Shown: piece by piece, positions 1 to 64,000 of the stretch
How the letters are laid out: every line of letters starts with the position of its first letter
Position numbering within the stretch: the stretch's first letter is position 1
Assembly (NCBI GenBank): GCA_963809485.1
Contig: CAWEJX010000006.1
Coordinates: 128,001 to 192,000, forward strand
Source of the DNA: an uncultured Acidobacteriota bacterium
GTDB lineage: Bacteria; Acidobacteriota; UBA6911
Direction of reading: 5' to 3'
Length of the DNA stretch: 64,000 bases
Program-made: the position numbers and the translations under genes
The notes under the pieces: model-generated
Databases searched by the model: none
The model's input: the letters and a program-made list of their open reading frames with translations, nothing else
What the model was told of the DNA's origin: nothing

Positions 1-60
1 GATCCTTTTGTCAGCGATTTGGACAGTGGGGAGGGCAAGTTCGTTGCCGCCTTGCACGAG

Positions 61-188
61 TGTCCAGTTCTCTATGAACTGCTGGGGGACTTTGTGAAGA
101 CGATGGGGTAGGGGATTATGAAGGTCCTGATCTTGGACCGAGGGTTTATCGATGGCCCCTCGATTGGGAAATGCAGGAAGGATTACGG
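61..188 (+). pseudogene. IS4-type DDE transposase remnant
   Basis: Frame starting at 61 reads CPVLYELLGDFVKTMG*GIMKVLILDRGFIDG. LILDRGF is the second-Asp motif of IS4-superfamily transposases. There is an in-frame TAG at 109-111. Confidence 0.55.
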
Positions 189-305
189 CGCAGCGCCGTC
201 CTGTATTCCATTCTGGCAAGCTGCCGTCGTCGCGGGATTGATCCGGAAGACTATCTCACTGATTTCCCTTTGACCAGGAAGCAGACCTTCCTCAAAATTG
301 CGTAA
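189..305 (+). pseudogene. IS66 transposase (TnpC) C-terminal remnant
   Basis: Reads RSAVLYSILASCRRRGIDPEDYLTD, matching the IS66 C-terminal A..YSL..sc...gidP..YL.D pattern. It has no start and is fused directly to the IS4-like fragment. Confidence 0.65.
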
Positions 306-389
306 ATCAAAAGGCCTCTTTTTTGAGAGATCAAGGGACAGACGAACAATCTCCTTGTCAATGTCTCGGATCGGGGACATAATGACATC

Positions 390-728
390 GTGAAACCGAT
401 CGATTTTCATGCAAGAGCATTGGAGTTCATTAGAGCACAGGCGAGGTCGATCCGAAGTCATATCGGGGAAGCGCTTAGAGACCTTCAGAAAGGAATTAAT
501 CTTGGGATGCCTCTCAGCCGCCCGATGCCGGCTGTAGCGCCTGGAGTTCACGAATTGCGCATAAGGGGAGAAGGGACGACCGTGAGGATTTTCTATTATG
601 TGCGCAAGGCGGATGCGATCATTGTTTTTCACGCATTCCAAAAGAAGTCGCAGAAGACGCCATCTCGAGAGATCGACCTTGCTCGTCAGAGATTGCAGGA
701 GGTTCTAAATGAAGCAGACAAATTCTGA
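390..728 (+). CDS. Type II toxin, RelE/HigB (Gp49-like) family
   Basis: 112 aa basic protein with GVHELRI...VRIFY...IIVFHAFQKKSQKTP..EI.LA.QR. It overlaps the downstream HTH gene. Confidence 0.85.
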   Translation: MKPIDFHARALEFIRAQARSIRSHIGEALRDLQKGINLGMPLSRPMPAVAPGVHELRIRGEGTTVRIFYYVRKADAIIVFHAFQKKSQKTPSREIDLARQRLQEVLNEADKF

Positions 729-1020
729 AAAAACTGTCCGAACAAAAACCGCTGAGGACCTGGGAAGAGCGCTGGGTTTATCCGCGGCTGAGGCGGGAGA
801 AATGGAGTTTCGGTCAGATCTCACATGCGCTCTGGCAAAAATCATACAGAATGGAAAGTCGACTCACGCGGAGATTGCTAAAAGGGCAGGGACCTCCCGG
901 ACACGGGTAACGGCTATCGCTAATGGGAACACGCAAGGGATGTCGACGGACCTTTTGATTCGGGTTCTTTCTGCCACAGGATACAAGGCAGAATTGCGAG
1001 TTCGGAAAACTGCGGCATAA
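709..1020 (+). CDS. XRE-family HTH antitoxin (HigA-like)
   Basis: HTH THAEIAKRAGTSRTRVTAIANG...STDLLIRVL. Toxin-first arrangement with a 20 bp overlap. Confidence 0.8.
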   Translation: MKQTNSEKTVRTKTAEDLGRALGLSAAEAGEMEFRSDLTCALAKIIQNGKSTHAEIAKRAGTSRTRVTAIANGNTQGMSTDLLIRVLSATGYKAELRVRKTAA

Positions 1021-1051
1021 GGATATGAGATACGGAATCAAGCTGCTGGAT

Positions 1052-1326
1052 GTTGGGCGCCACGGCAAAGGTTGAGTGTAAATGCAATCTCCGGCTCTGG
1101 GCTTCAGTCTGATTGGTCCCGATCACCCCCAATCCTTCACACTGCGCCAAAGTCGAATAGTCCAGATCGCTGCCGTCCTGAATGCACAAGACCACGCGCT
1201 GGCCTTTCATGCGTGGTATTGTCCGTTCCTGGTGAGGCTGCAGAATATGCGACATGCCGATCGCTTCTTCATCCGGATGATCAATAAGCCGATAGTATGC
1301 CTTGACTGCCGGCCAATTTCCCAGTG
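1052..1326 (-). pseudogene. IS4 (Tn5/IS50-like) transposase internal fragment
   Basis: Reads WPAVKAYYRLIDHPD...ILQPHQERT..RM....VVLCIQDGSDLDY...GLGVIG.NQ....LHLHSTFAV. Truncated at both ends. Confidence 0.75.
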
Positions 1327-1623
1327 TGGGAAAAATAAACCTATTTGTTCAGTTTTTTATTGTGGGTAAAGGGCAGGGCTAGCGGGCCTGGGTCGTTTTT
1401 GCTGAGCGCCGAAGCGAATTGACGGCATCTCTTCCGGAATCGCGCTGCATCTAGCTCCAAGCTCTTCGGAAGTGCTCAAAAACAAGCGAACATTAGAAAC
1501 CCACATTTATGTCGCACGCCCGGCGCAAGAAATTGGCTGGCGGGAATTTGTCTGGCATGGTAAACTAAAGGTTTTGTGTAGGACGGCTCTCATAAAAATG
1601 CTGCCTGGTAATCGAGGCTGAAA

Positions 1624-1848
1624 ATGAAAGATAAGATTCATCCCAAGTACCATAAAGTGCTGGTGACCTGCGCCTGCGGAAACAAGTTTGAAACCCGGTC
1701 CACCAAGCCGGAAATCCGGCTGGAGATGTGTTCGGCCTGCCACCCTTTCTTTACCGGGAAGCAGAAGCTGATTGACACCGCGGGGCGCATCGAACGATTC
1801 CAGAAGCGCTACGGTCTGGATAAGATCGAAAACACCTCCAAAGTCTGA
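1624..1848 (+). CDS. rpmE: 50S ribosomal protein L31 (Zn-binding type)
   Basis: MK..IHPKY...VTCACGN.F...S...[24 protein letters not shown]. Confidence 0.97.
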
Positions 1849-1856
1849 GACACCAG

Positions 1857-2822
1857 ATGGCGGACACAAAGCCCACCTCGTCACCCGAAGATATCCTCGT
1901 AGGCGGCCAGGCGGTTATTGAAGGCGTCATGATGCGCACGCCGCATGCCTATGCGGTGGCGGTGCGACGTGCGGACGGCTCTGTCGAGGTTATGAAAGAG
2001 CCTGTTCAACGTCTGTCCGAGCGCTGGAAGCCTCTCTCCTGGTTTGTTATCCGCGGCTTTGCCGTTTTGGTCCAGTCCCTCTTTCTGGGGTTGCGCACCT
2101 TGAATTATTCCATCAATGTCTCGCTCAAGGATCTGGATCCGAGCGCAAAGGAGAGAGCAAAAAGCGACAAAAAGGAGAATGCCGTCCTGCCGATCGCTGC
2201 ATCGATGTTTTTCGGCGTGGCGGTGGCGGTCTTCCTGTTTATTCTTTTGCCGCTTTGGATCACAACCTGGATGAAGGGATACATCTCCTTAGTCCACAAC
2301 TGGGTGGTTTTCAACCTTGTCGACGGCTTGATCCGCGTTGTTTTTTTCCTGTGCTACATCATGCTGATAAGCCTGATTAAAGACATCCGCAGAGTGTTCC
2401 AGTACCACGGCGCCGAGCACAAGGTGGTCCACGTGTGGGAAGCGGCGGAGGAACTCACCGTAGAAAATGCGCGGAACAAGTCGACACTGCACCCCCGCTG
2501 CGGCACCAGCTTCATGCTGTTCGTGATGGTGGTCAGCATCATTGTGTTCTCCGTCTTCAAGTTCGACGCGTTCTGGACGATTTTTCTCTCGCGACTGGTT
2601 CTGATCCCCGTTGTGTCGGGGCTTTCCTACGAACTGATCCGGCTTTCGGCGCCCCGCTGCCGGAAAGGTTTCTACCGCTGGATGGTGCTTCCGGGGCTGT
2701 CCCTTCAGCGCATCACGACTAAAGAGCCTTCCGACGACCAATTGGAAATCGCGATCCGGGCTTTGAGAGAATCCCTCGAGCTCGATGGAATCAAAGCTCG
2801 CGAAGCGCAAACTGCCGCTTAG
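1857..2822 (+). CDS. DUF1385 membrane protein
   Basis: VGGQAVIEGVMM, RVFQYHGAEHK, HPRCGTSF and LQRITTKEP motifs. Sits in the usual rpmE-prfA neighbourhood. Confidence 0.93.
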   Translation: MADTKPTSSPEDILVGGQAVIEGVMMRTPHAYAVAVRRADGSVEVMKEPVQRLSERWKPLSWFVIRGFAVLVQSLFLGLRTLNYSINVSLKDLDPSAKERAKSDKKENAVLPIAASMFFGVAVAVFLFILLPLWITTWMKGYISLVHNWVVFNLVDGLIRVVFFLCYIMLISLIKDIRRVFQYHGAEHKVVHVWEAAEELTVENARNKSTLHPRCGTSFMLFVMVVSIIVFSVFKFDAFWTIFLSRLVLIPVVSGLSYELIRLSAPRCRKGFYRWMVLPGLSLQRITTKEPSDDQLEIAIRALRESLELDGIKAREAQTAA

Positions 2823-2889
2823 CGGGTCCGCCCCTCGCCCGGTCCCTACCGGCCAATTTCAAAACATTCTATAATCTAGAGAGATACCC

Positions 2890-3957
2890 ATGATTGACAA
2901 GCTCGTTGCCCTGGAAAAAAAATTCGAGGAACTGAACGCGCTCCTGGCGGATCCGGCCATCCTTGCGGATCAGCCCGCCTACCAGAAGCATGCCAAATCT
3001 CACAGGGATTTGAGCGCGGTGGTGGAGAAATTCCGGGAATATAAGGGCATCCTGAACGGCATCGAGGAAGCCAAAACCCTTGCAGCGTCCGAAACCGATC
3101 CGGAGATGAGAAAGCTCGCCGATGATGAAATGATCGCCCTGGAGGAGAGGGAGAAGACATGTCATCAAGAGCTCCAGTTGCTTCTGATGCCCAAGGACCC
3201 CAACGACGATAAAAACGTGCTCCTGGAGATCCGGGCGGGGACCGGCGGAAATGAAGCAACGCTGTTTGCCGCCGAACTCTTCCGGATGTATTCGCGGTAT
3301 GCCGAACGCATCGGCTGGCGCGTGGAGATCATGGAAGAGCATGTGTCGGAAGTGGGGGGATTCAAAGAAATCATCGCCATGGTGGAAGGGGGCCGCGTTT
3401 ACAGCAAACTCAAATACGAAAGCGGCGTTCACCGGGTGCAGCGTGTGCCGGCGACCGAAGCCAACGGCCGCATTCATACATCCGCAGTGACCGTAGCGGT
3501 GCTGCCCGAAGCCGACGAGGTGGAGGTGGTGGTGGATCCCAAAGATATCCGCATCGACACTTTCTGTTCTTCCGGGCCCGGCGGCCAGTCGGTGAACACG
3601 ACCTATTCCGCGGTCCGTATCACCCACATCCCGACCGGGCTGGTTGTTTCCTGTCAGGATGAAAAATCCCAGATCAAAAACCGGGCAAAAGCCATGCGCG
3701 TTCTGAGGTCGAGACTCTACGACATCGCCCTCCAGGAGCAGCAGAAATCCATTTCGGAAAACCGCCGCAGCCAGGTTGGTTCGGGCGACCGCAGCGAGAA
3801 GATCCGGACGTATAATTTCCCTCAGAACCGTGTCACGGACCATCGGATCGGGCTGACGGTGTACAATCTCTCCGACTTTATGGACGGGAATATCGGAACT
3901 TTGCTCGAAGCCCTGTTCACCCATTTTCAGGCGGAGCGGTTGAAAGAAGCAGTATAG
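2890..3957 (+). CDS. prfA: Peptide chain release factor 1
   Basis: [12 protein letters not shown] (PxT), SGPGGQSVN (GGQ) and [11 protein letters not shown] motifs. Confidence 0.97.
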
Positions 3958-3984
3958 GCGCTGCGTCTGAGGGCTCAATAAATT

Positions 3985-4110
3985 GCCAATCCCGAGCTTG
4001 GCGGGGAGACTCACAGGGTTTGGCAGTTCCAGGATCGTGAAACGCTGACAGACGCTGAAATAGCTCTGATAAACACTGATACTTCAGTCAAAGGTCGGCG
4101 CATAAGCGCC
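3985..4110 (+). repeat. Degenerate copy of the IS200-like non-autonomous element (left part)
   Basis: cccgagcttggcggggagactcacagggtttggcagttcc...gaaacgctgacagacgctgaaa resembles the element starts at 11689, 24090 and 41244. Confidence 0.5.
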
Positions 4111-4143
4111 GATGAGACGATTCCGAAAATCGGACGATGACCG

Positions 4144-5019
4144 ATGCATACCATCGCCAGCGCCCGCAAATGGGCCATTGAGGAGTTCAAGGGGGCCGGA
4201 GTGGAATCTCCCATGCTCTCGGCCGATCTCCTGCTCGGCTTCGTGCTCGGCTGGCAGAGAGTTCGGGTCTTGAGTCATCCCGAACACCTTCTGGCGCCCA
4301 AAGACTATGCTTATTTCCAGAGTTTGATCGGCCGCCGCGTAAAGGGCGAACCCCTGCAGTATTTGCTGGGTGAACAGGAATTCTACGGACTTCTTTTTCG
4401 CGTGACTCCGGAGGTCCTGATCCCGCGTCCGGAGACGGAGCTTCTCGTCGAAGAGGCGCTGCGTTTGATGAAAGAATCCCCGCCCGCTGTCCTTCGTTTC
4501 CTGGACGTCGGTACCGGTTCCGGTTGTATCGCTGTTTCCATCGCCCGCGATATCCCGGTTTCAGCCGGGTGGGCGATCGACATATCGGCGGACGCGCTGC
4601 GCATAGCGCGCGAAAATGCCGTCCGTCACGGCGTGGCCCAAAGAATTCAGTTTATCCAGTCCGACCTGCTTGAATGCTTTTCCTCGGGTCCGATATTCGA
4701 CTTCGTCCTGAGCAATCCGCCTTACGTCCCCTTCGACGATTTTGATAGTCTGCCCCGAGAGGTGAGAGACCACGAACCACACGCCGCATTGTTCGGCGGA
4801 GCTTCGGGCCTGGGCGTCTACCGGCGGGCGATTCCGGGGATTTCGTCGCGGATCGCGCCGGGGGGATTCCTTCTGCTCGAATTGGGCGCAGGACAGGCGG
4901 AGAAGGTTTCGAAACTTGTTGAAATGGGGGGGCTCTGCGTACAGAGAATCCTCGACGATCTGCAGGGGATCCCGCGCTGCCTCGTGGCGCGGAAACTCCC
5001 CCGGAGGGAGCATGGATAA
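4144..5019 (+). CDS. prmC: Release factor glutamine methyltransferase
   Basis: GEPLQY, VLIPRPETE, LDVGTGSG and SNPPY motifs. Follows prfA. Confidence 0.95.
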   Translation: MHTIASARKWAIEEFKGAGVESPMLSADLLLGFVLGWQRVRVLSHPEHLLAPKDYAYFQSLIGRRVKGEPLQYLLGEQEFYGLLFRVTPEVLIPRPETELLVEEALRLMKESPPAVLRFLDVGTGSGCIAVSIARDIPVSAGWAIDISADALRIARENAVRHGVAQRIQFIQSDLLECFSSGPIFDFVLSNPPYVPFDDFDSLPREVRDHEPHAALFGGASGLGVYRRAIPGISSRIAPGGFLLLELGAGQAEKVSKLVEMGGLCVQRILDDLQGIPRCLVARKLPRREHG

Positions 5020-6265
5020 AATTCGCGTGATGGGCGGAATCCCTTTGTATGGGCGCGTAGGGATCAGCGGGGCAAAAAACGCCGCACTGCCTGCGTTGGC
5101 CGCATCCCTTTTGACCGCCGATACGCTTCAGCTGGAAAACATTCCTTATGTCCGCGATATCCTGACGGCAAGAAACCTGCTCGAGGTAATGGGCGTTGAG
5201 GCGGAAGTGCGCGAAGATGGGACCGCAACGCTTAATGCCGGCCGGGTCCGTTCCTGCGAGGCCCCCTATGAACTGGTCAAAACCATGCGGGCGGCGATCC
5301 TGGTCCTGGGCCCGCTCGTCGCCAGATTCAAAAAGGCGCGGGTCTCGCTTCCCGGAGGGTGCGCCATAGGCGCCCGTCCGGTGAACCTGCACATAATGGG
5401 CCTTGAGCTCATGGGAGCCAAATGCGATGTGGTGCATGGTTACGTGGAAGCTTCCGCCCCCGGCCTGCATGGATCGCATGTCATGATGGATACGGTCACG
5501 GTTACAGGAACCGAAAATCTTATGATGGCCGCCACGCTGGCTGAAGGCGAAACCGTGCTGGACAATGCGGCCTGCGAACCCGAAATCAGCGATCTGGCCG
5601 ATCTGCTCCGGAGCATGGGCGCCCGTATTCAAGGCGACGGCACGCGCACGATCCGGATTCAGGGCGTGAAGGAACTGCACGGAAGCCGGCACTGCATCAT
5701 ACCGGATCGAATCGAGGCGGGGACCTTTGCCATAGCCTCCGCGATCACCCGCGGGGACGTCGAGATCGTGGGGTGCAATCCGGGCCACCTGACGGCCGTG
5801 CTTACACAGTTAAGCCAAACGGGGGCCGAAGTCACAATCGGTTCCGATGGCTTTCGCGTGAGGGGAAGGGACCCGATTGTCTCGAAAAATGTCGTGACTC
5901 ATCCCTATCCGGCGTTTCCGACGGATATGCAGGCTCAATACATGGCTCTGATGACTCAGGGAGACAGGAGTGCGGTCATTACCGAAACCATTTTCGAGAA
6001 CCGGTTCATGCATGCCCTGGAAATGATCCGCATGGGAGCCGACATAACCATTGACGGCAGGCAGGCCATGGTGAGGGGCGGCAAGCCTCTGTCCGGAGCG
6101 AGGGTTCTGGCTTCCGATCTCAGGGCGAGCGCCTGCCTGATACTTGCGGGTCTGGTCGCCCGGGGGGAAACGGTTATCGACAGGGTCTATCATCTGGATC
6201 GAGGCTACTATCATATCGAGCGGAAACTGGCCGGGCTTGGCGCAAATATCGAGCGCATACGCTAG
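5012..6265 (+). CDS. murA: UDP-N-acetylglucosamine 1-carboxyvinyltransferase
   Basis: SGAKNAALP, LPGGCAIGARP, PDRIEAGT, FPTDMQAQ and HLDRGY motifs. Start moved to ATG 5012 after GGAGGGAG. Confidence 0.96.
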   Translation: MDKIRVMGGIPLYGRVGISGAKNAALPALAASLLTADTLQLENIPYVRDILTARNLLEVMGVEAEVREDGTATLNAGRVRSCEAPYELVKTMRAAILVLGPLVARFKKARVSLPGGCAIGARPVNLHIMGLELMGAKCDVVHGYVEASAPGLHGSHVMMDTVTVTGTENLMMAATLAEGETVLDNAACEPEISDLADLLRSMGARIQGDGTRTIRIQGVKELHGSRHCIIPDRIEAGTFAIASAITRGDVEIVGCNPGHLTAVLTQLSQTGAEVTIGSDGFRVRGRDPIVSKNVVTHPYPAFPTDMQAQYMALMTQGDRSAVITETIFENRFMHALEMIRMGADITIDGRQAMVRGGKPLSGARVLASDLRASACLILAGLVARGETVIDRVYHLDRGYYHIERKLAGLGANIERIR

Positions 6266-6296
6266 GCGGATCTTCTACGCCTGTCGGAGAGGAAAG

Positions 6297-6647
6297 ATGA
6301 AAATCTTGGGGTGCATTTTTTGCCAAATCGCCGCCCGAGAGAAACCTGCGGATATCCTTTATGAGGATGAGCTGTGCCTTGTGCTCCGGGACATAAAGCC
6401 CAGAGCTCCGGTTCATCTCCTGGTCCTGCCGAAAAAGCACATTGTTTCCCTTAATGACAGCCAGGAGGAAGACCGGCTGCTTCTGGGTCACATGCTGAAC
6501 GTAGTCGGGCGGATGGCAAAAGAGCAGCACATTGACGGCACAGGGTATCGTACCGTTATAAATACGAACGCGGAGGCCGGCCAGACGATATTTCACCTGC
6601 ACATTCATATTCTGGGCGGACGGATACTTGCCTGGCCTCCCGGCTAA
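6297..6647 (+). CDS. hinT: Histidine triad (HIT) nucleotide-binding protein
   Basis: CIFCQI, AGQTIFHLHIHILGGR and WPPG C-terminus. Start placed at ATG 6297. Confidence 0.92.
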   Translation: MKILGCIFCQIAAREKPADILYEDELCLVLRDIKPRAPVHLLVLPKKHIVSLNDSQEEDRLLLGHMLNVVGRMAKEQHIDGTGYRTVINTNAEAGQTIFHLHIHILGGRILAWPPG

Positions 6648-6696
6648 AAACTTTTTTGCAGGGGTGGACCGAAGTCTCCCCCCCAAGAGGACGTAC

Positions 6697-7005
6697 ATGG
6701 CGAATGAAGAAAGACCCGTACAAATCATTGCAGATCACTCCCTGAGCTCTCCGAGAATCTATTCCAACTATGTCCAGGTCAGCGTTTCACCCCTGGACTG
6801 TACCCTGACATTTTGCGACGTCATCGGCCCGCAGAGTGAGGAAGAGGCGCTGAGAATGCAAAAAACCGGAACCCTGCCGGCGCCGGTGAAGGCGGTGATT
6901 GCCATACCCACTCAGATCGTGGACGGCCTCATCCAGGCTCTGCAGGCTCAGCGGGACAAGCAGACCGGAGGAGGCAAACCCTCGACCGGAACGACGGTTC
7001 AGTGA
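6697..7005 (+). CDS. Small hypothetical protein, DUF3467-like
   Basis: IYSNYVQVSVSPLDCTLTF pattern. ATG 6697 follows AAGAGG. Confidence 0.6.
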   Translation: MANEERPVQIIADHSLSSPRIYSNYVQVSVSPLDCTLTFCDVIGPQSEEEALRMQKTGTLPAPVKAVIAIPTQIVDGLIQALQAQRDKQTGGGKPSTGTTVQ

Positions 7006-7158
7006 TTGACTCGAGAATCGGATTCCGGAATTCGAGATTGAGGATCACTTCGATGCCGGGCGTGAGCGGGAAAAATCTGTGGCAACCTTTTTAAATGGGG
7101 TGCATCCTGTATTGGATAAGGCACGGGACCTGCGTGAGAAGGTAAAAGTGGAGGGATC

Positions 7159-7485
7159 ATGAGATCACTGCTAGTGTTTGCGTTCGTCCTCCTGGCGGCG
7201 TCCGTGGCTGCGGCAGGAGAAATCTATGGGACAGTTGCCGATGCGGGCAAGCCGGTCGCGGCCGGCATCAAAATCGAAATTGCCGCCGCCGGAAAAACCT
7301 ATTCCGGCGAGACAGACAAATTCGGCAGCTACCACATCTTCGTCAACGATAAGGGCAAATGCAGTCTGACGATTCACTACAAGGATCAGAAACCTGACGC
7401 GGATATCTTCAGCTATGAAAAGGCCATGCGTTACGACTGGATGATTGAGACCGTCGACGGCAAGCTGACGCTCAAGAGGAAATAA
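7159..7485 (+). CDS. Secreted beta-sandwich protein (carboxypeptidase-regulatory-like)
   Basis: Signal peptide, then GEIYGTV.D.GKPV..G...TDKFGSY. GGAGGG RBS. Confidence 0.7.
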   Translation: MRSLLVFAFVLLAASVAAAGEIYGTVADAGKPVAAGIKIEIAAAGKTYSGETDKFGSYHIFVNDKGKCSLTIHYKDQKPDADIFSYEKAMRYDWMIETVDGKLTLKRK

Positions 7486-7488
7486 GCC

Positions 7489-8406
7489 ATGGAAGACCGA
7501 CCGAAAAGACGCGATGTCTGGGAGAAGGTGAGTCTTGTCCTGCAGTCCAGCGGCGGACTGCTGACCGCGATCACGGTGGCGATCATAGGCATCATCGGTT
7601 CGAGCTACCTGAAAGATCGTGAATTGACGCAGAACACTACCAGGGAACGGATGCAGGCCTACGAAACCAATGTGCGCATCTACACGGAGCTCATGAGCAA
7701 ACGGGAAGAGGCGGAAAGCGCCCTGCGCAAAGACATGTTCGTCTCGATCATCCAATCTTTTCTTCGCCCCGGATCTTCCAGCCTCGACGAACGCGTTTTG
7801 AACCTGGAACTGCTCTCCTATAACTTCCATGAATCGCTCAACCTGAAGCCCCTCTTTATCTATCTGGAAAAACAGATCGGCGCGTCGAGCGAGGCGCACA
7901 GAAAGGAATATCTGCAGCGCCTCTACAAAGTTGCTACGGAGATCAGCCGGAAGCAGATGCTGGTGCTGGAGGGCGCAGGACGAAAGACCGACCGCATCAT
8001 CGATTTCGCGAATCTCGAACAGAATCCCGGAGGATTTCCCCTGGAAGATGCCACGCTCACTCTGGACGGAATCACCCGGCAGTTCTCCCTGTTCGTCCTG
8101 TCGGTGGACAAGGCCGCGCAGCAGGTCAGTCTTCGGCTTGAGATCAAGACGGCGGACAAAGATCGCGGCAACGTGGAGTCCAGCACGGCGGAATTCTGGG
8201 TGGGATTCTTTGATTTCCCGATGATCGACAATACGCGTCTGCCCCATGACCAGCGGGCTGCTGTTGTTCTGAACGCCTTTGAGGACGAGAGCGCCGACGT
8301 CACTCTGGCCTATTTCCCGGGTTCCTATGCAAGCCTGAAGGAAAAACCCTACTACCAGGAAGTCGTGCAGAACCTGATGAAGACAAGCCAGGGACTGACC
8401 GAGTAA
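7489..8406 (+). CDS. Membrane-anchored hypothetical protein
   Basis: Single N-terminal TM segment (LLTAITVAIIGIIGS). Lies 3 bp after the previous gene. Confidence 0.75.
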   Translation: MEDRPKRRDVWEKVSLVLQSSGGLLTAITVAIIGIIGSSYLKDRELTQNTTRERMQAYETNVRIYTELMSKREEAESALRKDMFVSIIQSFLRPGSSSLDERVLNLELLSYNFHESLNLKPLFIYLEKQIGASSEAHRKEYLQRLYKVATEISRKQMLVLEGAGRKTDRIIDFANLEQNPGGFPLEDATLTLDGITRQFSLFVLSVDKAAQQVSLRLEIKTADKDRGNVESSTAEFWVGFFDFPMIDNTRLPHDQRAAVVLNAFEDESADVTLAYFPGSYASLKEKPYYQEVVQNLMKTSQGLTE

Positions 8407-8554
8407 CGACACCCTTGCCGGCTTTGTGTCCCGCAACGTAGAGGGCGTGCCTCGGAAAAAGCCGCGCAGTATTTTCGGCTTGATCTCAAACGTCGTCCCT
8501 GAAGGCACATCAGGGAGCAGCCTCGACGGAACAAGCGCCACAACTTCGTCTCAT

Positions 8555-9610
8555 ATGCTCATAGGCATCAATTATCCTTGGATCGACTATGGCTGGGATT
8601 TCGGGGGGCCTCCGGCGTTGTGGGTGTCCGGGGAAAACCTGCCCGCATGGCGTGAGAGCAAACGAAGTCGCATCGAGGAGGATTTTGCCCAATTCCAATC
8701 CCGGAGAATATTCGCCGTACGCTGGTTCCTTCTGGCGGACGGATTGAATTACGGGACAGGTGAGTCTGCCCCCAGGAGGATCGGCAATGAATGGCTTTTT
8801 GAGCCACTGCCGGCAGGCCATCCATTCTACCGGCAGCTCGGAGAGGATTTTGAGCATGTCCTGGGCACCTGCGCAAAGACCGGTCTGAAACTGCTTCCGT
8901 CGCTGATCGATTTTTCATGGTGCCGACGCGGGACGGAGATTCCCGGCAGCCCCGGAATCATCAAAGGCGGAAGATATGGGATTGTCTGCGATGCGGCGAA
9001 GCAGAAGCTGTTTTTTGACAGGATTCTCGATCCCCTGCTGGATATTTCCCGGAAATACCAGGATGCGGTTTTTGCCTGGGAGCTGATCAACGAGCCCGAG
9101 TGGGTGACCGGAAGATTTCCGCTCTTCGGCGAAAAAAGGGGAAACCGGACGGTTACCCTGAAAGAGATGAAATCCTTCATCACCGAGGGGGTACGCCGCA
9201 TCCATGCCCACCTGCTTCCTGACGGGGGCCGAGCCTTCCATTCGTCGGTCGGCTTTGCTCACTGGCGCACGCTGGAAAAATGGGATGCATCGGCGCTCGG
9301 AATAACGCTTCATCAATTCCACTATTATGCCCAGGGGGGATGTGTTCTGCCGCCGCATCCGCCCGGGCGGGAGATCCCTTGCGTGGTGGGTGAATTCGCG
9401 TCTGCAGCCGGCCGCTCCTGGCCGGATCTGCTGAAGCCGGACATGGGTCAGACGGTTACCCACAGGCTGCGCTGCCTCGAGGGAAAAGGATATCCGGCCT
9501 GCTTCCTGTGGTCGGCAAGGGCTGTGGATGCCGCCACCCGTTGGACAGCGGATGAGCATCAGCAGCTTGCAGCCTACACGCGCTCAAACGGGCCAGGCAT
9601 TACAGCGTAA
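8555..9610 (+). CDS. Glycoside hydrolase family 5-like (clan A)
   Basis: GINYPW..YGWDFG, AVRWFL, AWELINEPE (acid/base), QFHYY and VVGEF (nucleophile). Confidence 0.75.
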   Translation: MLIGINYPWIDYGWDFGGPPALWVSGENLPAWRESKRSRIEEDFAQFQSRRIFAVRWFLLADGLNYGTGESAPRRIGNEWLFEPLPAGHPFYRQLGEDFEHVLGTCAKTGLKLLPSLIDFSWCRRGTEIPGSPGIIKGGRYGIVCDAAKQKLFFDRILDPLLDISRKYQDAVFAWELINEPEWVTGRFPLFGEKRGNRTVTLKEMKSFITEGVRRIHAHLLPDGGRAFHSSVGFAHWRTLEKWDASALGITLHQFHYYAQGGCVLPPHPPGREIPCVVGEFASAAGRSWPDLLKPDMGQTVTHRLRCLEGKGYPACFLWSARAVDAATRWTADEHQQLAAYTRSNGPGITA

Positions 9611-9839
9611 CCCGTCAACCTGCGACGACCTGGAGCCATCAATATCCATAGCCCTCTGCGCCGCCTCAATACTTAATCTTGCCCAAATGACCCGGGTATA
9701 CATCCCGGCAAATTCGCCGCTGTGCTCCCTGCCTTCATGCTATCCTTACTAATTGGGGGCAGTGCAGCGCAGAATCGCATCGTGCGCATGCAGTTCTGCA
9801 TGCCCCCGGATTGAATCTTTCACGGAAACGGGATTCGCT

Positions 9840-11681
9840 ATGGCAATTCCCAGTTGTTACGCAGGCAAGGTACTGTTCGTCAATCTGGCCGAAGGACAGA
9901 TCCGCGAGGAAGTCCTTCCGGAATCTGTCTACCGGGAATTCATCGGCGGCAACGGCTTGGGTATCCGCGTCCTGTACGAGAGAATGAGGGCGGGGGTTGA
10001 CGCGCTGGGACCGGAGAACATTCTGGGATTTGTTGTCGGCAGCCTGACCGGCACCCCGTCGCCGGGAAGCGGGCGGCACATGCTTGTAACCAAATCTCCT
10101 CTGACCGGCACCTGGGCGGAATCCAACTCGGGAGGGACCTTCGGCCCCGAGCTGAAAACGGCGGGCTATGACGCCATATTTTTCTCCGGAATCTCTCCCA
10201 GCCCTGTCTGCCTGTGGATCAGGGATGGTAAGGCCGAACTGAAGGATGCCTCCGGGTTATGGGGGAAGGACGCCTATGAAACCCAGGATTTGCTGCAGTC
10301 CTGGGGAGACCGCGCCATGAAGATTGCCTGCATCGGACCGGCGGGCGAATCCCTGTCGCTGCTGTCGGGTGTCGTCAGCGAAAGGGGCCGGATCGCCGCC
10401 CGCAACGGCGTAGGCGCGGTGATGGGATCCAAGAGGTTGAAAGCGGTTGCCGTAAAGGGCGGCGTTCGATCGATCGTGCCCGCCGACAGGGAAAAATTTA
10501 ATGGCGCGATACGGCAGTTCCTGGAGATGATCCACAACAACGAATACGCCAAAGGGCTGGCCGCAGCCGGTACCGGAAAGGATATAAGCTTTCTGGTCGC
10601 AATCGGGGACGCCCCGCTCAAGAACTGGCAACTGACCGGGCTGGAAGCTCTCCCGACGCTTACCAACCTCGATGGCGCCAATATGGACAAATACAAGGTC
10701 AGCAGCTTCGGCTGCTACGGCTGCCCGATCACCTGCGGCGCCATCATCAGGCAAAATGAGGGCCCGTTTGCCATAAAGGATGAAATGCACCGTCCCGAGT
10801 ATCAGTCGCTGGCGGCCCTGGGCGGGATGCTGATGAACGACAACCTTGAAGCGGTCATCAAGGCCAATGATATCTGCAACCGCTACGGCATCGACACGAT
10901 GGGCGTCGGGGGCACGATTGCCATGGCGATGGAGTGCTATGAGAACGGGTTGATCAGCAGGGAAGACACAGACGGCATCGATCTGACCTGGGGGAACGCC
11001 GAGGCGATCGTGGCACTGGTGGAAAAAATCGCCAGGAGAGAAGGATTCGGCGCGGTTTTGGCGGATGGGACGCAGAAAGCCGCGGAGCGTATCGGCAAGG
11101 GCGCGGAAAAATATGCCGTCGCCATTCGCGGGAAAAGTCTTGCGTATCATGATCCGCGCATGTCCCCGTCGCTCGGCACGGCAAATATAGCCGATGCCAA
11201 TCCCGCGCATCACATGGACAGCCAGATTACGGGCATGCTGAGCGAAGGCGCGCCCATTGGTTCGGATCCGGCGTTGCAGCCTCCCAAGCAGAATCAATTT
11301 GCAGGCTATGCCATCGGCAGCGCCTACCACCAACTGCTGAACGCGGCCGGGTTTTGCTCGTTGTATACGGTGGCTACCACCCCTCCTCCCCTGGCCGACC
11401 TGATGGCCGGCGCAAGCGGCTGGGAATTCGGCTGGGACGAAGCGCTGAAGGCGGGGCGCCGCATACTGACGCTCAGGCAAGCATTCAATGCCCGAGAAGG
11501 CTTGACCCCGGACCAGTTCGAGTTGCCCAAGCGAATCGCGTCGACCGCCAAAATCGATTATGGGGCGCTGAGAGACGGATACTTCAGGGAAATGAAGTGG
11601 GACGTCCAATCAGGCAAGCCTTTGCGGGAAGCGCTGTCTGATTTGGACCTGATTGAATTGACACGTGATTTGAGTGTTTAA
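9840..11681 (+). CDS. Aldehyde:ferredoxin oxidoreductase family (tungstopterin)
   Basis: TKSPLTG..ESNSGG.FG.ELK.AG.D, CIGPAGE, GAVMGSK.LKAVAV, GCYGCPITC and CNRYGIDT motifs. Start placed at ATG 9840. Confidence 0.93.
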   Translation: MAIPSCYAGKVLFVNLAEGQIREEVLPESVYREFIGGNGLGIRVLYERMRAGVDALGPENILGFVVGSLTGTPSPGSGRHMLVTKSPLTGTWAESNSGGTFGPELKTAGYDAIFFSGISPSPVCLWIRDGKAELKDASGLWGKDAYETQDLLQSWGDRAMKIACIGPAGESLSLLSGVVSERGRIAARNGVGAVMGSKRLKAVAVKGGVRSIVPADREKFNGAIRQFLEMIHNNEYAKGLAAAGTGKDISFLVAIGDAPLKNWQLTGLEALPTLTNLDGANMDKYKVSSFGCYGCPITCGAIIRQNEGPFAIKDEMHRPEYQSLAALGGMLMNDNLEAVIKANDICNRYGIDTMGVGGTIAMAMECYENGLISREDTDGIDLTWGNAEAIVALVEKIARREGFGAVLADGTQKAAERIGKGAEKYAVAIRGKSLAYHDPRMSPSLGTANIADANPAHHMDSQITGMLSEGAPIGSDPALQPPKQNQFAGYAIGSAYHQLLNAAGFCSLYTVATTPPPLADLMAGASGWEFGWDEALKAGRRILTLRQAFNAREGLTPDQFELPKRIASTAKIDYGALRDGYFREMKWDVQSGKPLREALSDLDLIELTRDLSV

Positions 11682-11688
11682 TTCTATT

Positions 11689-11790
11689 GGTAAACCCACG
11701 GCTCTGCCGGGGGACTCATAGAGTTTGACAGCTCCGTATTTTGAAACGCTGAGATACGCTGACAAGAGCGCTGACATACGCTGACCCTAA
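11689..11790 (+). mobile_element. IS200-like non-autonomous element, left end only
   Basis: ggtaaacccacggctctgccgggggactcatagagtttgacagctccgtattttgaaacgctgaga is nearly identical to the copies at 24090 and 41244. Confidence 0.75.
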
Positions 11791-11830
11791 AGCTTCGACA
11801 CACTATATCCCGCATTTTGTGGATGATCCG

Positions 11831-13117
11831 CTAATTCGTTGCTGCTTTGCGGAGTGCGAGAGCGAGGATATCGAGGGCCTGGTCGATCTGCTGTTTTGAA
11901 ATCACCAGCGGCGGCTGAAACCGTAAGACGTTTCCGTCGATGCCCCCGCAACCGACCAGCAACCCATCTCGCAGGCATGAATCCCGGACAGCTTCGGCTT
12001 CGGCAGCGGCAGGCGTCAGCGCGGTGTCCTTCACAAGCTCGATCCCAATCATGAGGCCCAGGCCGCGCACATCGCCGATGAGGGAAACCCGTTGCCGGAG
12101 TTCGCAAAGCCGGGATTTGACGTAGTCACCCATTTCGGCCGCATGCCGGCAGAGATTCTCTTCCTGCATAAACTCAATGTTTGCGAGAGCCGCCGCGCAT
12201 GAAACGGGATTGCCGCCGAAGGTGGACAGATGATCGCCGGGCTTGTAGGCGGCGGCTATTTCCGGGCGTGTCGTAAAGGCGCTCAGCGGAAATCCGTCGG
12301 CGATGCCCTTGGCTGTCACGAGGATGTCGGGCACAACGCCAAAATGCTCAATGGCGAACATCTTGCCGGTACGGGCAAAGCCGCACTGGACTTCATCCGC
12401 GATGAAGAGGATTCCGTGCCGGTCCAGTATCTTCTTTACCTCCTCGAAGTAGTTGAACGGCGGAACTATGATCCCGCCCTCACCCATCACGGGTTCGGCG
12501 ACAAAGGCGGCCACGTCGCCGGATGTGGAAAAGCGGATGACGTCCTCGATCGCTTTTGCAAAGTGCCGGCCGCATTCGTCCGGGGCGTCGCAAGGGCGCG
12601 AGCGGTAGGTATAGGGTGCGGGGGCGAAGGCGACTCCGGGCGCATAGGGGCCGCCGCCTTTCTTCCGGTTTTTGTTGCCCGTGATGCTGAGCGCCCCCCA
12701 GCTGCGGCCGTGGAATCCGGCCTGCAAAGCAATGAATTCGTGCCTGCCCGTGTAAAGGCGGGCGAGCTTCAGCGCTCCCTCGATCGCCTCGGCTCCTCCG
12801 CTGCCGAAGAAGGATTTCGTCAGGCCCGAAGGCGCGATATGCGCAATCTTTTCCGCCAGGTCCGCCGTCGGTTGGACGTGATAAAGATAGGAGGAGCAGT
12901 GGATGAGCTTCTCCATCTGAGCTTTGGCTGCGGCCACCACCTTCGGACTGCAGTGGCCGGCATTGACCACCGAAATGCCGGCGAAGCAGTCTATGTAGTC
13001 CCGGCCCTCGATATCCCGAATCACCGCACCGCTGGCTTTGTCGACTACGATCGGGGCGACGGACTTCAGGAAACCGGTAATGACGTAATTCCGATATTTC
13101 TCAAATGTATCCGTAAC
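11831..13117 (-). CDS. Class-III PLP aminotransferase (4-aminobutyrate aminotransferase-like)
   Basis: YIDCFAGISV.NAGH, SGGAEAIEGA, FHGRS, FIADEVQCGFARTG, AKGIADG and TFGGNP motifs. The frame stays open about 30 codons upstream of the ORF-track start (VTDTFEKYRNYVITGF), so the start codon is uncertain. Confidence 0.88.
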   Translation of the reverse strand, partial: VTDTFEKYRNYVITGFLKSVAPIVVDKASGAVIRDIEGRDYIDCFAGISVVNAGHCSPKVVAAAKAQMEKLIHCSSYLYHVQPTADLAEKIAHIAPSGLTKSFFGSGGAEAIEGALKLARLYTGRHEFIALQAGFHGRSWGALSITGNKNRKKGGGPYAPGVAFAPAPYTYRSRPCDAPDECGRHFAKAIEDVIRFSTSGDVAAFVAEPVMGEGGIIVPPFNYFEEVKKILDRHGILFIADEVQCGFARTGKMFAIEHFGVVPDILVTAKGIADGFPLSAFTTRPEIAAAYKPGDHLSTFGGNPVSCAAALANIEFMQEENLCRHAAEMGDYVKSRLCELRQRVSLIGDVRGLGLMIGIELVKDTALTPAAAEAEAVRDSCLRDGLLVGCGGIDGNVLRFQPPLVISKQQIDQALDILALALRKAATN

Positions 13118-13158
13118 TAGTACCTCTTAAACTCGTCTGACGGCCGCCTGCCGGAATC

Positions 13159-14889
13159 CTACCTCCATTTGTCCACGGAAGCGCTCGATACATAGCCGAA
13201 GTCCCCGGCCTGCCAAAATAAATTCGTCCCGCCGCCCACCGAAAGAATGTTAATCACGGAGGGTCTGGCGAACTGGGGGATCTTGGCGTCTTTGGGCAGC
13301 TTGATCCTTGAGGCGAAGGGTTCCACGCCGCGACGGGCGTTAGGCAGAATAAAATTCTGCACGCTGTAAAAGTCATCCAGAAAATCCTGCACCGTGACCG
13401 ATGTGTTCTTGTAGATCCAGTCGATCAGCTGCTCTTTGGAATCGAAACCTTCCCTTTCTTTCAGCTGCTTGATGATGGTCGGATCCAGGAGCAGCGTTAC
13501 CGGCGAAAAGGGGCTCACGAATTTCAACCAGAACGGGATCTGTGTGTGGAAAGGTTTCCCGAAGCTCTGGTCCGGATGGGTGAATCCCCAGCCGTTGAAT
13601 GTGCTGACCACGCTTTCCTGGGGTTTGTGGCCTTTCTGCACATGGAACGGATTCCAACCGGGCGGCAATTCCTCCTCGTTTTCAGGCATGCAGAGATTGT
13701 TGTAGCTGTAATTATTTCCCTGGCTGCCCATGTACGTTTCCCCGATCTTACCCGCAGCGGCGAGGTTCATGGACATTATGGTCCAGGCCCTCCCGATGAC
13801 CGAATTGGCCTGGTTGAACGGACCGAGAGCGCCGATTCCGGCATTCATTTTTAATTCATTGCGGATCGGTCCGTTGACAACCACCATCCTCGCGAAAGAT
13901 GTCGTCGAGGTGAACAGAGCCGGCACTCCCGTGGACGCCAGGGACAGGATGACGGGGAAATGCTCCGGCCTGGCTCCGGCCATCACCGCGTTGACGGCCA
14001 CCTGTTCCACATTGTAACTCCAGGCTTCGTGGGGAGAGGACGGCTGCATCCTTCCGGCTTCCTCACCCGCTTTGCGGCTGGTGCCTTTGAGCATCTCGGC
14101 CACCCTGGCTTCCGTGGGCAGCACAATGGGCAGCCCATCGGTCCAGCCGTTTTCCAGGAAAAGGCGATGCAGGTTTTCCTCAGTATCGGGTTTGACCAGG
14201 CGGGCAGTCGGTCTCGCAATGAAGCCTGTTTTTCTATCCTCGTCAGACAGCGGAGTGGTCAGCGCCGCGATGGCCTCCTGCAGGACGGGCTTGCCGGTCA
14301 CCGGATCCTTGCCTTCCAGGTGTGCGCGGCACGCAGCGGCGGGGATGCCGGTGATGGGATGAGGCACAAATGTGAAGCGCATGTTGGGCATGCCCTTTTT
14401 AAAGGCATAGGATGTCACGAGGTCCTTGAACTTCCAGGTGGATATCGGGGCTGTGGGAACTCCGAGCTTTTCGACAGTCCAGCTGTGGCCGGCGACCGAC
14501 GGCGCGCAGGTGCTTCAATGCCCGACCCCCATGATCATGCCGTGACCCTTTTCCTTGATCTCCGCCCACAACTTGGGATCGTCGTCAAAATATGTCCCGG
14601 CTTTTGTCCGGACGACCCAGGTTGTATTGGGATATTTGGCGGACAGAAGTTTCTGCATTTCCGTAAAGAACTGGTGGGTGTCGGTAAAACCAATATCGAT
14701 AATGTAGATGGTTTTCCCTTCCAGGCCGTTGAGGCGCGGCGCCATGGGAACGCGCGTAATAGCCGGCGGCTGGCCCAGCGGGCTGAGGACGGTGAGCTTG
14801 GGCTCCTGAGCTCTGGATGTGCCCCAAAAGAGCGGGATTGCCAAAAGAGACATCACAAGGATTAAAGATCCGCCTGTTTTCCTTTTCAC
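13159..14889 (-). CDS. Putative exported selenoprotein, UGSC-like family (in-frame UGA at 14517-14515)
   Basis: ORFs 14515-14889 and 13159-14418 are one frame joined by a single TGA in GVGH-U-STC (UxxC). The intervening codons are open (APSVAGHSWTVEKLGVPTAP). Contains the family motifs GWTDGLPIVLPT and VAVNAVMAGA.P. N-terminal signal peptide. Confidence 0.8.
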
Positions 14890-15135
14890 CGCTTATGCTC
14901 CTCCCGGGGTGATGAATGCTCCCGGCCCATCTTCTACTCTAGCAAAATTAAGCGTCCGGAAAAACAACTGTTGTGTAGCAATAGGCTGCTTCAGGCAAGC
15001 GGCAAATTGCGGATGTCCAGTCACAGCAGAAACCTTGTGACAAATGATGGTTAGTGTACAATGGGCGGTGAAATATACCTTTTAGCCGGCTAGCGGCTAT
15101 ACAAGCACAAATATATAAATTGAGGAGGCGCCGGA

Positions 15136-16413
15136 ATGGAATGCGAATATGCCTTTGAGATGGGCACTTCCAGCATACGCTTCGGCCCGGGCGTTACGCG
15201 GGAAATCGGAATGGATTTATCCCAGCTGAAGGCAAGGCGGGTGATGGTGGTCACCGATCCGAACCTTGCCGGGCTGGCGCCTGTGGCCGCGGTACTGGAA
15301 TCGCTGCAAAAGGAAAAGGTCGCCTATTCCCTGTTCGACAGGGTTTCGGTGGAGCCGACCGATATGTCCATGCGCGAAGCAATCTCCTTCGCGCAGCAAG
15401 GGGATTTCGATGCGTTTGTAGCCGTCGGGGGCGGGTCCTCAATGGATACGGCCAAGGCAGCCAATCTCTACTCCACGTACCCTGCCGATTTCCTTGATTA
15501 CGTGAATGCACCCATCGGCCAGGCCAGGCCGGTGCCCGGCCAGCTTAAGCCGCTTTATGCTGTTCCCACGACAGCCGGAACCGGCAGCGAAACCACCGGA
15601 GTGGTGATTTTTGACCTGTTGGAAATGCACGCCAAAACGGGGATTGCCCACCGAAACCTCAAGCCGACGCTCGGACTGATCGATCCTGAAAACACCCGGA
15701 CCATGCCGCCGCTGGTGGCTGCATCCACGGGTTTCGACGTGCTGGTCCATGCGCTGGAGTCTTACACCAATCTGCCCTACAACCGCCGCGAGCGGCCCGC
15801 GCATCCCATTCTGCGCCCGGCCTACCAGGGCCGCAATCCGCTCAGCGATCTCTGGGCCGCCGAGGTGATCCGCGTGGCGGCGCAATACCTGCCACGGGCT
15901 GTGGAAAATCCGGACGACGACGAAGCGCGTTCAAAAATGATACTGGCAGCTGCCTGCGCCGGTGTAGGCTTCGGCAACGCCGGACTGCACCTGCCTCACG
16001 GGATGTCTTATCCCGTTTCCGGGATGGTTCGTGATTATCATCCGCCGGGATATCCCGTTAAGGAACCTTTGATACCTCATGGCATAGCCGTGGTGCTGAA
16101 CGGCCCGGCGGCTTTCCGATTCACGGGGCCAGGCTGCCCGGAACGGCATCTTCAGGCGGCGGAATTCCTGGGCGCGGATATTTCCAGGGCCAAGGCGGCA
16201 GACGCCGGCGATATTCTCGCGGATCAGCTGATCCAATATATGCAGCGCCTGAAGATGCCCAACGGGCTCAAGGCGGTTGGCTACACGCCCGATGATATTC
16301 CGGCGCTGGTGGAAGGAACGCTGCCGCAGCACCGCGTGATCAAGCTTTCCCCCGTGCCGGTAGGCAGGGAAGAGCTGACACGGCTGTTCGAGAAATCCAT
16401 GGTTATCTGGTGA
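15136..16413 (+). CDS. Hydroxyacid-oxoacid transhydrogenase (Fe-ADH/ADHFE1 family)
   Basis: EYAFEM..S.IRFG.G, GGGSSMDTAKAANLY, YVNAPIG, RPAYQG.NP and HLPHGMSYPVSG motifs. Confidence 0.9.
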   Translation: MECEYAFEMGTSSIRFGPGVTREIGMDLSQLKARRVMVVTDPNLAGLAPVAAVLESLQKEKVAYSLFDRVSVEPTDMSMREAISFAQQGDFDAFVAVGGGSSMDTAKAANLYSTYPADFLDYVNAPIGQARPVPGQLKPLYAVPTTAGTGSETTGVVIFDLLEMHAKTGIAHRNLKPTLGLIDPENTRTMPPLVAASTGFDVLVHALESYTNLPYNRRERPAHPILRPAYQGRNPLSDLWAAEVIRVAAQYLPRAVENPDDDEARSKMILAAACAGVGFGNAGLHLPHGMSYPVSGMVRDYHPPGYPVKEPLIPHGIAVVLNGPAAFRFTGPGCPERHLQAAEFLGADISRAKAADAGDILADQLIQYMQRLKMPNGLKAVGYTPDDIPALVEGTLPQHRVIKLSPVPVGREELTRLFEKSMVIW

Positions 16414-16524
16414 GGCTTTTAAGGCAGCCACCTATTTTGCGAATTCGTGAAATTTGTGGCTGCTTTTTGTTTTATTAATGGACATAGGGCGGCCATCGAT
16501 GGTTTTTGTCTGGAAGGATATCCG

Positions 16525-17457
16525 ATGCGAAAAAAGATTGCACTAGTGGGTGGAGGTCAGATCGGCCAGACGCTGGCGATGCTGGCGGCGATGAAGGAGC
16601 TGGGAGATGTGGTCATTCTGGATGTAGCCGCCTGCGAAAATTCCGTCAAAGGCAAAGCGCTTGACCTGATGGCCATGGCGCCGCACGGCAATTACGACGC
16701 GGAGGTTACGGGCACTTCGGATCCGCGCGGAATCGAAGGAGCTGATGTCGTGATCGTCACTGCCGGCAGGCCGCGTGATGCCGGGATGACGCCGAGGGAC
16801 CTGCTGGATATCAATTCCGGGGTCATTGCTGAAGTAGCCGGCAATGTGAAGCGGTATGCTCCGGACGCTTTCTGCATCGTCATCAGCAATCCTCTGGTTG
16901 AGATGGTGCACCTGTTCCACAAGCTCTCCGGTCTGTCCGGCAGGAAGGTTGCCGGAATGGCCGGAACTCTCGATGTAGCCCGCTGGCGGGCGTTTATTGC
17001 CATGGAACTGGGCGTTTCGGTCGAGGATGTCGCGGGAACAATCCTCGGCGGCCACGGCCCGGACATGCTGCCGCTTCCTCGTCTGACCACGGTAGGCGGT
17101 GTGCCCCTGATCGAAATCGCCACGAAAGAGCAGATCGATAGAATTGTCGAGCGGACCCGCGGGGCAGGCTCGGAAATCATGAAACTGTACGGCAAAGGGT
17201 CTGCCTTTTTCAGCCCTGCCTGGAGCGCCATTGCGATGGCCGAGTCCTTCATCAGGGACAAGCGGCGTGTGCTTGCCTGCATGGCTTTATGCGACGGTGA
17301 ATACGGGATTCACGGGCTTTACATGGGTGTCCCCGCCCTGATCGGTTCAAAGGGCGTTGAAAAGATATACGAAATCAGCCTGACCGGTGAGGAACGGGCC
17401 GAGCTCTCCAGAATTGCCGATGCCGTTGCGAAGCATGTGACGGAGTGCGGAATTTAG
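16525..17457 (+). CDS. mdh: LDH-like malate/2-hydroxyacid dehydrogenase (divergent)
   Basis: KIALVGGGQIG, GKALDL, GADVVIVTAG, ISNP, LD.AR, GGHG and GSAFFSP motifs. The mobile loop is atypical. Confidence 0.75.
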   Translation: MRKKIALVGGGQIGQTLAMLAAMKELGDVVILDVAACENSVKGKALDLMAMAPHGNYDAEVTGTSDPRGIEGADVVIVTAGRPRDAGMTPRDLLDINSGVIAEVAGNVKRYAPDAFCIVISNPLVEMVHLFHKLSGLSGRKVAGMAGTLDVARWRAFIAMELGVSVEDVAGTILGGHGPDMLPLPRLTTVGGVPLIEIATKEQIDRIVERTRGAGSEIMKLYGKGSAFFSPAWSAIAMAESFIRDKRRVLACMALCDGEYGIHGLYMGVPALIGSKGVEKIYEISLTGEERAELSRIADAVAKHVTECGI

Positions 17458-17491
17458 CGGCCGGCGAAAGGTGGAGGTCGAAAGCCTGCCG

Positions 17492-18298
17492 TCAGCGTGC
17501 CCGGACGCTTCGGGAGCCTTCTTTCCGCAAGGTCCCGTACTTTATGAGAAGGGAGTGCCGCACGCGCCGGGGAAGCCGTTGGAACAGGTTCACAAACAGC
17601 CGGTAGCGCCAGCCGGGAATGACGAACAGCCGGTTCTTTTCAAGAGCGTGCAGCGATGCGTCCACGACATCCTCTGCCTGCATCCATAGGCTTTTCGGAA
17701 TCACGCTCCGGTCCATGCCCATCGTTTCATGAAATTCCGTATAAGTAAAGCCGGGGCAAAGCGCCTGCACGCGAACCGGCGAGCCCAAGTGTTTGAGCTC
17801 GAGGAACAGCCCTTCGGTGAAGCTGTTGATCCAGGTTTTGGTGGCACAGTAGCTGATGCTGTAGGGACTCTGAATAAAGCCGGAGACGGATGAGACGTTG
17901 ATAATATTCCCCGCGCGACGCGCTGCCATGATCTTGAGCGCCGCGTGCGTCAACCGCTCGATTGCGATGATGTGGAGGCGGTGCATCCTGTCCTGGACCT
18001 CCACATCGCCTGAAAAAAACTCGCGGCTCATGAAACCATAACCGGCGTTGTTCACGAGAAATTCCAAAGCCGGTTCCGCGGCTATCCTGAGTTCCACGGA
18101 ATGAAGGCCGGCATCCGTTGCCAGGTCGGCCGGCAGAACCTCTGCCTTCTGAAGTTCTGCCGCCAGCTTTTCCAGCCGTTCTTTCCTGCGCGCAACAAGA
18201 ATCAGGCGGTATCCTCTCCGCGACAGTCTGCGAGCAAATACTTCGCCCAGGCCGCTCGATGCGCCGGTAACCAGGGCTGCAGGACTGGATTCACTCAT
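17492..18298 (-). CDS. Short-chain dehydrogenase/reductase
   Basis: TGASSGLG, LVNNAG and YCATK (YxxxK) motifs. Confidence 0.92.
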   Translation of the reverse strand: MSESSPAALVTGASSGLGEVFARRLSRRGYRLILVARRKERLEKLAAELQKAEVLPADLATDAGLHSVELRIAAEPALEFLVNNAGYGFMSREFFSGDVEVQDRMHRLHIIAIERLTHAALKIMAARRAGNIINVSSVSGFIQSPYSISYCATKTWINSFTEGLFLELKHLGSPVRVQALCPGFTYTEFHETMGMDRSVIPKSLWMQAEDVVDASLHALEKNRLFVIPGWRYRLFVNLFQRLPRRVRHSLLIKYGTLRKEGSRSVRAR

Positions 18299-18345
18299 GG
18301 ATTCCTGAACTGAATCTTGCTGCGACGGGATATAAAAATGCCCTT

Positions 18346-18385
18346 CACGTTGCACGTTCCACGTTAAACGTTTTAACGTTTAACG
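18346..18385. repeat. Short ACGTT-based ~7 bp tandem repeat
   Basis: cacgttgcacgttccacgttaaacgttttaacgtttaacg. Confidence 0.5.
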
Positions 18386-19227
18386 AGCTGCTGCAGCGAT
18401 GCGGACCACTTCTGTTCGCGGCCGTTCAACCTGACGGTGCCGTCGATTGCGTGTCCGTTCGCGCGGCCGGCATATTCGATATCGCCTCCGGCGAAGCTGA
18501 TCCGGTCACCCTCGAGTTTCAGCGCATTGAGCGGGCGCTCTTTGCCGTCGACCTTCAGCGTCCCTTTGAGGTTCTGGAATTCCTGCGTGAGGCTGAGTTC
18601 CGCTTTCCCGGATTCGTCCTGCCATTTCCAAACGCCCTCAACCTTGGCAGGAACAATCCAGAGATAAGCCGTGCGATACTCCTTTTCCACCGTCTGGTCC
18701 GCGCCCCATTCACCCATGGTGAAGGCATGGGATACGATGCGTGTGCCGGGCTTCAGGTCCAGAATGATGGGCCGCAGTTTGAGGTTCAGATGGGGCAGGA
18801 GATACATTGTGATCACGGTTGCCCGGCTGAAGTCGCTTTCGAAAATATCTGCGTTTACGAAGCTGGCTTTGTCGGAGACGCCGGCTTTTTCCGCATTTTT
18901 TTTCGAAAGAGCCACCATGTCCGGATTGAATTCGAATCCGATGGCGCGAATGCCCCGTTTTGCAGCAGCAATCACGATGCGCCCGTCACCCGAGCCCAGA
19001 TCCATCAGGAAATCATCGGTGGTAACCTTGGCCATGTCGAGCATGGCTTCGACCAGATAATCCGGCGTCGGCACCCAGATGACATCCTTGCCTTCCTGCC
19101 CGACGCTCGGCTCATATTCCTTCGCCGGTTCCTGGGCCCCGCCGATGCCCGGAGCCGCAACGCACAACAGCAGTACAGCTAATGCAAAGAAGACAACCCG
19201 ATTGGCAATTTCCATATTCAGCTCCAT
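18373..19227 (-). CDS. Class I SAM-dependent methyltransferase with N-terminal signal peptide
   Basis: DVIWVPTP, DLGSGDGRI, ATVITMYLLP and GTRIVSH motifs. Hydrophobic leader. Confidence 0.88.
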   Translation of the reverse strand: MELNMEIANRVVFFALAVLLLCVAAPGIGGAQEPAKEYEPSVGQEGKDVIWVPTPDYLVEAMLDMAKVTTDDFLMDLGSGDGRIVIAAAKRGIRAIGFEFNPDMVALSKKNAEKAGVSDKASFVNADIFESDFSRATVITMYLLPHLNLKLRPIILDLKPGTRIVSHAFTMGEWGADQTVEKEYRTAYLWIVPAKVEGVWKWQDESGKAELSLTQEFQNLKGTLKVDGKERPLNALKLEGDRISFAGGDIEYAGRANGHAIDGTVRLNGREQKWSASLQQLVKR

Positions 19228-19235
19228 AAGGCAGC

Positions 19236-19357
19236 GATTAGAGATTAGGGATTAGGGATTAGAATCTCAAGTCTTTGGCAATTTTACGTATAAACGTTTA
19301 TCAGCCAAAGGGGCATCCTAATCCGTATGCCTACTAATCCCTAATCCCTAATCCCTG
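19236..19357. repeat. Inverted heptamer array (GATTAGR)n ... (CTAATCC)n
   Basis: About 4 GATTAGR units at 19236-19263 face about 4 CTAATCC units at 19318-19357. Confidence 0.8.
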
Positions 19358-19360
19358 CAT

Positions 19361-19900
19361 TTAACAGCGCGATGCGATCCAGCCGCTGCCGCAGAGGGAG
19401 AAGCATTCGCCGCAGGCTCTGCAGGACAGCTCCGAGCCTTCGACAAGCTCCGGGTGGCGGTCGATGCCGCGGCCCTTGAAGTAGATCCTGTTTGCTTTCT
19501 TGACCTCGGAACAGTATCGCAGGCAAAGCCCGCAGAGACTGCAGTCCGTCATGCCGGTTTTGAAGCGGGAGGACGTGACGCCATATTCTTCGGCGTAAGG
19601 CTGCCAGGAGGGCCAGAGGAGTTCAATAAGCATGCGCCGGATGCGTTTGACTTTCTCGGTGCTGGTTTGGACGCGCAGGCCTTCCTCTACGGGGTAGACA
19701 CAGGAGGCGACCAGCCGTTTGCGGCCGCGCTGCGTCTCGATTTCGACCATGCACATCCGGCATCCGCCGTAAGCTTCCAGCCTTTTGTCGTCGCACAGCG
19801 TCGGTATTCTTATGCCCATGGACCTGGCCGCCTCAAGGACGGTTGTTCCCTGCCCGACTGTAACTTTCCGGCCATCAACTTCCAGATTTACGTTTTCCAT
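19361..19900 (-). CDS. Small Fe-S subunit (NuoG/HydA N-terminal-like: 2Fe-2S plus 2x4Fe-4S)
   Basis: IPTLC...GGCRMCMVE...LVASC, CSLCGLC..YC and CRACGEC..LC motifs. No H-cluster or molybdopterin domain. Confidence 0.85.
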   Translation of the reverse strand: MENVNLEVDGRKVTVGQGTTVLEAARSMGIRIPTLCDDKRLEAYGGCRMCMVEIETQRGRKRLVASCVYPVEEGLRVQTSTEKVKRIRRMLIELLWPSWQPYAEEYGVTSSRFKTGMTDCSLCGLCLRYCSEVKKANRIYFKGRGIDRHPELVEGSELSCRACGECFSLCGSGWIASRC

Positions 19901-19912
19901 AAAGACCTCGCA

Positions 19913-21832
19913 CTACGCTTTGGATTCAAGCAGGGTCGCTGTCCCCGCGGGTTGTTTCTGAAGGGTGTATGCAGGCACTTTGATCACTGCACTGAACTTT
20001 TCCGGGCAGGCCGAGAAGCATGCGCCGCACTTAATGCATTTTTCCTGGATAATCGTGAAAACCTTGTCCTCGGATTTGTCCACGGCGTTCACCGGGCAGT
20101 TCCGCAGGCAGGCGCCGCAGGCTTCGCATTTTTCCTGGTCGATCAGGTAGGCGATGAGCGCGGAGCAGACTCCGGCGGAGCAGCGTTTCTCTTTGATGTG
20201 CTCCTCGTATTCCTGGCGGAAATATTTCAGGGTGCTTTGAACCGGGAAGGGAGCGGACTGCCCCAAAGCGCAAAGAGAGGCGGCTTCCATAAACTCGGAG
20301 AGTTCCTCAAGCAGTTCGAGATCTCCGTCCTTCCCCTGGCCGGAGGTGATGTTGTTGAGGATGGTGAGCATCTGCCGAAGCCCCTCGCGGCAGGGGATGC
20401 ACTTCCCGCACGATTCATGAGCGAGGAAATTGGTGTAATAGCGCGCCGTGTCCACCATGCAGGTGTTTTCATCCATAACGATCATTCCGCCGGACCCCAT
20501 CATCGAGCCGACTTTGGTGAGTTCGTCGAAATCGACCGGCAGATCGAGCAGGGATTCAGGAATAACTCCGCCCGAGGGCCCGCCGGTCTGCACCGCCTTG
20601 AATTTCTTTCCCTTGGGCACTCCGCCGCCAATCTTAAAGATGATGTCGCGCAGGGTGATGCCCATGGGCACTTCCACGAGGCCGGTATTTTTAACTTTGC
20701 CGACCAGTGAAAATATCTTGGTTCCCTTGCTTCCCTCGGTCCCCATGCTGCCGAACCACGCGGCGCCCCGGTTTATGATGTGGGGAACGTTGGCCCAGGT
20801 CTCGACATTGTTCAGGCACGAAGGCTTGCCCCAGATGCCTTTTTCGGACGTATGGATGTATTTAGGGCGGGGTTCGCCGACATGCCCCTCGATGGCGCTC
20901 ATCAGAGCGCTGGATTCTCCGGACACGAAGGCGCCCGCGCCGCGGTGTATCTTTACGTCGAAGGAAAAGCCGGACCCGAGGATGTTCTTGCCCAGCAGGC
21001 CGTATTCCCGCGCCTGGTCCAGGGCCTTCACGGCATGCTTGCGCGCAAGCGGGTATTCCTGGCGCACGTAGATGAAGCCTTCCGAAGCGCCGATTGCATA
21101 GGCGCCCAGGATCAGGCCTTCCAGGACGCTGTGCGGATTGCCTTCGAGGATGCTGCGGTCCATGTAGGCGCCGGGATCCCCTTCGTCGGCATTGACGATG
21201 ACGTATTTGGGCTCGCCGTGCGCGTTGCGGGTTGTTTCCCATTTTCTGCCGGCCGGGAATCCACCGCCGCCGCGGCCGCGCAGGTTGGCGGCTTTGACCT
21301 CGTTGAGCACGGCTTCGGGCGTCATGCCGGTAAGAGCTTTGGCCAGGGCGGAATACCCTCCGACGGCGATGTAGTCCAGAATGCTGGAAGGATCGATCCG
21401 CACGTTGTTTTCGAGCAGAATCCTTTTCTGATACTTGTAGAACGGGATCTCGTCGAGATGCGCAAGGCGCTTGCCGCTTTCGTCGTCGAGGTACAGAAGG
21501 CGATCGACGGCCCCACTGCCGGCAACCAGATTGTCGATGATTGCGGGCACGTTCTTGGGCTGGGCTCCGAGGTAGCAGGCGTCCGAAGGCTGAATCACTA
21601 CCAGGGGGCCGCGTTCGCAGAATCCGTGACACCCGGTCCGGCGGACGCCAACCTGATTGCCGATTCCGCGCTTCTCGATCTCCTCTTCGAGAGAATCGGC
21701 AAGGATATCGGCTCCATAGGCGCGGCAGCCGGTTCCCGAGCAGACTGCCAGCCAGGTTTGCCTGCCGGTGCGCTGTGCTTTGATTTCTTCCCTGAGCCTT
21801 TCCAGATCCGCTGCGGTTTCTATGCGAGACAT
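19913..21832 (-). CDS. NuoF/HydB-like NAD(P)H-binding flavoprotein subunit
   Basis: N-terminal thioredoxin-like 2Fe-2S (CSGTGC..GCHGFC), LRGRGGGGFP, NADEGDPGAYMDR, ESCGKCIPCR and a C-terminal 2x4Fe-4S domain. Confidence 0.93.
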   Translation of the reverse strand: MSRIETAADLERLREEIKAQRTGRQTWLAVCSGTGCRAYGADILADSLEEEIEKRGIGNQVGVRRTGCHGFCERGPLVVIQPSDACYLGAQPKNVPAIIDNLVAGSGAVDRLLYLDDESGKRLAHLDEIPFYKYQKRILLENNVRIDPSSILDYIAVGGYSALAKALTGMTPEAVLNEVKAANLRGRGGGGFPAGRKWETTRNAHGEPKYVIVNADEGDPGAYMDRSILEGNPHSVLEGLILGAYAIGASEGFIYVRQEYPLARKHAVKALDQAREYGLLGKNILGSGFSFDVKIHRGAGAFVSGESSALMSAIEGHVGEPRPKYIHTSEKGIWGKPSCLNNVETWANVPHIINRGAAWFGSMGTEGSKGTKIFSLVGKVKNTGLVEVPMGITLRDIIFKIGGGVPKGKKFKAVQTGGPSGGVIPESLLDLPVDFDELTKVGSMMGSGGMIVMDENTCMVDTARYYTNFLAHESCGKCIPCREGLRQMLTILNNITSGQGKDGDLELLEELSEFMEAASLCALGQSAPFPVQSTLKYFRQEYEEHIKEKRCSAGVCSALIAYLIDQEKCEACGACLRNCPVNAVDKSEDKVFTIIQEKCIKCGACFSACPEKFSAVIKVPAYTLQKQPAGTATLLESKA

Positions 21833-22938
21833 TCTTGCGCCTCCTCTTTCTCCAGTGACTTGACGATTTTCTCGAGTTTGCTGCGCGACGGATCATGGTG
21901 GTACTGGGCGTCGATCTGAACCACCGGCGCCAGGGCGCAACACCCCAGGCAGTGGACGGTCTCGAGAGTGAATTCCTGCCGGCTGTCGGTCTGGCCCGGT
22001 TGAATGCCAAGCAAGGCTGAAACACGGATCAGCGTCTCCGATGCCCCGCGCACGTGACAGGCCGTCCCTGTGCAGACCTGGATGGTATGACGGCCGCGCG
22101 GTTCGAGGCTGAAGGCTTCGTAGAAGTTGGCGATTATGTAGATTTCCCGGAGGGGGATGTTGAGCCTGCCCGAGATCCAGCTGAGGATGTGGCGCGGCAG
22201 CCACCGGAAACGTTCCTGAACATCCAGAAGCACCTGGATGAGAGCGTTCTTCTGGAAATCATATTTGCGCATGATTGTGTCCGCGGCCAGCAGCTCATCG
22301 CGTATATCCAGTATTGCCCGCTCTTTCTTTTTGATCTGGCCCAGGCTTGCGGCATGATACTTGGCTTCGCTCTCGAGGTAAGCGAGTTCATCGAGCAGCT
22401 GCCGTTTTTCCATGCCCATTGAATAGGCTCCCCCAAGAACATCCAAGCCCTGCAGCAGCAGGTCGTACTTGTCGGATGCATGAGGCTCCGTCCCGGCGCC
22501 CGATTTCGATGCACTGGCCTCCTTGCGCAGGATGCTGAGGCTCAAGGCCCGGCGCACAGTCTCCAGAAGCTTTTCAGGATCGATGGGTTTGGTCAGAAAA
22601 TCGAAGGCTCCGAGTTTCATGGACTCGACAGCGGAATCCACCGTGGCGTGACCGGTGACGACGATCGGCACGGCTGTCGGCTCCGCTTTCACGATCAGGC
22701 CAAGCAGTTCGAGGCCGGGCAGGCCCGAAATTTTGAGATCGAGTAGCACCACCCCGGGGTGTGCCGAGCCCGCCATTTGAATACCCAGAGGCCCGTTGTT
22801 GGCCACGGCGGTCCGGTATCCGCCTCTCTCGAGAGTCTGACTGCAGGCCTCAGTGAAAATCTCTTCATCATCTATTATGAGTATGTCGAGCGGAGGTTTC
22901 ACAGGCCGCTCTTGATCAATTTTTTTATTTGCATCCAT
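21820..22938 (-). CDS. Response-regulator receiver domain fused to NuoE/HydC-like 2Fe-2S subunit
   Basis: N-terminal ILIIDDE...VLLD...VVTG...LTKP receiver. C-terminal LIQVL..VQ....LP, ANFY..FSL.PRG, CTGTACHVRG and CLGCCALAP. Confidence 0.88.
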   Translation of the reverse strand: MDANKKIDQERPVKPPLDILIIDDEEIFTEACSQTLERGGYRTAVANNGPLGIQMAGSAHPGVVLLDLKISGLPGLELLGLIVKAEPTAVPIVVTGHATVDSAVESMKLGAFDFLTKPIDPEKLLETVRRALSLSILRKEASASKSGAGTEPHASDKYDLLLQGLDVLGGAYSMGMEKRQLLDELAYLESEAKYHAASLGQIKKKERAILDIRDELLAADTIMRKYDFQKNALIQVLLDVQERFRWLPRHILSWISGRLNIPLREIYIIANFYEAFSLEPRGRHTIQVCTGTACHVRGASETLIRVSALLGIQPGQTDSRQEFTLETVHCLGCCALAPVVQIDAQYHHDPSRSKLEKIVKSLEKEEAQECLA

Positions 22939-23037
22939 AGGCAACCTCAAGGTTAGACAAGACGCTATTTCTTTGATTGCGCGAGGCGAAGTTTATTCAA
23001 CCATATCGCCAGGCGGCAAATTCGCCCCTGCTATATT

Positions 23038-23053
23038 AGCAAAAATTGGCCCA
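23038..23053 (-). promoter_or_regulatory. Candidate sigma-54 (-24/-12) promoter for the REC-NuoE/NuoF/FeS operon
   Basis: Minus strand TGGGCCAATTTTTGCT has GG-N10-GC spacing. It lies about 100 bp upstream of ATG 22938 with an AT-rich tract further upstream. Confidence 0.45.
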
Positions 23054-23486
23054 ATATCCGAAATCTTGTTTTTAGAGCTTGTGTTAATCTTTGTAATATA
23101 TTGAGAATAAAATACATATCTTCTTAAGAAATCCTCCACGAAAGGCCTAATTTTTCTGTTCCAATTTCACAACTGGCACTTTTTGTACCATTGCCCGGTT
23201 TTTGCGATTCGGATTGTTTTGAACTGCCTGGTTATCAGGCAAGCCGCAGCTTTCGGCCTGCGGCCAGGGAAAAATTGTCGAAGGATCTGCAGAGTCGTTT
23301 CTGCCGGAGAGGCTTTACATTTTGTTAAAAAAAACTTGACAAATATGTTAAGTCGCACAAAAATGCCATCAACTAATCCATTGATAGATGTGCAGTTCAT
23401 TGTTCCTATGGATTTCGGGGTATTCGCCCGGCCTGGAGCACATAAATCAATTTATGATTTAATCATTTTTCTTTTGCCAAGGGCCT

Positions 23487-23813
23487 ATGACATACAACCA
23501 GCGTGTGCTTTTGAAGGAACTGGATGCATTGATCGCCAACACCCCTAGCATTCATCTGTCGGAAATTGCGCGCACGCTTGGGGTTGACCGACACACAATC
23601 GAAAATGCCATGCGTAACACGCGGCACACTTCTTTTCGCGAATACCGGCGCACGGAACTGCTGCATATGGCCCGAGTGATGCTGGATCGGCCGAACATAT
23701 CGGTGAAGGAAGTGGGAATCAGGTTGGGATACTCATCGCCGGCATCCTTCTCGCGTTTTGTGCAGCAATCCACCGGTAAAAGTCCAAGCCAACTCAGGAA
23801 ATACGAGCTATAA
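23487..23813 (+). CDS. Stand-alone AraC-type HTH transcriptional regulator
   Basis: LSEIARTLGV...SVKEVG.RLGY.SPASFSRF....GKSPSQ.R. Confidence 0.85.
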   Translation: MTYNQRVLLKELDALIANTPSIHLSEIARTLGVDRHTIENAMRNTRHTSFREYRRTELLHMARVMLDRPNISVKEVGIRLGYSSPASFSRFVQQSTGKSPSQLRKYEL

Positions 23814-23998
23814 CCGTGCCTCCGAAGGCCTGAGCCCGCATCTCCTGAAGGGTGGCTCTTGTCTCAATGTCCGCCAATTCCGGAATTACCTGCAAGCCAA
23901 TTCTTATTATGCAGAAAGCAACCCCCTAATTCTCTGCGCTCTCAAAAAACGAAATGATGAGAAAACCCGGCATAGTGCGGGTTCTCGATTGTGGATGC

Positions 23999-24041
23999 GA
24001 TAAAAAGCAGCCACATATGATAAAAAGCAGCCACATATGAT
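23999..24041. repeat. Perfect 20 bp tandem duplication
   Basis: GATAAAAAGCAGCCACATAT twice, followed by GAT. Confidence 0.9.
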
Positions 24042-24089
24042 GTGTGTCCACTAGAATCAAAAGCCCATCATTTAATTCCTGATTCTATT

Positions 24090-24325
24090 GGTAAACTCCC
24101 GGCTCTGCCGGGGGACTCATAGAGTTTGACAGCTCCGTATTTTGAAACGCTGAGATACGCTGAAAAAAGCGCTGGCAAACGCCGATTTGTTCGGCGAGGG
24201 TTGGCGAGCAAAGGCCTCATCGGCTTTTGCCCGCGTAGGTCAGCGTTCAAGACCATCGTAACACCTACAACCGCTTTGAGCGGTTCCAATCCTTCAAGCC
24301 TCCGGCTTTGCCGGAGGTGCCTGAT
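24090..24325 (+). mobile_element. IS200-like non-autonomous element (both ends, no transposase)
   Basis: Left end ggtaaactcccggctctgccgggggactc..gtttgaca. Right end aaccgctttgagcggtt...aagcctccggctttgccggagg..ctga. Confidence 0.78.
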
Positions 24326-24768
24326 TGGCCAATTCTGCAAAATAATTTCACATTTAGCTAAATGATAGGCTATAATGCGCCTCTTATGCTTAGTATTTAG
24401 CCTGAAAGATAATTAAATGCTCTTGAATCTATTTTGCCGTCTGGCAATATTTTTGGTCGGTAAGGATTAAAAATGTTTAAGACTTGCCGCCGAAGGCTTG
24501 GGTTGGAAGGACGAGTGGAGGGGCTCTCCTTCATAGGGCTCGGATTCGGAGGCGCGTCAGGAAATTTCAATTCAGGAGACAGGGAATTCCATGAAGCGGG
24601 AAGGCTCGTCCAATCTCCCGCACATTTATCCATTCCTGGCACACGCCAGTTATGTCATTTGGTTGAAGTTGAAGAAGCAGAAGAATTCGGAATCGCGGGC
24701 ATCATTGAACCTGGCGAATGCAAGCCTGTGGTTTCTTCCTAAGTCAGATCAAGGGAGGAAGTTCTGTT

Positions 24769-27700
24769 ATGAATAAGTATCTAGTCGGGGCGGTTCTTTT
24801 GTGCCTTATGCTTACCGCGCCGGCGTTCAGTCAAAGCAACTCCAGCCTGAGCGGAACGGTTGCGGATGCCACCGGCGGTGTGCTGCCCGGTGTAGCCGTC
24901 ACGGCGACAAACAACGCGACGGGAGTCGCGACGCCTACCGTAACCAACGCAGCGGGCGTGTACAATTTCGCCAGCCTCCCGCCGGGAACCTACAAGGTCA
25001 CCGCGGAGCTGGCCGGTTTCCAGACGCAGACCTTCACGGACGTCCAGCTCAGGGCGGCCACCCAGGTCCGCCTGAATTTCACCCTGCAGGTGCGAAAATT
25101 GGAGCAGCAGGTTGAAGTGTCCATCTCAACGGAAAGACTTTTGCTGGAATCGAGTTCGTCGGTAGGACTGGCTCTTCCGGAAAAGACCGTGAACGAGCTG
25201 CCCCTGGTCAACAACAACGTGCTCGACCTCATCAAAGTCATGGGCGGAACAGTGCTGACGGACCAGAATCCCGTATTTGCCGCAGATACGACGGTTATGG
25301 CGGGCGTATCGGCCGGGAACATCAACCTGCAGCGCGATGGCGTGACGGTGAACGACGTCCGGTATTCGACCGGACTGAATTCGCCCCTGCGCCTCAACAA
25401 CGAAATGGTCGGCGAATTCAAGGTACTCCTTTCGCCTGTGGACGCCGAAGTTGGCCGAGGTGCCGGTCAGGTGCAGATCCTGTCGAAATCGGGCGGCAAC
25501 GCCTATCACGGCGGGGTGGTCTGGAGCGTCCAGAACTCGGCCCTGGACTCCAACGAGTATCACTACAACCGGACCGGGACGCAGCCCAACTGGCGCAACA
25601 TGAACGAATACACGGCCAGTGTCGGCGGCCCGATCATCAAGAACAAGACTTTTTTCTTCGTGATGTGGAACCAGCAGATCTCGCGGCAGCGCCAGAATGT
25701 CAACCCGATCGTTCTGACGCCGTGTGCCCGGAAAGGCATTTTCCGTTGGTATGACAACTGGATGAGCACCAACATCCTGGGTTCGGAAAGCACCACCGGC
25801 ATCACACCGACGCGCAGAGCCGTCGATGCCGAGGGCAATCCGATCGCGCCTGCGACAAATCCCGACGGGACAGCTTTCACGGGCAGGCTACACCATGGGT
25901 ATGTATTCGGCCAGCTGCTCAAGGAGCCCACGACCAACGACTGCTCCGATTTCAATGCGGCCACGGATGTAATACCGGGAACTCCGTACGATTTTTACCG
26001 GACTGGGCTCGACACCACCGGGTTCGTCTCGCGGTTCACCGAAATCATGCCGGTGACTAACAACTACGAGGTTGGCGACGGCCTGAATACCGGCGGCCAC
26101 AAGTGGCTGCTGCGGCTCAAAGGCGGGGACAACATTTTGGGTCTGGGCGAGGACAACCTGCGCAAGCAGATCAACGTCAAGGTCGACCACAATTTCAACG
26201 ACCGGCACCGCATCAGCGGGAGCTTTTCGTATGAGAAGTCGACGGCCGACGACAGCTTCCCGTCCTGGCCGAACGGCTACGGCGGATTTATTCAGCGGAA
26301 ACCGAAGTATGTTTCCGTACAGTTGACTTCCACGCTGAAGCCAACGCTGCTCAACGAATTCCGGTTCGGGATGTCGCGCACCGACAGTATGACCTACGAC
26401 GCCATTTTCAATCCGACGACGGGGTCCGACATGGTGGCTCTGATGCAGAGTCTCTATGACACCGACACATACCTGGCCGGCTCCGCCTACAAGGGGCTGC
26501 CCCTGCACGTCAACCCGGGCTCCGGGAACATGGGTTTCCACACCGATGTATTCAGCACCTTTGCATTTTTCAGCGGCACCCCTCAGAGCAACCCGGTAGG
26601 CAGCCGCGGCAACCTGCCTGTGCCGTTCGGCGGCTATGATCCGCGGTGGACTTACTCGGACACGCTCACGTGGACGAACGGAAGGCATTCGTTCAAATGG
26701 GGCGGCGAGCTGCGCATGTCCAAGTCCTACCAGGACCGGCAGGGCACGGGGCGGTTCTTCAATGACGCCAACGTATACACTTCGGTTGTCGGCGGCTCCA
26801 CTTCAAACTCCCAGATTTATGGAATCAGCGGCTTTGCCCCGGGATTGACCGGGCTGATAGGGTTCGCTCCCTATTTTGGCAGCTCGAACAGCATGGCGAA
26901 CCTCCTGAACTACTTCTCGGGATCGGTTGCCAATCTTCGCAACTACGTATATGTCAACTCCCCGACGGCGTTGAACTGGAGCGACTTCACCAAGGGCGAG
27001 CAAAACCAGATCTTCGACATCCGAATGAAGGAATGGGACATTTTCTTCAAGGACGACTGGAAGGTTACGGATGATCTCACTTTGAACCTTGGGGTACGCT
27101 ACGAATACTATGGCGTGCCTTATGTAGAGTCAGGTATGGCAGTCGGCCTCGAGGGCGGGCCCTCCTCGATATTCGGAATATCGGGAGGCGGTTTCGACAA
27201 CTGGCTGAGCGGAAATATCGACTCCACGGGTTCGCTGACGAAACAGACCTTCGTCGGGCCGAATTCGCCGAATCCGAGCCAGCAGGTCTACAAGGACGAC
27301 TGGAACAACATCGGACCGGCGGTGGGTTTTGCCTGGCAGCTTCCCTGGGGTGGAAAGGGCAAGACCACCCTGCGCGGCGGCTACCAGATCAGCTACATGC
27401 CGATCTCGCGCGCGGACGGCTTCGCGAACGTTATCGCGAATACCATCGGCACGAGCTACACCAACGTCTACAGCGGGGACAGCAGCACGCCTTACATGAA
27501 CTTTGCGATGCTGCCGAACCTGGTGCCGACCCAGATTCCCTCCGATGCGGTACCTCTTCAGATGATTCCGATCACGCAGAGAACCCAGGCTTACACCGTG
27601 TATGACGACAATCTGCGGAATCCGTATGTACAGAACCTGACGCTGGCCTTGGTGCGCAACATCGGATCCAACCTGACGGTGGACATGCGCTATATCGGTA

Positions 27701-29007
27701 CGCTGACGCGGAAATCGACCGGTACAGTGGCGCTGAACTCCGCCAATTTCGTGAACAACGGGCTTCTGGACGCGTTCAACGCAGCGCGCAGAGGCGGCGA
27801 TTCCCCGTTGCTGGACCAGATTTTCAACGGGATCAACTATGCCGGAACAGGTTATGGCCCGGTGGGAACCATTTACAACGGCGTTCTTCAGACTGGCGCC
27901 ATGCACCTTCGTGCATCCGGCAATACCAACTCCAACCTCGCCAACGGTAACTTTGCCGCACTGGCCGGAACTATGGCTACGGCGAACTACGTCACAACCA
28001 ACCCCGGTAACGAAGGTCTGCCCTTCGTTCCGAGCGGTGTCAATGGCTCCATTCTCCGATACAACGGTTTTCCGGAGAACTTTATATATACCAACCCGCA
28101 GTTCGCGACCGCGGACATGATAGGGAACCTGGCTTACAACAACTATCACGGCATGCAGGCCCAGGTGACCTTGCGCCCGACCCATGGCTTCAGCCTGGTG
28201 GGTACTTACACCTGGAGCCGGAACCTGGGGCTCCTCGCCAGCGGCTATACCAATCCGCTCGACAGGGCGGCGGACTACTCGCTGGTGAACGGTCACCGTT
28301 CGCACCAGCTGGTCACCTACGGCACGTTTGACCTGCCGTTTGGCCAGGGCCGGTCGCTGTTCAAGGACGTCAATCGGGCTGTGGATGCCTTCATCGGCGG
28401 CTGGCAGATGACGTGGATTTTCAACTATGCCAGTGGAAGCCCGAACAGCATCACGGCATCCACTACGTCGCTTTACAGCAATGCAATCCCGGACTTTGTC
28501 GGGCCGGAAGGCTCGTTCGACAACAAGATGGGACATGTAACGTGGGAGCCCGGTGCGGACAAGGGGAATTACTTCGACAACCGGTATGTGAAAATCAAGG
28601 ATCCGCAATGTGCGAATGTGACAACCGCACAAGGCCTGCAGAATGTCTGTACGATGCAGGCGCTGGCGCTTGCATCCGATGAGAGCGTAATCGTGTTCCA
28701 GAATGCAGCTCCTGGAACGCGGGGCAACTTTGGCCGGATGAATGTGACCAACCTGGGACGGTGGACGCTGGATGCAGCCATGGGCAAATCGTTCAGGGTT
28801 GCGGAAGGCAAGAGCTTCACGGTCCGGGTGGACGCCACGAACATATTCAACCATCCTATGCCATCGCTGGGCTACACGACGGTCAGCAGCCGGTCGGCCA
28901 TTGCAGCCAACCCGGATATGACTCTCAGTGGGACCAACGATTTCGGTTTACTGGATAACAAGGTCGGGACGCGTACCTTCCAGGCCAAGCTCCGCTTCGA
29001 CTTCTAG
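24769..29007 (+). CDS. TonB-dependent receptor, Oar-like with N-terminal carboxypeptidase-regulatory-like domain
   Basis: Signal peptide, LSGTV.D..G.VLPG, AEVGRGAG...SKSG.N, KDDWKV...LTLNLG.RYE and C-terminal Phe (LRFDF). ATG 24769 follows GGGAGG. Confidence 0.92.
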   Translation: MNKYLVGAVLLCLMLTAPAFSQSNSSLSGTVADATGGVLPGVAVTATNNATGVATPTVTNAAGVYNFASLPPGTYKVTAELAGFQTQTFTDVQLRAATQVRLNFTLQVRKLEQQVEVSISTERLLLESSSSVGLALPEKTVNELPLVNNNVLDLIKVMGGTVLTDQNPVFAADTTVMAGVSAGNINLQRDGVTVNDVRYSTGLNSPLRLNNEMVGEFKVLLSPVDAEVGRGAGQVQILSKSGGNAYHGGVVWSVQNSALDSNEYHYNRTGTQPNWRNMNEYTASVGGPIIKNKTFFFVMWNQQISRQRQNVNPIVLTPCARKGIFRWYDNWMSTNILGSESTTGITPTRRAVDAEGNPIAPATNPDGTAFTGRLHHGYVFGQLLKEPTTNDCSDFNAATDVIPGTPYDFYRTGLDTTGFVSRFTEIMPVTNNYEVGDGLNTGGHKWLLRLKGGDNILGLGEDNLRKQINVKVDHNFNDRHRISGSFSYEKSTADDSFPSWPNGYGGFIQRKPKYVSVQLTSTLKPTLLNEFRFGMSRTDSMTYDAIFNPTTGSDMVALMQSLYDTDTYLAGSAYKGLPLHVNPGSGNMGFHTDVFSTFAFFSGTPQSNPVGSRGNLPVPFGGYDPRWTYSDTLTWTNGRHSFKWGGELRMSKSYQDRQGTGRFFNDANVYTSVVGGSTSNSQIYGISGFAPGLTGLIGFAPYFGSSNSMANLLNYFSGSVANLRNYVYVNSPTALNWSDFTKGEQNQIFDIRMKEWDIFFKDDWKVTDDLTLNLGVRYEYYGVPYVESGMAVGLEGGPSSIFGISGGGFDNWLSGNIDSTGSLTKQTFVGPNSPNPSQQVYKDDWNNIGPAVGFAWQLPWGGKGKTTLRGGYQISYMPISRADGFANVIANTIGTSYTNVYSGDSSTPYMNFAMLPNLVPTQIPSDAVPLQMIPITQRTQAYTVYDDNLRNPYVQNLTLALVRNIGSNLTVDMRYIGTLTRKSTGTVALNSANFVNNGLLDAFNAARRGGDSPLLDQIFNGINYAGTGYGPVGTIYNGVLQTGAMHLRASGNTNSNLANGNFAALAGTMATANYVTTNPGNEGLPFVPSGVNGSILRYNGFPENFIYTNPQFATADMIGNLAYNNYHGMQAQVTLRPTHGFSLVGTYTWSRNLGLLASGYTNPLDRAADYSLVNGHRSHQLVTYGTFDLPFGQGRSLFKDVNRAVDAFIGGWQMTWIFNYASGSPNSITASTTSLYSNAIPDFVGPEGSFDNKMGHVTWEPGADKGNYFDNRYVKIKDPQCANVTTAQGLQNVCTMQALALASDESVIVFQNAAPGTRGNFGRMNVTNLGRWTLDAAMGKSFRVAEGKSFTVRVDATNIFNHPMPSLGYTTVSSRSAIAANPDMTLSGTNDFGLLDNKVGTRTFQAKLRFDF

Positions 29008-29032
29008 TTCGGACGGAATAGCCTGCTAACCG

Positions 29033-29073
29033 GAAAAACTCCCCCATGCGGTTCGGGGGAGTTTTTCTTTTTT
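29033..29073 (+). terminator. Rho-independent terminator
   Basis: gaaaaactccccc/gggggagtttttc stem plus T tract. Confidence 0.85.
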
Positions 29074-29690
29074 GGGCGAACAAATATTCCAGGAATTGCC
29101 TGCACGGAAAAACTGAAAGGCGAAATGACCTCACGCGGAGGCGCGGAGAGCGCGGAGTCCCGAAATGATATCTTCACGAACTTCCCGTCTCGGCGTGAAA
29201 CAGGCGGATCCCGGCTGTCTATAAATTCTTATCTCCGAAATTTGCGCAACCGGTGACCGAAAATCACAGGATCTTCCATAACTGCAATACATTTCTCCAT
29301 TTGGCAAATCGATTAACCTTACTTCGATGCAAATGCCCGCGCATTAATGATATAATGCATCTCTGGGCTTAGCCCATATCTCTCAGAATTTACCCATTGC
29401 TATTACTGTTGACGCTGCTGCTGATAATGGTAGTTTGCTGGCAGTGACCCACACTCACCTCGCTCCCATGGAAGCGCGCTGATTCGGCTTGAAATAACGG
29501 GGAATCCCACAAAGCGGGAACAACTTGCGATCTATCCCGCATCCGGTCTGATTTCCTCCCGGCCGCAGAGCAGGCAAGCCGGCCCGCGTCCGGGAAAGCC
29601 ATGAAGGGACGACCAGTCCGCGGGCCCTGTTTACCTGGCGAACAAAAGCCTGCGGCATCTTTCTTCACTGCAACAGGAGGGAATGCCGTT

Positions 29691-32600
29691 ATGAAGAAGT
29701 TTCTGATCCTGGCGGTAATGCTCGCTCCCCTTGTTCTCGCAACCCAGGCATTGGGCCAAGCCAATGCTACCCTCAGCGGGACCATTCAGGATGCTACGCA
29801 GGCGGTGTTGCCTGGCGTGACTGTTACGGCAACGAACAACGAAACGGGCGTCAGCAGGACGGCGGTGAGCAATGCTGCTGGAGTATATAACTTTCCCGGC
29901 CTTCAGGTCGGAACCTACAAGGTAAGCGCGGAAATGTCCGGTTTCCAGACACATACGTTTACGGACGTCATCGTCGGGAATGCCGCGCAGGTCCGGCTGA
30001 ATTTCACTCTCCAGGTCCGCAAACTTGAGCAGCAGATTGAGGTTTCCGTCGCGTCCGACAGGCTGCTGCTGGAATCGAGCTCATCGGTCGGCACTGTGCT
30101 TCCCGAAAAGCAGGTGATCGACCTTCCCCTGGTCAACAACAACGTGCTCGACCTTATGAAAGTGATGGGCGGCACCGTAATGACCACTGACGAGATATGG
30201 AACGCAGACGCCACAACCTTTGCAGGCATTAACGCCAGCAACGTAAACCTGCAGCGGGACGGCGTCACGGTCAACGACCTGCGCTGGAACAACGGACTGG
30301 CTTCCAACGTGCGCCTCAATCCCGACCTCATCGGCGAATTCAAGATGGTCCTTGCACCTGTCGACGCGGAAATGGGGCGAGGTGCCGGACAACTGCAACT
30401 GATAACAAAGTCGGGAGCTAATGCCTACCACGGCGCCCTGGTGTGGAACCTCCAGAATACCAAATTGGATTCCAACCAGTGGTGGAACAACCGTCAAGGC
30501 ATTATTCCTGACTGGAGAAACCTCAACGAATGGACGGCGAGCGTCGGCGGCCCGATCGTCAAGAACAAAACGTTCTTTTTCGGGCTCTATGACGGCCAGT
30601 CGGCAAAGCTGAGAAGGTCCGCTAACCGGGTCGTGCTGACCCCCTGTGCGCGGAAAGGCATTTTCCGCTATTTTGATTATTGGGGCAACGGCAACAGGCT
30701 GCAGGAAACAGTTGTGCCCGGCGGATTTGGGACCCCTTACACAACCGTGATTGACGCCAACGGCAACCCGATGATGCCGACCACCAAGCCCGACGGCACT
30801 GCTTTCGACGGCCAGCTTCGCATCGCGCATGCATTCGGCCAGATTGTCCCGGGCTCCGTGGCCGCCAACGATTGTTCCGATTACGATCCTGCCACGGACC
30901 TGATACCGTTCACCGCGTGGGATGCGCTTCGGAGCACGTGGGATACGACCGGCAATGTCAGTCAGTTCCTGACATACGTACCCCAGCCGAACAACTGGGA
31001 TGCCGGCGACGGATTGAACACCGCCGGCTATCGGTATACCGAGCATCTCAACAGCGCGGACAGTGTGTATGGCATCGGCGAGGATCCCCAACGCCAGCAA
31101 TTCACTGTGCGGATCGATCACAACTTCAATCCCAACCACAGGATCAGCGGGATCTGGACCTACGAGTCGGACTGGGCGGACGACAACTTCAAGACCTTGC
31201 CGGAATACTGGGGAGGCCGGTTGGAACGGAAGCCTCAGACCTATTCGGTCAACCTCACATCCACGCTGAAACCAACCCTTCTCAATGAAGCCCGATTCGG
31301 ACTCTCGATTGTGAACACCAACACCTATAATGCCTATGGCAACCCTGAGAACGATGCGAACGAGCTCCTGTCCAAGTTTCCCGTAATCAATGGCACGCCC
31401 GTTATATGGGGTCCGGGACAGGGAGGCGTGACCGGCCGTGTAGATCTCGGCGCTAACCACACCAACCCGTTCGGCAGCAGGGGCAACCTGCCCTATAACT
31501 TCGGCGGCATCGATCACCGGTGGGTGGTCGGCGACACGGTTACATGGACGAAAAACAGGCATTCGTTCAAATGGGGTGGAGAAGTCCGCCTCGGGAGTTC
31601 CGATCAAACGACTGATGGCGGCATGCTGGGATTCTTCAGCGGCGCAGCTTTCAGCTACCCCTACGCAATGGGCGGCTCCACTCAACTGGCCCCGAATTCG
31701 GGAGTGTGGTTCAGCCCGTTCCTTCCCAACATAGCCGGCTACTCTACCTCGCTTTTTGGAGGGGCCGGAAATGTGGCGACCATGGAGAATCTCATAAACT
31801 ATCTCTCCGGTTCGCTGAGCGGGATATCCCAATTCCTGTTTGTCAATTCTCCCAACCAGACGTCCTACAACAATCCCGCCACAGACGACAAATACATGAG
31901 GCGCAAATTCATCATCAATGAGTTTGACCTCTTTGTTAAGGATGACTGGAAAGCCACCGACAACCTCACTCTCAACCTCGGACTGCGCTTCGAATATTAT
32001 GGGGTGCCGTATGTTACCGATGGCCTGACAGCAGGTTTTCTTGGAGGAGGAAACGCGCTGTTCTCGATGTCGGGGCGAACCTTCAACGAGGCTTTCTGGA
32101 ATCCAGGAACGCGCGCTGAATTGTCGCAGCAGGCGTATATCGGGCCGGACTCCGCTAATCCGGATGAGCATCCCTACGAGAGTGACTGGAATAACTTCGG
32201 GCCTGCGGTAGGCTTTGCCTATCAGCTTCCATTCTGGGGCAAGGGCAAAACCACAATACGCGGCGGGTATCAGATGAGCTACATGCCGATTTCGCGGCTC
32301 GATTCGCAGTTCGGGGCGTCAGGCGTCATCGGCAACGTGCCGGGTACCTATTACCCCAATACGTTTAGCGGAAACAGCACGAACGCCTTCCTCAGTATGG
32401 CAAACGTTTCCAACTACATCCCCGTCCCTGTATATGCGGGATATGAAGCCGGAATGAAGATGATCCCCGTTTCACAGCGGGCTCGTACGGTATCGGTGTA
32501 TGACCCCAATTTCAGAAATCCGTACGCTCAGACACTCACCTTGGCCGTAACCCGAAATATCACCTCGAATCTGACGATCGACGTCAAATACATCGGGACG

Positions 32601-33992
32601 CTGAGCCGCAAGTCGCCCGGACAACAGAACCTGAATGCGGCAAACTTTCTCAAGAACGGGCTGAAGGATGCGTTCGATGCCGCCCGGAGAGGCGAGGACA
32701 ACGTTCCCTTGCTGGATCAGATGCTGCAGGGCATAAACCTGGTGGCAGATCAATTCCCCTTCCAAAACTCGCATGGACCTGTAGGAACGATGGCTGGCGG
32801 CGTTTTGCAGACCGGAGCGATGCATTTGCGCGCATCCACGTCTACTCAGGCAAACCTTGCCAACGGGGACTACGCGGCACTTGCCAACACTCTGGCCACC
32901 TTGAACTACAGCAAGCAACAGTTCTTCCCCGGCGCCTATATGTATCCGGGCAACCAGAATCTTCCCGACATTCCCGATGGCGCAAACGGCGGCGTGCTCC
33001 GGTACAATAATTTCCCGGAGAATTTCATATACACGTCTCCGCAATTCAGCGCCGTGAACTACAGCGGAAACTTCAACCACGCCAACTATCACTCCATGCA
33101 GGCCCAGATAACGCTGCGGCCGACACACGGCCTCAGCGTCGTGGGAACATACACGTGGGCCAAAAACCTGGGCGTCAGCGGAGGGATTACTGACCCGCTT
33201 GACAGGGCGGCTGACTACACCCTATTGAGCGGCAGCCGTGCCCACACATTCATTGCCTATGGCTCGTACGATTTACCATTCGGTCCAAACAAGATGCTGT
33301 TCAGCGGGAGTTCCGGCGCCTTGGCGAGGATCGTTGAGGGCTGGCAGCTGAGCTGGATCTATAACTACTCCACCGGAAGTCCCCTGAGTGTCAATGCTCG
33401 AAGCGGGTTATACGGCAACGGCGTCCCGGACCTCGTCGATCCGTCCTTTGACACCAAATCCGCCCAATTGACCTGGTCGGCCAATGCGCCGTCGGGCAGC
33501 CTGTTCGGGATTGAAGGCGAGAATGTCACAGATTCCGTCTACGCAAAAAAAAGAGATCCGCAATGTGCCAACGTTACTGCGAAAGACGGCTTGAATGGGC
33601 AATGCACCCTTAATGCAATTGTTTTGGCCAGCGATCCCACTCACGTTATTTTCCAGAACCCGCAGCCCGGACAGCGAGGCAGCTTCGGGCGGAACAACCT
33701 TACGGGCCTGGGAATGTGGAGTGCTGACATAGCAATGAGCAAAAGGGTTCAGATTACGGAGAGCAAGAGCATCCAGGTTCGCGTGGATGCAAAAAACATA
33801 TTCAACCACCCCATGGCATCCTACGGCCAATTCAACTCGGGTGTCCGGATCGTGGTGCCGGGCGACGCATGGATGAACATGAACCCGACCTTCGACATGT
33901 CCACCTTTACCATGGCAGACTGGAACATCGGCTACTTCGACAGAAAAGTCGGGAACCGGACGTTCCAGGCCAAGATCCGATTAGATTTTTAG
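29691..33992 (+). CDS. TonB-dependent receptor, Oar-like (paralog of 24769-29007)
   Basis: Same architecture and long shared blocks (RLLLESSSSVG, LPLVNNNVLDL, VLTPCARKGIFR, KVG.RTFQAK.R.DF). ATG 29691 follows AGGAGG. Confidence 0.92.
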   Translation: MKKFLILAVMLAPLVLATQALGQANATLSGTIQDATQAVLPGVTVTATNNETGVSRTAVSNAAGVYNFPGLQVGTYKVSAEMSGFQTHTFTDVIVGNAAQVRLNFTLQVRKLEQQIEVSVASDRLLLESSSSVGTVLPEKQVIDLPLVNNNVLDLMKVMGGTVMTTDEIWNADATTFAGINASNVNLQRDGVTVNDLRWNNGLASNVRLNPDLIGEFKMVLAPVDAEMGRGAGQLQLITKSGANAYHGALVWNLQNTKLDSNQWWNNRQGIIPDWRNLNEWTASVGGPIVKNKTFFFGLYDGQSAKLRRSANRVVLTPCARKGIFRYFDYWGNGNRLQETVVPGGFGTPYTTVIDANGNPMMPTTKPDGTAFDGQLRIAHAFGQIVPGSVAANDCSDYDPATDLIPFTAWDALRSTWDTTGNVSQFLTYVPQPNNWDAGDGLNTAGYRYTEHLNSADSVYGIGEDPQRQQFTVRIDHNFNPNHRISGIWTYESDWADDNFKTLPEYWGGRLERKPQTYSVNLTSTLKPTLLNEARFGLSIVNTNTYNAYGNPENDANELLSKFPVINGTPVIWGPGQGGVTGRVDLGANHTNPFGSRGNLPYNFGGIDHRWVVGDTVTWTKNRHSFKWGGEVRLGSSDQTTDGGMLGFFSGAAFSYPYAMGGSTQLAPNSGVWFSPFLPNIAGYSTSLFGGAGNVATMENLINYLSGSLSGISQFLFVNSPNQTSYNNPATDDKYMRRKFIINEFDLFVKDDWKATDNLTLNLGLRFEYYGVPYVTDGLTAGFLGGGNALFSMSGRTFNEAFWNPGTRAELSQQAYIGPDSANPDEHPYESDWNNFGPAVGFAYQLPFWGKGKTTIRGGYQMSYMPISRLDSQFGASGVIGNVPGTYYPNTFSGNSTNAFLSMANVSNYIPVPVYAGYEAGMKMIPVSQRARTVSVYDPNFRNPYAQTLTLAVTRNITSNLTIDVKYIGTLSRKSPGQQNLNAANFLKNGLKDAFDAARRGEDNVPLLDQMLQGINLVADQFPFQNSHGPVGTMAGGVLQTGAMHLRASTSTQANLANGDYAALANTLATLNYSKQQFFPGAYMYPGNQNLPDIPDGANGGVLRYNNFPENFIYTSPQFSAVNYSGNFNHANYHSMQAQITLRPTHGLSVVGTYTWAKNLGVSGGITDPLDRAADYTLLSGSRAHTFIAYGSYDLPFGPNKMLFSGSSGALARIVEGWQLSWIYNYSTGSPLSVNARSGLYGNGVPDLVDPSFDTKSAQLTWSANAPSGSLFGIEGENVTDSVYAKKRDPQCANVTAKDGLNGQCTLNAIVLASDPTHVIFQNPQPGQRGSFGRNNLTGLGMWSADIAMSKRVQITESKSIQVRVDAKNIFNHPMASYGQFNSGVRIVVPGDAWMNMNPTFDMSTFTMADWNIGYFDRKVGNRTFQAKIRLDF

Positions 33993-34015
33993 ATCGGTTA
34001 ACCTGATTGCCAGCC

Positions 34016-34101
34016 AAGAGACTCCCCTGAGTTCTAGGGGAATCTCTTCTGGAAACAAAAAACGCCACGAATTATGCAGCGTAATTCGTGGCGCTTTTTT
34101 T
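34016..34101. terminator. Two hairpins between convergent genes; the second is a bidirectional terminator
   Basis: aagagactcccct..aggggaatctctt, then aaaaaacgccacgaatta..taattcgtggcgcttttttt. Confidence 0.75.
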
Positions 34102-34111
34102 CGATGCAGTG

Positions 34112-34888
34112 TTAGAACTCGGTTTTCCCCCCGATGGTCATCTTTTGCACTTTGAATTCCATGAAAGCTCTTCCGTCGCCCATCGTGTCGACGATCGGGT
34201 AGGCGAATTCCAGTTTAAGCGATTTGTCGTCCGGACCCAGGATAGGCTTTCCATCATACTGGCGTGGGAAAATGAACTGAAACTCGTGCTGGCCGCCCTG
34301 CGCGACGGCATACTGAGCAAGGGGAACCCTGACGCCCTTCGAGCTGATCAGATAAACGGAGTTTTTCAGCGTATCCGTCGTCCGGGATTGCCAATGGCGC
34401 GCCAGTTCCAGCTCATTTGTCTGGGAATTGGCCATATATGTCACGTGAACAACTATGGCATCCGGCGAACCGGCTGACAAAAACTCTTCAGCTCTCTTGT
34501 CGAGTTCCTGCTTCAACTCGGGAGATATACTGTCGTATTTTTGCGCGATCTGCATCTGGCGAACAATAGCCTGCCGGATCGGCGCCGCCGTTCGGAACTG
34601 AGCCTGGTATTTGACATAGGGCTGCTGCCCGCTGCCCATGGTGGCGTTTGCCGCGGTCTCCTGTGCCATGATCTCCACCTTGGTAAGCGTCAGAGTCTTG
34701 GCCCACGGCGAATCCTCGAGCATCTTGGCGCAGTCCTTCTGAGACCATTCCTTATATTGCTTTTTTTCCCAGAAATCGGCTCCAAGACACACCGCTGCGC
34801 CGGCAGTCAGCAACAGGCAAATGCCCAGAATTCTTTGCATTGCCGTCCCATTCAAAATTGCTGGAATCGATTTAAATAAATGTTTCAT
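34112..34888 (-). CDS. Secreted hypothetical protein
   Basis: Signal-like segment, then DFWEKK.YKEWS.KDC.KML.DSPWAK. GGAGAGG RBS. The start could also be the downstream MQRILG. Confidence 0.75.
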   Translation of the reverse strand: MKHLFKSIPAILNGTAMQRILGICLLLTAGAAVCLGADFWEKKQYKEWSQKDCAKMLEDSPWAKTLTLTKVEIMAQETAANATMGSGQQPYVKYQAQFRTAAPIRQAIVRQMQIAQKYDSISPELKQELDKRAEEFLSAGSPDAIVVHVTYMANSQTNELELARHWQSRTTDTLKNSVYLISSKGVRVPLAQYAVAQGGQHEFQFIFPRQYDGKPILGPDDKSLKLEFAYPIVDTMGDGRAFMEFKVQKMTIGGKTEF

Positions 34889-35082
34889 TTCCTCTCCCTG
34901 ATTCATTGCTTTAGTGTAAATGAGACGCATTTAATATAAATGTTACACGACTTATTAAATTTTTCACTATCCCGCACAAGAAAAAAGTTCTCCTCCAGGT
35001 TCCAGTGAGGACAGTGCTCCGGAGACCCGTCCCAACCACCAAGGAAAGGGGGAAAATTTGGTGCCGCTGCCGGACAAGAAAA

Positions 35083-36438
35083 TCAAAGGCCGTATTTCTG
35101 CATTTTTTCACGCAGCGTCTTGCGGTTGATTCCCAGGTATTCCGCCGCTTTCGTTTTATTGCCGTGAAACTGATTGAGCACACTCAGGATTTCGTTGCGT
35201 TCGAGGCGGGCAAGGCTGCCTCCGGCCGGCCTGCCGGATCGGGAAAAATCCGCCGGCCCGTAAGGCAGGTCTCTCATACCGATGGTTTTGCCTTCACAAG
35301 TCACGACAGCGAACTCCAGCGCATTGATCAGCTCGCGGACGTTGCCCGGCCATTCGCACCGTATCAGGAAACGCATCGCTTCGTCCGAAATGCCGAGCGC
35401 CGCGCGTTGTTTTTCAGCCGCGATTTTCTTGAGGTAATAATCGGCCAGAGCCGGTATGTCCTCGAGCCGCTCGCGCAGAGGCGGAACCGGAATGCGGATT
35501 ACATTCAGCCGGTAAAAGAGATCTTCGCGAAATCTGCCCTCGCGCAGAGCCTGTTCGAGGTCGCGGTTGGTGGCGGAAATGATGCGTACATCGATCTTCC
35601 GCCTGTGGGGGCTCCCTACCTTCGAGATTTCACGCTCCTGGACTGCGCGCAGCAGTTTCGCCTGCATATTGATGCTGATATTGGCGATTTCGTCGAGGAA
35701 TAGACTTCCTCCCTCAGCGAGCTCGATCTTTCCGGTGGCGTTTTCCACGGCGCCTGAGAAGGCACCCCTGACATGCCCGAACAGCTCGCTTTCGAAAAGG
35801 CTCTCGACCAGCGTTCCGCAATCGACCGTCACGAATCGCTTATCGGATCGGCGGCTCAGCCTGTGGATTGCCCGCGCCACCACTTCCTTGCCGACGCCCG
35901 TTTCACCGGTGATCAATACGGTGGAATCGACGGGCGCCGCCTTTTGGATGAGCCGCAGGACGCGGTTCATGGATTCGGACCGGCCGATAAGGACCTCGGA
36001 CAGCATCTTTCTCTCGAGCCCCTGACCGATGCAGGCATTCTCGAGCGCCATCCTTGCTGCATACCCGGCCTTCTCCACGAGCTCCATCAGACCTTCGGGC
36101 GTGAATGGTTTGGGAAGGTAGTCATAGGCTCCCAGTCTGACGGACTCCACAGCCGAATCGATCGTGGCTTCGCCGCTCATGACGATTACGGCCGTGTTCG
36201 GAGAATCCTGCCTGAGCCTCCTCAAAACCTCCATCCCGGACAAGCCCGGAACCGCAAGATCCAGCAAGGCAACATCAAACGATTCCTGGCGGGCCTTCAA
36301 CACCGCCTGTTCGCCGTTTTCTGCCAAAGCAAAGCTGAAACCGCCGGATTCGAGCGCGCGGCAGCAGTCGATGCGCTGGGATTCCTCTCCGTTGACGACG
36401 AGAACCTTGCCCCGCTGCAGCTGCCCGTTCTTCACCAT
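35083..36438 (-). CDS. Sigma-54-dependent response regulator (NtrC family)
   Basis: Receiver domain, GETGVGKE, ESELFGH..GAFSGA, FLDEI, FREDLFYRLNV, WPGNVREL and a Fis-type HTH. Confidence 0.94.
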   Translation of the reverse strand: MVKNGQLQRGKVLVVNGEESQRIDCCRALESGGFSFALAENGEQAVLKARQESFDVALLDLAVPGLSGMEVLRRLRQDSPNTAVIVMSGEATIDSAVESVRLGAYDYLPKPFTPEGLMELVEKAGYAARMALENACIGQGLERKMLSEVLIGRSESMNRVLRLIQKAAPVDSTVLITGETGVGKEVVARAIHRLSRRSDKRFVTVDCGTLVESLFESELFGHVRGAFSGAVENATGKIELAEGGSLFLDEIANISINMQAKLLRAVQEREISKVGSPHRRKIDVRIISATNRDLEQALREGRFREDLFYRLNVIRIPVPPLRERLEDIPALADYYLKKIAAEKQRAALGISDEAMRFLIRCEWPGNVRELINALEFAVVTCEGKTIGMRDLPYGPADFSRSGRPAGGSLARLERNEILSVLNQFHGNKTKAAEYLGINRKTLREKMQKYGL

Positions 36439-36462
36439 TTTTGATCGTCAATCGTCAATTGT

Positions 36463-36960
36463 TTACACCCGGACGTACTTTTCGCCTTTTATGCCGCAGA
36501 CCGGGCAGGCCGCAGGCGGCGCTCCAATCTCGATGTGGCCACATATGGGGCAGAGATAGACATTGGATTCGGCCAGATCCTTTCCCTGCGCGACAGCTTC
36601 AAGCGCTTTCTTATAGAGCTGAGCGTGGACCTCCTCAACCAGTTTGGCAAAGGCCAGCATACGCTTGCCCTTGTGATTTTCCGCCTGGGCGGCCTCGACC
36701 ATGGGAGGGTACATGACCGTATATTCGTGCGTTTCACCCTCGATCGCCGCGCGCAGGTTGTCGGCCGTAGACTTGATGCCGTCCATGGCGCTCAGGTGCG
36801 CCGCAGCATGAATGGCCTCGGCTTCCGCCGCTGTCCGGAACAGGCGGGCAACATTGACAAATCCCTCCTGTTCTGCCTTTTTGGCAAACGCCATATATTT
36901 GCGATTGGCCTGGCTTTCGCCGGCGTAAGCTTCCTTCAGATTGGCCTCAGTCTTCGACAC
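36463..36960 (-). CDS. rbr: Rubrerythrin
   Basis: AGESQANRKY, EAIHA, E..EY..MYP, EEVH and a C-terminal CPICGH...CPVCG. GTG start after AAGGAGG. Confidence 0.93.
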   Translation of the reverse strand: MSKTEANLKEAYAGESQANRKYMAFAKKAEQEGFVNVARLFRTAAEAEAIHAAAHLSAMDGIKSTADNLRAAIEGETHEYTVMYPPMVEAAQAENHKGKRMLAFAKLVEEVHAQLYKKALEAVAQGKDLAESNVYLCPICGHIEIGAPPAACPVCGIKGEKYVRV

Positions 36961-36999
36961 GATTCCTCCTTTCAATATCCGCTGACCCTAAATTCGTAA

Positions 37000-38154
37000 T
37001 TACATTGGAGCCGTCATTTTTCGGTCGTTCGTTATATAAAAGAAGTACCTCACATCGTCGAACAATCGGTTTTCGCCCTTTTCGACAGTGAGATTTTTCC
37101 GGACGACGACCATCCGGTACGTCTTGTTGCAATGGGCGGGACGGTAATCGAATTCCGCGACGTGTTCGCTCTGGAGGCGGATGTTTTTGAACTCCCTTTC
37201 TTTGACTACTTTTTCCTTAACGTTTTCCGGTCGATCCCGCCCTTCCGTTTTCACCTTGTAGCGCGCAGGCCGTTGGAGCGGCTTCCAGAGGCTCTTGGGC
37301 AGGGCATCTGCCATCGCGATAAGATTCGGCTTGGCATCATAACCAAAGACAAATCCGACTCTTTCATCCCAACGATCAAAGTTGTGGGTGAGAGAAAAAT
37401 CGGTATCTCCCCGGAGCCATACTTTTTTGAAAACCGGAGTGACCCGATCGATCGCCAGATCCATCCATTCGGCCGCTCCATCAGAGGAGGGACGGCTGCC
37501 CGGTCGGTTCACCAGATAGAGCACCTCATTGGTATTGGCCAGCGTCACGATCAGCGGCGCGTATCCCCAGATCCCGTTATAGGCAATGTCCATCCCCTCC
37601 TTGCATTCGCCCGTGGTCCCGGCAATGGTGCCGTCGACATCGATAATGGCTTCTTTGCGGAACGAAGACTCCTGCATCTCCCAGACCTTCGCTCTCGTTT
37701 CGTTGATCGTTTCTTGCAGAGCCAAGATCCAGGTCTCATCCTCAAAACGGCGCAGAAAATCTCCGGCCGTTGTCGGATCCGGGATCCTTTCGGCGTCCAG
37801 CGCATTCATATAGGTTTCATCGTTGCGCAGTCGCTCGATGTCTTCCAAGCAGGTGCCGCCGGTGAGGACGTTGTAGGCGATATTCAGAACATGGTCCGAT
37901 TCCCAGTAAGGGACATGGACCTTCAGCAGCACGATGTTTTTGTTGATTGCCCTGTCCAATCCCAGTTTACACACCAGTTTGTGCAGGGCGCCGATTCCAC
38001 CGAAACCGATGGCCCGGCTTCTTTCTGCGATCTGGTAGCGGATGTTGGAATCCTTGAACATGGAATCGGGCTGATCATCGTACTGTTTTCTTACCAGCCG
38101 CGTCTCCAGATTTTGCTTGTCACGGAGGTAGATTTTGTGGTCTCTTTTATTCAC
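37000..38154 (-). pseudogene. IS1380 transposase, C-terminally truncated
   Basis: IPDPTTAGDFLRRF, IIDVDGT, GYAPL, LRGDTDF and YFFYITN motifs. It then stops before the expected R..EN catalytic-Glu helix. GTG start after AAGGAG. Confidence 0.8.
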
Positions 38155-38270
38155 CTGAAATGTGCTCCTTTTGGTTGTATTGGTTACTTGCAAGTTCCTA
38201 TTATAACCAATAGCGATGCACATTTCAGGACTATTTTCAAGTTTTCTCAACAAATCACGCTGGCTTAAGG
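37000..38270 (-). mobile_element. IS1380-family element, right end deleted
   Basis: Left terminus CCTTAAGCCAGCGTG (38270 downward) followed by an IS1380-type transposase. No matching right IR is seen. Confidence 0.8.
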
Positions 38271-38336
38271 ACTAGTCCAACCGCTTTGAGCGGTTCCAAT
38301 CTTTCAAGCCTCCGGCTTTGCCGGAGGTACCTGACT
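38271..38336 (+). mobile_element. IS200-like non-autonomous element, right end only
   Basis: ccaaccgctttgagcggttccaatctttcaagcctccggctttgccggaggtacctgact. Confidence 0.78.
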
Positions 38337-38352
38337 CGTCATTCGTAACTCG

Positions 38353-39462
38353 TCATTTTAACAGCCTGTCCGGCGCCATAACGGCAGCCGCCGGCTGGCT
38401 GCTATTTCCTTCAACAATCCAATCGGCTGCCAGGTTTCCGATGAAAGGAGCACAGGTTATTCCGTGTCCGCCCAGGCCCGCAACCCAGAATAGCCCTTGC
38501 AGGCGCGGGTCTCTGCCGATCACGAACATTTCGTCGGGTGCAAACGTGCGCATCCCGGCCCAGGCCCTTGCAACCCGCGCATCCGCCAGAGTAGGCAGCC
38601 ATCGGGCTGCCTTGGCGGCGATGCGCTCCAGCTCCTCGTTATCGGTGTTTTCTCCCTGGGCTACGACAACTTTGACTGCATCGCAGCCGCTCATCAGCAA
38701 CCCGCCGCTCTCCGGCCGGAAATAAAACTCATCCCCCACCACCCAGATAACGGGCCACCGCGGATTTACCTGATCCAGGGGTTCAGTGATGAGCAGGTGC
38801 CGCCGGTGCGGCGTGAACGGCAAGGAATAGCCGCTGAACGTGTCCGACAGGGATGCCCAGCCCCCGTTGGCGACAACAACCTTCGAGGCTTCCACAAATC
38901 CGTCGCTGGTTTCCACTCCAATGACCCGGCCGTCGCGTGTCTTGAGTTGCCTGAATTCGCAGTTGAAGCGCAATTGCGCACCATTGCTGCAGGCGCCGCG
39001 AATGAACGCCTGCAGGATGGCATGGACATCGAGAACGCCGTCGTCAGGCTTGAAAGCGGTGGAAACAAGCCCCGGTCCCAGCACGGGAATCCTCTGGTAA
39101 ACCTTCTCCGCGTCACCCCGTTCCAGCACAGCCTCGGGATTGGCGTCACACCATGCTTTCAGCGTTTGGGCGTGCTCGGCGCGCGCGGTCAGGCAGACTC
39201 CTATGGGATCCACGAGTGGCTCGGACGCAAAACCTTCGGGAGGATGATAGTAAAATTCCGCACACTGGCGGGCAATCCGGTTCAGCAGCGGATTGGGGAT
39301 CATGGTCCGCAAAATCGCGGCATTGCGCCCGGTCGATTGGGCACCGGCTATCTTTCCCTTTTCCAGCAGAACGATATTGCTTAATCCCCTGCGCGCCACG
39401 AAATATGCGGTAGATGCCCCGGCCATGCCGGCGCCGATCACGACAACTCGATCATCACTCAT
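38353..39462 (-). CDS. FAD-dependent oxidoreductase (DAO/sarcosine oxidase beta-like)
   Basis: VVIGAGMAG, STGRNA, YFRPE.GG, WAGMRTF.PD and GGHG motifs. Confidence 0.9.
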   Translation of the reverse strand: MSDDRVVVIGAGMAGASTAYFVARRGLSNIVLLEKGKIAGAQSTGRNAAILRTMIPNPLLNRIARQCAEFYYHPPEGFASEPLVDPIGVCLTARAEHAQTLKAWCDANPEAVLERGDAEKVYQRIPVLGPGLVSTAFKPDDGVLDVHAILQAFIRGACSNGAQLRFNCEFRQLKTRDGRVIGVETSDGFVEASKVVVANGGWASLSDTFSGYSLPFTPHRRHLLITEPLDQVNPRWPVIWVVGDEFYFRPESGGLLMSGCDAVKVVVAQGENTDNEELERIAAKAARWLPTLADARVARAWAGMRTFAPDEMFVIGRDPRLQGLFWVAGLGGHGITCAPFIGNLAADWIVEGNSSQPAAAVMAPDRLLK

Positions 39463-39559
39463 AGGAAGCAACCTTTCAATGTTCCTGTCAGGGCGCAGCG
39501 CTAGCCTGCGGCCATATGAAGCCGGCATGATACCACCGGCAGCAGAAGAGTCCAACTGC

Positions 39560-39800
39560 GATCAAAAAGGGAACGAGGATCAGAGGGGTCGAGGATCAGA
39601 GGGATCGAGGATCAGAGGATCAAAGGATCAAAGGGATCTGAGGGATCGAGGATTTAAGTATCAAAGAGCAAAGGGGGCGAGGATCAAAGCGGCAAACAGA
39701 TGATTGGTGACAGGGAGTGCCCTATATCCAACCTGATCCCTATACCCCTCTGTCCACTCAATCCCATATTTTTTTAACCCTCTGATCCTCTGACCCCGTT
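39560..39800. repeat. Low-complexity inverted array of GAGGATC(A)-type repeats
   Basis: Many gaggatca/gggatc units at 39576-39690. Complementary ccctctgatcctctgacccc units lie at about 39730-39800. Confidence 0.7.
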
Positions 39801-39862
39801 CCCCCAGCATCCTGATAGCAGCCCCACCCGAGGCGCAGCCCAATATCCTGTATAATGAAAAA

Positions 39863-40675
39863 ATGCAGGTCCTGATGGAGTTCATGGAGCATTTTGGCAT
39901 CCGCCCGGGCGGACCTCCGCGGCAGTTGCTCGAAAATGTGGTTACGGCTTTTGCCGGTCTGCCCTATGAAAATATCACCAAGATAATCAAGCGGGCAGAG
40001 GCCGGAAGCCCCGATAAAGCCAGGCGCTACCCGGAAGAAGTAATCCGGAATCACATCGACTGGGGAGCCGGCGGAACCTGTTTTTCGCTCACATCGGCGC
40101 TCATGCATCTGGTGCGCTGCCTCGGCTGGCAAGCGGAATATATCCTGGCCGACAGACGCTATGGGCAGAATACGCATTGTGCGCTGCTGGTGTGGGTGGA
40201 GGATGATCCTCATCTGCTGGATCCCGGATTCCTCATCGTCCGGCCGATACCGCTCTCCGGAGTCCCCGTTCGGAGCATCGATACCGGAGTCAATCGCCTC
40301 ATAATCGCGGCGGGAGAGCGCGCAGACCGGGTTTCCCTTTCCACCCTGCGTGATGGCGCCGAAACCTACCGCCTGACTTACAAAACGAATCCCGTGGATC
40401 AGGGGGAGTTCTTACGGGCATGGGATGCATCCTTCGGCTGGGAGATGATGCGGTATCCGCTTTTGACGCGCAATGCGGGCGCGGAGCAGATTTACCTCAG
40501 AGGGTCCAGGCTTCAGATCACCAGAACCGGTTTCGTTGAGAGTTCTGAGATTGCCGGTGAAAACCTGGCTGCGAGAATTGCCTCTGAATTCCGCTTGAAT
40601 CCATCGTTGATCCGTCAGGCCTTTTCCATTTTGGCGGAGAGGGGGGAAATGCATGGCAAAAGCTCAGGACGCTGA
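39863..40675 (+). CDS. Arylamine N-acetyltransferase family protein
   Basis: LPYEN, GGTCF (Cys), THCALLV (His) and LLDPG (Asp) triad pattern. Confidence 0.8.
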   Translation: MQVLMEFMEHFGIRPGGPPRQLLENVVTAFAGLPYENITKIIKRAEAGSPDKARRYPEEVIRNHIDWGAGGTCFSLTSALMHLVRCLGWQAEYILADRRYGQNTHCALLVWVEDDPHLLDPGFLIVRPIPLSGVPVRSIDTGVNRLIIAAGERADRVSLSTLRDGAETYRLTYKTNPVDQGEFLRAWDASFGWEMMRYPLLTRNAGAEQIYLRGSRLQITRTGFVESSEIAGENLAARIASEFRLNPSLIRQAFSILAERGEMHGKSSGR

Positions 40676-41186
40676 TCCCGTCAAGCTTTTCGTTGCCGTG
40701 CTCTGGGCCCGCCCGGAAGCGCTGCAGAACGCGATGGCCGAGTTGATCTCCCACTGGGGGGAGATCGACTTCAGCGGCTCGGATCACCCTTTCGACGCTA
40801 CCGATTATTACGAGCCCGAGATGGGCAGGGATCTGAATCGCCGACTGGTGTCTTTTCTTCATCTGGTGCCGCCGGAAAGCCTGTGCCAGGCAAAGCATAT
40901 CTGCAATGAGATAGAGGACCGCCTCTCCGGAGGAAAGGGGCGGCTGGTGAATCTGGACATCGGATACCTGGACCACAACAAAATCGTCCTCGCCAGCTTC
41001 AAAAGCGCCGGGCAGAAAATATTCCTGGGCAATGGAGTTTGGGCCGACCTGGTCGCGCGCTACCGCGAAGGGAAATATCGGCCTTTTGAGTGGACTTTTC
41101 CCGATTTTCGCGACGACCGCTACGGTACGGAATTGCTTAGGATACGCTGGACCTATCTGGGGCAAATACGGGAAAAAATGACCTAG
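40653..41186 (+). CDS. DUF4416 family protein
   Basis: F..TDYYE.EMG, R.VNLD.GYL, VLASFK, IFLG.G and F.WTFPDF motifs. Confidence 0.85.
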   Translation: MAKAQDADPVKLFVAVLWARPEALQNAMAELISHWGEIDFSGSDHPFDATDYYEPEMGRDLNRRLVSFLHLVPPESLCQAKHICNEIEDRLSGGKGRLVNLDIGYLDHNKIVLASFKSAGQKIFLGNGVWADLVARYREGKYRPFEWTFPDFRDDRYGTELLRIRWTYLGQIREKMT

Positions 41187-41243
41187 CTCCATTCAGTCCA
41201 TTTTGGATAAAATCCTGCATTTTGCAATTTGTGTAATTACATT

Positions 41244-41636
41244 GGTAAATCCCCGGTTCTGCCGGGGGACTCAAAGAGTTTGACAGCTCCGTATTTTGAA
41301 ACGCTGAGAAACGCTGATAAAAGCGCTGACAAACGCCGATTTGTTCGGCGTGGGTCGGCGAGCAAAAGCCGATGAGGCGCTTCCGATGGAGTTTTCTGCG
41401 GCGGCACTGTGGCAAACGCCCGGTTTCTCATACCCTTCATCTCCTTGCCTCACGGCGCTTGCCACAGTGCCGCCGCAGAAAACTGTCCAGCGCGGAGCGC
41501 TGGCCCCTGCGGGGATCGGAAGCGCCTCATCGGCTTTTGCCCGCGTAAGTCAGCGTTCAAGACCGGCGTAACTCCTCCAACCGCTTTGAGCGGTTCAAAT
41601 CTTTCAAGCATCCGGCCTTGCCGAAGGTGCCTGACT
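41244..41636 (+). mobile_element. IS200-like non-autonomous element with nested palindromic cargo
   Basis: Same left and right ends as the 24090 copy. Internal inverted repeats gcaaaagccgatgaggcgcttccgat/atcggaagcgcctcatcggcttttgc and ttctgcggcggcactgtggcaa/ttgccacagtgccgccgcagaa. Confidence 0.8.
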
Positions 41637-41659
41637 CCGGGATTTTTGCAGCGTCAAAT

Positions 41660-42030
41660 AATAATTAGGGGCTCCGGTCGAGGGTGATCGGAGCCCCTTG
41701 TTCGCAGCAGGCTTTATTGGCGGGAACGGTCTCACGGGGATGAGACCGCCGTTTGGGATGGGTGTTTGCTCGCGCTCCTTGAATTATCTGGCGTGGGGGT
41801 ATTCTTCGCTGCCGGCCCCCCCTATCTTTGCCGGGAACGGAGGATGATCCCCCACAACTCGTTATCTGCGAAGGGATTAACCTTCGCATCATGATGACCG
41901 GTGGCGTGCCGGCATTCCCACAATTGCCATGCCGGCACGCTTCCTGCTTTAGCCTTTGGATCTACCTGCTCAGGAAGAACCTGTTGCTGCCTTCAGCTCT
42001 TTTCTGAAACAGGTTCCGTTCCAACAAACA
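41660..42030 (-). ncRNA. Candidate structured non-coding RNA (unassigned)
   Basis: Six consecutive hairpins plus a terminator-like hairpin, and a possible 5'/3' closing helix. Putative TTGAGG-N18-TATCAT promoter upstream. No credible ORF. Confidence 0.45.
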
Positions 42031-42247
42031 ACTTATTATGATAGCCATTTAAGACCTTCTGCCTCAATTAAACAATTCGTGCAAATACCCATTTCAACAT
42101 GGGTAGAAGTACTCATCGGACCGCTCCTGCGCATGGACCTGACAATCCGTTGGGAGATCCCGCGGCTCTGCCGGGGCGGCAGTACGAGTTTGACAAATCC
42201 CGGATTTTTTTATTCCCGGGTTCGGTAAAACCAAGAGGATATACACT

Positions 42248-42340
42248 GGAATATCGAATGTAGAATTTCGAATATCGAACCGCAGAAGCTATCGCCACAC
42301 TTCGATATTCATCATTCGTTATTCGACATTCTGCGTTTCA
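42248..42340. repeat. Inverted heptamer array (AATATCG/TTCGATA-type)
   Basis: gaatatcgaatgtagaatttcgaatatcgaac ... ttcgatattcatcattcgttattcgacattc. Confidence 0.6.
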
Positions 42341-42504
42341 AATAGCTTGAAAGACATTTAATGCGCATGAAACTTCCTTTTTATCGGTAGCGACTAGGCC
42401 CTATTGAGAGGCCGGAAAACCCAGGATCGAGAGGATGGCATTTGCAGACCTGACATCGAATCCAAGCTATGCTATGCTGCCCCATCCCACTTTGGAGGAA
42501 AGTT

Positions 42505-43815
42505 ATGATCGACACGAAAATTACTTTGCCGGAATCTGAAATCCCTACGCATTTTTACAATATTCAGCCTGATCTGCCGACACCTCTTGCTCCGCCTCTG
42601 CATCCGGCGACTAAAGAACCTTTGGGTCCGGAAGCCCTGACACCGATTTTTCCCATGGGCGTCATCATGCAGGAAATGTCGCAGGAACGCATGATCGAAA
42701 TTCCCGACCAGGTCCGCGACATCTATCGCCTCTACCGGCCGAGTCCCATATTTCGCGCCAGGGCCCTGGAGGAGGTGCTCGATACGCCGGCCAAAATTTA
42801 CTATAAGTCCGAGCACGTAAGCCCGGTCGGCAGCCACAAGCTCAACACGGCTCTCATGCAGGCCTACATTAACAAACAGGAAGGCGTGAAGCGCATCGCC
42901 ACAGAAACCGGAGCCGGCCAGTGGGGAAGTGCGCTGGCCTGCGCCTGCAAATTGATGGGCCTCGAATGCATGGTTTATATGGTGCGGGTGAGCTACGATC
43001 AGAAGCCGTACCGCAAGATCATGATGAAGACCTACGGTGCCGACGTTGTCCCCAGCCCTTCTGAGCTGACCGAGGCTGGCAGAAAAGCTCTTGCGGAAGA
43101 TCCAGGATCTCCGGGGAGCCTCGGCCTTGCAATTTCTGAGGCCGTGGAGGACGCCGTCAAGCGCGATGATACCCGGTACTCCCTGGGCAGTGTGCTGAAT
43201 CACGTGCTGCTGCACCAATCCGTAATAGGTCAGGAGGCGATCAAACAGATGGAAATCGCGGGAGACTACCCGGACATACTGATAGCGTGCCACGGTGGAG
43301 GAAGCAATTTCGCCGGATTAGTCTTTCCGTTTTTGAATGATAAAATCAACGGATCCCGAAAGAACCTTCGGGCGATCGCCGTGGAGCCAAAAGCATGTCC
43401 GACGCTTACCCAAGGACCTCGCGAATACGACTTCGGAGATGTTGCAGGAAACACACCGCTTCTGCTGATGCACACGCTGGGGCATAAATTCATTCCGCCT
43501 CCCGTACATGCCGGCGGGCTGCGGTATCACGGCTCTGCGCCCCTGGTCAGCCACGTGCTTGCTGCCAAACTAATTGAAGCGGAAGCCTACAGTCAGGGAG
43601 AGGTCTTCGCCAGCGCCGTGAAATTCGCGCAGTGTGAAGGCACTATTCCGGCGCCCGAAAGCGCGCATGCGGTTCACAGCGCGATCGTGCATGCGCTCAA
43701 GGCGCGGGAATCCGGAGAGAAAAAGGTCATACTCTTCGGTCTTTCCGGACACGGCCACTTCGACCTGAGCGCTTATGAATCCTATCTTTCAGGGACGATG
43801 GATCTGAATTCGTAG
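42505..43815 (+). CDS. trpB2: TrpB-like PLP enzyme (stand-alone TrpB2)
   Basis: [49 protein letters not shown] and PAPESAHA motifs. No trpA nearby. Confidence 0.93.
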
Positions 43816-43991
43816 GAATCCCCGGAAACAATATCGCACAATATTGCGCAACACCGCGCAACGCGGCGAGCCGAAGGGTGCGCGGACCATTATTCATTAG
43901 CAGGGGCGGCCGCAATGCCGCCCCCTGCAAAACCGCAATATTCGCCGGCGGCGCCCGGAGCAATGGAACGTCGGTGATGCGATGTTTCTGT

Positions 43992-44235
43992 CTATTTGGC
44001 GCGTTTTGCGACAAATTCCTCGTTGGCCATGTCGGCTACATTGCGCGTGAACTTGATCTCGTCTCCGGATACTTTCCCCTTGTAGACGATCTTGACTTCC
44101 TGACTCTGATACTTCTGCATTTCCGTGAACGAGATCTCGTCGCCGCTGATCTTGCCTTCCAGTATATCGGATTGCGAGGGCGCTCCCGCGATGTCAGCCG
44201 AAGCTTTGCCCGTCAGCTTGTCCCCTGCGTTCAAT
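43992..44235 (-). pseudogene. C-terminal remnant of a small secreted beta-rich protein
   Basis: GDKLTGK...EGKISGDEISF.E...IVYKGKVSGDEIKFTR.V..EEFVAKRAK. Lacks an N-terminus and signal peptide. Confidence 0.55.
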
Positions 44236-44412
44236 CTGATCCCGGCCAGGGCTTCAATAACGCCAATCACGGCCGAATTATCCAGCTCGGCCATGTTCAT
44301 GTACCGCCTCTCGGCTCCGGTTATGAACGACAAGGGGGAATCCGGCCCCTAATATGTTCCGGGCGATGGATTTGCCCATGATACCCAGTCCTATGTAGCC
44401 AATGATGGGCAT
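44236..44412 (-). pseudogene. Internally deleted beta-hydroxyacid dehydrogenase (GarR/MmsB-like)
   Basis: N-terminus MPIIGYIGLGIMGKSIARNIL.AGFPLVVHNRS is joined out of frame to a C-terminus-like AELDNSAVIGVIEALAG. Confidence 0.65.
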
Positions 44413-44570
44413 GAAACACTCCTTATAGAAAAAAAGGCGCGTCCGGAACAGCCTGTCCGCAGTCGCATGGAGGCTTGGGAGTTCCAGGTTTTCAATTGAA
44501 CAAAAGGCTCCGTCTGCATATACTTTGCGGTTTGCAGTTTTAAAATCCAATATAGCTAGCAGAGGGAATT

Positions 44571-46964
44571 ATGTACCAGGTGATTAGGCGAGAGCAATTC
44601 GGTCCGGTCACTTTTCTTTGGGAGGTTGTTGCTCCCGAGGTGGCCAAATCATGTCAGCCAGGTCATTTCGTCATGGTACGCATCGATGAGACGGGGGAAC
44701 GCATCCCCTTGACGGTTGCGGACTTCGACCGAGATAAGGGCACAGTGACAATTGTTGTCCAGGCTGTAGGCAAAACAACGCATCAGATGATGGCTCTTCC
44801 TGAGGCATCATCGGTGGTCGATTTCATCGGCCCGCTGGGATTGGCCTCCCATCTGGAAAAACGCAAAAAGGCAGTGCTTGTCGGCGGAGGTTTGGGAGTT
44901 GCTCCGGTCTTCCCGCAATTGAGACGCCATAAGGAGTTAGGAACCTACACGATATCGGTGATCGGCTTCCGGAACAAGGATCTGATGTTCTGGGCGGACC
45001 AGTTTTCCAGGCATTCGGACGAATTCCGTGTTGCGACGGACGACGGTTCCTACGGTACCAAAGGCTTCGTGACCGTCGTGCTCGACCAGGTTCTGAAGGA
45101 ACACAAGGATATCGAAGAAGTTATTGCCATCGGCCCCCTTCCGATGATGAAAGCCTGCGCCGAGATGACACGGCCGCTGGGCATACGCACCATGGTCAGC
45201 CTGAACTCCATCATGGTGGACGGTACCGGCATGTGCGGGTCCTGCCGCGTGACCATCGGCAACAAAATGAAGTTTGCCTGCGTCGACGGTCCCGATTTCG
45301 ATGGTCATCAGGTCAATTTTGACGAATTGATGCTTCGCCAGAAGCGTTTTGAATGTGAAGAGCAGGAATGCCTGAAGCGCTACGAGGAAGAGCGCAAAAA
45401 ACTGGCAGAAATTGGAAAGGGCGGACCCAATCCGGCGGTCGTTACGGCGCGTCAAAGGCCGAGAATTGAAGACATGCCGGAAGTTCCCGTCCCCGTGCCT
45501 CCTCCCGCCGGCAAAGTCGTAAAGAGCATCAAAACCATCGCTCCGAAACGCACGGCGATGCCCGAGCAGGACCCGGTTGTCCGCAGCAAAAATTTCGAAG
45601 AGGTTGCCCAGGGCTACACTCTGGAAATGGCGCTCGCCGAGGCAGACCGCTGCCTCCAGTGCAAGAAGCCGAAGTGCGTCCCCGGATGCCCGGTCGAGAT
45701 CGATATCCCGGGCTTTATTGGGGCGCTGGCGCGCAAGGACATCAGGGAGTCCTACAGGATTCTCAAGGACGCAAATGCGTTGCCGGCTGTCTGCGGCCGT
45801 GTCTGCCCGCAGGAGGTGCAGTGCGAGGCAACCTGCGTCCTCAACAACAAGCTTGAACCGGTTGCCGTCGGGCGCCTCGAGCGGTTCGTGGCCGATTTTG
45901 CCGTGGGACGCGGATGGGATAAGGCTCCCGAGTTCAAGCGCACGGGCAAGAAGGCGGCCATCATCGGTTCCGGCCCCGCAGGGCTTGCCTGTGCCGGCGA
46001 TCTGATCAAGGCAGGCGTGGATGTTACTGTTTACGAAGCCCTCCATGTTGCGGGCGGAGTGCTTAAGTACGGTATCCCGGAATTCCGTCTTCCCAACGAT
46101 ACTATTGACATCGAGATCGATGGCCTGGCCAAACTGGGAGTCAAGTTCGAGCGCGACTGCATCATCGGCAAACTTTTCACGATTCCCCAGTTGATGTCTG
46201 AGAAGGGATACAACACGGTATTCGTCGCCACGGGAGCGGGGAGCCCGAAATTCATGGGCATTCCGGGTGAAGCCTACAACGGCGTCGTCTCGGCCAACGA
46301 ACTCCTGACGCGCATCAACCTCATGCAAGGCTTCCGGCAGCCGCTTTACGACACTCCGGTGGGAATGGGAAAACGCGTGGCCGTCATCGGTGCAGGGAAC
46401 ACTGCCATGGACGCAATGCGCGTTTCGATGCGCATGGGCGCCGAGAAGGTGTACCTGGTGTACCGGCGGAGCATCAAGGAATCGCCGGCGCGTGCCGAGG
46501 AACTGCATCACGCCATCGAGGAAGGCATCATCGCCAAATGGCTCACCAATCCTGTGCGCATCATAGGCAACGATGCGGGCTGGGTGACGGGCATGGAAGT
46601 GATTTCGATGGAGCTCGGCGAGCCCGATGCCTCCGGCCGGCGCAGCCCGATCCCCAAGAAGGGCTCCGAGCACATGTTGGATGTGGATATGGCGGTCTAT
46701 GCTTTGGGCACCTCGGCCAATCCGATCATTGCCCAGAGCACGCCCGGTTTGAAGGTCAACCGCTGGGGATATATAGAAATCGACGAGGTCACCGGCATGA
46801 CATCCGTGCCGGGATTGTTTGCCGGCGGCGACATCGTGACCGGGTCGGCAACCGTTATTTTGGCCATGGGAGCCGGGCGGCGTGCCGCCCGCGGCATGCT
46901 GCATTACATGGAGCTGGGACCCATGCCGGAAAAGAAGGCAGCCGTACCGGCCAAAGGCGAATAG
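44571..46964 (+). CDS. Fused NfnA-NfnB electron-bifurcating transhydrogenase
   Basis: N-half GERIPLT, GGGLGVAP and MVDGTGMCGSCRV..CVDGPDFD. C-half EADRCLQC, VCGRVCPQE.QCE, GSGPAG, YGIPEFRLP and GGDIVTGSATVILAMGAG. Confidence 0.92.
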   Translation: MYQVIRREQFGPVTFLWEVVAPEVAKSCQPGHFVMVRIDETGERIPLTVADFDRDKGTVTIVVQAVGKTTHQMMALPEASSVVDFIGPLGLASHLEKRKKAVLVGGGLGVAPVFPQLRRHKELGTYTISVIGFRNKDLMFWADQFSRHSDEFRVATDDGSYGTKGFVTVVLDQVLKEHKDIEEVIAIGPLPMMKACAEMTRPLGIRTMVSLNSIMVDGTGMCGSCRVTIGNKMKFACVDGPDFDGHQVNFDELMLRQKRFECEEQECLKRYEEERKKLAEIGKGGPNPAVVTARQRPRIEDMPEVPVPVPPPAGKVVKSIKTIAPKRTAMPEQDPVVRSKNFEEVAQGYTLEMALAEADRCLQCKKPKCVPGCPVEIDIPGFIGALARKDIRESYRILKDANALPAVCGRVCPQEVQCEATCVLNNKLEPVAVGRLERFVADFAVGRGWDKAPEFKRTGKKAAIIGSGPAGLACAGDLIKAGVDVTVYEALHVAGGVLKYGIPEFRLPNDTIDIEIDGLAKLGVKFERDCIIGKLFTIPQLMSEKGYNTVFVATGAGSPKFMGIPGEAYNGVVSANELLTRINLMQGFRQPLYDTPVGMGKRVAVIGAGNTAMDAMRVSMRMGAEKVYLVYRRSIKESPARAEELHHAIEEGIIAKWLTNPVRIIGNDAGWVTGMEVISMELGEPDASGRRSPIPKKGSEHMLDVDMAVYALGTSANPIIAQSTPGLKVNRWGYIEIDEVTGMTSVPGLFAGGDIVTGSATVILAMGAGRRAARGMLHYMELGPMPEKKAAVPAKGE

Positions 46965-47024
46965 CTTTTTCTCGCCTGTCCTCTAATCGGTCGAATGTGC
47001 AGGGGACAGCGGATCGGCAAATTT

Positions 47025-47066
47025 TTAAAGGGGGATTCCGGGCGTATGTCCGGAATCCCCCTTTAA
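47025..47066. terminator. Long GC hairpin after nfnAB
   Basis: ttaaagggggattccgg/ccggaatccccctttaa. Confidence 0.7.
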
Positions 47067-47460
47067 TCACAAGACCCATCCCGCCCGATCGTCATACCGG
47101 GATCCACCCGGATCATCATCCTCCAAATTGCCATTGCCGCTTGCGGAGAATGATTGCCGCCGGTAGATGGGTTCCGAGTGAATTCGTGTGTTCCGCGGCC
47201 CCAAAATGAGGGACTCCGAGCGGCCTTATTATTTCTTGAATTCGGGACATAAACGAGAGTATGGTGATCCGACACCTCATTTTCGCGCGGTTTGGGTGTG
47301 CATCATGGTTATGTATTTCTTATAACCTTCAACCGGGCAATTAAAGTTTCAGGGTAATTCGTCAGGGGCAAAGGAATCCACCGATTCCAGGGAAACGTGG
47401 GCGACAAGCTCATAGGATTGTTTTTAGCCTCAGGTTTTACCAATTCAGACGGAGGATAGA

Positions 47461-48822
47461 ATGGCCACCGAAGAAAAGAAAATGACCAAGGAGGAGTTGC
47501 TGGCCAAGGCATACAAGCCCGCACAGGATGCGATGAAACTTCATCCGTTCTTCACGGGAAAGCTGGAGACTTCACCGAAGTGCTGCATTCGGGATTTTGA
47601 TGATTTTGCCATCTGGTACACGCCAGGCGTGGCTGAAGTGTGCAAGGACATCTTCAAGCATCCCGAGAAGGTATTCGAGCATACCAACAAAGGGAACATG
47701 GTAGCAGTTGTTTCAGACGGCACCCGCATCCTGGGCCTGGGCGACATCGGCCCCGAAGCCGGATTGCCGGTCATGGAAGGGAAAGGCATTCTCTTTAAAT
47801 ACCTCGGGGGTGTGGATGCATTCCCGATCTGCCTTAATACCAAAGATCCGGATGAGATCATCCGGACAGTAGAGCTTCTCCAGCCGTCTTTCGGCGGGGT
47901 GAACCTCGAAGATATCTCACAGCCCAAATGTTTCTACATCCTCGCTGAATTGCGCAAGCGCTGCAAGATCCCGGTCTGGCATGACGACCAGCAGGGAACT
48001 GCGACAGTTTGCCTGGCCGGGTTGATCAACGCCCTGAAGATCGTCGGAAAGCGAATTGAGGACGCAAAAATCACCCTGGTCGGCGCGGGCGCGGCGAACA
48101 TCCGGATCGGCACGGTCTATATGGCCTATGGAGCGAGGCCCGAGAATCTGATCTTCGTGGATACGAAGGGAACGCTGCACAGGGGCCGTACCGAGCTTAA
48201 GGATACGCACCCGGATAAATGGCACATGTGCCAGATCACGAATAAAAACAATCTGGTTGGCAATGTCGAAGAAGCGATGCGCGGAGCCGATGTGCTTTCC
48301 GCCGCCTCCACGCCCGGACCGGATACTATCAAAAAAGAATGGGTAGCCGGCATGGCAAAGGATCCCGTCGTTTTCATCACGGCCAACCCGATCCCGGAGA
48401 TGTGGCCATGGGATGCCAAGGAAGTTGGCGCCCGCGTCATCGGAACCGGCCGGTCGGATTTCCCGAATCAGATCAACAATTCCCTTGGATTCCCCGGCAT
48501 CTTCAGAGGAACGCTGGATGTGTCGGCTACAACCATCACGGATGAGATGTGCATTGCCGCGGCGTCCGAGCTTGCGAAATGTGCCGAGGATCGGGGCATT
48601 TCTCCGGACTATATAGTCCCGAAGATGGATGAGCCCGATGTTTTTGTCCGGGAAGCTGTCGCCGTCGGCATGAAGGCGATCGAGCAAGGTGTGGCGCGCA
48701 AAATCCTGACGCGGGATCAGCTTTTCAAACAGGCCGATTTCATGATCAGCCGAGCCCGCAGGGAAACCCAATTAAAGATGAGGGAGCAAATTATCCCTAC
48801 CGTTCCCGACGCTTTGAAATAA
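47461..48822 (+). CDS. NAD(P)-dependent malic enzyme
   Basis: YTPGVA, DGTRILGLGDIG, PVMEGK, NLEDI, HDDQQGT, ATGRSD-like and NQINN motifs. Confidence 0.95.
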   Translation: MATEEKKMTKEELLAKAYKPAQDAMKLHPFFTGKLETSPKCCIRDFDDFAIWYTPGVAEVCKDIFKHPEKVFEHTNKGNMVAVVSDGTRILGLGDIGPEAGLPVMEGKGILFKYLGGVDAFPICLNTKDPDEIIRTVELLQPSFGGVNLEDISQPKCFYILAELRKRCKIPVWHDDQQGTATVCLAGLINALKIVGKRIEDAKITLVGAGAANIRIGTVYMAYGARPENLIFVDTKGTLHRGRTELKDTHPDKWHMCQITNKNNLVGNVEEAMRGADVLSAASTPGPDTIKKEWVAGMAKDPVVFITANPIPEMWPWDAKEVGARVIGTGRSDFPNQINNSLGFPGIFRGTLDVSATTITDEMCIAAASELAKCAEDRGISPDYIVPKMDEPDVFVREAVAVGMKAIEQGVARKILTRDQLFKQADFMISRARRETQLKMREQIIPTVPDALK

Positions 48823-48843
48823 GCCGGACTGGACTTGGTTGAT

Positions 48844-48908
48844 GCACAAAACGGGGACGCCCGCTCGAACGACCACAGCATTGAGCGACGCGTCCCCCGT
48901 TTTTTGCA
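48844..48908 (+). terminator. Imperfect hairpin after malic enzyme
   Basis: aaaacggggacgc...gcgtcccccgtttttt. Confidence 0.55.
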
Positions 48909-49031
48909 GGGCGGCAATCCCTCCTGCGTCGACCGAGCAACCGCGCGCTGCACGCGGATCCTGCCGATATCCGGACTGGAATTCATTCCATTCGTGCCTA
49001 TTCGTGGCTGATTTTTCTTTTCTGGAGAGGA

Positions 49032-50183
49032 ATGGCAAGGAATATTGTAGTGTGCTGTGACGGCACCGGCAACGAATACGGAGACAATAATACAAACGTT
49101 CTCAAGCTTTATTCCATCCTGCCCAAAAATGACGACGGGCAAATATCGTTTTATGATCCCGGCGTCGGCACTTACGCACTCCCTGCAACGCTTACAAAAG
49201 CCGTCAGGTCCGCTGCGAAAATCCTGGGTTTGGCTTTCGGGCGGGGGATTACGGCCAACATCGCCGATGCCTACCGGTTTCTGATGCGGACCTATGAACG
49301 CGGCGACCGTGTGTTTCTGTTCGGGTTCAGCCGCGGCGCATACACGGTCCGCGCCGTAGCGGCGATGCTGTATAAATGCGGGCTTCTGGATCAGCGGAAC
49401 GACAACCTGCTGCCCTGCGCGCTCAACCTCTTCAGGCATGAAATGCGGCCCAGGATTTATGCCGGATTCCGCCGCACCTTTTCCAGGCAATGTCCCGTTC
49501 ACTTTTTAGGAATATGGGATACGGTGAAATCCGTGGGCTGGATCTATGACCCGCTTACGCTTCAATTCACCAGAAGCAATCCCTGCGTGCGGGTCGTGAG
49601 GCACGCCGTAGCCATCGACGAGCGGCGATGTTTCTATCGACAGAACCTGTGGGGCTCGCCCGATGCGGGACAGGATGTGAAGCAGGCGTGGTTCGCCGGC
49701 TCGCATTCGGACGTCGGGGGGTCCTACCCCGAAAGGGAAAGCGGCCTTTCCCAGATTGCGCTGCAGTGGATGATAGAAGAAGCGATGCGCTGCGGGCTTG
49801 CGACCGACCGCAAACGGTATGAGACCGTGGTGCCGCGGACGGCTTCCACTGCGGAATACAGGACGGATGACGAGGATCAGGAAACCGAGTTTCACAGCCC
49901 TCCGGACTTCCGCGGCCCGATTCACGAATCCCTCAGAGGCTTCTGGTGGATCCCCGAATTCATCCCGAAGATGTATTTCGATCCGCGCGATGAGTACCGC
50001 AGAAAACTCATGATTCCGCGGGGCAGGAGACGCTGGATTCCCGAGGGTTCGGTTATTCACGAATCGGTGCTGCGTCGCATGCGGGACCCAGCGATGAACT
50101 ATCATCCTCCCAACCTGCCCAGGCAATACCAGGTGATCCCAAACACGGCGGAGTCCGGCGCCGCGGCAGAAAGCCTGTCTTGA
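49032..50183 (+). CDS. DUF2235 (Tle1-like) alpha/beta hydrolase
   Basis: CCDGTGN, TNV, YDPGVGT, FGFSRGA, GIWDTV, HAVAIDE.R and WFAG.HSDVGG motifs. Confidence 0.9.
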   Translation: MARNIVVCCDGTGNEYGDNNTNVLKLYSILPKNDDGQISFYDPGVGTYALPATLTKAVRSAAKILGLAFGRGITANIADAYRFLMRTYERGDRVFLFGFSRGAYTVRAVAAMLYKCGLLDQRNDNLLPCALNLFRHEMRPRIYAGFRRTFSRQCPVHFLGIWDTVKSVGWIYDPLTLQFTRSNPCVRVVRHAVAIDERRCFYRQNLWGSPDAGQDVKQAWFAGSHSDVGGSYPERESGLSQIALQWMIEEAMRCGLATDRKRYETVVPRTASTAEYRTDDEDQETEFHSPPDFRGPIHESLRGFWWIPEFIPKMYFDPRDEYRRKLMIPRGRRRWIPEGSVIHESVLRRMRDPAMNYHPPNLPRQYQVIPNTAESGAAAESLS

Positions 50184-50244
50184 AACAACCAGCCGCGAAT
50201 CGATGCAAATTTGGTATGAGTGAAACCGGCGGCACCATTTTGGG

Positions 50245-50457
50245 CTACGGGAAAATCAGCCTGTGAAGCCGGTGGAGGCAATAAATCAAAAACAGGATTT
50301 GTGCAGCAATTATGACCCGGTACAATGCCGGCTTTGGCCTTTTTGCAGCGCCGCTCGCCTCGGCTTGGGCTTTCATTTTGGGTATACCGAAGAGGATCTG
50401 ATATAAAACCCAGGCTCCCATACCGCAAAGCGCAACCAGGACCAGAATGAATTCCAT
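50245..50457 (-). CDS. Small two-TM membrane protein
   Basis: Two hydrophobic segments. Co-oriented, 55 bp downstream of the ESCRT-like cluster. Confidence 0.55.
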   Translation of the reverse strand: MEFILVLVALCGMGAWVLYQILFGIPKMKAQAEASGAAKRPKPALYRVIIAAQILFLIYCLHRLHRLIFP

Positions 50458-50512
50458 AGATTTTGCACGGTAGAATCCTGCGGATCCTACCCCGGAATTG
50501 ATTGGCGCAAAC

Positions 50513-51937
50513 TCAGCCCGCAACCGGTGGAAGAGGCTTCACGGGAGTCTGGGCGGAGCGAGCCGACGTGATATCAATGGCACATTGGAAGTCATCAGGC
50601 TTCTCCAGAAGCAGTTCCATGCCTTGGGCTATGCATTCATCGAAGCTTTTAGGCACGCTGGCCGTGAATGTGGTCGAATTCATCGGAATCCAGTCGCCGC
50701 TCGATACCAGGGCCGCTGCAGCCCGATGATCGTGAAGGACAGGGCTGTTGAGCATTTTCTCCTGTGTCCACACGCCGAAGAAAGCATGACCCCGGATTAT
50801 GAAGACGAGAGGGTGAAGCCCTATTCTTTCCAGACACGATGCGCAAAGAACCGCAAGGTCGAGGCAGGTCCCGTGGCGATGCTCGAGTATCTGCTCGGGG
50901 AAAAAGATCTTTTGCCACAATGTAAAACTTCCGTCCGGCAGCTTTTCCCCCCGCTCGAAGCTGGCCGGAGGATTGATATAACCCAGCTGCAGGTCCTCCT
51001 GAAGAACCAGGTAGAGGGCTCCGATCATCTCGAGTGCTTTTTCGGGGCTTCCGCTCTGATAACCGCTCAGGCTGGCGTCGTGACGCTCGCGCCGAAGGCG
51101 TGCCTGTGCCAGGGAAACGATTTTTTCGACGGCAACAGAATTCGGTTGTACGAAGCAGGCGAGGGTTTGGGCAATAGCCGGGTGGTAATACCAGTCGTTA
51201 TAGGCAAGTACCTCAATGGGCAGGGTCTCGGAATACTGCAGGGAACCTTCCGTGTAGACATCCGCGCGCAACCCTGCTCTTTCAGCTTCGCGAACCTCCT
51301 GCAGCCGGCTCCTGTTCAGAGGGATCACGATATCAGATTCGGTGTGCGTGCCTCCCGGTGAGACAGAGGGCACGCTCTTCTGCCAGGGTTCGCCGTAATC
51401 AGGCGCCACCCAGGCTTTTATCAGAAGGTCGTGGGCAGGTTCCGCCGAGGTATTTCGGACAGCAAGGGAACGGATGAGCGGCAGCCCTGCGTGAGTCAGC
51501 GCATAGCTCAAGCGGGGAAGCATCTGAATCTGGACCTCAAGGTTGCGTGTTGTCACTTGTTCCAACGATGGACGCTGTACGGTTCGGGAAAGCCCGGCCG
51601 CGTCCGCTGCCGGCAGTCTGGATTCCGGAAATGCAGCGGGCGTGCCGCGATCCTGCCGGTCAGACATCTGGGTGCGGAAGTCGGGCAAGCCCGGCATGGA
51701 GCTGTCCAGATCCGAAATGGAGGAGTTTGCCTCGCGCAGGGCGTCAGACAACTCTCTCTGGATGTCCTTGAGGATACCGCTCCTCTGTTGCCGAAGCACG
51801 TCGCGCACTCCGTGCACGCTGCTCTGAAGGTTTTTGCTCTCTCCTTTTTCAGGGAGGGGGGCCGGCAGCGGTTTGCCGCAGTTCTGACAAAACTTTCCCC
51901 CGCCGCCTTCTTCGTTGCAGTTTGGGCATAAAGCCAT
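50513..51937 (-). CDS. Zinc-ribbon plus transglutaminase/papain-like domain protein
   Basis: N-terminal CPNC..KFCQNCG. C-terminal Y.NPPASFE..QKI..P..IL....GTCLD....ASCLE.IGLHP....GHAF.GVW. Confidence 0.75.
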   Translation of the reverse strand: MALCPNCNEEGGGGKFCQNCGKPLPAPLPEKGESKNLQSSVHGVRDVLRQQRSGILKDIQRELSDALREANSSISDLDSSMPGLPDFRTQMSDRQDRGTPAAFPESRLPAADAAGLSRTVQRPSLEQVTTRNLEVQIQMLPRLSYALTHAGLPLIRSLAVRNTSAEPAHDLLIKAWVAPDYGEPWQKSVPSVSPGGTHTESDIVIPLNRSRLQEVREAERAGLRADVYTEGSLQYSETLPIEVLAYNDWYYHPAIAQTLACFVQPNSVAVEKIVSLAQARLRRERHDASLSGYQSGSPEKALEMIGALYLVLQEDLQLGYINPPASFERGEKLPDGSFTLWQKIFFPEQILEHRHGTCLDLAVLCASCLERIGLHPLVFIIRGHAFFGVWTQEKMLNSPVLHDHRAAAALVSSGDWIPMNSTTFTASVPKSFDECIAQGMELLLEKPDDFQCAIDITSARSAQTPVKPLPPVAG

Positions 51938-51960
51938 AATTCGCTGCCTCCTCTGTGGAC

Positions 51961-54018
51961 CTAATCGAAGAATTTGTGGCCGCAGTTTTCGCAGAATTTG
52001 CTGCCTTCAAGGGTTTCTGCGTGGCAATTCGGGCATACGGTCAGGCGTCCGCCCGAGCCTGAGGCGGACCCGGTCTGAACCATTCCACCTGCTCCCATGC
52101 CCGGAGTTATCACCGTCATCCCCGGCTGCGTGGCCCGCGTCGCCGCCATGGCAGTATCTCTCTGCGTTTCCATTCCCTTGGTGTACATTTCCTGCATCAT
52201 CTGGGCATACTGGCGGCTCATTTCCTTCAGGTCCGCCGTCCCCTGGTCCTTCATGGCCAGCATCCGGTCATAGACTCGCTGGATGTCCGCCGCCGAAGCA
52301 TTCTTGAACTTCTCCTGGAAAGCCTGTGCGACGGCGCCGCTTTTTTCGGCAGCCATGGCCAGGATCTGGTCTTCGCTGAATCCCTTGAGCGCTTCCGTGC
52401 GCTTGAGCTCCGCCAGCATCGCCGCCCGGTCTGCCGGTGCGGCGGCAATCAATGCCTCCGTCGACAAGGTGGATAGGGCCTGTATCTTTACCAGCTCCTG
52501 TTGGTGCCGTTGTGCTTCCGCTTTCATCTCGATTTCGGATACGCCGGCACGGGCCCGCAACTGACGCTCGATCTCCCGATCGGCATCCATCTGTTTTCTT
52601 TCCTTCATGAGATCCACCAGCTTCAGGCCGTCCGTTGCCTCCTGCATATCCAGCTCCTGTTCGGTCTGCCGCTCCAGGCGCTTTGCTTCAACCCGCTGCT
52701 TGATCGCCGCCCACTCCTGGGATTGGCGCGTCTCCATCTCCTTGCGGGATGCTTCCAGGCGGTGATCTAGCTGTGCCATTTCCTCGTCTCTCGTTGCATC
52801 CGTGATCGTGCGCTGCAAGGACAGCTTGCCAAGCATCTCGGCCTTCTGGAGCTCCGCCTGTTGCTCCAGCTTCAGCCGCTGTATCAGATGCTGGCGCAAT
52901 TGATCGTGATCTTCCTGTTTTTCGCTGAATTCACGCTGCAGCGTCTCATACTCGTCCTTGCGAAGGAACTTCTCCCTGTCCATTTCCATCATGAACTTCT
53001 CGAAATCGTCGTCGCTGCGGACTTTATCCATGCGATCGGATGCAACCGCCTTCCGCATCCGTTCGTAAACCCTGGCGCGCTCTTCGAACACATCCAGTTC
53101 CATGGCTGCCTTGGCGGTCTCCTGATCCAGGAGCTTGCGTTCGAGTCCGATGGTCTGGGCTCCCGCAAGCTGGGCCTCGAGGTCCTGGGCGTGCAGCCAG
53201 TATTCTTCCTTCTTTCCTGTCAATTCGTTCATGCGCGGATGCCGGAAATCAAAAATGCGCACATTGAGGAACGAAAGCCCTTTGCGGTCGAATGTTTTGG
53301 CCAGGTGCTGGGCGACGCCCTTTTCCATCTGCTGTTTGAAGGCAATGTCGGAGGAGAGCTCCAGCAAAGAGCGGCTCCGGATAAATTCCTGCAGGCAATT
53401 GTGCAGCTCCCCTTCCAGGAAGCTTTTGAGTTCGGCCAGCGGATAGTTTTGCCGGCTCTTCATCATGTTTTCGAAAAACTGCGTCGGATTGTCCATCTGC
53501 GCAACAAGGCGCGCATCGGCTGTAAGCCGGACCGGATCGCGCGTCAGCAGATCGGAAAACGAAAAAGGCAGCTCGATGTCGCCCGTATCGACCAGTACCG
53601 CCGTCGTAGTTTTCGAATTAAAGACATTCTTGATCTTTTGCAGCAGGCCGCCCATGTCATAGCGGCCCGGGTCAAGAATGCCCGATACCGCCCCGTTCAC
53701 GAAGAAAATGGCTTTCGTGCCGGCTTCAACAATCAGCCCACGTTTGAAGAATCCCTCGACATCGTCGACTTCCACTTTGGTAGCGAAGTCCTCGACTCGC
53801 CGGGCCCAACGATTGCCGGTCAGGGTGGGAGCGGCGCTTTCCGCGAGCGGCTTGCCGCAGTTGCCGCAGAACTTTTTATCTGCCGGAACCACGGCTCCGC
53901 AATTGTTGCACTTGATTTCCGATCCGGGCAGCCGTTCGCCGCAGCTTCCACAAAATCTGGAACCGGACTTGTTGGTGGCGTGGCATTTGGGACATTCGGT
54001 CTGAAATAATGGAACCAT
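51961..54018 (-). CDS. Double zinc-ribbon plus SPFH/Band-7 plus coiled-coil plus zinc-ribbon protein
   Basis: CPKC..FCGSCG and CNNCG..FCGNCG ribbons, LIVEAGTKAIFFVNG...LDPGRY (SPFH start), a long charged coiled coil and terminal CPNC..FCENCG. Start placed at ATG 54018. Confidence 0.82.
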   Translation of the reverse strand: MVPLFQTECPKCHATNKSGSRFCGSCGERLPGSEIKCNNCGAVVPADKKFCGNCGKPLAESAAPTLTGNRWARRVEDFATKVEVDDVEGFFKRGLIVEAGTKAIFFVNGAVSGILDPGRYDMGGLLQKIKNVFNSKTTTAVLVDTGDIELPFSFSDLLTRDPVRLTADARLVAQMDNPTQFFENMMKSRQNYPLAELKSFLEGELHNCLQEFIRSRSLLELSSDIAFKQQMEKGVAQHLAKTFDRKGLSFLNVRIFDFRHPRMNELTGKKEEYWLHAQDLEAQLAGAQTIGLERKLLDQETAKAAMELDVFEERARVYERMRKAVASDRMDKVRSDDDFEKFMMEMDREKFLRKDEYETLQREFSEKQEDHDQLRQHLIQRLKLEQQAELQKAEMLGKLSLQRTITDATRDEEMAQLDHRLEASRKEMETRQSQEWAAIKQRVEAKRLERQTEQELDMQEATDGLKLVDLMKERKQMDADREIERQLRARAGVSEIEMKAEAQRHQQELVKIQALSTLSTEALIAAAPADRAAMLAELKRTEALKGFSEDQILAMAAEKSGAVAQAFQEKFKNASAADIQRVYDRMLAMKDQGTADLKEMSRQYAQMMQEMYTKGMETQRDTAMAATRATQPGMTVITPGMGAGGMVQTGSASGSGGRLTVCPNCHAETLEGSKFCENCGHKFFD

Positions 54019-54133
54019 GGCGAGTCTCCAAGATAGATGCTCAGTCCAACTGCAGCATGGAAACAGAGCAGTCATTTAATGGCCAGGGAACGAAAATTGA
54101 TGCAATCGAGCAAATACCCGTGGCCTGATATTA

Positions 54134-55744
54134 TCATGGCTTGAGCCCCTGTGTTCTTGGAATCTGAGGGATCCGCACAGTAATTTGGGCGGCGGAGCCT
54201 CCCAGCAATTCGATCGGCAGCGACCGGGAACCCAGAGGAAGCATGCTTGCCTCGCCCGGGCGAATTTCCTGCACCAGCCGGCGGCTTCCCGGCGAGCCCT
54301 GAACCTCAAAAAAAGCCTTGCAGGACGATTCTTTAAGCCAGAAAAAACCATGACGGCGGGTTCCTATGCGTGTGAGGCGGATGTGCCATAAATTTTCACC
54401 GTCAAAGCTCCGCCAGCCTTCTCCCACTTTCAAAGTGTGTTCCCCTTGCAGTCCCGCAAAAGGATCAAATATGGAAAACTCGATACCGCCATCGCGGGCA
54501 ATGGAGGATAGCACCTCCTCGGGCGCACGGAAGGGCTTCTGCCTGGCCTGAAGGATTCTCCGGATCTGCTCCCTTTCCTGAGGTGAAAAGGGTGAATTGG
54601 AAGAGCCGAGGACATTGCTTTCAAAGACCTCGCACAGCCTTGCGGTCAGTTCCTCGGAGCTCTGCTGCGAAATCATAGTATTTTCCAGCACCTGTTTCAG
54701 AATCAGATATTTTTTGCGGGAGATTTCGATCTTGCCTCGCAGCTCGTCAATCTCTTTCTGCTCCAGCTCCATGCGCAAGGTTTTCTCTTTGAGAGCCTGG
54801 TCTTTTTGCAGTGCGCGTACAACCTCATCAAAATGCTCTGCGTCCTCGATCTCGCGAAGTTTTCCCGCAAGGATCTCCTGGCGCCAGGCTCCGCGCAATC
54901 GGCTGATTTCCAATTCCGCTGCCAGTTTGCTCTTCTCCTGGGAAGCTTGTTCGAGTTTCTCATAAAGACTATCCAGGAATTCGCTGCGCAGCCTCGCCCG
55001 GAAAACTCGAACCAGTTCAAGCCCCGAATCCTCCGATGCCCTTGGGAGCCAGATGGATGCTTTTTCCATGCATGCGGATTCCATCCCCCGTGCCCCAACG
55101 ATGTCTTCACCGGAAAGTGAGGCCGCCCACTCTCGTGCCTCAGCCTGCAGGCCCTCGACGAGCTTGCCCCTGAATCCGGACGGCATCAGCGATGCGAGGT
55201 CTTGTGCAATGTCGATAAGCCTGTCCGGCCGCAATCGGAAGCACGCGTGGATCTGCAGGGAGAGCTGGCAATGGTCGGCGGCAAATAGGGGCTCGATGCA
55301 GAGTTCAAGCGGGAATTCGGCCTGGTTATACAGTACGGCCCTGGCATCGCTGTTGAGCCCTTTCCGGCCGGCAATCCTGTCGAGTGCTTTTGAACCATGT
55401 CGCCCGCCGGCAAGCCGCTCCTGAACGACGCATGCGTGCACAATCGCACATCGCCAGCCTTTGGGGACTACGAGGCCGCGTCTGGCTGTGTCCCACTCCA
55501 CCTGCCGAACAAGCGGTTCTTCCGCGGCGGAAACCCTTTGAGTCTCCTGCCTGGCTGCCTTCTCATCCTGCGGCCGCCCGGCTGTGGTCCCTCCAAAGCC
55601 GAAGATCTTCGCTGCCGGTTTCCGGATTTTTCGCGCAAAGCCGAGCAAAAGAGTAGTTGTAACGGCGCAGGTGAACGGTTTCCAGTAATCCCGTAGCCAT
55701 TCCAAAAGAGAAACCAGAAAGGAGCCCTCAGCCGGGAGTGCCAT
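54134..55744 (-). CDS. Membrane-anchored divergent SPFH-like coiled-coil protein
   Basis: N-terminal hydrophobic segment, GLVVPKGW.CAIV (SPFH-like), SGLELVRV, then a coiled coil. Layout parallels the neighbouring SPFH protein. Confidence 0.6.
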   Translation of the reverse strand: MALPAEGSFLVSLLEWLRDYWKPFTCAVTTTLLLGFARKIRKPAAKIFGFGGTTAGRPQDEKAARQETQRVSAAEEPLVRQVEWDTARRGLVVPKGWRCAIVHACVVQERLAGGRHGSKALDRIAGRKGLNSDARAVLYNQAEFPLELCIEPLFAADHCQLSLQIHACFRLRPDRLIDIAQDLASLMPSGFRGKLVEGLQAEAREWAASLSGEDIVGARGMESACMEKASIWLPRASEDSGLELVRVFRARLRSEFLDSLYEKLEQASQEKSKLAAELEISRLRGAWRQEILAGKLREIEDAEHFDEVVRALQKDQALKEKTLRMELEQKEIDELRGKIEISRKKYLILKQVLENTMISQQSSEELTARLCEVFESNVLGSSNSPFSPQEREQIRRILQARQKPFRAPEEVLSSIARDGGIEFSIFDPFAGLQGEHTLKVGEGWRSFDGENLWHIRLTRIGTRRHGFFWLKESSCKAFFEVQGSPGSRRLVQEIRPGEASMLPLGSRSLPIELLGGSAAQITVRIPQIPRTQGLKP

Positions 55745-55836
55745 ATATCCAGGTGCCTCTATTTGTCAGCCTTCGTTTTTGGATAGCGGCCGTTAACCAT
55801 CGTGATTTTGCCAAATGCTTCCTGGGAAGCCATGGG

Positions 55837-57048
55837 TCAGTTGCTTCGCGCGAATTCCTGAAAGCGGGATTCAAGCTTCCTGCCCCGCGCGGCATCCACA
55901 CGGATGCGATCGAATGCCGTATCAAAATCGTTTTTGTTGAGCGGACGCGTCCTGATCCGGTACCCCTGTATTTTCTCCCTGCCCCCGTCCACGCATCGAG
56001 GGATATCCCCGTTCAGGTCTTCCACCATGATGTTCACCGCCTGGTTCGTAAGCCTTTCAAGATCCCTCCCGCTAAACCATTCTGTACGCCTGACAATATC
56101 GTCGAGCGCATAATCCAGCGCATGTCCTTCCTTGAGGATCAGGATATCCAGGATGGACCGGCGGGCTTGATCGTCGGGAAGAGGAATGTAGATCCGTTTC
56201 TGGAACCGGCTCAGCACTGCGTCGTCAAGATCCCAGGGCGCGTTGGTGGCGGCGATGGTCAGAACGAAACGGTCTTCGCCCTTGTCGGCGAGGCCGTCCA
56301 GTTCCGACAGAATGGTGGACAATACCCTGCGCTCGGCTCCGGATTCGGAACCCTCTCCTCGCGGAAGGCAAAGGGATTCCACCTCGTCGATGAAGACAAC
56401 GGCGAAACCTTCATCCGCTTCGCTTCGCGCCGCATCGAAAAGAGCCGTGATCAGCTTGGACGATTCGCCAAAATATTTCGAAAGCAGACTGCCGGATTTG
56501 ACGTTGAAAAAGGTTGCACCAAGCCCGTTGCTGGTGGCGGCGGCAAGCAGCGTTTTTCCCGTCCCGGGCGGTCCGTAAAAAAGGATCCGGCGCCAGCCTT
56601 CGAGCTTCACTCCTTCGGGCTTCTGCGCAAGGGCAAGTCCGTAAGTGAATTTGATTTCCCGCTTGGTTTCCTCCAGTCCGCCGATCTGGTCCCAGGTTAC
56701 TTTGGACCGATGGATCATCGCCGCGATGTCGCGTGTGTATTCCCCGCGTTCTCCCGATTCCGGCTCCCGCAGGTCTTTGGGCGCAATCGGGGGCGACGGT
56801 TTCGCGGCGATCCTTCTTTTGCCTGATTTCAAGGCCTCGGCAATAGCAAGGTACTGCGCGGCTTTCTGCCTGCGCCGTTGCTCATCCTCACGCGTCAGCG
56901 CATAGTCGGCGTACGTTTTCATCAATTTGGCTGCTGCCACATAAGCAGCCGCGGCCTCAGCCCCATTGTTTTCCGCTTCCAGGGACCTTGCCTCAGCCAA
57001 AGCTTTATCGAGCGACATCTTCACGGCGCCGCTGAGATCGACCTTCAT
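55837..57048 (-). CDS. Vps4/CdvC-like AAA+ ATPase with N-terminal MIT domain
   Basis: MIT-like A..LE...N..EA...Y..AA.L...RQKAAQYLAIAEALK. VTWDQIGGLEE.K, ILFYGPPGTGKT, LLSKYFGESSKL, FIDEVESL and AATNAPWDLD.A..SRFQKRIYIPLPD. Single AAA module. Confidence 0.85.
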   Translation of the reverse strand: MKVDLSGAVKMSLDKALAEARSLEAENNGAEAAAAYVAAAKLMKTYADYALTREDEQRRRQKAAQYLAIAEALKSGKRRIAAKPSPPIAPKDLREPESGERGEYTRDIAAMIHRSKVTWDQIGGLEETKREIKFTYGLALAQKPEGVKLEGWRRILFYGPPGTGKTLLAAATSNGLGATFFNVKSGSLLSKYFGESSKLITALFDAARSEADEGFAVVFIDEVESLCLPRGEGSESGAERRVLSTILSELDGLADKGEDRFVLTIAATNAPWDLDDAVLSRFQKRIYIPLPDDQARRSILDILILKEGHALDYALDDIVRRTEWFSGRDLERLTNQAVNIMVEDLNGDIPRCVDGGREKIQGYRIRTRPLNKNDFDTAFDRIRVDAARGRKLESRFQEFARSN

Positions 57049-57073
57049 GAATGACTCCCTTCACAGGCGAGGC

Positions 57074-57691
57074 CTATTCGTCCCGGACTTTTTCTGCCTT
57101 GATGGCCCGATTGATTTCCTCCTGATAGCGGTCGAGATCCTCTTCATCCGTGCCGCTTTCTTCTGCTTTTGCCATTTCCCCAATCGCCTTGTCGAACTGA
57201 GCGAACCCGGCGTCCTCCTTGACCTTGCCCCGGGTGACATCGATCTCCGCTTCACCCAGGATCTCCTCCAGCATATCCTGGAAAGCCTCGTCATCCACCT
57301 CGGCTGCGTCGATGGCCTTCTGGATGGAGCTTTCGCGGAAACGCACAATTATGTTCTGGAGGCTTTTGCGGTCCTTTTTCTTCTCCAGCATTTCCATTTT
57401 GCGCAGGAAAGAAGTCAGCGCAGTTTTTGAGAGCGACAGGCGGCGGAGATCCGTGTTGGTATAGCTGTTGTCGATCTCCAGCTGCCGCATCTCCCGGAAA
57501 AGGTCGCGCAGCAACTCCTGCTTTCCGGACCTCTTTGCCGCAACAGCTTCGCGGATCTTCTCCTGTTTGGTGCGCTCACTGACTTCCAGGTCGCGTCGTT
57601 TCTTCTTTTGTTCCCTGTCGATTTCCTTGAGCTGAACCTTGAGATCCGGGGCCGTTGGGGTTTTGCTGAAAAGACTGTTCCAGAAGTTCAT
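57074..57691 (-). CDS. ESCRT-III (Snf7/CdvB)-like helical protein C
   Basis: 205 aa, predicted all-helical. N-terminal amphipathic MNFWNSLFSK, basic hairpin (IREAVAAKRSG), acidic C-half and a terminal amphipathic helix. Confidence 0.6.
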   Translation of the reverse strand: MNFWNSLFSKTPTAPDLKVQLKEIDREQKKKRRDLEVSERTKQEKIREAVAAKRSGKQELLRDLFREMRQLEIDNSYTNTDLRRLSLSKTALTSFLRKMEMLEKKKDRKSLQNIIVRFRESSIQKAIDAAEVDDEAFQDMLEEILGEAEIDVTRGKVKEDAGFAQFDKAIGEMAKAEESGTDEEDLDRYQEEINRAIKAEKVRDE

Positions 57692-57741
57692 GATCTGTTC
57701 TCCTTTGCGTGATACGGTAACTTGGGGACCTGTGTATGCTT

Positions 57742-58353
57742 CTATTCCAGGTCGGCCTCTTTGTGTGTCCGCGGCGGCCGCTCCCGGCTGCTTTCCGGTC
57801 CTGGTCCGATGATTCGATTTTTGATTTCAGCCAGACGCTTTCGTTCGGCGGAATTGTTGACCGCCTCGGGCATCTGTGCGGTATTCTCGCCCGCGAGGCT
57901 CTCCCTTTTGTAAATTTCCAGGTTTTCCTCCACCTCTCCGATGAGCCGGTCAATCTGGTCTTCACTGACGCCGCGCGAGCGCATCGCCTCCATTTCCTGA
58001 ATTTTCGCGATCAGGTTGATGTGGAAATTTACATTCCCGTTATAAATACCTACCAGTTTCTCCAGGCTGTCGCGCTGGTTGCCGTAGCGCTCAATCCGAC
58101 GCAGGATGGTTGCCTCTTCCGTCGGAGAAAGCCCGCCTTTGCGGATCCTGTCCTCTTCCAGGAGCAGGGACTTTTCGAGCGCGATCAGCTGATCCTCGTG
58201 CTCCCTCAGTTCCATTTCATTCCTGCCCCGCTGCGCTTCCAGGCCCTTGAGCAGCTCGCGGGAATTCGCGGCCTTCAGGTATATATCCCGGGCATCATCG
58301 GGAACTTCAGCTCTTTGAAACAGGTTTTTCAGCTTGTCCATGACAGATAGCAT
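57742..58353 (-). CDS. ESCRT-III-like helical protein B
   Basis: 203 aa coiled-coil hairpin with an N-terminal amphipathic MDKLKNLF and a MIM1-like ERKRLAEIK near the C-terminus. Confidence 0.5.
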   Translation of the reverse strand: MLSVMDKLKNLFQRAEVPDDARDIYLKAANSRELLKGLEAQRGRNEMELREHEDQLIALEKSLLLEEDRIRKGGLSPTEEATILRRIERYGNQRDSLEKLVGIYNGNVNFHINLIAKIQEMEAMRSRGVSEDQIDRLIGEVEENLEIYKRESLAGENTAQMPEAVNNSAERKRLAEIKNRIIGPGPESSRERPPRTHKEADLE

Positions 58354-58362
58354 AGCGCCTCC

Positions 58363-59091
58363 CTAGTGTGCCGTTCTTTGTATCGCAAATCTTCCTTTGT
58401 GTTCGATGATTTGATAGCGCCCCTGGGAGGTTTCCACAGCTTCCTGCAAACCCGGGCGGCTGAGATGAAAATCAACGAGAAACGCATCCAGCGGGACTTG
58501 TCCGCCGGGGAAAAGCAAATCCGGGGCGGTGTTCATCGCTTTTTCAGCGCGTGTTCTTTCCTCTTCTGCCGTTTCCGGATTAAACAGATTTTTCCACGGA
58601 CCCTCACTGCCGAAAACCTGCCAGGCCGTTCCTTCAAAATGCTCCACGAGGTAGAAATGGATGTCGCTTCGATCAGGGGCATGGATCTTCCATGATTCCG
58701 GCCACCCTACGGGAGAATAGACTCCTATGCCGTGGGGGATGCCTTCCCTAATGTCGAGCCCCAAAGGGCCGGAAATTTGCTCCAAAAGGTTGTCGGCAGG
58801 GCGGAGCAGATCCTTTTCGCCCGTCAGCCCTGTGCCTTTGAGAGCGATGGCTGCCAGGCATAGACGGATCCGTTTAAGCAGACCGCTGCCAAATACAAAT
58901 CGCCGGACGTCGCCGAAGACTCTCTGCGGGGTTTGAACCTGAATTCCGGGGTCCGGGCGTATGATCTCGCCGGCTGAGGGGACTGCAATCTCGCGGCACG
59001 ATCGAACCTTCAGTTCGAAACGGCTCAGAAAGGCATCGCCAAGTCGTGTCTTTCCGTTAACGTCGCTTGTGTATGGATTCATCGGATTCAT
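58363..59091 (-). CDS. Hypothetical protein of the ESCRT-like cluster (possible C-terminal winged helix)
   Basis: 242 aa. ATGA overlap with the upstream ATPase. C-terminal helix-helix-beta-hairpin pattern (VPLDAFLVDFHLSRPGLQEAV...YQII). Confidence 0.65.
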   Translation of the reverse strand: MNPMNPYTSDVNGKTRLGDAFLSRFELKVRSCREIAVPSAGEIIRPDPGIQVQTPQRVFGDVRRFVFGSGLLKRIRLCLAAIALKGTGLTGEKDLLRPADNLLEQISGPLGLDIREGIPHGIGVYSPVGWPESWKIHAPDRSDIHFYLVEHFEGTAWQVFGSEGPWKNLFNPETAEEERTRAEKAMNTAPDLLFPGGQVPLDAFLVDFHLSRPGLQEAVETSQGRYQIIEHKGRFAIQRTAH

Positions 59092-60221
59092 GCCGGTCCA
59101 CCGCCTTTGGCGAACTTTTTGTAGCGTTCCAGCATTGAAGGTGTAACCGACGGCGCCACCTCCGAAATTGCCCGTCTGACATCCTGGAGCGTCAGGACGG
59201 CCTCAGCGCCGCTGCGTATCTGACGCTGAAATGGAAAGTCCGTAGCTTTGATGCACACACCCACGATATCGGCTCCGCTGTAGCCTTCCAGGGAGCCGGC
59301 GACTTCATGCAAATCGATTCCGGGATCCATGGGTATGCCATCGAGGTTCAGGTGCAATATCTGCTCCCGGGCTTCGGCATCCGGAAGACCGATATAGAAT
59401 TTCTCGCCGAAGCGGCCTGTGCGAAGCGCTGCCTCATCCAAATCCCACGGACGGTTCGTGGCGCCCATCAGCAAAAGGCAGTTGGTGTTCGAATTCAGCC
59501 CGTCGACCTGGGAAAGGAATTCGGGGACTACGCGGTTCATCACCGTGGAGTTGCCACCGCGCTTGCCGACCAGCGCTTCTGTTTCATCCAGGAAAACGAT
59601 GGAGACCGGATAGCGCCGCGCCACGTCAAACAGCCGCGCGAGGTTTTGCTCGGCCACTCCCACCCACTGAGACATGATGCTGGAGCATTTCACGCTGAGA
59701 AACCGGGCATCCAGCTCGGTCGCGACGGCTTTGGCGATCATGGTTTTACCGGTTCCCGGAGGGCCGTAGAGCAGGATGCCGCCGCCCGCCCTCTTTTTAA
59801 ATCGATGGGCTGCATCCGGATGGCGAAAGGGATATAGGACGCGCAGATCGATAGCTTCTTTTACGGATTTCAGGCCCGCAATCTGATCAAACCGGATGTC
59901 CGGCTTTTCCGAGACTATCCATTTATCCTCCGGCGTCAGGTGATCATCCGCTTCCCTGGGCGATGCCGTCTGGAGTCTGCTTTGGTCCGCCCCCCGTTTG
60001 GGTGAGATTTGCTGCAGCGGAAGGCCGAAGGCCATATCGCGCAGGCGCAGGCTCTTTTCCCATCGGATTCGCTTCAGGCTGCCATCCGAATTCCGGGCTG
60101 CTTTGAGCAGGTATTTGGCGGCACGCAGCAGATGAATGCGAGCCCGGGCTTTATCTCCGGCTGTAAGATAATCGATACCCTGATCCTTGTTTTTTTCGTA
60201 TTGATCCAGGTAGAACTGCAT
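59088..60221 (-). CDS. Vps4/CdvC-like AAA+ ATPase with MIT-like N-terminus
   Basis: Three-helix N-terminus. EKPDIRFDQIAGL..VKEAI...V.YP..HP, GILLYGPPGTGKT.IAKAVATE, IMSQWVG.AE, FLDE, EFLSQVDG, GATNRPWDLD, GYSGADI and PSV....LERY.KF. Confidence 0.85.
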   Translation of the reverse strand: MQFYLDQYEKNKDQGIDYLTAGDKARARIHLLRAAKYLLKAARNSDGSLKRIRWEKSLRLRDMAFGLPLQQISPKRGADQSRLQTASPREADDHLTPEDKWIVSEKPDIRFDQIAGLKSVKEAIDLRVLYPFRHPDAAHRFKKRAGGGILLYGPPGTGKTMIAKAVATELDARFLSVKCSSIMSQWVGVAEQNLARLFDVARRYPVSIVFLDETEALVGKRGGNSTVMNRVVPEFLSQVDGLNSNTNCLLLMGATNRPWDLDEAALRTGRFGEKFYIGLPDAEAREQILHLNLDGIPMDPGIDLHEVAGSLEGYSGADIVGVCIKATDFPFQRQIRSGAEAVLTLQDVRRAISEVAPSVTPSMLERYKKFAKGGGPA

Positions 60222-60252
60222 GGGAGCTGATCCGCGATGGCAAGCGGACTCC

Positions 60253-60855
60253 TTATTTTTGTTCCTTGTTCAGTTCCTCTTCAATGTCGGCAATGTCTTT
60301 GTCAATCTGATCATCAATCCCCTTGCGCTCCTCGTGAGCCACTTCCTCTTCAAGCATCTTCTCGATATCGCGATCACTTACCAGCTCCTCCTCGGAGCTT
60401 CCCTCGTAACCGAACATCGACTCCGATGTGGTTTCCAGGAAAGCATCCATGCGCTCTTCGATGCTTTCGGCCTTGGACATGGCCTTTTCAAAATTCACCT
60501 GGGTTTTGGCCATGTCCGTGGACCCGAAAACCTCGGCGATCGACTTGGAGAAAGCGTTCATAGCCTTGGCAAAATCGTAATGGCCTTCGGCCTGGTCCTT
60601 TAGTTGTGTGGCGGATTCCAGCGCCAAAAGCTGGCGTTCGAGCCGGATTTTGATGGTTGCTGTCTTTTTGATGGCCTTTTTAAGGAATTCATATTGATTC
60701 GTCCAGCCCAGCTTGCGCGCCCGCTTTGCTTTTTCGATGTAATCCAGTTCGTATTTCTCGTTGGCCTTGAGCTGACGCCGGATTTGGGTTAACGCCTTGC
60801 GCACCTGGATGTTTCGCTCGATTCGCCTTTCCTCTTTGGACTTGAAGAGACTCAT
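60253..60855 (-). CDS. ESCRT-III (CdvB/CHMP1-like) protein A
   Basis: 200 aa with a very basic N-half (IEKAKRARKLG...RLERQLLALESA) and FEKAM...ESIEERMD. Acidic C-terminal tail. Lies directly upstream of a Vps4-like gene. Confidence 0.7.
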   Translation of the reverse strand: MSLFKSKEERRIERNIQVRKALTQIRRQLKANEKYELDYIEKAKRARKLGWTNQYEFLKKAIKKTATIKIRLERQLLALESATQLKDQAEGHYDFAKAMNAFSKSIAEVFGSTDMAKTQVNFEKAMSKAESIEERMDAFLETTSESMFGYEGSSEEELVSDRDIEKMLEEEVAHEERKGIDDQIDKDIADIEEELNKEQK

Positions 60856-60996
60856 GCCTGGCCCCTTTCTTAAATCTTTTTGCGAGCTGCTTCCTGAACC
60901 CTGATCCCGGACTTGAGGAAGTGATCCCGGAGATCCTGCCTTGGCGGATAGCCGCGGAACCAGACTCTCCGCCGACAGGCTAATCGCCCGGGATTT

Positions 60997-61260
60997 TTAA
61001 AGCCATGTATGACCTTCCGAGCACTGGTGGGAGGAATAATGGCCTTGCGTCAGACAACAAGCGCGCAGGCAAGCCGGGCAGGCGTAGGCGCATTGGGTCG
61101 TATTGTCCATGATTCCCGTTGCGCCTGCCGGCGTGCCGTCCTTCGTTCTCTCCTTTGAAGCGCCGGATCCTGAAATTCTCTCAATTTCACCCTGTGTTTC
61201 TTTCAGCTTTTTGCTGATCTCTGCCTTAATCCTTTCCAGGTCGTCCTCGATGGTTCCCAT
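60997..61260 (-). CDS. Small protein with an amphipathic helix and a Cys/His-rich metal-binding tail
   Basis: GAGG RBS. IEDDLERIKAEISKKL, then C-x3-C-x2-C-x3-CC-x4-H-x3-H-x-C-x3-H. Confidence 0.65.
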   Translation of the reverse strand: MGTIEDDLERIKAEISKKLKETQGEIERISGSGASKERTKDGTPAGATGIMDNTTQCAYACPACLRACCLTQGHYSSHQCSEGHTWL

Positions 61261-61356
61261 AGCCGCATCCTCGGGTGGGGATAATTTTCGGATTTCAACA
61301 CCTGCCTGCTTGATCCAGCCCCGGGCGATAGAGACGGAGTGCCTGACTCCATCGGC

Positions 61357-62358
61357 TCAGGGAAGAGTAGCGTTCAACCGCTGCAGCAGCATATCTGTGA
61401 TTTTGCGAACATCGGCGGCGCCCCGCCCATAATCCAGCAGTTGAGGAATTTTCCTGCTGCTGGAAATGTGTATCGTAAAGCCTTCGGGGAGGGGGTGGAT
61501 CGTCGCCGAAATCGTCTGCCCGTAGGTCTGCCAGTTCCAACCGGTGCTGCCTCTAAGAGTCCGGGCGTTCGAATCCCACAGCAAATTCTTCGCTCCATAG
61601 GATTGGAAGACTTCCTCGATGATGGTTATGAGCTTCTGCTCGGGCAGATTGGTTTTTAGTATTCCTTCACCCATAAGCTGAACCATTGGCGGTTTTTGTT
61701 CTGCAGCGGGCTGATCTTGCTTTTCCGTGGGTTGCCGGGAACTCTGCCGCTTGGGATACATTTCGTGGTCGAGGCTCAACGCTTCCATACGTCGGCGCTC
61801 CATTTCGGCCCGGCGATTCTCGTCGTCCGATTTCCGACGATTTTCCTCTGCCAGCCGCAGTTTCTCCGCCTTGAGCACTTCCACTTCTTTTCGCGCTCTT
61901 TCGGCGGATGCGCAATGCTGGCAGCAGTTCAGTTCCTCATCCCGGTGGCGCACGCATATCCAGTCGCGATTGCATCGAAGACAACGGAAACTGGTGCTCC
62001 TTTCGGCGTATCCTCCACAGATGGGGCATACGGCTTGGGAGGCATGGGATTCCGGCGCGTGCGGTATGCCGATAATAATGTTGCCGACTTGTGCTCCCGC
62101 GTGGGAGTTATGAGTCGAGGCGTCGATATTTCCCTTGAGAATTCCGATATCGCCGGCGCGAAATCCTCCCGGGGCCTGCTGAGAAGCTCCCGTATCCTGT
62201 TCCGATAACAGAAAAGCGCATTCGGAGCAAAACCTCGCTCTTCCCTCTATTTTACTGCCGCAGTTGGGACACAGCCGCTCCTGGGCCAGAGGCTTTCCGC
62301 AATTTTCGCAAAACCTGCCTTCCCCGCCCTCCTGGTTGCATTGAACACAGATAGCCAT
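61357..62358 (-). CDS. Multi-zinc-ribbon protein (first gene of the cluster)
   Basis: CVQC..FCENCG, CPNCG..FCSEC and CPICG..C..C...C..H..CC..C motifs, a coiled coil and a C-terminal alpha/beta domain. GAGGG RBS. Confidence 0.8.
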   Translation of the reverse strand: MAICVQCNQEGGEGRFCENCGKPLAQERLCPNCGSKIEGRARFCSECAFLLSEQDTGASQQAPGGFRAGDIGILKGNIDASTHNSHAGAQVGNIIIGIPHAPESHASQAVCPICGGYAERSTSFRCLRCNRDWICVRHRDEELNCCQHCASAERARKEVEVLKAEKLRLAEENRRKSDDENRRAEMERRRMEALSLDHEMYPKRQSSRQPTEKQDQPAAEQKPPMVQLMGEGILKTNLPEQKLITIIEEVFQSYGAKNLLWDSNARTLRGSTGWNWQTYGQTISATIHPLPEGFTIHISSSRKIPQLLDYGRGAADVRKITDMLLQRLNATLP

Positions 62359-62837
62359 TGAAAATCCCTCGCAATGACGGTCGTCGCCGGAGCCGGGTAC
62401 GATCCTGACTATGCTGCCGCGAGCTGAACTATATAATCCGAACGGGCTTTTCGTTTCTCTCTATAATAAACTTCATGAAATGCCGAAATGCCTTGGACTT
62501 GGGCCGATTATACACCCGTCCTCATCGCCGGGAAATGCTCTTCAGGGATTGCAGGCACATTTGCATTCTTTTCTCGGCCCTGCGCCGATGTCCCCGTCGC
62601 AGAGTCTTTTCATAGGTCTCTGCTGCATCAACGGCGCCATACACGAAGTGGAAGCAATTCCCGATCCATACCCCCAATCTGAATTGACTGTTTGATCCGA
62701 GTATCGCGGAGAGCGTATACGTGCTGGCGACACGGATATTTGACAACGCCGATAATGGCGCTGACGAAGGCTGCAAATCAGGTTGAAGCCCGGCTCTTCC
62801 GGTCTCGCCCATCCAATGAAAGGAACCTCATCAGCCG

Positions 62838-64000
62838 CTAAGTGACGCGGGAATTATCGAGCAGGGTGCTAAAATCGACAAGCGTGATCGGCGCGTATGC
62901 CGCACTGATTTTGTCCAGGGTGATTTCGCGACAATCCATGGGCTGTGGAATCCAGGCACCGGTCAGATGCAGGTGGGCGGGCGCCCCGGCGGCTTTGGCC
63001 TTGATGACAATCCCAAGAGGCTGGCCTTTGGCCACAAAGGTGCCCGGCAAGCCCGCTTCCGGCTTGATATGGCTATATAGGATGCAAAACACCTGGCCGC
63101 GCGAATTCAAAATGGACGGATGCCGGACGACAACCGTTTTGTTTATATAATCGTCAAGGATGGTGACGATCTCCCCGTCGGCGATCGCGCGGACCGGCGT
63201 CCCTTGCGGAATTGCCTGAACACTTCCGTCGGACCCATACCCTTGCGCAAAATCCACTCCCTCATGTTCGGTCCGGCGCCGGTTTTTCTCTCCCCACCAT
63301 TCAATATGCTCTCCAAAACCCGTTCCGGGAGGAAATATCCAGGATTGCAGACAGCATTCCTCCGTGAACCCTTTTAGCCACTCCCTGAACTCAGGTGCGA
63401 CAGACGCCGGCGGTTGCATTTGGATACTCCGTATCTCCTGATAATCCCGGAAGCTGATCCATTGGCTCTTTGGTTCGGGATTTGGTTCCAGGCTCAATTC
63501 GACCTGCACGAAAACCGGCAGGACCTCTCCGGACGGTTGCTTGTCTCCCCGCTGCAAGGCAATCCTGGCCATAATCCCGCTGGCCAATCGATCCTGGGGC
63601 ATTTTCCTGATTTCCGGTGTGATCTCAGTCGGCATCCCTGATGGATCCAGTGCAACGTAGCCGCAATCTCTTAAAATCACGCCCCAATGTTCCCTGGTGG
63701 GGGCGAAATAAGCGTATTGCCCTGGAATTGGACATATCCGGCCGGCTTGTTTTTCAACCCATCGGGCGGCGTATCTGCAGAATTCTTCGACTCCTGTTTT
63801 TGTGTCCTGGAATAATATTTCGATCGCCTCATAGCGCCGGTTTGGCTGCAGTCGATAAATGATCACAAGTCCGTCCGGATCAGCCGGGCGGGATTTGCGG
63901 ATCACATATCCGTGACCGGATTGGCGCTGATATGGAATCGAGACCGGGCAATTGCTGCTCGGAACGGTAGCCATGAAGGACATAGCGCCAATCGGCAGGC
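62838..64000 (-). CDS. M23-family metallopeptidase domain protein (probably 5'-partial)
   Basis: HEGVD, GTPVRAIADG, YSHI, VAKGQPLG and HLH motifs. The frame is open to the window edge. Confidence 0.75.
   Translation of the reverse strand, partial: LPIGAMSFMATVPSSNCPVSIPYQRQSGHGYVIRKSRPADPDGLVIIYRLQPNRRYEAIEILFQDTKTGVEEFCRYAARWVEKQAGRICPIPGQYAYFAPTREHWGVILRDCGYVALDPSGMPTEITPEIRKMPQDRLASGIMARIALQRGDKQPSGEVLPVFVQVELSLEPNPEPKSQWISFRDYQEIRSIQMQPPASVAPEFREWLKGFTEECCLQSWIFPPGTGFGEHIEWWGEKNRRRTEHEGVDFAQGYGSDGSVQAIPQGTPVRAIADGEIVTILDDYINKTVVVRHPSILNSRGQVFCILYSHIKPEAGLPGTFVAKGQPLGIVIKAKAAGAPAHLHLTGAWIPQPMDCREITLDKISAAYAPITLVDFSTLLDNSRVT

What the first reader, a model, noticed from the sequence alone, without database searches (positions are those of the whole stretch)
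50513..62358. Bacterial operon resembling an ESCRT-III/Vps4 membrane-remodelling system with SPFH and zinc-ribbon partners
Seen: 11 co-oriented, closely spaced genes in the order zinc-ribbon protein, small Cys/His protein, helical protein A, AAA ATPase 1, unknown, helical B, helical C, AAA ATPase 2, SPFH-like, SPFH, and zinc-ribbon/transglutaminase-like. Both ATPases are ~380-400 aa single-ring enzymes with three-helix N-termini and Vps4-type motifs (SKYFGES/SQWVG pore loop, ATNxPWDLD). The three ~200 aa helical proteins have the basic-N/acidic-C layout of Snf7/CdvB. Established: Vps4-MIT plus ESCRT-III is the core of eukaryotic ESCRT and crenarchaeal/Asgard Cdv systems, whereas the usual bacterial ESCRT-III relatives (PspA/Vipp1) have no dedicated Vps4. 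Inference: a multi-paralog ESCRT machine in a diderm bacterium, recruited to SPFH microdomains for membrane repair, vesiculation or defence. Sporadic bacterial Snf7/Vps4-like loci may already appear in comparative surveys, so novelty must be checked.
Basis: partly seen in the sequence, partly recalled or inferred. Interest (0 to 1): 0.95.

Follow-up and report, generated by a model that had tools for sequence, protein, structure and literature searches.

The report
Bacterial ESCRT-III/Vps4-like operon with SPFH partners
This soil bacterium carries an operon that pairs Snf7/ESCRT-III-type filament proteins with two Vps4-type ATPases and SPFH scaffold proteins, a membrane-cutting toolkit that reviews describe as limited to archaea and eukaryotes.

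Summary
Eleven co-oriented, tightly spaced minus-strand genes lie at 50513-62358.

- **helA (60253-60855)** belongs to a Snf7 family. 19 of 34 homologues hit Pfam Snf7. Its profile scores 80 bits on the Snf7-like protein of a Thermococcus ESCRT locus.
- **helC and helB** model as ESCRT-III-like helical hairpins. Profile links to helA are moderate (81.6% and 78%). Fold searches were not significant.
- **Both ATPases** have a MIT-like N-terminus, one AAA cassette and a Vps4_C tail.
- **AAA2** groups with archaeal Vps4-like ATPases (support 99). **AAA1** joins that clade (95), but a CDC48-D2 placement is not rejected (p-AU 0.097).
- **Co-conservation:** 61 of 67 related loci pair helA with such an ATPase. 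An SPFH-like gene homologous to g09/g10 sits in 28 of the other loci.
- **Distribution:** accessory, in 2 of 301 genomes of the window's phylum and 74 of 401 Planctomycetota.

Function is inferred: ATP-driven turnover of membrane-bound ESCRT-III-like polymers. Six literature searches found no description of such a bacterial system. Two papers state that ESCRT or Vps4 is absent from bacteria.

The parts
61357..62358 (-). g01: 333-aa protein with an N-terminal double zinc ribbon, a second Cys-rich stretch, a charged coiled stretch and a C-terminal domain of unknown family.
   Evidence: ORF. Pfam DZR E 7.7e-6 (26.4 bits, just under the 27.3 cut-off) and Zn_Ribbon_1 E 2.1e-5. One weak tblastn hit in other loci (L050, 29% identity), so not shown to be a conserved member.
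60997..61260 (-). g02: 87-aa protein with a Cys/His-rich C-terminus. Gene status and role are unproven.
   Evidence: ORF. No meaningful Pfam, NCBIfam or PADLOC hit. No relative in the 67 loci.
60253..60855 (-). helA: ESCRT-III/Snf7-family subunit, always just upstream of an ATPase gene.
   Evidence: - 19 of 34 family members hit Pfam Snf7 at E<=0.01, best 6.5e-8. The window protein itself has no hit there. It scores E 0.077, 14.4 bits in the own-genome scan.
- The family profile's best PDB hits are Snf7 (E 0.025), CHMP2A (0.041) and CHMP3 (1.1).
- The profile scores 80.2 bits on the Snf7-like 188-aa protein of the Thermococcus peptonophilus locus.
- Net charge is +12 in the N-half and -18 in the C-half.
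59088..60221 (-). AAA1: Vps4-like ATPase paralogue (MIT-like N-terminus, one AAA cassette, Vps4_C-type tail).
   Evidence: - Pfam AAA 1e-36 and Vps4_C 20.0 bits (cut-off 21.3). Vps4_C is found in 22 of 38 orthologues, best 2.2e-8.
- Best NCBIfam model is CdvC, 213.8 bits (cut-off 650 not reached).
- The N-terminal profile's best PDB hit is 2mpk, E 7.2e-4.
- It forms its own clade (support 99), sister to AAA2 plus archaeal Vps4-like (95). A CDC48-D2 grouping is not rejected, p-AU 0.097.
58363..59091 (-). g05: conserved 242-aa protein of unknown fold, always just upstream of helB or its relatives. Candidate adaptor.
   Evidence: - Found in 28 other loci.
- No informative Pfam or PDB match for the family.
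- The protein atlas finds only its own Planctomycetota cluster (0.92).
- A C-terminal winged-helix-like pattern is my reading of the alignment only.
57742..58353 (-). helB: helical-hairpin protein, candidate divergent ESCRT-III-like subunit.
   Evidence: - AlphaFold2 pLDDT 88.3, helices 31-72 and 77-126 (hairpin), 131-156, 167-182.
- Top Foldseek PDB hit is a CdvB2 filament, but E 0.12, with no hit at E<=0.001.
- Same family as Planctomycetota c9 (hhalign 97.6%). c9 links to c6 at 78.1%.
- Pfam Snf7 in 1 of 25 members, among many coiled-coil hits.
- None of the 120 listed homologues (123 found) carries a Pfam domain.
57074..57691 (-). helC: ESCRT-III-like subunit, immediately upstream of AAA2.
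   Evidence: - AlphaFold2 pLDDT 78.6, hairpin 14-55 and 58-104, then 108-129, 134-145, a disordered linker and two C-terminal helices.
- Foldseek gives no significant hit. CHMP3, CdvB2, PspA and Vipp1 are among the weak hits.
- hhalign to helA is 81.6% with large alignments but 8.9% with small ones.
- hhalign to c6 is 97.1%. c6 scores 59.0 and 56.0 bits on two ~200-aa proteins of the Thermococcus locus.
- Nearest named atlas clusters carry Snf7 (0.94, 0.93), with low recognition.
- Pfam Snf7 in 0 of 15 members.
55837..57048 (-). AAA2: Vps4 counterpart (MIT, AAA, Vps4_C-type tail).
   Evidence: - The N-terminal profile hits Vps4B and Vps4A MIT domains, best 2cpt at E 6.9e-4, with further Vps4A/B/SKD1 entries.
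- Vps4_C in 18 of 36 orthologues, best 2.2e-7, but not in the window protein.
- Best NCBIfam model is CdvC, 174.3 bits.
- tblastn gives Thermococcus 242 bits and Halomicrobium about 205 bits, against at most 170 bits for the CDC48-annotated hits listed.
- It forms a clade with 3 archaeal Vps4-like ATPases and Chlorohelix, support 99.
54134..55744 (-). g09: divergent SPFH-like protein with a coiled coil and a C-terminal domain.
   Evidence: No Pfam hit. BLASTP against g10 is colinear but not significant (E 1.2). The Planctomycetota c3 family profile hits residues 124-375 (whole protein 41.1 bits; that stretch 40.6 bits).
51961..54075 (-). g10: SPFH/Band_7 protein with two N-terminal zinc ribbons, a long coiled coil and a C-terminal zinc ribbon.
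   Evidence: - Band_7 57.2 bits, above the 23.6 cut-off. Zn_Ribbon_1 E 1.4e-17 in 3 stretches.
- The c3 profile hits residues 86-343 at 68.3 bits.
- Of the 38 homologues found, 36 carry a precomputed Band_7 hit and all but one carry zinc-ribbon hits.
- No transmembrane-like segment.
50513..51937 (-). g11: N-terminal zinc ribbon plus a possible transglutaminase-like cysteine-protease domain.
   Evidence: Pfam DUF553 transglutaminase-like, E 0.0059, 16.5 bits (cut-off 20.5). No significant PDB match. Found only in the window and L001.

Best explanation
The operon encodes a bacterial ESCRT-III/Vps4-type machine. It is homologous to the 'main clade' ESCRT systems that Makarova et al. (2024) describe in Thermococcales and other Euryarchaeota.

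**Shown here.**
- helA is a Snf7-family subunit.
- AAA2 has Vps4 architecture and groups with archaeal Vps4-like ATPases.
- AAA1 is a second ATPase of the same architecture.
- helA, the ATPases, g05, helB-type proteins, helC-type proteins and an SPFH-like protein travel together across phyla.

**Inferred mechanism.**
1. helA, helC and probably helB bind the cytoplasmic face of the inner membrane through short conserved N-terminal hydrophobic stretches. None of the 11 proteins has a transmembrane segment.
2. They co-polymerise through their helical hairpins into composite filaments.
3. Each MIT domain grips a C-terminal helix of its neighbouring subunit (helA with AAA1, helC with AAA2).
4. The hexameric ATPase then threads and extracts subunits. 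Filament composition and curvature change stepwise, and the membrane is constricted, sealed or budded.
5. The SPFH-like pair g09/g10 builds a membrane-attached scaffold that marks or confines the site of action.
6. The zinc ribbons shared by g01, g10 and g11 act as common docking modules.
7. g05 acts as an adaptor.

The sparse distribution suggests a conditional task, such as envelope-damage repair or vesicle release, rather than a housekeeping one.
For: **helA is Snf7.**
- Pfam Snf7 in 19 of 34 homologues.
- The best PDB profile hits are Snf7, CHMP2A and CHMP3.
- 80.2 bits to the Snf7-like protein next to a Vps4_C-positive ATPase in Thermococcus peptonophilus.

**The ATPases look like Vps4.**
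- The best NCBIfam model is CdvC for both.
- MIT-type N-termini.
- Vps4_C in 22 of 38 and 18 of 36 orthologues.
- Tree of 54 rows: AAA2 + Chlorohelix + 3 archaeal Vps4-like at support 99. Adding AAA1 gives 95. CDC48 D1, CDC48 D2 and FtsH fall outside.

**Paralogues.**
- AlphaFold2 hairpins for helB and helC.
- hhalign: helA-helC 81.6%, helC-c6 97.1%, helB-c9 97.6%, c6-c9 78.1%. Every pair that includes g05, c3, c7 or c14 scored 3.3% or less.
- c6 scores 59.0 and 56.0 bits on two proteins of the Thermococcus locus.
- The atlas places helC nearest Snf7-labelled clusters.

**Co-conservation.**
- 61 of 67 helA loci hold at least one such ATPase.
- g05 is in 28 other loci, and SPFH-like c3 is in 28 other loci.
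- c3 is homologous to the SPFH regions of g10 and g09.

**Soluble, tightly packed genes**.

**Precedent for an SPFH link.** An archaeal ESCRT system with an SPFH + coiled-coil + zinc-ribbon protein, and Bacillus YdjI-PspA (PMC10936438, passages read).
Against: - No function was measured.
- The window's own helA does not reach any Pfam threshold (14.4 bits).
- helB and helC have no Foldseek hit at E<=0.001. Pfam Snf7 appears in only 1 of 25 and 0 of 15 members.
- With smaller alignments, helA-helC was 8.9% and helA-helB 0.7%.
- Long helical proteins attract spurious profile and fold matches.
- Both ATPases fall far below the CdvC equivalog cut-off (650 bits).
- AAA1 carries the family consensus LRPGRFD, which I recall as the motif of CDC48/PAN/FtsH-type ATPases.
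- AAA1's core profile scores CDC48 D2 domains (246.7-267.6 bits) above the Thermococcus ATPase (215.8).
- Holding AAA1 with CDC48 D2 is not rejected (p-AU 0.097).
- The tree lacks PAN, katanin, spastin, CdvC and eukaryotic Vps4. It used a quick search and only 3 archaeal references.
- Pfam's MIT model is not among the families listed for either ATPase set.
- g01, g02 and g11 are not conserved outside close relatives.
Confidence: 0.7

Rival explanations
1. Same parts, different purpose: a conflict or anti-phage system. It would use ESCRT-III-like polymers, Vps4-like ATPases and SPFH scaffolds to seal, shed or deliberately disrupt the membrane on infection. In other phyla it would be regulated by Ser/Thr kinases.
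For: - Patchy, accessory distribution: 2 of 301 genomes of the window's phylum, 0 of 3 in the same genus, and 74 of 401 Planctomycetota.
- Copies on plasmids of Chlorohelix, Thermococcus and Halomicrobium.
- A Ser/Thr kinase + RDD gene in 12 loci.
- A possible cysteine-protease domain in g11.
- A Tle1-like phospholipase gene next to the operon.
Against: - PADLOC finds only generic AAA similarities (IetA, TRIP13) and no system-specific protein.
- No nuclease, sensor NTPase or other typical defence effector was seen in the window operon.
- The Tle1-like gene is on the other strand and is not conserved with the cluster.
- Patchiness also fits any accessory stress system.
Confidence: 0.2
2. A cytosolic protein-unfolding or quality-control module. 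Two CDC48-derived single-ring AAA unfoldases would use coiled-coil adaptors, with no membrane remodelling. The Snf7 similarity would be a relic.
For: - AAA1 resembles CDC48 D2 in its motif and profile scores, and that placement is not rejected.
- No protein has a transmembrane segment.
- helB and helC lack significant ESCRT-III matches.
Against: - AAA2 groups with archaeal Vps4-like ATPases at support 99, and its N-terminus matches Vps4 MIT domains.
- helA is closely related to the ESCRT-III-like protein of an archaeal ESCRT locus.
- An SPFH-family partner, a membrane-scaffold family by established knowledge, is conserved with the system.
- No protease or proteasome gene was identified in the window operon or among the ten cluster representatives that were scanned.
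Confidence: 0.07
3. A cell-division or budding machine that replaces FtsZ, as the Cdv system does in some archaea. This would matter for Planctomycetota, where I recall that FtsZ is missing.
For: Most related loci come from Planctomycetota. ESCRT-III/Vps4 divides Thermoproteota (PMC7619361 and PMC10936438, passages read).
Against: - Only 74 of 401 sampled Planctomycetota genomes and 2 of 301 genomes of the window's phylum carry helA. That is too few for an essential divisome.
- No CdvA-like gene was identified.
- The archaeal relatives found here belong to FtsZ-using Euryarchaeota, where the paper proposes sorting or vesicle roles.
Confidence: 0.03

Closest known systems
Archaeal 'main clade' ESCRT system (Thermococcales, Methanococcales, Methanomicrobiales, Halobacteriales; Makarova et al. 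2024, PMC10936438)
   Same: - A Vps4-type ATPase sits next to ESCRT-III-type genes. AAA2 is sister to the Thermococcus and Halomicrobium ATPases.
- helA scores 80.2 bits on the Thermococcus Snf7-like protein.
- The c6/helC family matches two further ~200-aa proteins of that locus.
- Ser/Thr kinases accompany the system in Planctomycetota, Chlorohelix and Thermococcus.
   Different: - The host is bacterial.
- There are two Vps4-like ATPases instead of one.
- There is a conserved SPFH-like partner.
- g05 has no detected archaeal counterpart in the four loci searched.
- The window itself has no kinase or phosphatase.
- The archaeal arCOG09748 and arCOG08177 proteins could not be compared, because no sequences were available.
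Crenarchaeal Cdv system (CdvA-CdvB-CdvC) and eukaryotic ESCRT-III/Vps4
   Same: - Several ESCRT-III paralogues sit with a MIT-AAA-Vps4_C ATPase.
- CdvC is the best NCBIfam model for both ATPases.
- A CdvB2 filament is the top, non-significant, fold hit of helB.
- Snf7, CHMP2A and CHMP3 are the top PDB profile hits of helA.
   Different: - Scores are far under the CdvC equivalog cut-off.
- No CdvA, ESCRT-I/II or ubiquitin parts were identified.
- The system is not essential-looking, given its sparse distribution.
- No membership in the eukaryotic A-type or B-type ESCRT-III classes was tested.
Bacterial PspA/Vipp1 (IM30) systems, including the Bacillus SPFH protein YdjI that localises PspA
   Same: These are bacterial ESCRT-III-superfamily polymers tied to membrane stress. 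The pairing with an SPFH protein has a precedent (PMC7619361 and PMC10936438, passages read).
   Different: - helA matches Snf7, not PspA_IM30, in Pfam.
- PspA and Vipp1 appear only among weak fold hits of helC.
- PspA systems lack a Vps4-type ATPase (PMC7619361). This operon has two.
Archaeal 'Meth_adaptin' ESCRT system (Methanobacteriales; PMC10936438)
   Same: [quoted passage not shown] That is the architecture of g10.
   Different: No adaptin-appendage, GOLD or ProX genes were identified here. No sequence comparison with the archaeal SPFH protein was possible.
Vps4-like ATPases transferred to bacteria without Snf7 (Ravi, Aravind et al. 2024, PMC11237479)
   Same: [quoted passage not shown]
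   Different: In those cases the paper says snf7 is displaced by a TPR + 6TM protein (passage read). Here a Snf7-family gene sits directly upstream of the ATPase.

Membership tests
ESCRT-III / Snf7 (PF03357): helA | Sequence match to the Snf7 family model | tested here: met
   Met at family level: 19 of 34 homologues at E<=0.01, best 6.5e-8. The profile's top PDB hits are Snf7, CHMP2A and CHMP3. 80.2 bits to an archaeal Snf7-like protein. The window protein alone gives no Pfam hit and 14.4 bits, E 0.077.
ESCRT-III / Snf7: helB and helC | Alpha1-alpha2/3 helical hairpin followed by alpha4, alpha5 and a C-terminal tail, with homology to known members | tested here: inconclusive
   - AlphaFold2 gives that helix order.
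- Foldseek finds 0 hits at E<=0.001. CdvB2 and CHMP3 appear only among weak hits.
- Pfam Snf7 in 1 of 25 and 0 of 15 members.
- hhalign helA-helC is 81.6% or 8.9% depending on alignment depth. helB is linked only via c9-c6 at 78.1%.
- The atlas lead for helC points to Snf7 clusters.
ESCRT-III / Snf7 | Basic N-terminal half and acidic C-terminal half (autoinhibition layout) | tested here: met
   helA +12/-18 and helC +8/-12. Not met by helB, -2/-4.
ESCRT-III / Snf7 | Polymerisation on membranes, and a C-terminal MIT-interacting motif bound by Vps4 | not testable with these tools
   A conserved amphipathic C-terminal helix is visible in helA homologues. Binding was not shown.
Vps4 / CdvC (meiotic-clade AAA) | N-terminal MIT domain | tested here: met
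   - AAA2's profile hits the Vps4B MIT domain 2cpt at E 6.9e-4, plus further Vps4A/B and SKD1 MIT entries.
- AAA1's best hit is 2mpk at E 7.2e-4. That this chain is a MIT domain is recalled, not given by the tool.
- Pfam's MIT model is not among the families listed. The domains were not modelled.
Vps4 / CdvC | Single AAA cassette with intact Walker A and B, and a C-terminal Vps4_C helix | tested here: met
   One AAA domain each. GPPGTGKT and the D-E pair are invariant. Vps4_C in 22 of 38 AAA1 and 18 of 36 AAA2 orthologues. Window AAA1 scores 20.0 bits against the 21.3 cut-off, and window AAA2 has no hit.
Vps4 / CdvC | Phylogenetic grouping with Vps4 rather than CDC48, PAN or FtsH | tested here: inconclusive
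   - AAA2 groups with 3 archaeal Vps4-like ATPases, SH-aLRT 99.
- AAA1 joins at 95, but AAA1 + CDC48 D2 is not rejected, p-AU 0.097.
- There were no PAN, katanin, spastin, CdvC or eukaryotic Vps4 references.
- 18 AAA1 and 17 AAA2 orthologues were left out to save time.
CdvC equivalog (NCBIfam NF041006) | Score over the curated cut-off of 650 bits | tested here: not met
   213.8 and 174.3 bits. They are relatives, not CdvC equivalogs.
SPFH / Band 7 | Band_7 domain over Pfam's cut-off | tested here: met
   g10 scores 57.2 bits against 23.6. g09 has no Pfam hit and is linked only through the c3 profile (41.1 bits). One c3 representative was scanned and had no Pfam hit.
PspA/Vipp1 (PF04012) | Match to the PspA_IM30 model | tested here: not met
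   No PspA_IM30 hit for helA, helB, helC or the members of their alignments.
Known anti-phage systems (PADLOC-DB 2.0) | A system-specific protein model | tested here: not met
   Only IetA, TRIP13 and mad8 AAA-domain similarities, plus one weak JetC coiled-coil hit.
Archaeal main-clade ESCRT system | arCOG09748 (winged-helix) and arCOG08177 proteins beside Vps4 and ESCRT-III | not tested
   No sequences of these arCOGs were available. The g05, c3 and c7 profiles found nothing in the four archaeal and Chlorohelix loci at E<=0.01.

The most novel reading that the evidence does not exclude
This is the first recognised bacterial ESCRT machine, meaning ESCRT-III-family subunits with dedicated Vps4-type ATPases.

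- It is a conserved multi-gene system with two ATPases, three or more ESCRT-III-like paralogues, a new adaptor (g05) and a dedicated SPFH-like scaffold.
- It is spread through Planctomycetota, Acidobacteriota and Chloroflexota, and probably other phyla.
- It is homologous to the euryarchaeal main-clade ESCRT.

If so, ESCRT in the strict sense is not confined to archaea and eukaryotes. Either it crossed domains as a whole module, or the Vps4/ESCRT-III partnership is older than the archaeal ancestor.
Probability: 0.6. Interest if true: 0.9.

Novelty: new variant of a known kind. Interest (0 to 1): 0.85.

Why it matters
**It contradicts current statements.**
- A 2025 review says that a Vps4-like ATPase 'appears absent in bacteria' (PMC7619361, passage read).
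- A conserved bacterial cluster with both parts contradicts this.

**It opens practical and evolutionary questions.**
- It offers a bacterial model for ATP-driven ESCRT-III remodelling, possibly in culturable Planctomycetota.
- It bears on when the Vps4/ESCRT-III partnership arose, or how whole membrane machines move between domains.
- The two-ATPase, multi-paralogue design could show how composite ESCRT-III polymers are ordered.
- The conserved SPFH partner links bacteria to SPFH-ESCRT connections noted in archaea and eukaryotes.

Tried and rejected
**Direct comparisons.**
- Pairwise BLASTP among helA, helB and helC found nothing meaningful.
- Small-alignment hhalign gave 0.7%, 8.9% and 0.8%.
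- Profiles of helB and helC against PDB sequences gave only chance coiled-coil hits.

**PDB and large-database searches of the ATPases.**
- phmmer of the ATPases against PDB was dominated by two-domain CDC48/p97 summed scores. The best single-stretch hits were Vps4 for AAA1 and katanin p60-like for AAA2. I did not use this ranking.
- The search of 1.84 billion representatives with AAA1 was likewise dominated by multi-AAA proteins and gave no usable outgroups.

**Complex prediction.** The AAA2 N-terminus (residues 1-95) with the helC tail (120-205) returned 'no answer', score 0.01. This is not evidence either way.

**g05.** The atlas, a PDB profile search and Pfam gave nothing informative.

**g10 and g11.** Neither gave a significant match against PDB.

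**Own genome.** The second weak Snf7 hit (L068) is a coiled-coil plus C4 zinc-ribbon protein. I take it as chance.

**Operon boundaries.** Promoter and terminator scans were at shuffle level.

**Expression.** No RNA holder was listed for the stretch.

**Literature.**
- Six searches were run.
- Passages were read in PMC7619361, PMC11237479, PMC10936438, PMC7615534, PMC8281802, 10.1101/2022.11.08.515611 and PMC13051332.
- None describes a bacterial Snf7 + Vps4 cluster.
- Supplements were closed. Tables S2 and S3 of PMC11237479 and of PMC10936438 may list relevant bacterial loci.

**Rejected readings.** PspA/Vipp1 membership (no PspA_IM30 hits) and membership of a known defence system.

Full report
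**1. Observation**

The window holds 11 co-oriented minus-strand ORFs at exactly the coordinates given, from 62358 down to 50513. Gaps computed from the coordinates run from a 4-nt overlap to 141 nt.

Pfam confirms several domains:
- Zinc ribbons in g01 and g10.
- Band_7/SPFH in g10 (57.2 bits, cut-off 23.6).
- One AAA cassette in each ATPase.
- A sub-threshold transglutaminase-like hit in g11 (16.5 bits against 20.5).

helA, helB, helC, g05 and g09 have no Pfam or NCBIfam family of their own. No protein has a transmembrane-like segment. Promoter- and terminator-like sites are at shuffle level.

**2. helA is a Snf7-family protein**

- A search of 5.8 billion proteins gave 190 homologues.
- In an alignment of 34 of them (A1), 19 hit Pfam Snf7 at E<=0.01, best 6.5e-8. 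The window protein itself does not. It scores 14.4 bits, E 0.077 in the own-genome scan.
- The A1 profile's best PDB sequence hits are Snf7 (E 0.025), CHMP2A (0.041) and CHMP3 (1.1).
- The A1 profile scores 80.2 bits on a 188-aa protein of a Thermococcus peptonophilus plasmid. That protein hits Snf7 weakly (20.5 bits). It lies two genes downstream of an ATPase with Vps4_C at 35.8 bits, with a PP2C phosphatase gene between them.

**3. The two ATPases**

- They are 35% identical to each other.
- CdvC is the best NCBIfam model for both (213.8 and 174.3 bits). CDC48 follows at 199.4 and 151.1, and PAN at 177.3 and 151.3. All are far under the equivalog cut-offs.
- Vps4_C is found in 22 of 38 AAA1 orthologues and 18 of 36 AAA2 orthologues taken from related loci.
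- A profile of the first 95 residues of AAA2 orthologues hits the Vps4B MIT domain (2cpt, E 6.9e-4) and further Vps4A, Vps4B and SKD1 MIT entries.
- The AAA1 N-terminal profile's best hit is 2mpk (E 7.2e-4), which I recall to be a MIT domain.
- Pfam's own MIT model is not among the families listed.

*Reference sequences.* tblastn of AAA2 against plasmid records supplied named references:
- A Chlorohelix (Chloroflexota) ATPase, 45.9% identity over 96% of the query, 289 bits.
- Thermococcus, 242 bits.
- Halomicrobium, about 205 bits.
- The CDC48-annotated hits listed reach at most 170 bits.

*Tree.* It has 54 AAA domains and was rooted on 3 FtsH (quick IQ-TREE, LG+C20, SH-aLRT).
- AAA2, Chlorohelix and 3 archaeal Vps4-like ATPases form a clade (99).
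- AAA1 is its sister (95).
- CDC48 D1 and D2 lie outside.

*Results against this reading.*
- The AAA1 family carries the consensus LRPGRFD, which I recall as the CDC48/PAN/FtsH-type motif.
- The AAA1 core profile scores CDC48 D2 domains (246.7-267.6 bits) above the Thermococcus ATPase (215.8).
- Holding AAA1 with CDC48 D2 costs 18.0 log-likelihood units and is not rejected (p-AU 0.097).
- 18 AAA1 and 17 AAA2 orthologues were left out of the tree. PAN, katanin, spastin, CdvC and eukaryotic Vps4 could not be included.

**4. helB and helC**

*Models.*
- AlphaFold2 with family alignments gives helC (pLDDT 78.6) a hairpin of helices 14-55 and 58-104. It continues with 108-129, 134-145, a disordered linker and two C-terminal helices.
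- helB (pLDDT 88.3) has helices 31-72 and 77-126, then 131-156 and 167-182.
- By established knowledge, this order fits ESCRT-III.

*Fold search.* Foldseek against PDB gave no hit at E<=0.001 for either protein.
- helB's top hit is a CdvB2 filament (E 0.12).
- helC's weak hits include CHMP3 (prob 0.72-0.77), CdvB2, PspA and Vipp1.

*Pfam.* Snf7 appears in 1 of 25 helB and 0 of 15 helC family members.

*Profile-profile comparison.* The result depends on alignment depth.
- Small alignments: helA-helB 0.7%, helA-helC 8.9%, helB-helC 0.8%.
- Cluster alignments of 51 helA, 26 helC, 22 helB, 33 c6 and 10 c9 sequences: helA-helC 81.6% (E 1.1e-5, 137 columns), helC-c6 97.1%, helB-c9 97.6%, c6-c9 78.1%.
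- Every pair that includes g05, c3, c7 or c14 scored 3.3% or less.

*Further links.*
- The c6 family scores 59.0 and 56.0 bits on two ~200-aa proteins of the Thermococcus locus, and 101.4 bits on a Chlorohelix protein.
- The protein atlas places helC nearest bacterial clusters labelled Snf7 (0.94 and 0.93), with low recognition. This is a lead only.

I read helC as a probable and helB as a possible ESCRT-III-superfamily paralogue.

**5. Co-conservation**

A scan of one genome per species found 67 loci encoding helA relatives. The closest are Acidobacteriota MAGs (80% identity). Most are Planctomycetota. Sumerlaeota, Hydrogenedentes and Brocadiia also appear.

- 61 of 67 loci hold at least one tblastn hit to AAA1 or AAA2. 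The six without are L008, L020, L034, L047, L060 and L063.
- ORF clustering of the 67 loci plus the window (+ strand only) gave these counts:

| Family | Loci outside the window |
|---|---|
| g05 | 28 |
| helC | 24 |
| helB | 21 |
| c6 | 22 (often in two copies) |
| c9 | 10 |
| c3 (~640 aa) | 28 |
| Ser/Thr kinase + RDD | 12 |
| c7 (~300 aa, unknown) | 13 |

- Gene order in Planctomycetota is typically g05-helB-helC-(AAA2)-helA-AAA1-c3. This is a permutation of the window's order.
- The c3 profile hits the SPFH region of g10 (68.3 bits, residues 86-343) and g09 (40.6 bits for residues 124-375; 41.1 bits for the whole protein). An SPFH-like partner is therefore part of the conserved set, and g09 is a divergent relative of it. 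One c3 representative was scanned and had no Pfam hit.
- g01, g02 and g11 are confined to the window or its closest relative L001.

**6. Distribution**

- helA was found in 2 of 301 sampled genomes of the window's phylum, the window's own included, and in 0 of 3 of the same genus.
- It was found in 74 of 401 sampled Planctomycetota genomes.
- It also occurs on plasmids of a Chloroflexota bacterium and of Euryarchaeota.
- This is an accessory system. It is not a universal divisome.

**7. Mechanism**

*Shown.* The homology and architecture of the parts, and their linkage.

*Inferred from established ESCRT-III/Vps4 knowledge.*
1. The subunits attach to the membrane through conserved N-terminal hydrophobic stretches (visible).
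2. They co-polymerise through the hairpins.
3. The MIT domains recognise C-terminal helices.
4. ATP-driven extraction remodels the polymer and the membrane.
5. The SPFH-like pair acts as a scaffold.
6. The zinc ribbons act as shared docking modules.

The one binding test I ran gave no answer (see Tried and rejected).

*Rivals.*
- A conflict or anti-phage role using the same parts (0.2).
- A cytosolic unfoldase module (0.07).
- A division machine (0.03).

**8. Comparison with what is known**

- The closest system is the euryarchaeal 'main clade' ESCRT (Vps4, ESCRT-III, two arCOG proteins, kinase and phosphatase; PMC10936438, passages read).
- A 2025 review says a Vps4-like ATPase appears absent in bacteria (PMC7619361).
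- A 2024 survey reports Vps4-like transfers into bacteria in which snf7 is displaced. It also reports Snf7 homologues with a transmembrane segment occurring with an AAA+ ATPase in longer operons (PMC11237479).
- Six full-text searches found no description of the cluster seen here. Supplements could not be read.

**9. Verdict**

The functional part is untested.
- This is a new variant of a known kind: an ESCRT-III/Vps4-type system in bacteria, with two ATPases and a dedicated SPFH-like partner.
- Confidence in the best explanation is 0.7. Interest is 0.85.

Noticed in passing
window 49032-50183 (+): A 383-aa ORF with a strong T6SS Tle1-like phospholipase domain (PF09994, E 1.6e-79) lies convergent to the end of the operon. 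It is not conserved with the cluster in other loci.
   Followed up: partly
window 62838-63983 (-): A 381-aa M23 peptidase-domain ORF (E 7.9e-10) lies directly upstream of the operon on the same strand. tblastn found no relative of it in the 67 loci.
   Followed up: partly
L075 (Chlorohelix allophototropha plasmid NZ_CP128401.1, bases 1-11404): A Chloroflexota plasmid carries a c6-like gene (101.4 bits), a 194-aa gene, an AAA2-like ATPase (45.9% identity) and two Ser/Thr kinase genes. No helA relative was seen in the 11.4 kb read. The locus starts at base 1 of a circular record, so the upstream part was not seen.
   Followed up: partly
P0244, P0247, P0249: Proteins of 659-718 aa whose first half matches AAA1 nearly end to end (query residues 7-373), followed by a second matched stretch. 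These may be fused two-ATPase forms of the system.
   Followed up: no
Alignment A9, g05 orthologues (e.g. L009:2252-3895, L012:4078-5613): 7 of 28 g05-family ORFs hit the MerR HTH model (best 1.7e-7). The long ORFs of about 510-550 aa suggest either an N-terminal MerR fusion or an over-extended start.
   Followed up: no
L012 and L014 (the same MAG; G680 contigs C20 and C5): Two contigs of one MAG carry near-identical copies of the whole cluster with the same gene order and lengths. This is either a duplication or an assembly artefact.
   Followed up: no
L068 (own genome, contig C17, 1117-1827, minus strand): A 236-aa coiled-coil protein ending in a C4 zinc ribbon gave the genome's best raw Snf7 score (20.1 bits, E 0.0014). 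I take it as a chance coiled-coil match.
   Followed up: partly
Protein atlas hits of helC: Clusters labelled Snf7 (16-20% of members carry PF03357) are reported from Lentisphaerota and Verrucomicrobiota. The family may reach across the PVC group.
   Followed up: no
G000, whole genome: The assembly holding the window is 95.67% complete with 7.32% contamination. Assigning this contig to Acidobacteriota rests on similarity to named MAG loci.
   Followed up: no

Follow-up and report, generated by a model that had tools for sequence, protein, structure and literature searches.

A bacterial operon encoding ESCRT-III-like proteins and two MIT-AAA ATPases that resembles an archaeal ESCRT system

The window analyzed here, a stretch of 64,000 nucleotides from an uncultured Acidobacteriota bacterium, contains an operon that is probably the bacterial equivalent of the ESCRT-III/Vps4 machinery of archaea, of the euryarchaeal 'Main-clade' type. 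An earlier note on this DNA had described two AAA ATPases with MIT-like domains beside ESCRT-III-like genes, a description confirmed by Pfam AAA matches and by matches of the N-terminal profiles. The host is bacterial, as indicated by the sigma-54 activators and large outer-membrane beta-barrels encoded in the window outside the operon. The genes, with coordinates from the ORF list of the window, are as follows.

61357..62358, minus strand: ZnR333, 333 aa, double zinc-ribbon protein 5' of protein A (Pfam DZR, E 7.7e-6), possibly the first gene of the operon
60997..61260, minus strand: s87, 87 aa, small cysteine-rich, between ZnR333 and protein A, an ORF only
60253..60855, minus strand: protein A, 200 aa, assigned to the Snf7/ESCRT-III family
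59088..60221, minus strand: ATP1, 377 aa, MIT-like N-terminus, one classic AAA domain and a C-terminal helix
58363..59091, minus strand: X242, 242 aa, 'X-domain' accessory protein
57742..58353, minus strand: protein B, 203 aa, helical, probably ESCRT-III-like
57074..57691, minus strand: protein C, 205 aa, divergent ESCRT-III-like
55837..57048, minus strand: ATP2, 403 aa, predicted MIT and AAA domains, putative orthologue of an archaeal Vps4-like ATPase
54134..55744, minus strand: Y536, 536 aa, coiled-coil protein of the same operon
51961..54075, minus strand: SPFH/Band-7 protein, 704 aa, with zinc ribbons at both termini and a long coiled coil
50513..51937, minus strand: TG474, 474 aa, transglutaminase-like, with a CxxC motif near the N-terminus, at the 3' end of the operon

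It is uncertain that s87 is a real gene, and it has no family match in Pfam or NCBIfam. Apart from a doubtful one in TG474, no transmembrane segment was predicted in the proteins of the cluster. The locus had been read as two tandem modules, each ATPase following its own ESCRT-III-like gene or genes, and this reading does not hold. ATP1 follows the end of the protein A gene after 31 nt, and the genes for B and C lie upstream of ATP2, with 25 nt between C and ATP2; X242, which had been missed, is placed between ATP1 and B and overlaps the ATP1 stop codon by 4 nt. This overlap and the position of X242 indicate a single, tightly packed, co-directional operon.

Both ATPases match Pfam AAA (ATP1, E 1e-36; ATP2, E 1.5e-34), and are only 35% identical to each other, over 233 residues. 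The pore-loop and arginine-finger strings quoted from them earlier were all found in the translations: ATP1 contains SQWVG and AALRTGRF, with Cdc48-type arginine fingers, and ATP2 contains SKYFG and AVLSRF, a shortened SRH with a single arginine. In HMMER alignments, ATP1 aligns without gaps to the 'LRPGR' region of Cdc48 D2, whereas ATP2 requires a 2-residue gap against Cdc48 and none against the 'ALRRF' of spastin. The proposed distinction between a Cdc48-like and a shortened, meiotic-clade spacing is thus real, and it is family-wide, with R..GR kept in 46 of 46 ATP1-type proteins and the 2-residue deletion and S-R-F in 38 of 38 ATP2-type proteins. ATP2 and its archaeal orthologue have one arginine here, as against two in meiotic-clade ATPases. 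The catalytic motifs are intact: Walker A is near-invariant (per position, 44–46 of the 46 ATP1-type and 37–38 of the 38 ATP2-type sequences), and neither family varies at the Walker B D-E, at the sensor-1 N or at the pore-loop G. As its aromatic residue, the pore loop carries W in 43/46 ATP1-type and Y in 35/38 ATP2-type proteins.

For both ATP1 (213.8 bits) and ATP2 (174.3 bits) the top NCBIfam model is CdvC, with both scores far under its cut-off of 650, and ATP1 reaches 20.0 bits against Pfam Vps4_C, where the cut-off is 21.3. The window's own ATP1 and ATP2 sequences gave no match to Pfam MIT. For the N-terminal profile of ATP2, however, the top PDB matches are the MIT domains of Vps4B and Vps4A (2cpt at E 1.6e-4, and seven more), and for that of ATP1 the top PDB match is 2mpk (E 0.0047), which we take to be an MIT domain entry. 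The two profiles also match each other (hhalign probability 86.8%, E 4.3e-6). At the level of profiles, then, both N-termini are MIT-like.

In trees of limited sampling, ATP2 and the archaeal Vps4-like ATPase of a Thermococcus plasmid form a clade (support 1.0 and 100), ATP1 is sister to this clade (support 0.938 and UFBoot 97), and CDC48 D1 and D2 fall apart from ATP1. Judged from sequence, ATP2 is a direct orthologue of archaeal Vps4. The suggestion that ATP1 is intermediate between Cdc48 and Vps4 fits these trees, within their limited sampling, as ATP1 holds a sister position outside CDC48 and retains R-x-G-R.

None of the three small helical proteins of the window matches Pfam at E ≤ 0.01 by its own sequence. 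Protein A, which begins with 'MSLFKSK' and ends in an acidic tail with conserved helices, reaches Pfam Snf7 only at E 3.4 by itself, but 19 of 30 aligned members of its family match Snf7, the best at E 6.5e-8. The top PDB matches of the family profile are CHMP2A (0.022), Snf7 (0.042) and CHMP3 (0.7), and protein A is 34% identical to a Thermococcus plasmid protein that matches Snf7 at E 4.2e-4. By these family-level matches, protein A is a member of a Snf7-related family.

The AF2 model of protein C (pLDDT 76.9) has an N-terminal 'LF' helix, a hairpin (14–55/58–104) and short helices, and a disordered linker leads from these to two helices at the C-terminus. Its profile (48 sequences) finds CdvB (9s9j, E 0.0023) as the top PDB match, followed by CHMP3 (2gd5, E 0.042), aligned nearly full length over positions 25–173, and it matches two Thermococcus operon genes (8e-13 and 1e-10). 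Compared with A, the C profile gives an hhalign probability of 28.5% (E 6e-4). In VIA-align, ESCRT-III superfamily members fill 13 of the 50 rows listed, at Z 6.7–7.7, tied with generic hairpins, and Foldseek found nothing significant for the models of either B or C. No Pfam Snf7 or PspA domain was seen among the 120 C homologues listed or in the 28 scanned.

Protein B is more divergent and is probably ESCRT-III-like. Its AF2 model (pLDDT 85.3; helices 4–12, 19–27, 31–72, 77–126, 131–156 and 167–182) opens with short helices, continues with a long hairpin and a third helix, and ends, after a linker, in a conserved C-terminal helix. The best natural Foldseek matches are CdvB2 filaments, at a non-significant E of 0.19, and in VIA-align the bMERB domain (Z 10.8) and BAR domains outrank CHMP3 (8.1). 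B matches C in hhalign (probability 53%, E 1.4e-4) and gives no signal against A (0.3–0.6%), so that its ESCRT-III link runs through C only; no Pfam domain was found in 73 B homologues.

X242 has no Pfam, NCBIfam or PADLOC match. A phmmer search with it finds ORFs directly upstream of B in 14 of 37 related loci, and these ORFs also match residues ~345–607 of a 607-aa protein that heads the Thermococcus operon; a jackhmmer search with the latter listed 45 bacterial ORFs, the window's own X242 not among them. The fusion partners of the X-domain in relatives are an S8 subtilase, a MerR HTH and SPFH; in several Planctomycetota loci the X-domain forms the C-terminus of an SPFH-labelled ORF. The SPFH protein of the window matches Pfam Band_7 (E 2.9e-15) and, over three stretches, Zn_Ribbon_1 (E 1.4e-17), and has homologues in five of 66 related loci (L003, L025, L040, L052 and L055). 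Y536 belongs to no Pfam family and has a homologue (35% identity) in the same position in one acidobacterial relative only, L003, which also encodes a TG474 homologue (52% identity). TG474 has a weak Pfam transglutaminase-like match (E 0.0059), and its CxxC motif was read by eye, with no zinc-ribbon family match. ZnR333 has a homologue in one of the 66 loci (L053). A gene for a Tle1-like phospholipase adjoins the operon.

Searches returned 67 related bacterial loci, all in metagenome-assembled genomes, of which 66 were fetched and 37 had enough flanking sequence for gene counts. Most are from Planctomycetota, on contigs so labelled of up to 828 kb, and the closest are from Acidobacteriota. Across the fetched loci the recurrent layout is [X-domain]-B-C-(ATP2)-A-ATP1, and Ser/Thr kinase genes lie near some of them. 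The gene set is patchy in the host genus (2/25 genomes, G000 counted), and none of 16 genomes from other families of the host's class has it.

Among the 37 countable loci, 32 have B and 28 have C; 17 encode both ATPases, 10 only ATP1 and eight only ATP2. As an A homologue is flanked by both ATPase types in 17 of the 37, the two-ATPase arrangement is not due to chance. The idea that each ATPase serves its own filament is not borne out, as 10 of the 37 combine B and C with ATP1 and have no ATP2. In all five genomes with ATP1-only loci that were tested, an ATP2 orthologue was absent from the whole assembly, and in four of five genomes with 'ATP2-only' loci a full-length ATP1 orthologue was found elsewhere (none in the fifth). 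From these two observations, ATP1 looks like the core ATPase and ATP2 an optional one, which makes both an obligate heterohexamer and a strict pairing of one ATPase with one filament unlikely.

The closest known counterpart is an operon on the Thermococcus peptonophilus plasmid NZ_CP014751.1 (locus L082), which encodes an X-domain protein, two C-like proteins, a Ser/Thr kinase, a Vps4-like ATPase, a PP2C phosphatase and an A homologue. This gene set matches the archaeal 'Main-clade' ESCRT layout in the passages of Makarova et al. (2024, mBio, PMC10936438) used here. Its ATPase passes Pfam Vps4_C (35.8 bits), is 45% identical to ATP2 over 294 aa (E 2e-80) and has the same AVLSRF. The likeness thus includes a Vps4-like MIT-AAA ATPase, a Snf7-like A homologue, two C-family genes and an X-domain protein whose C-terminal ~250 residues match the ORFs upstream of B; in the same passages Ser/Thr kinases stand near archaeal loci, as near some of the bacterial ones. 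The present hosts, in contrast, are bacteria (Acidobacteriota and Planctomycetota), and the window has no kinase or PP2C gene. It adds the B family, SPFH/zinc-ribbon, coiled-coil and transglutaminase/ProA-like genes and a second MIT-AAA ATPase, ATP1 with its Cdc48-type arginine fingers, absent from the Thermococcus operon.

As in CdvABC and eukaryotic ESCRT-III/Vps4, several ESCRT-III paralogues are encoded together with a MIT-AAA ATPase, the closest natural matches of C and B include CdvB, CdvB2 and CHMP3, CdvC is the leading model for both ATPases, and the Vps4B MIT domain tops the matches of the ATP2 N-terminus. However, both ATPases fall far short of the CdvC equivalog cut-off, the SRH of ATP1 is not shortened, that of ATP2 has a single arginine in place of two, and CdvA, ESCRT-I, ESCRT-II and ubiquitin components did not turn up. 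PspA and Vipp1 (IM30), which represent the ESCRT-III superfamily in bacteria, are likewise peripheral proteins with a helical hairpin; structural matches of the B and C models include PspA (4whe, Z 7.5) and Vipp1 (Z 7.0–7.5), and PspA loci with an SPFH/Band-7 partner appear in excerpts of Makarova et al. (2024, PMC10936438) and Ravi et al. (2024, PMC11237479). By contrast, protein A is of Snf7 type, Pfam PspA_IM30 does not match A, B or C even at E 10, and PspA/Vipp1 systems are without a Vps4-like ATPase according to part of a 2025 review (PMC7619361). The portions of Ravi et al. (2024, mSystems, PMC11237479) considered here report transfers of VPS4-like ATPases from archaea to several bacteria, with a TPR+6TM gene in place of snf7, and some bacterial PspA or Snf7 clade members adjoining AAA+ ATPases, with a transmembrane segment and with ABC-transporter or OmpA partners. 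The window differs from the cases described there in having a soluble Snf7-type protein, two more ESCRT-III-like proteins and two MIT-AAA ATPases.

The best of the alternatives, though unlikely, is a system for phage defense or conflict. The AAA ATPases would then be IetA-like sensors or unfoldases, and the helical, SPFH, transglutaminase or protease parts effectors that damage membrane or invader; the ESCRT-III-like filaments would serve abortive infection or the sealing of phage-induced lesions. IetAS is a pair of an ATPase, of the classic AAA type, and a protease. PADLOC IetA models match both ATPases (E 8.6e-35 and 5.5e-32), as does NCBIfam IteA, and the fusion of X-domain and S8 subtilase in two acidobacterial relatives (L006 and L007, E 1.7e-43) recalls the IetAS pair. 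The IetA scores (about 110–119 bits) nevertheless lie below those for CdvC, CDC48 and PAN (174–214 bits), which points to generic classic-AAA similarity, and the window's operon has no protease gene; to our knowledge, the parts of IetAS include neither MIT domains nor ESCRT-III-like genes. A strong match links TG474 to the N-terminal section of NCBIfam 'anti-phage protein ProA' (positions 1–313 of 1903, E 4.7e-76, 256 bits, cut-off 1500), and the Tle1-like neighbor and the patchy occurrence in the host genus would also suit defense. Yet the B-C-A-ATP1 core recurs across Planctomycetota with no ProA-like or Tle1-like neighbors, PADLOC does not match A, B, C, X242, SPFH or TG474, and the archaeal counterpart has the ESCRT 'Main-clade' layout.

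Less probable still is an obligate mixed hexamer of ATP1 and ATP2 working on one composite filament. Both types do occur together in 17 of 37 loci, the window included, and the single arginine of ATP2 (SRF, 38/38) against the two of ATP1 makes complementation within a mixed ring conceivable. Against it stand the ten ATP1-only loci, the lack of an ATP2 orthologue in the five such genomes tested, the one 'ATP2-only' genome that has no ATP1 orthologue, and the Thermococcus operon, whose only ATPase is of ATP2 type with the same SRF motif. It is highly improbable that B and C merely serve as generic coiled-coil adaptors or substrates and that the ATPases are Cdc48-like unfoldases acting in quality control or regulated proteolysis and not at membranes: Cdc48 and Afg2 D2 are the top single-domain PDB matches of ATP1, bMERB and BAR domains lead for B, and Pfam Snf7/PspA was found in no B or C homologue scanned, but A belongs to the Snf7 family, CdvB leads for C, both ATPases have MIT-like domains, an SPFH membrane-scaffold partner is in the operon, and an archaeal ESCRT operon is orthologous to this one.

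We therefore return to the ESCRT-III/Vps4 reading. Protein A and the more divergent B and C would be soluble subunits that polymerize at the cytoplasmic side of the inner membrane by means of their N-terminal 'LF' helices and helical hairpins. Their conserved C-terminal helices, after flexible linkers, would dock onto the MIT domains of hexameric ATP1 and, where present, of ATP2; ATP1 would be the core ATPase and the partner of A, and ATP2 an optional second ATPase. Subunits would be pulled through the aromatic pore loops, W in ATP1 and Y in ATP2, and the resulting remodeling or disassembly of filaments may lead to membrane constriction, repair or vesicle release, with the X-domain and SPFH/zinc-ribbon proteins as possible recruiters or membrane scaffolds. 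ESCRT is a membrane-cutting machinery that, in the portions of recent reviews considered here, is described as missing from bacteria; the operon of this soil bacterium, with three putative ESCRT-III-like filament proteins and two Vps4-like ATPases, closely resembles an archaeal ESCRT system.

The two ATPases and three helical proteins of the window are best read as parts of a membrane-remodelling system of ESCRT-III/Vps4-like type in a bacterium, with an orthologous counterpart in archaea. Their genes lie in a closely packed run, all in the same direction, on the minus strand from about 62.4 kb down to 50.5 kb.

Genes of the window operon, in order of transcription
61357-62358, minus strand: ZnR333, double zinc-ribbon protein, 333 aa (possible first gene)
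60997-61260, minus strand: s87, doubtful small ORF, 87 aa
60253-60855, minus strand: A, ESCRT-III-like helical protein, 200 aa
59088-60221, minus strand: ATP1, MIT-like + AAA ATPase, 377 aa
58363-59091, minus strand: X242, X-domain protein, 242 aa
57742-58353, minus strand: B, helical protein, probably ESCRT-III-like, 203 aa
57074-57691, minus strand: C, ESCRT-III-like helical protein, 205 aa
55837-57048, minus strand: ATP2, MIT-like + AAA ATPase, 403 aa
54134-55744, minus strand: Y536, coiled-coil protein, 536 aa
51961-54075, minus strand: SPFH/zinc-ribbon protein, 704 aa
50513-51937, minus strand: TG474, transglutaminase/ProA-like protein, 474 aa (eleventh and last)

From A to TG474 the intergenic gaps are 9 to 92 nt, except for a 4-nt overlap of ATP1 and X242. 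None of the cluster proteins shows a clear transmembrane segment. The earlier note, which spanned exactly the ATP2 stop to the ATP1 start and described two tandem modules of ATPase and helical protein, did not mention X242, which is located between the two. Long ORFs on the opposite strand over B (57736-58350, plus strand), over ATP1/ATP2 (e.g. 55738-56826, 362 aa) and over the SPFH gene look like shadow frames of G+C-rich coding DNA rather than genes. Outside the operon the window holds ordinary chromosomal metabolism and one transposase. This DDE transposase (37000-38253, minus strand; Pfam DDE_Tnp_1_4, E 5.9e-17), about 12 kb from the operon, is the sole mobile-element gene seen in the window, and two tandem giant outer-membrane beta-barrel proteins (24718-29007 and 29601-33992, plus strand; ~1430-1460 aa) each have a CarboxypepD_reg N-terminal domain.

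Both ATPases have a single classic AAA domain (Pfam AAA, E 1e-36 for ATP1 and 1.5e-34 for ATP2) and are 35% identical over 233 residues of it. The top NCBIfam model for each is CdvC, the archaeal Vps4, with CDC48 and PAN next, at scores (213.8 bits for ATP1, 174.3 bits for ATP2) that do not reach the CdvC equivalog cut-off of 650 bits; ranked by the CdvC model, the two top the host genome, followed by two FtsH-like genes. The pore-loop and arginine-finger strings by which the earlier note had told them apart, SQWVG and AALRTGRF in ATP1 and SKYFG and AVLSRF in ATP2, were all recovered from the translations. In HMMER alignments, LDEAALRTGRF of ATP1 aligns without a gap to Cdc48 D2, and LDDAVLSRF of ATP2 shows a two-residue gap against Cdc48 and none against spastin.

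These differences hold across the families. In the 46 ATP1-type and 38 ATP2-type proteins counted, Walker A varies hardly at all, the D-E of Walker B and the sensor-1 N not at all, and the aromatic pore-loop residue is largely kept in both families. The ATP1 type is marked by SKWVG and LRPGRF, both arginines of the Cdc48-type LR-x-GR being present in 46/46; the ATP2 type is marked by SKYFG and by the two-residue deletion together with S-R-F (38/38). Two adjacent arginines are the rule for the second region of homology (SRH) of the meiotic clade; neither ATPase has this form with its shortened spacing, since ATP1 is Cdc48-type and ATP2 is short but has S-R. Because S-R-F replaces the R-R-F of spastin in all 38 ATP2-type proteins and in an orthologue from Thermococcus, this Vps4-like subfamily would have a single arginine finger and, as judged from its sequences, deviates from the textbook two-arginine motif. 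For the C-terminal helix, Pfam Vps4_C gives 20.0 bits with ATP1 (cut-off 21.3), no match with ATP2, for which a katanin alignment extends to residue 399, and a passing 35.8 bits with the Thermococcus orthologue of ATP2.

The ATPase N-termini appear MIT-like at the level of profiles. Pfam MIT does not match those of the window's own ATP1 and ATP2, but within the families it matches 3/28 (ATP1) and 2/26 (ATP2) N-termini, with Pfam TPR_2 matching 10/28 and 8/26. The ATP2 N-terminal profile (26 sequences) finds the Vps4B MIT domain 2cpt as its top PDB match (E 1.6e-4), with further matches to MIT domains of Vps4B (2jqh, 4u7y, 1wr0, 7l9x, 2zam) and Vps4A (2jq9, 1yxr). The top match of the ATP1 profile (28 sequences) is 2mpk (E 0.0047), which we take to be the MIT domain of a chitin synthase. 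The two profiles also align with each other (hhalign probability 86.8%, E 4.3e-6, 66 columns), and in an Atlas search with ATP1 residues 1-80 the nearest named clusters, useful as leads only, were MIT (scores 0.85 and 0.82). Conserved C-terminal helices are present in A, B and C; prediction of a complex between ATP1 1-78 and the A tail 150-200 gave scores of 0.06, 0.39 and 0.00, with 0.32 as the mark, which weighs neither way on binding.

Among the helical proteins, A appears to fall in a Snf7-related family. Its own sequence scores E 3.4 against Pfam Snf7 (PF03357), but among 190 homologues found, 19 of 30 aligned family members match Snf7 (best E 6.5e-8), and the top PDB matches of the family profile are CHMP2A (0.022), Snf7 (0.042) and CHMP3 (0.7). 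C belongs to a small family (96 representatives in 1.84 billion proteins) with no Pfam domain among the 120 homologue matches listed or in the 28 homologues scanned. Its initial small profile, like that of B, matched no ESCRT-III protein in the PDB; a profile of 48 sequences places archaeal CdvB (9s9j, E 0.0023) first and CHMP3 second (E 0.042, aligned over positions 25-173), and C matches A weakly in hairpin register (hhalign probability 28.5%, E 6e-4). B is linked through C only (hhalign probability 53%, E 1.4e-4, 88 columns): it gave no hhalign signal with A and no direct Snf7/CHMP profile match, and none of its 73 homologues has a Pfam domain. Searched to E 10, A, B and C show no match to PspA/Vipp1 (PF04012, PspA_IM30); the A-family members show none either.

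Structure is compatible with ESCRT-III for B and C, although the searches are not decisive. AlphaFold2 models of B (pLDDT 85.3) and C (76.9) open with short N-terminal helices, followed by a long hairpin, then by shorter helices, a linker of low confidence and C-terminal helices; this order fits the ESCRT-III alpha1-alpha2 hairpin, short helices, linker and C-terminal helix. In VIA structural searches the ESCRT-III superfamily makes up 13 of the 50 matches listed for C, at Z 6.7-7.7, level with unrelated hairpins, and with B as query CHMP3 (8.1) ranks below bMERB (Z 10.8) and BAR domains. Across the structural searches with B and C, CHMP3, CHMP1B, Snf7, PspA and Vipp1 score Z about 7-8. Foldseek against the PDB found nothing significant for either, the best natural matches of B being CdvB2 filaments at a non-significant E of 0.19. 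A, B and C all start with an 'LF'-containing segment, presumably reminiscent of the N-termini of eukaryotic ESCRT-III proteins.

A tblastn search of plasmids with A gave one match, to a Thermococcus peptonophilus plasmid (34% identity, E 2e-10). There, on a 49-kb plasmid (NZ_CP014751.1, locus positions 655-8558), lies an eight-gene archaeal operon.

Genes of the Thermococcus peptonophilus plasmid operon and their matches
Hypothetical protein, 172 aa: no match found
Hypothetical protein, 607 aa: C-terminal ~250 residues match X-domain ORFs
Hypothetical protein, 198 aa: matched by the C profile (E 1e-10)
Hypothetical protein, 201 aa: matched by the C profile (E 8e-13)
Ser/Thr kinase, 569 aa: matches Pfam Pkinase
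ATPase, 393 aa: identity of 45% with ATP2 (E 2e-80) and 31% with ATP1
PP2C phosphatase, 245 aa: annotated product
Hypothetical protein, 188 aa: matched by the A profile (E 2.4e-26)

The ATPase carries the AVLSRF motif of ATP2, and the 188-aa protein matches Snf7 with its own sequence (E 4.2e-4). In a jackhmmer search, 45 bacterial ORFs located just upstream of B were listed as matches to the C-terminal ~250 residues of the 607-aa protein; some are SPFH-fused, and they include the ORFs reached from the window's X242 by phmmer. Because X242 itself is absent among the matches listed from that search, its link to the archaeal protein is indirect. This arrangement agrees with the archaeal ESCRT 'Main clade' described by Makarova et al. 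(2024, PMC10936438), in which Vps4 and ESCRT-III are accompanied by two signature accessory proteins, frequently also by a kinase and a phosphatase, and to which Thermococcales belong. The plasmid location of this orthologous operon suggests that the ESCRT module is mobile.

Trees of the AAA core were built from the 46 ATP1-type and 38 ATP2-type proteins, the Thermococcus ATPase, one haloarchaeal ATPase, D1 and D2 of three annotated CDC48-family plasmid proteins, and a host FtsH-like protein as outgroup, with FastTree on all 93 sequences and IQ-TREE on 29 (10/46 ATP1-type, 10/38 ATP2-type, 9 references). ATP2 and the Thermococcus ATPase form a clade (FastTree 1.0, UFBoot 100), ATP1 is sister to that clade (0.938, UFBoot 97), and CDC48 D1/D2 stand as a separate group (0.867, UFBoot 83), in a sampling without CdvC, eukaryotic Vps4, katanin, spastin or PAN.

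Scanning a single genome for each prokaryotic species gave 67 loci, all in metagenome-assembled genomes: 55 are labelled Planctomycetota or subgroups, 5 Acidobacteriota or Vicinamibacterales (66-80% identity), one each Sumerlaeota, Hydrogenedentes and Proteobacteria, and 4 Bacteria only. HMM mapping labelled the A gene in 66/67. The order in Planctomycetota is [X-domain]-B-C-(ATP2)-A-ATP1, and in Acidobacteriota A-ATP1-X-B-C-ATP2. Of the loci, 37 have 4 kb or more of sequence upstream of A and 3 kb or more downstream; among these, both ATPases are present in 17, only ATP1 in 10, only ATP2 in 8 and neither in 2. B is present in 32 and C in 28, and B and C do not require ATP2. In all five tested genomes of ATP1-only loci there were just cross-matches to ATP2 (36-39% identity, 133-147 bits), and four of five tested genomes of ATP2-only loci carry, away from the locus, an ATP1 orthologue of full length (44-46% identity, 305-315 bits). 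ATP1 is therefore near-universal and ATP2 optional. We suggest that ATP1 is most plausibly the core motor, a Vps4 relative retaining Cdc48-type arginine fingers, and that ATP2 is probably an optional but true Vps4 orthologue. A had no tblastn match in the phage collection, and a search of sequencing runs listed no RNA run and no run with half or more of the query words.

The main rival explanation is that the window operon is a defence system, a reading to which several accessory genes and the patchy spread of the A family around the host (2/41 genomes, and 2/25 in the host genus, counting the genome G000) lend support. The match of TG474 to the NCBIfam model 'anti-phage protein ProA' covers the first 313 of the model's 1903 positions (E 4.7e-76, 256 bits); TG474 also has an N-terminal CxxC, read by eye and with no zinc-ribbon family match, and a weak transglutaminase-like Pfam match, and is conserved in the related locus L003 (52%). 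A literature search found no paper on a ProA/ProB anti-phage protein. Adjoining the operon, and converging on its end, is a gene for a protein with a Tle1-like T6SS phospholipase catalytic domain (49032-50183, plus strand; Pfam E 1.6e-79). The X-domain, for which an Atlas search with X242 matched only a Planctomycetota cluster, is fused to an S8 subtilase in two acidobacterial relatives (L006:15903-18629 and L007:2562-5258), as the C-terminal part of a ~900-aa protein (E 1.7e-43). Both ATPases also give IetA-like matches. However, these amount to generic AAA similarity, and the IetAS pair of IetA ATPase and IetS serine protease is not what the window encodes: its operon has no protease, X242 is a stand-alone 242-aa form only, and the S8 fusion is confined to L006 and L007. 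For the non-ATPase proteins PADLOC returned nothing besides a weak JetC coiled-coil match for Y536. Defence and membrane remodelling are not mutually exclusive, because membrane repair could itself be defensive.

The SPFH/Band-7 protein carries zinc ribbons at both ends, three N-terminal and one C-terminal, and a long coiled coil; for archaeal Meth_adaptin ESCRT loci, Makarova et al. (2024, PMC10936438) describe the same mix of SPFH, zinc-ribbon and coiled-coil domains. Long ORFs with a C-terminal X-domain occur at five Planctomycetota loci (L026, L029, L040, L053, L055), those of L040 and L055 labelled SPFH, and in some Planctomycetota the X-domain is fused to a MerR-type HTH. Beside the cluster in several related loci (flanks of L008, L048, L006 and L003) are Ser/Thr kinases, some with an RDD domain or zinc ribbon, and an FHA protein. 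Downstream of ATP1, related loci also show a recurring trio: two proteins without a Pfam match, of 633-716 aa and 284 aa, and a kinase-RDD protein. Archaeal contamination of the bacterial bins was considered and rejected, since genes typical of bacteria are found in the window and on several of the long contigs.

We return to an ESCRT-III/Vps4-like remodelling system as the best reading, and infer that its helical proteins would polymerise, that the MIT-like domains would bind their tails and that the system would act on membranes. A broader reading is that Planctomycetota and Acidobacteriota keep a complete ESCRT-like scission machinery, built from three or four paralogues of ESCRT-III, a recruiter of X-domain/SPFH type and two paralogues of Vps4, in which ATP1 is an early Cdc48-to-Vps4 form; we put it forward tentatively and consider it rather unlikely.

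According to a 2025 review (PMC7619361), bacteria appear to lack a Vps4-like ATPase. Ravi et al. (2024, PMC11237479) report that Vps4-like genes have passed from archaea to bacteria, with displacement of snf7, and that some PspA or Snf7 homologues of bacteria are associated with AAA+. No description of the operon was found in the accessible text, excluding supplementary tables, of the ESCRT-III/Vps4 literature on bacteria, Planctomycetota, Acidobacteria and anti-phage systems, and the examined text of Cavalier-Smith (2020, PMC7203096) names neither ESCRT-III nor Vps4.

A conserved bacterial operon of Snf7-type subunits and Vps4 orthologues, found here in at least 67 species-level genomes, would alter the absent-from-bacteria picture and would supply a bacterial setting in which to study ATP-driven ESCRT-III remodelling. 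On the question of the origin of Vps4 from Cdc48, ATP1 would serve as a natural intermediate. If the broader reading is true, ESCRT-III/Vps4 membrane remodelling is not limited to archaea and eukaryotes, and ATP1, joining an MIT domain to a motor with Cdc48-type arginine fingers, would be a survivor of the Cdc48-to-Vps4 transition. The operon would also add candidate machinery for Planctomycetota membrane dynamics, and the system could feed into the unusual membrane invaginations or vesicle biology of these bacteria.
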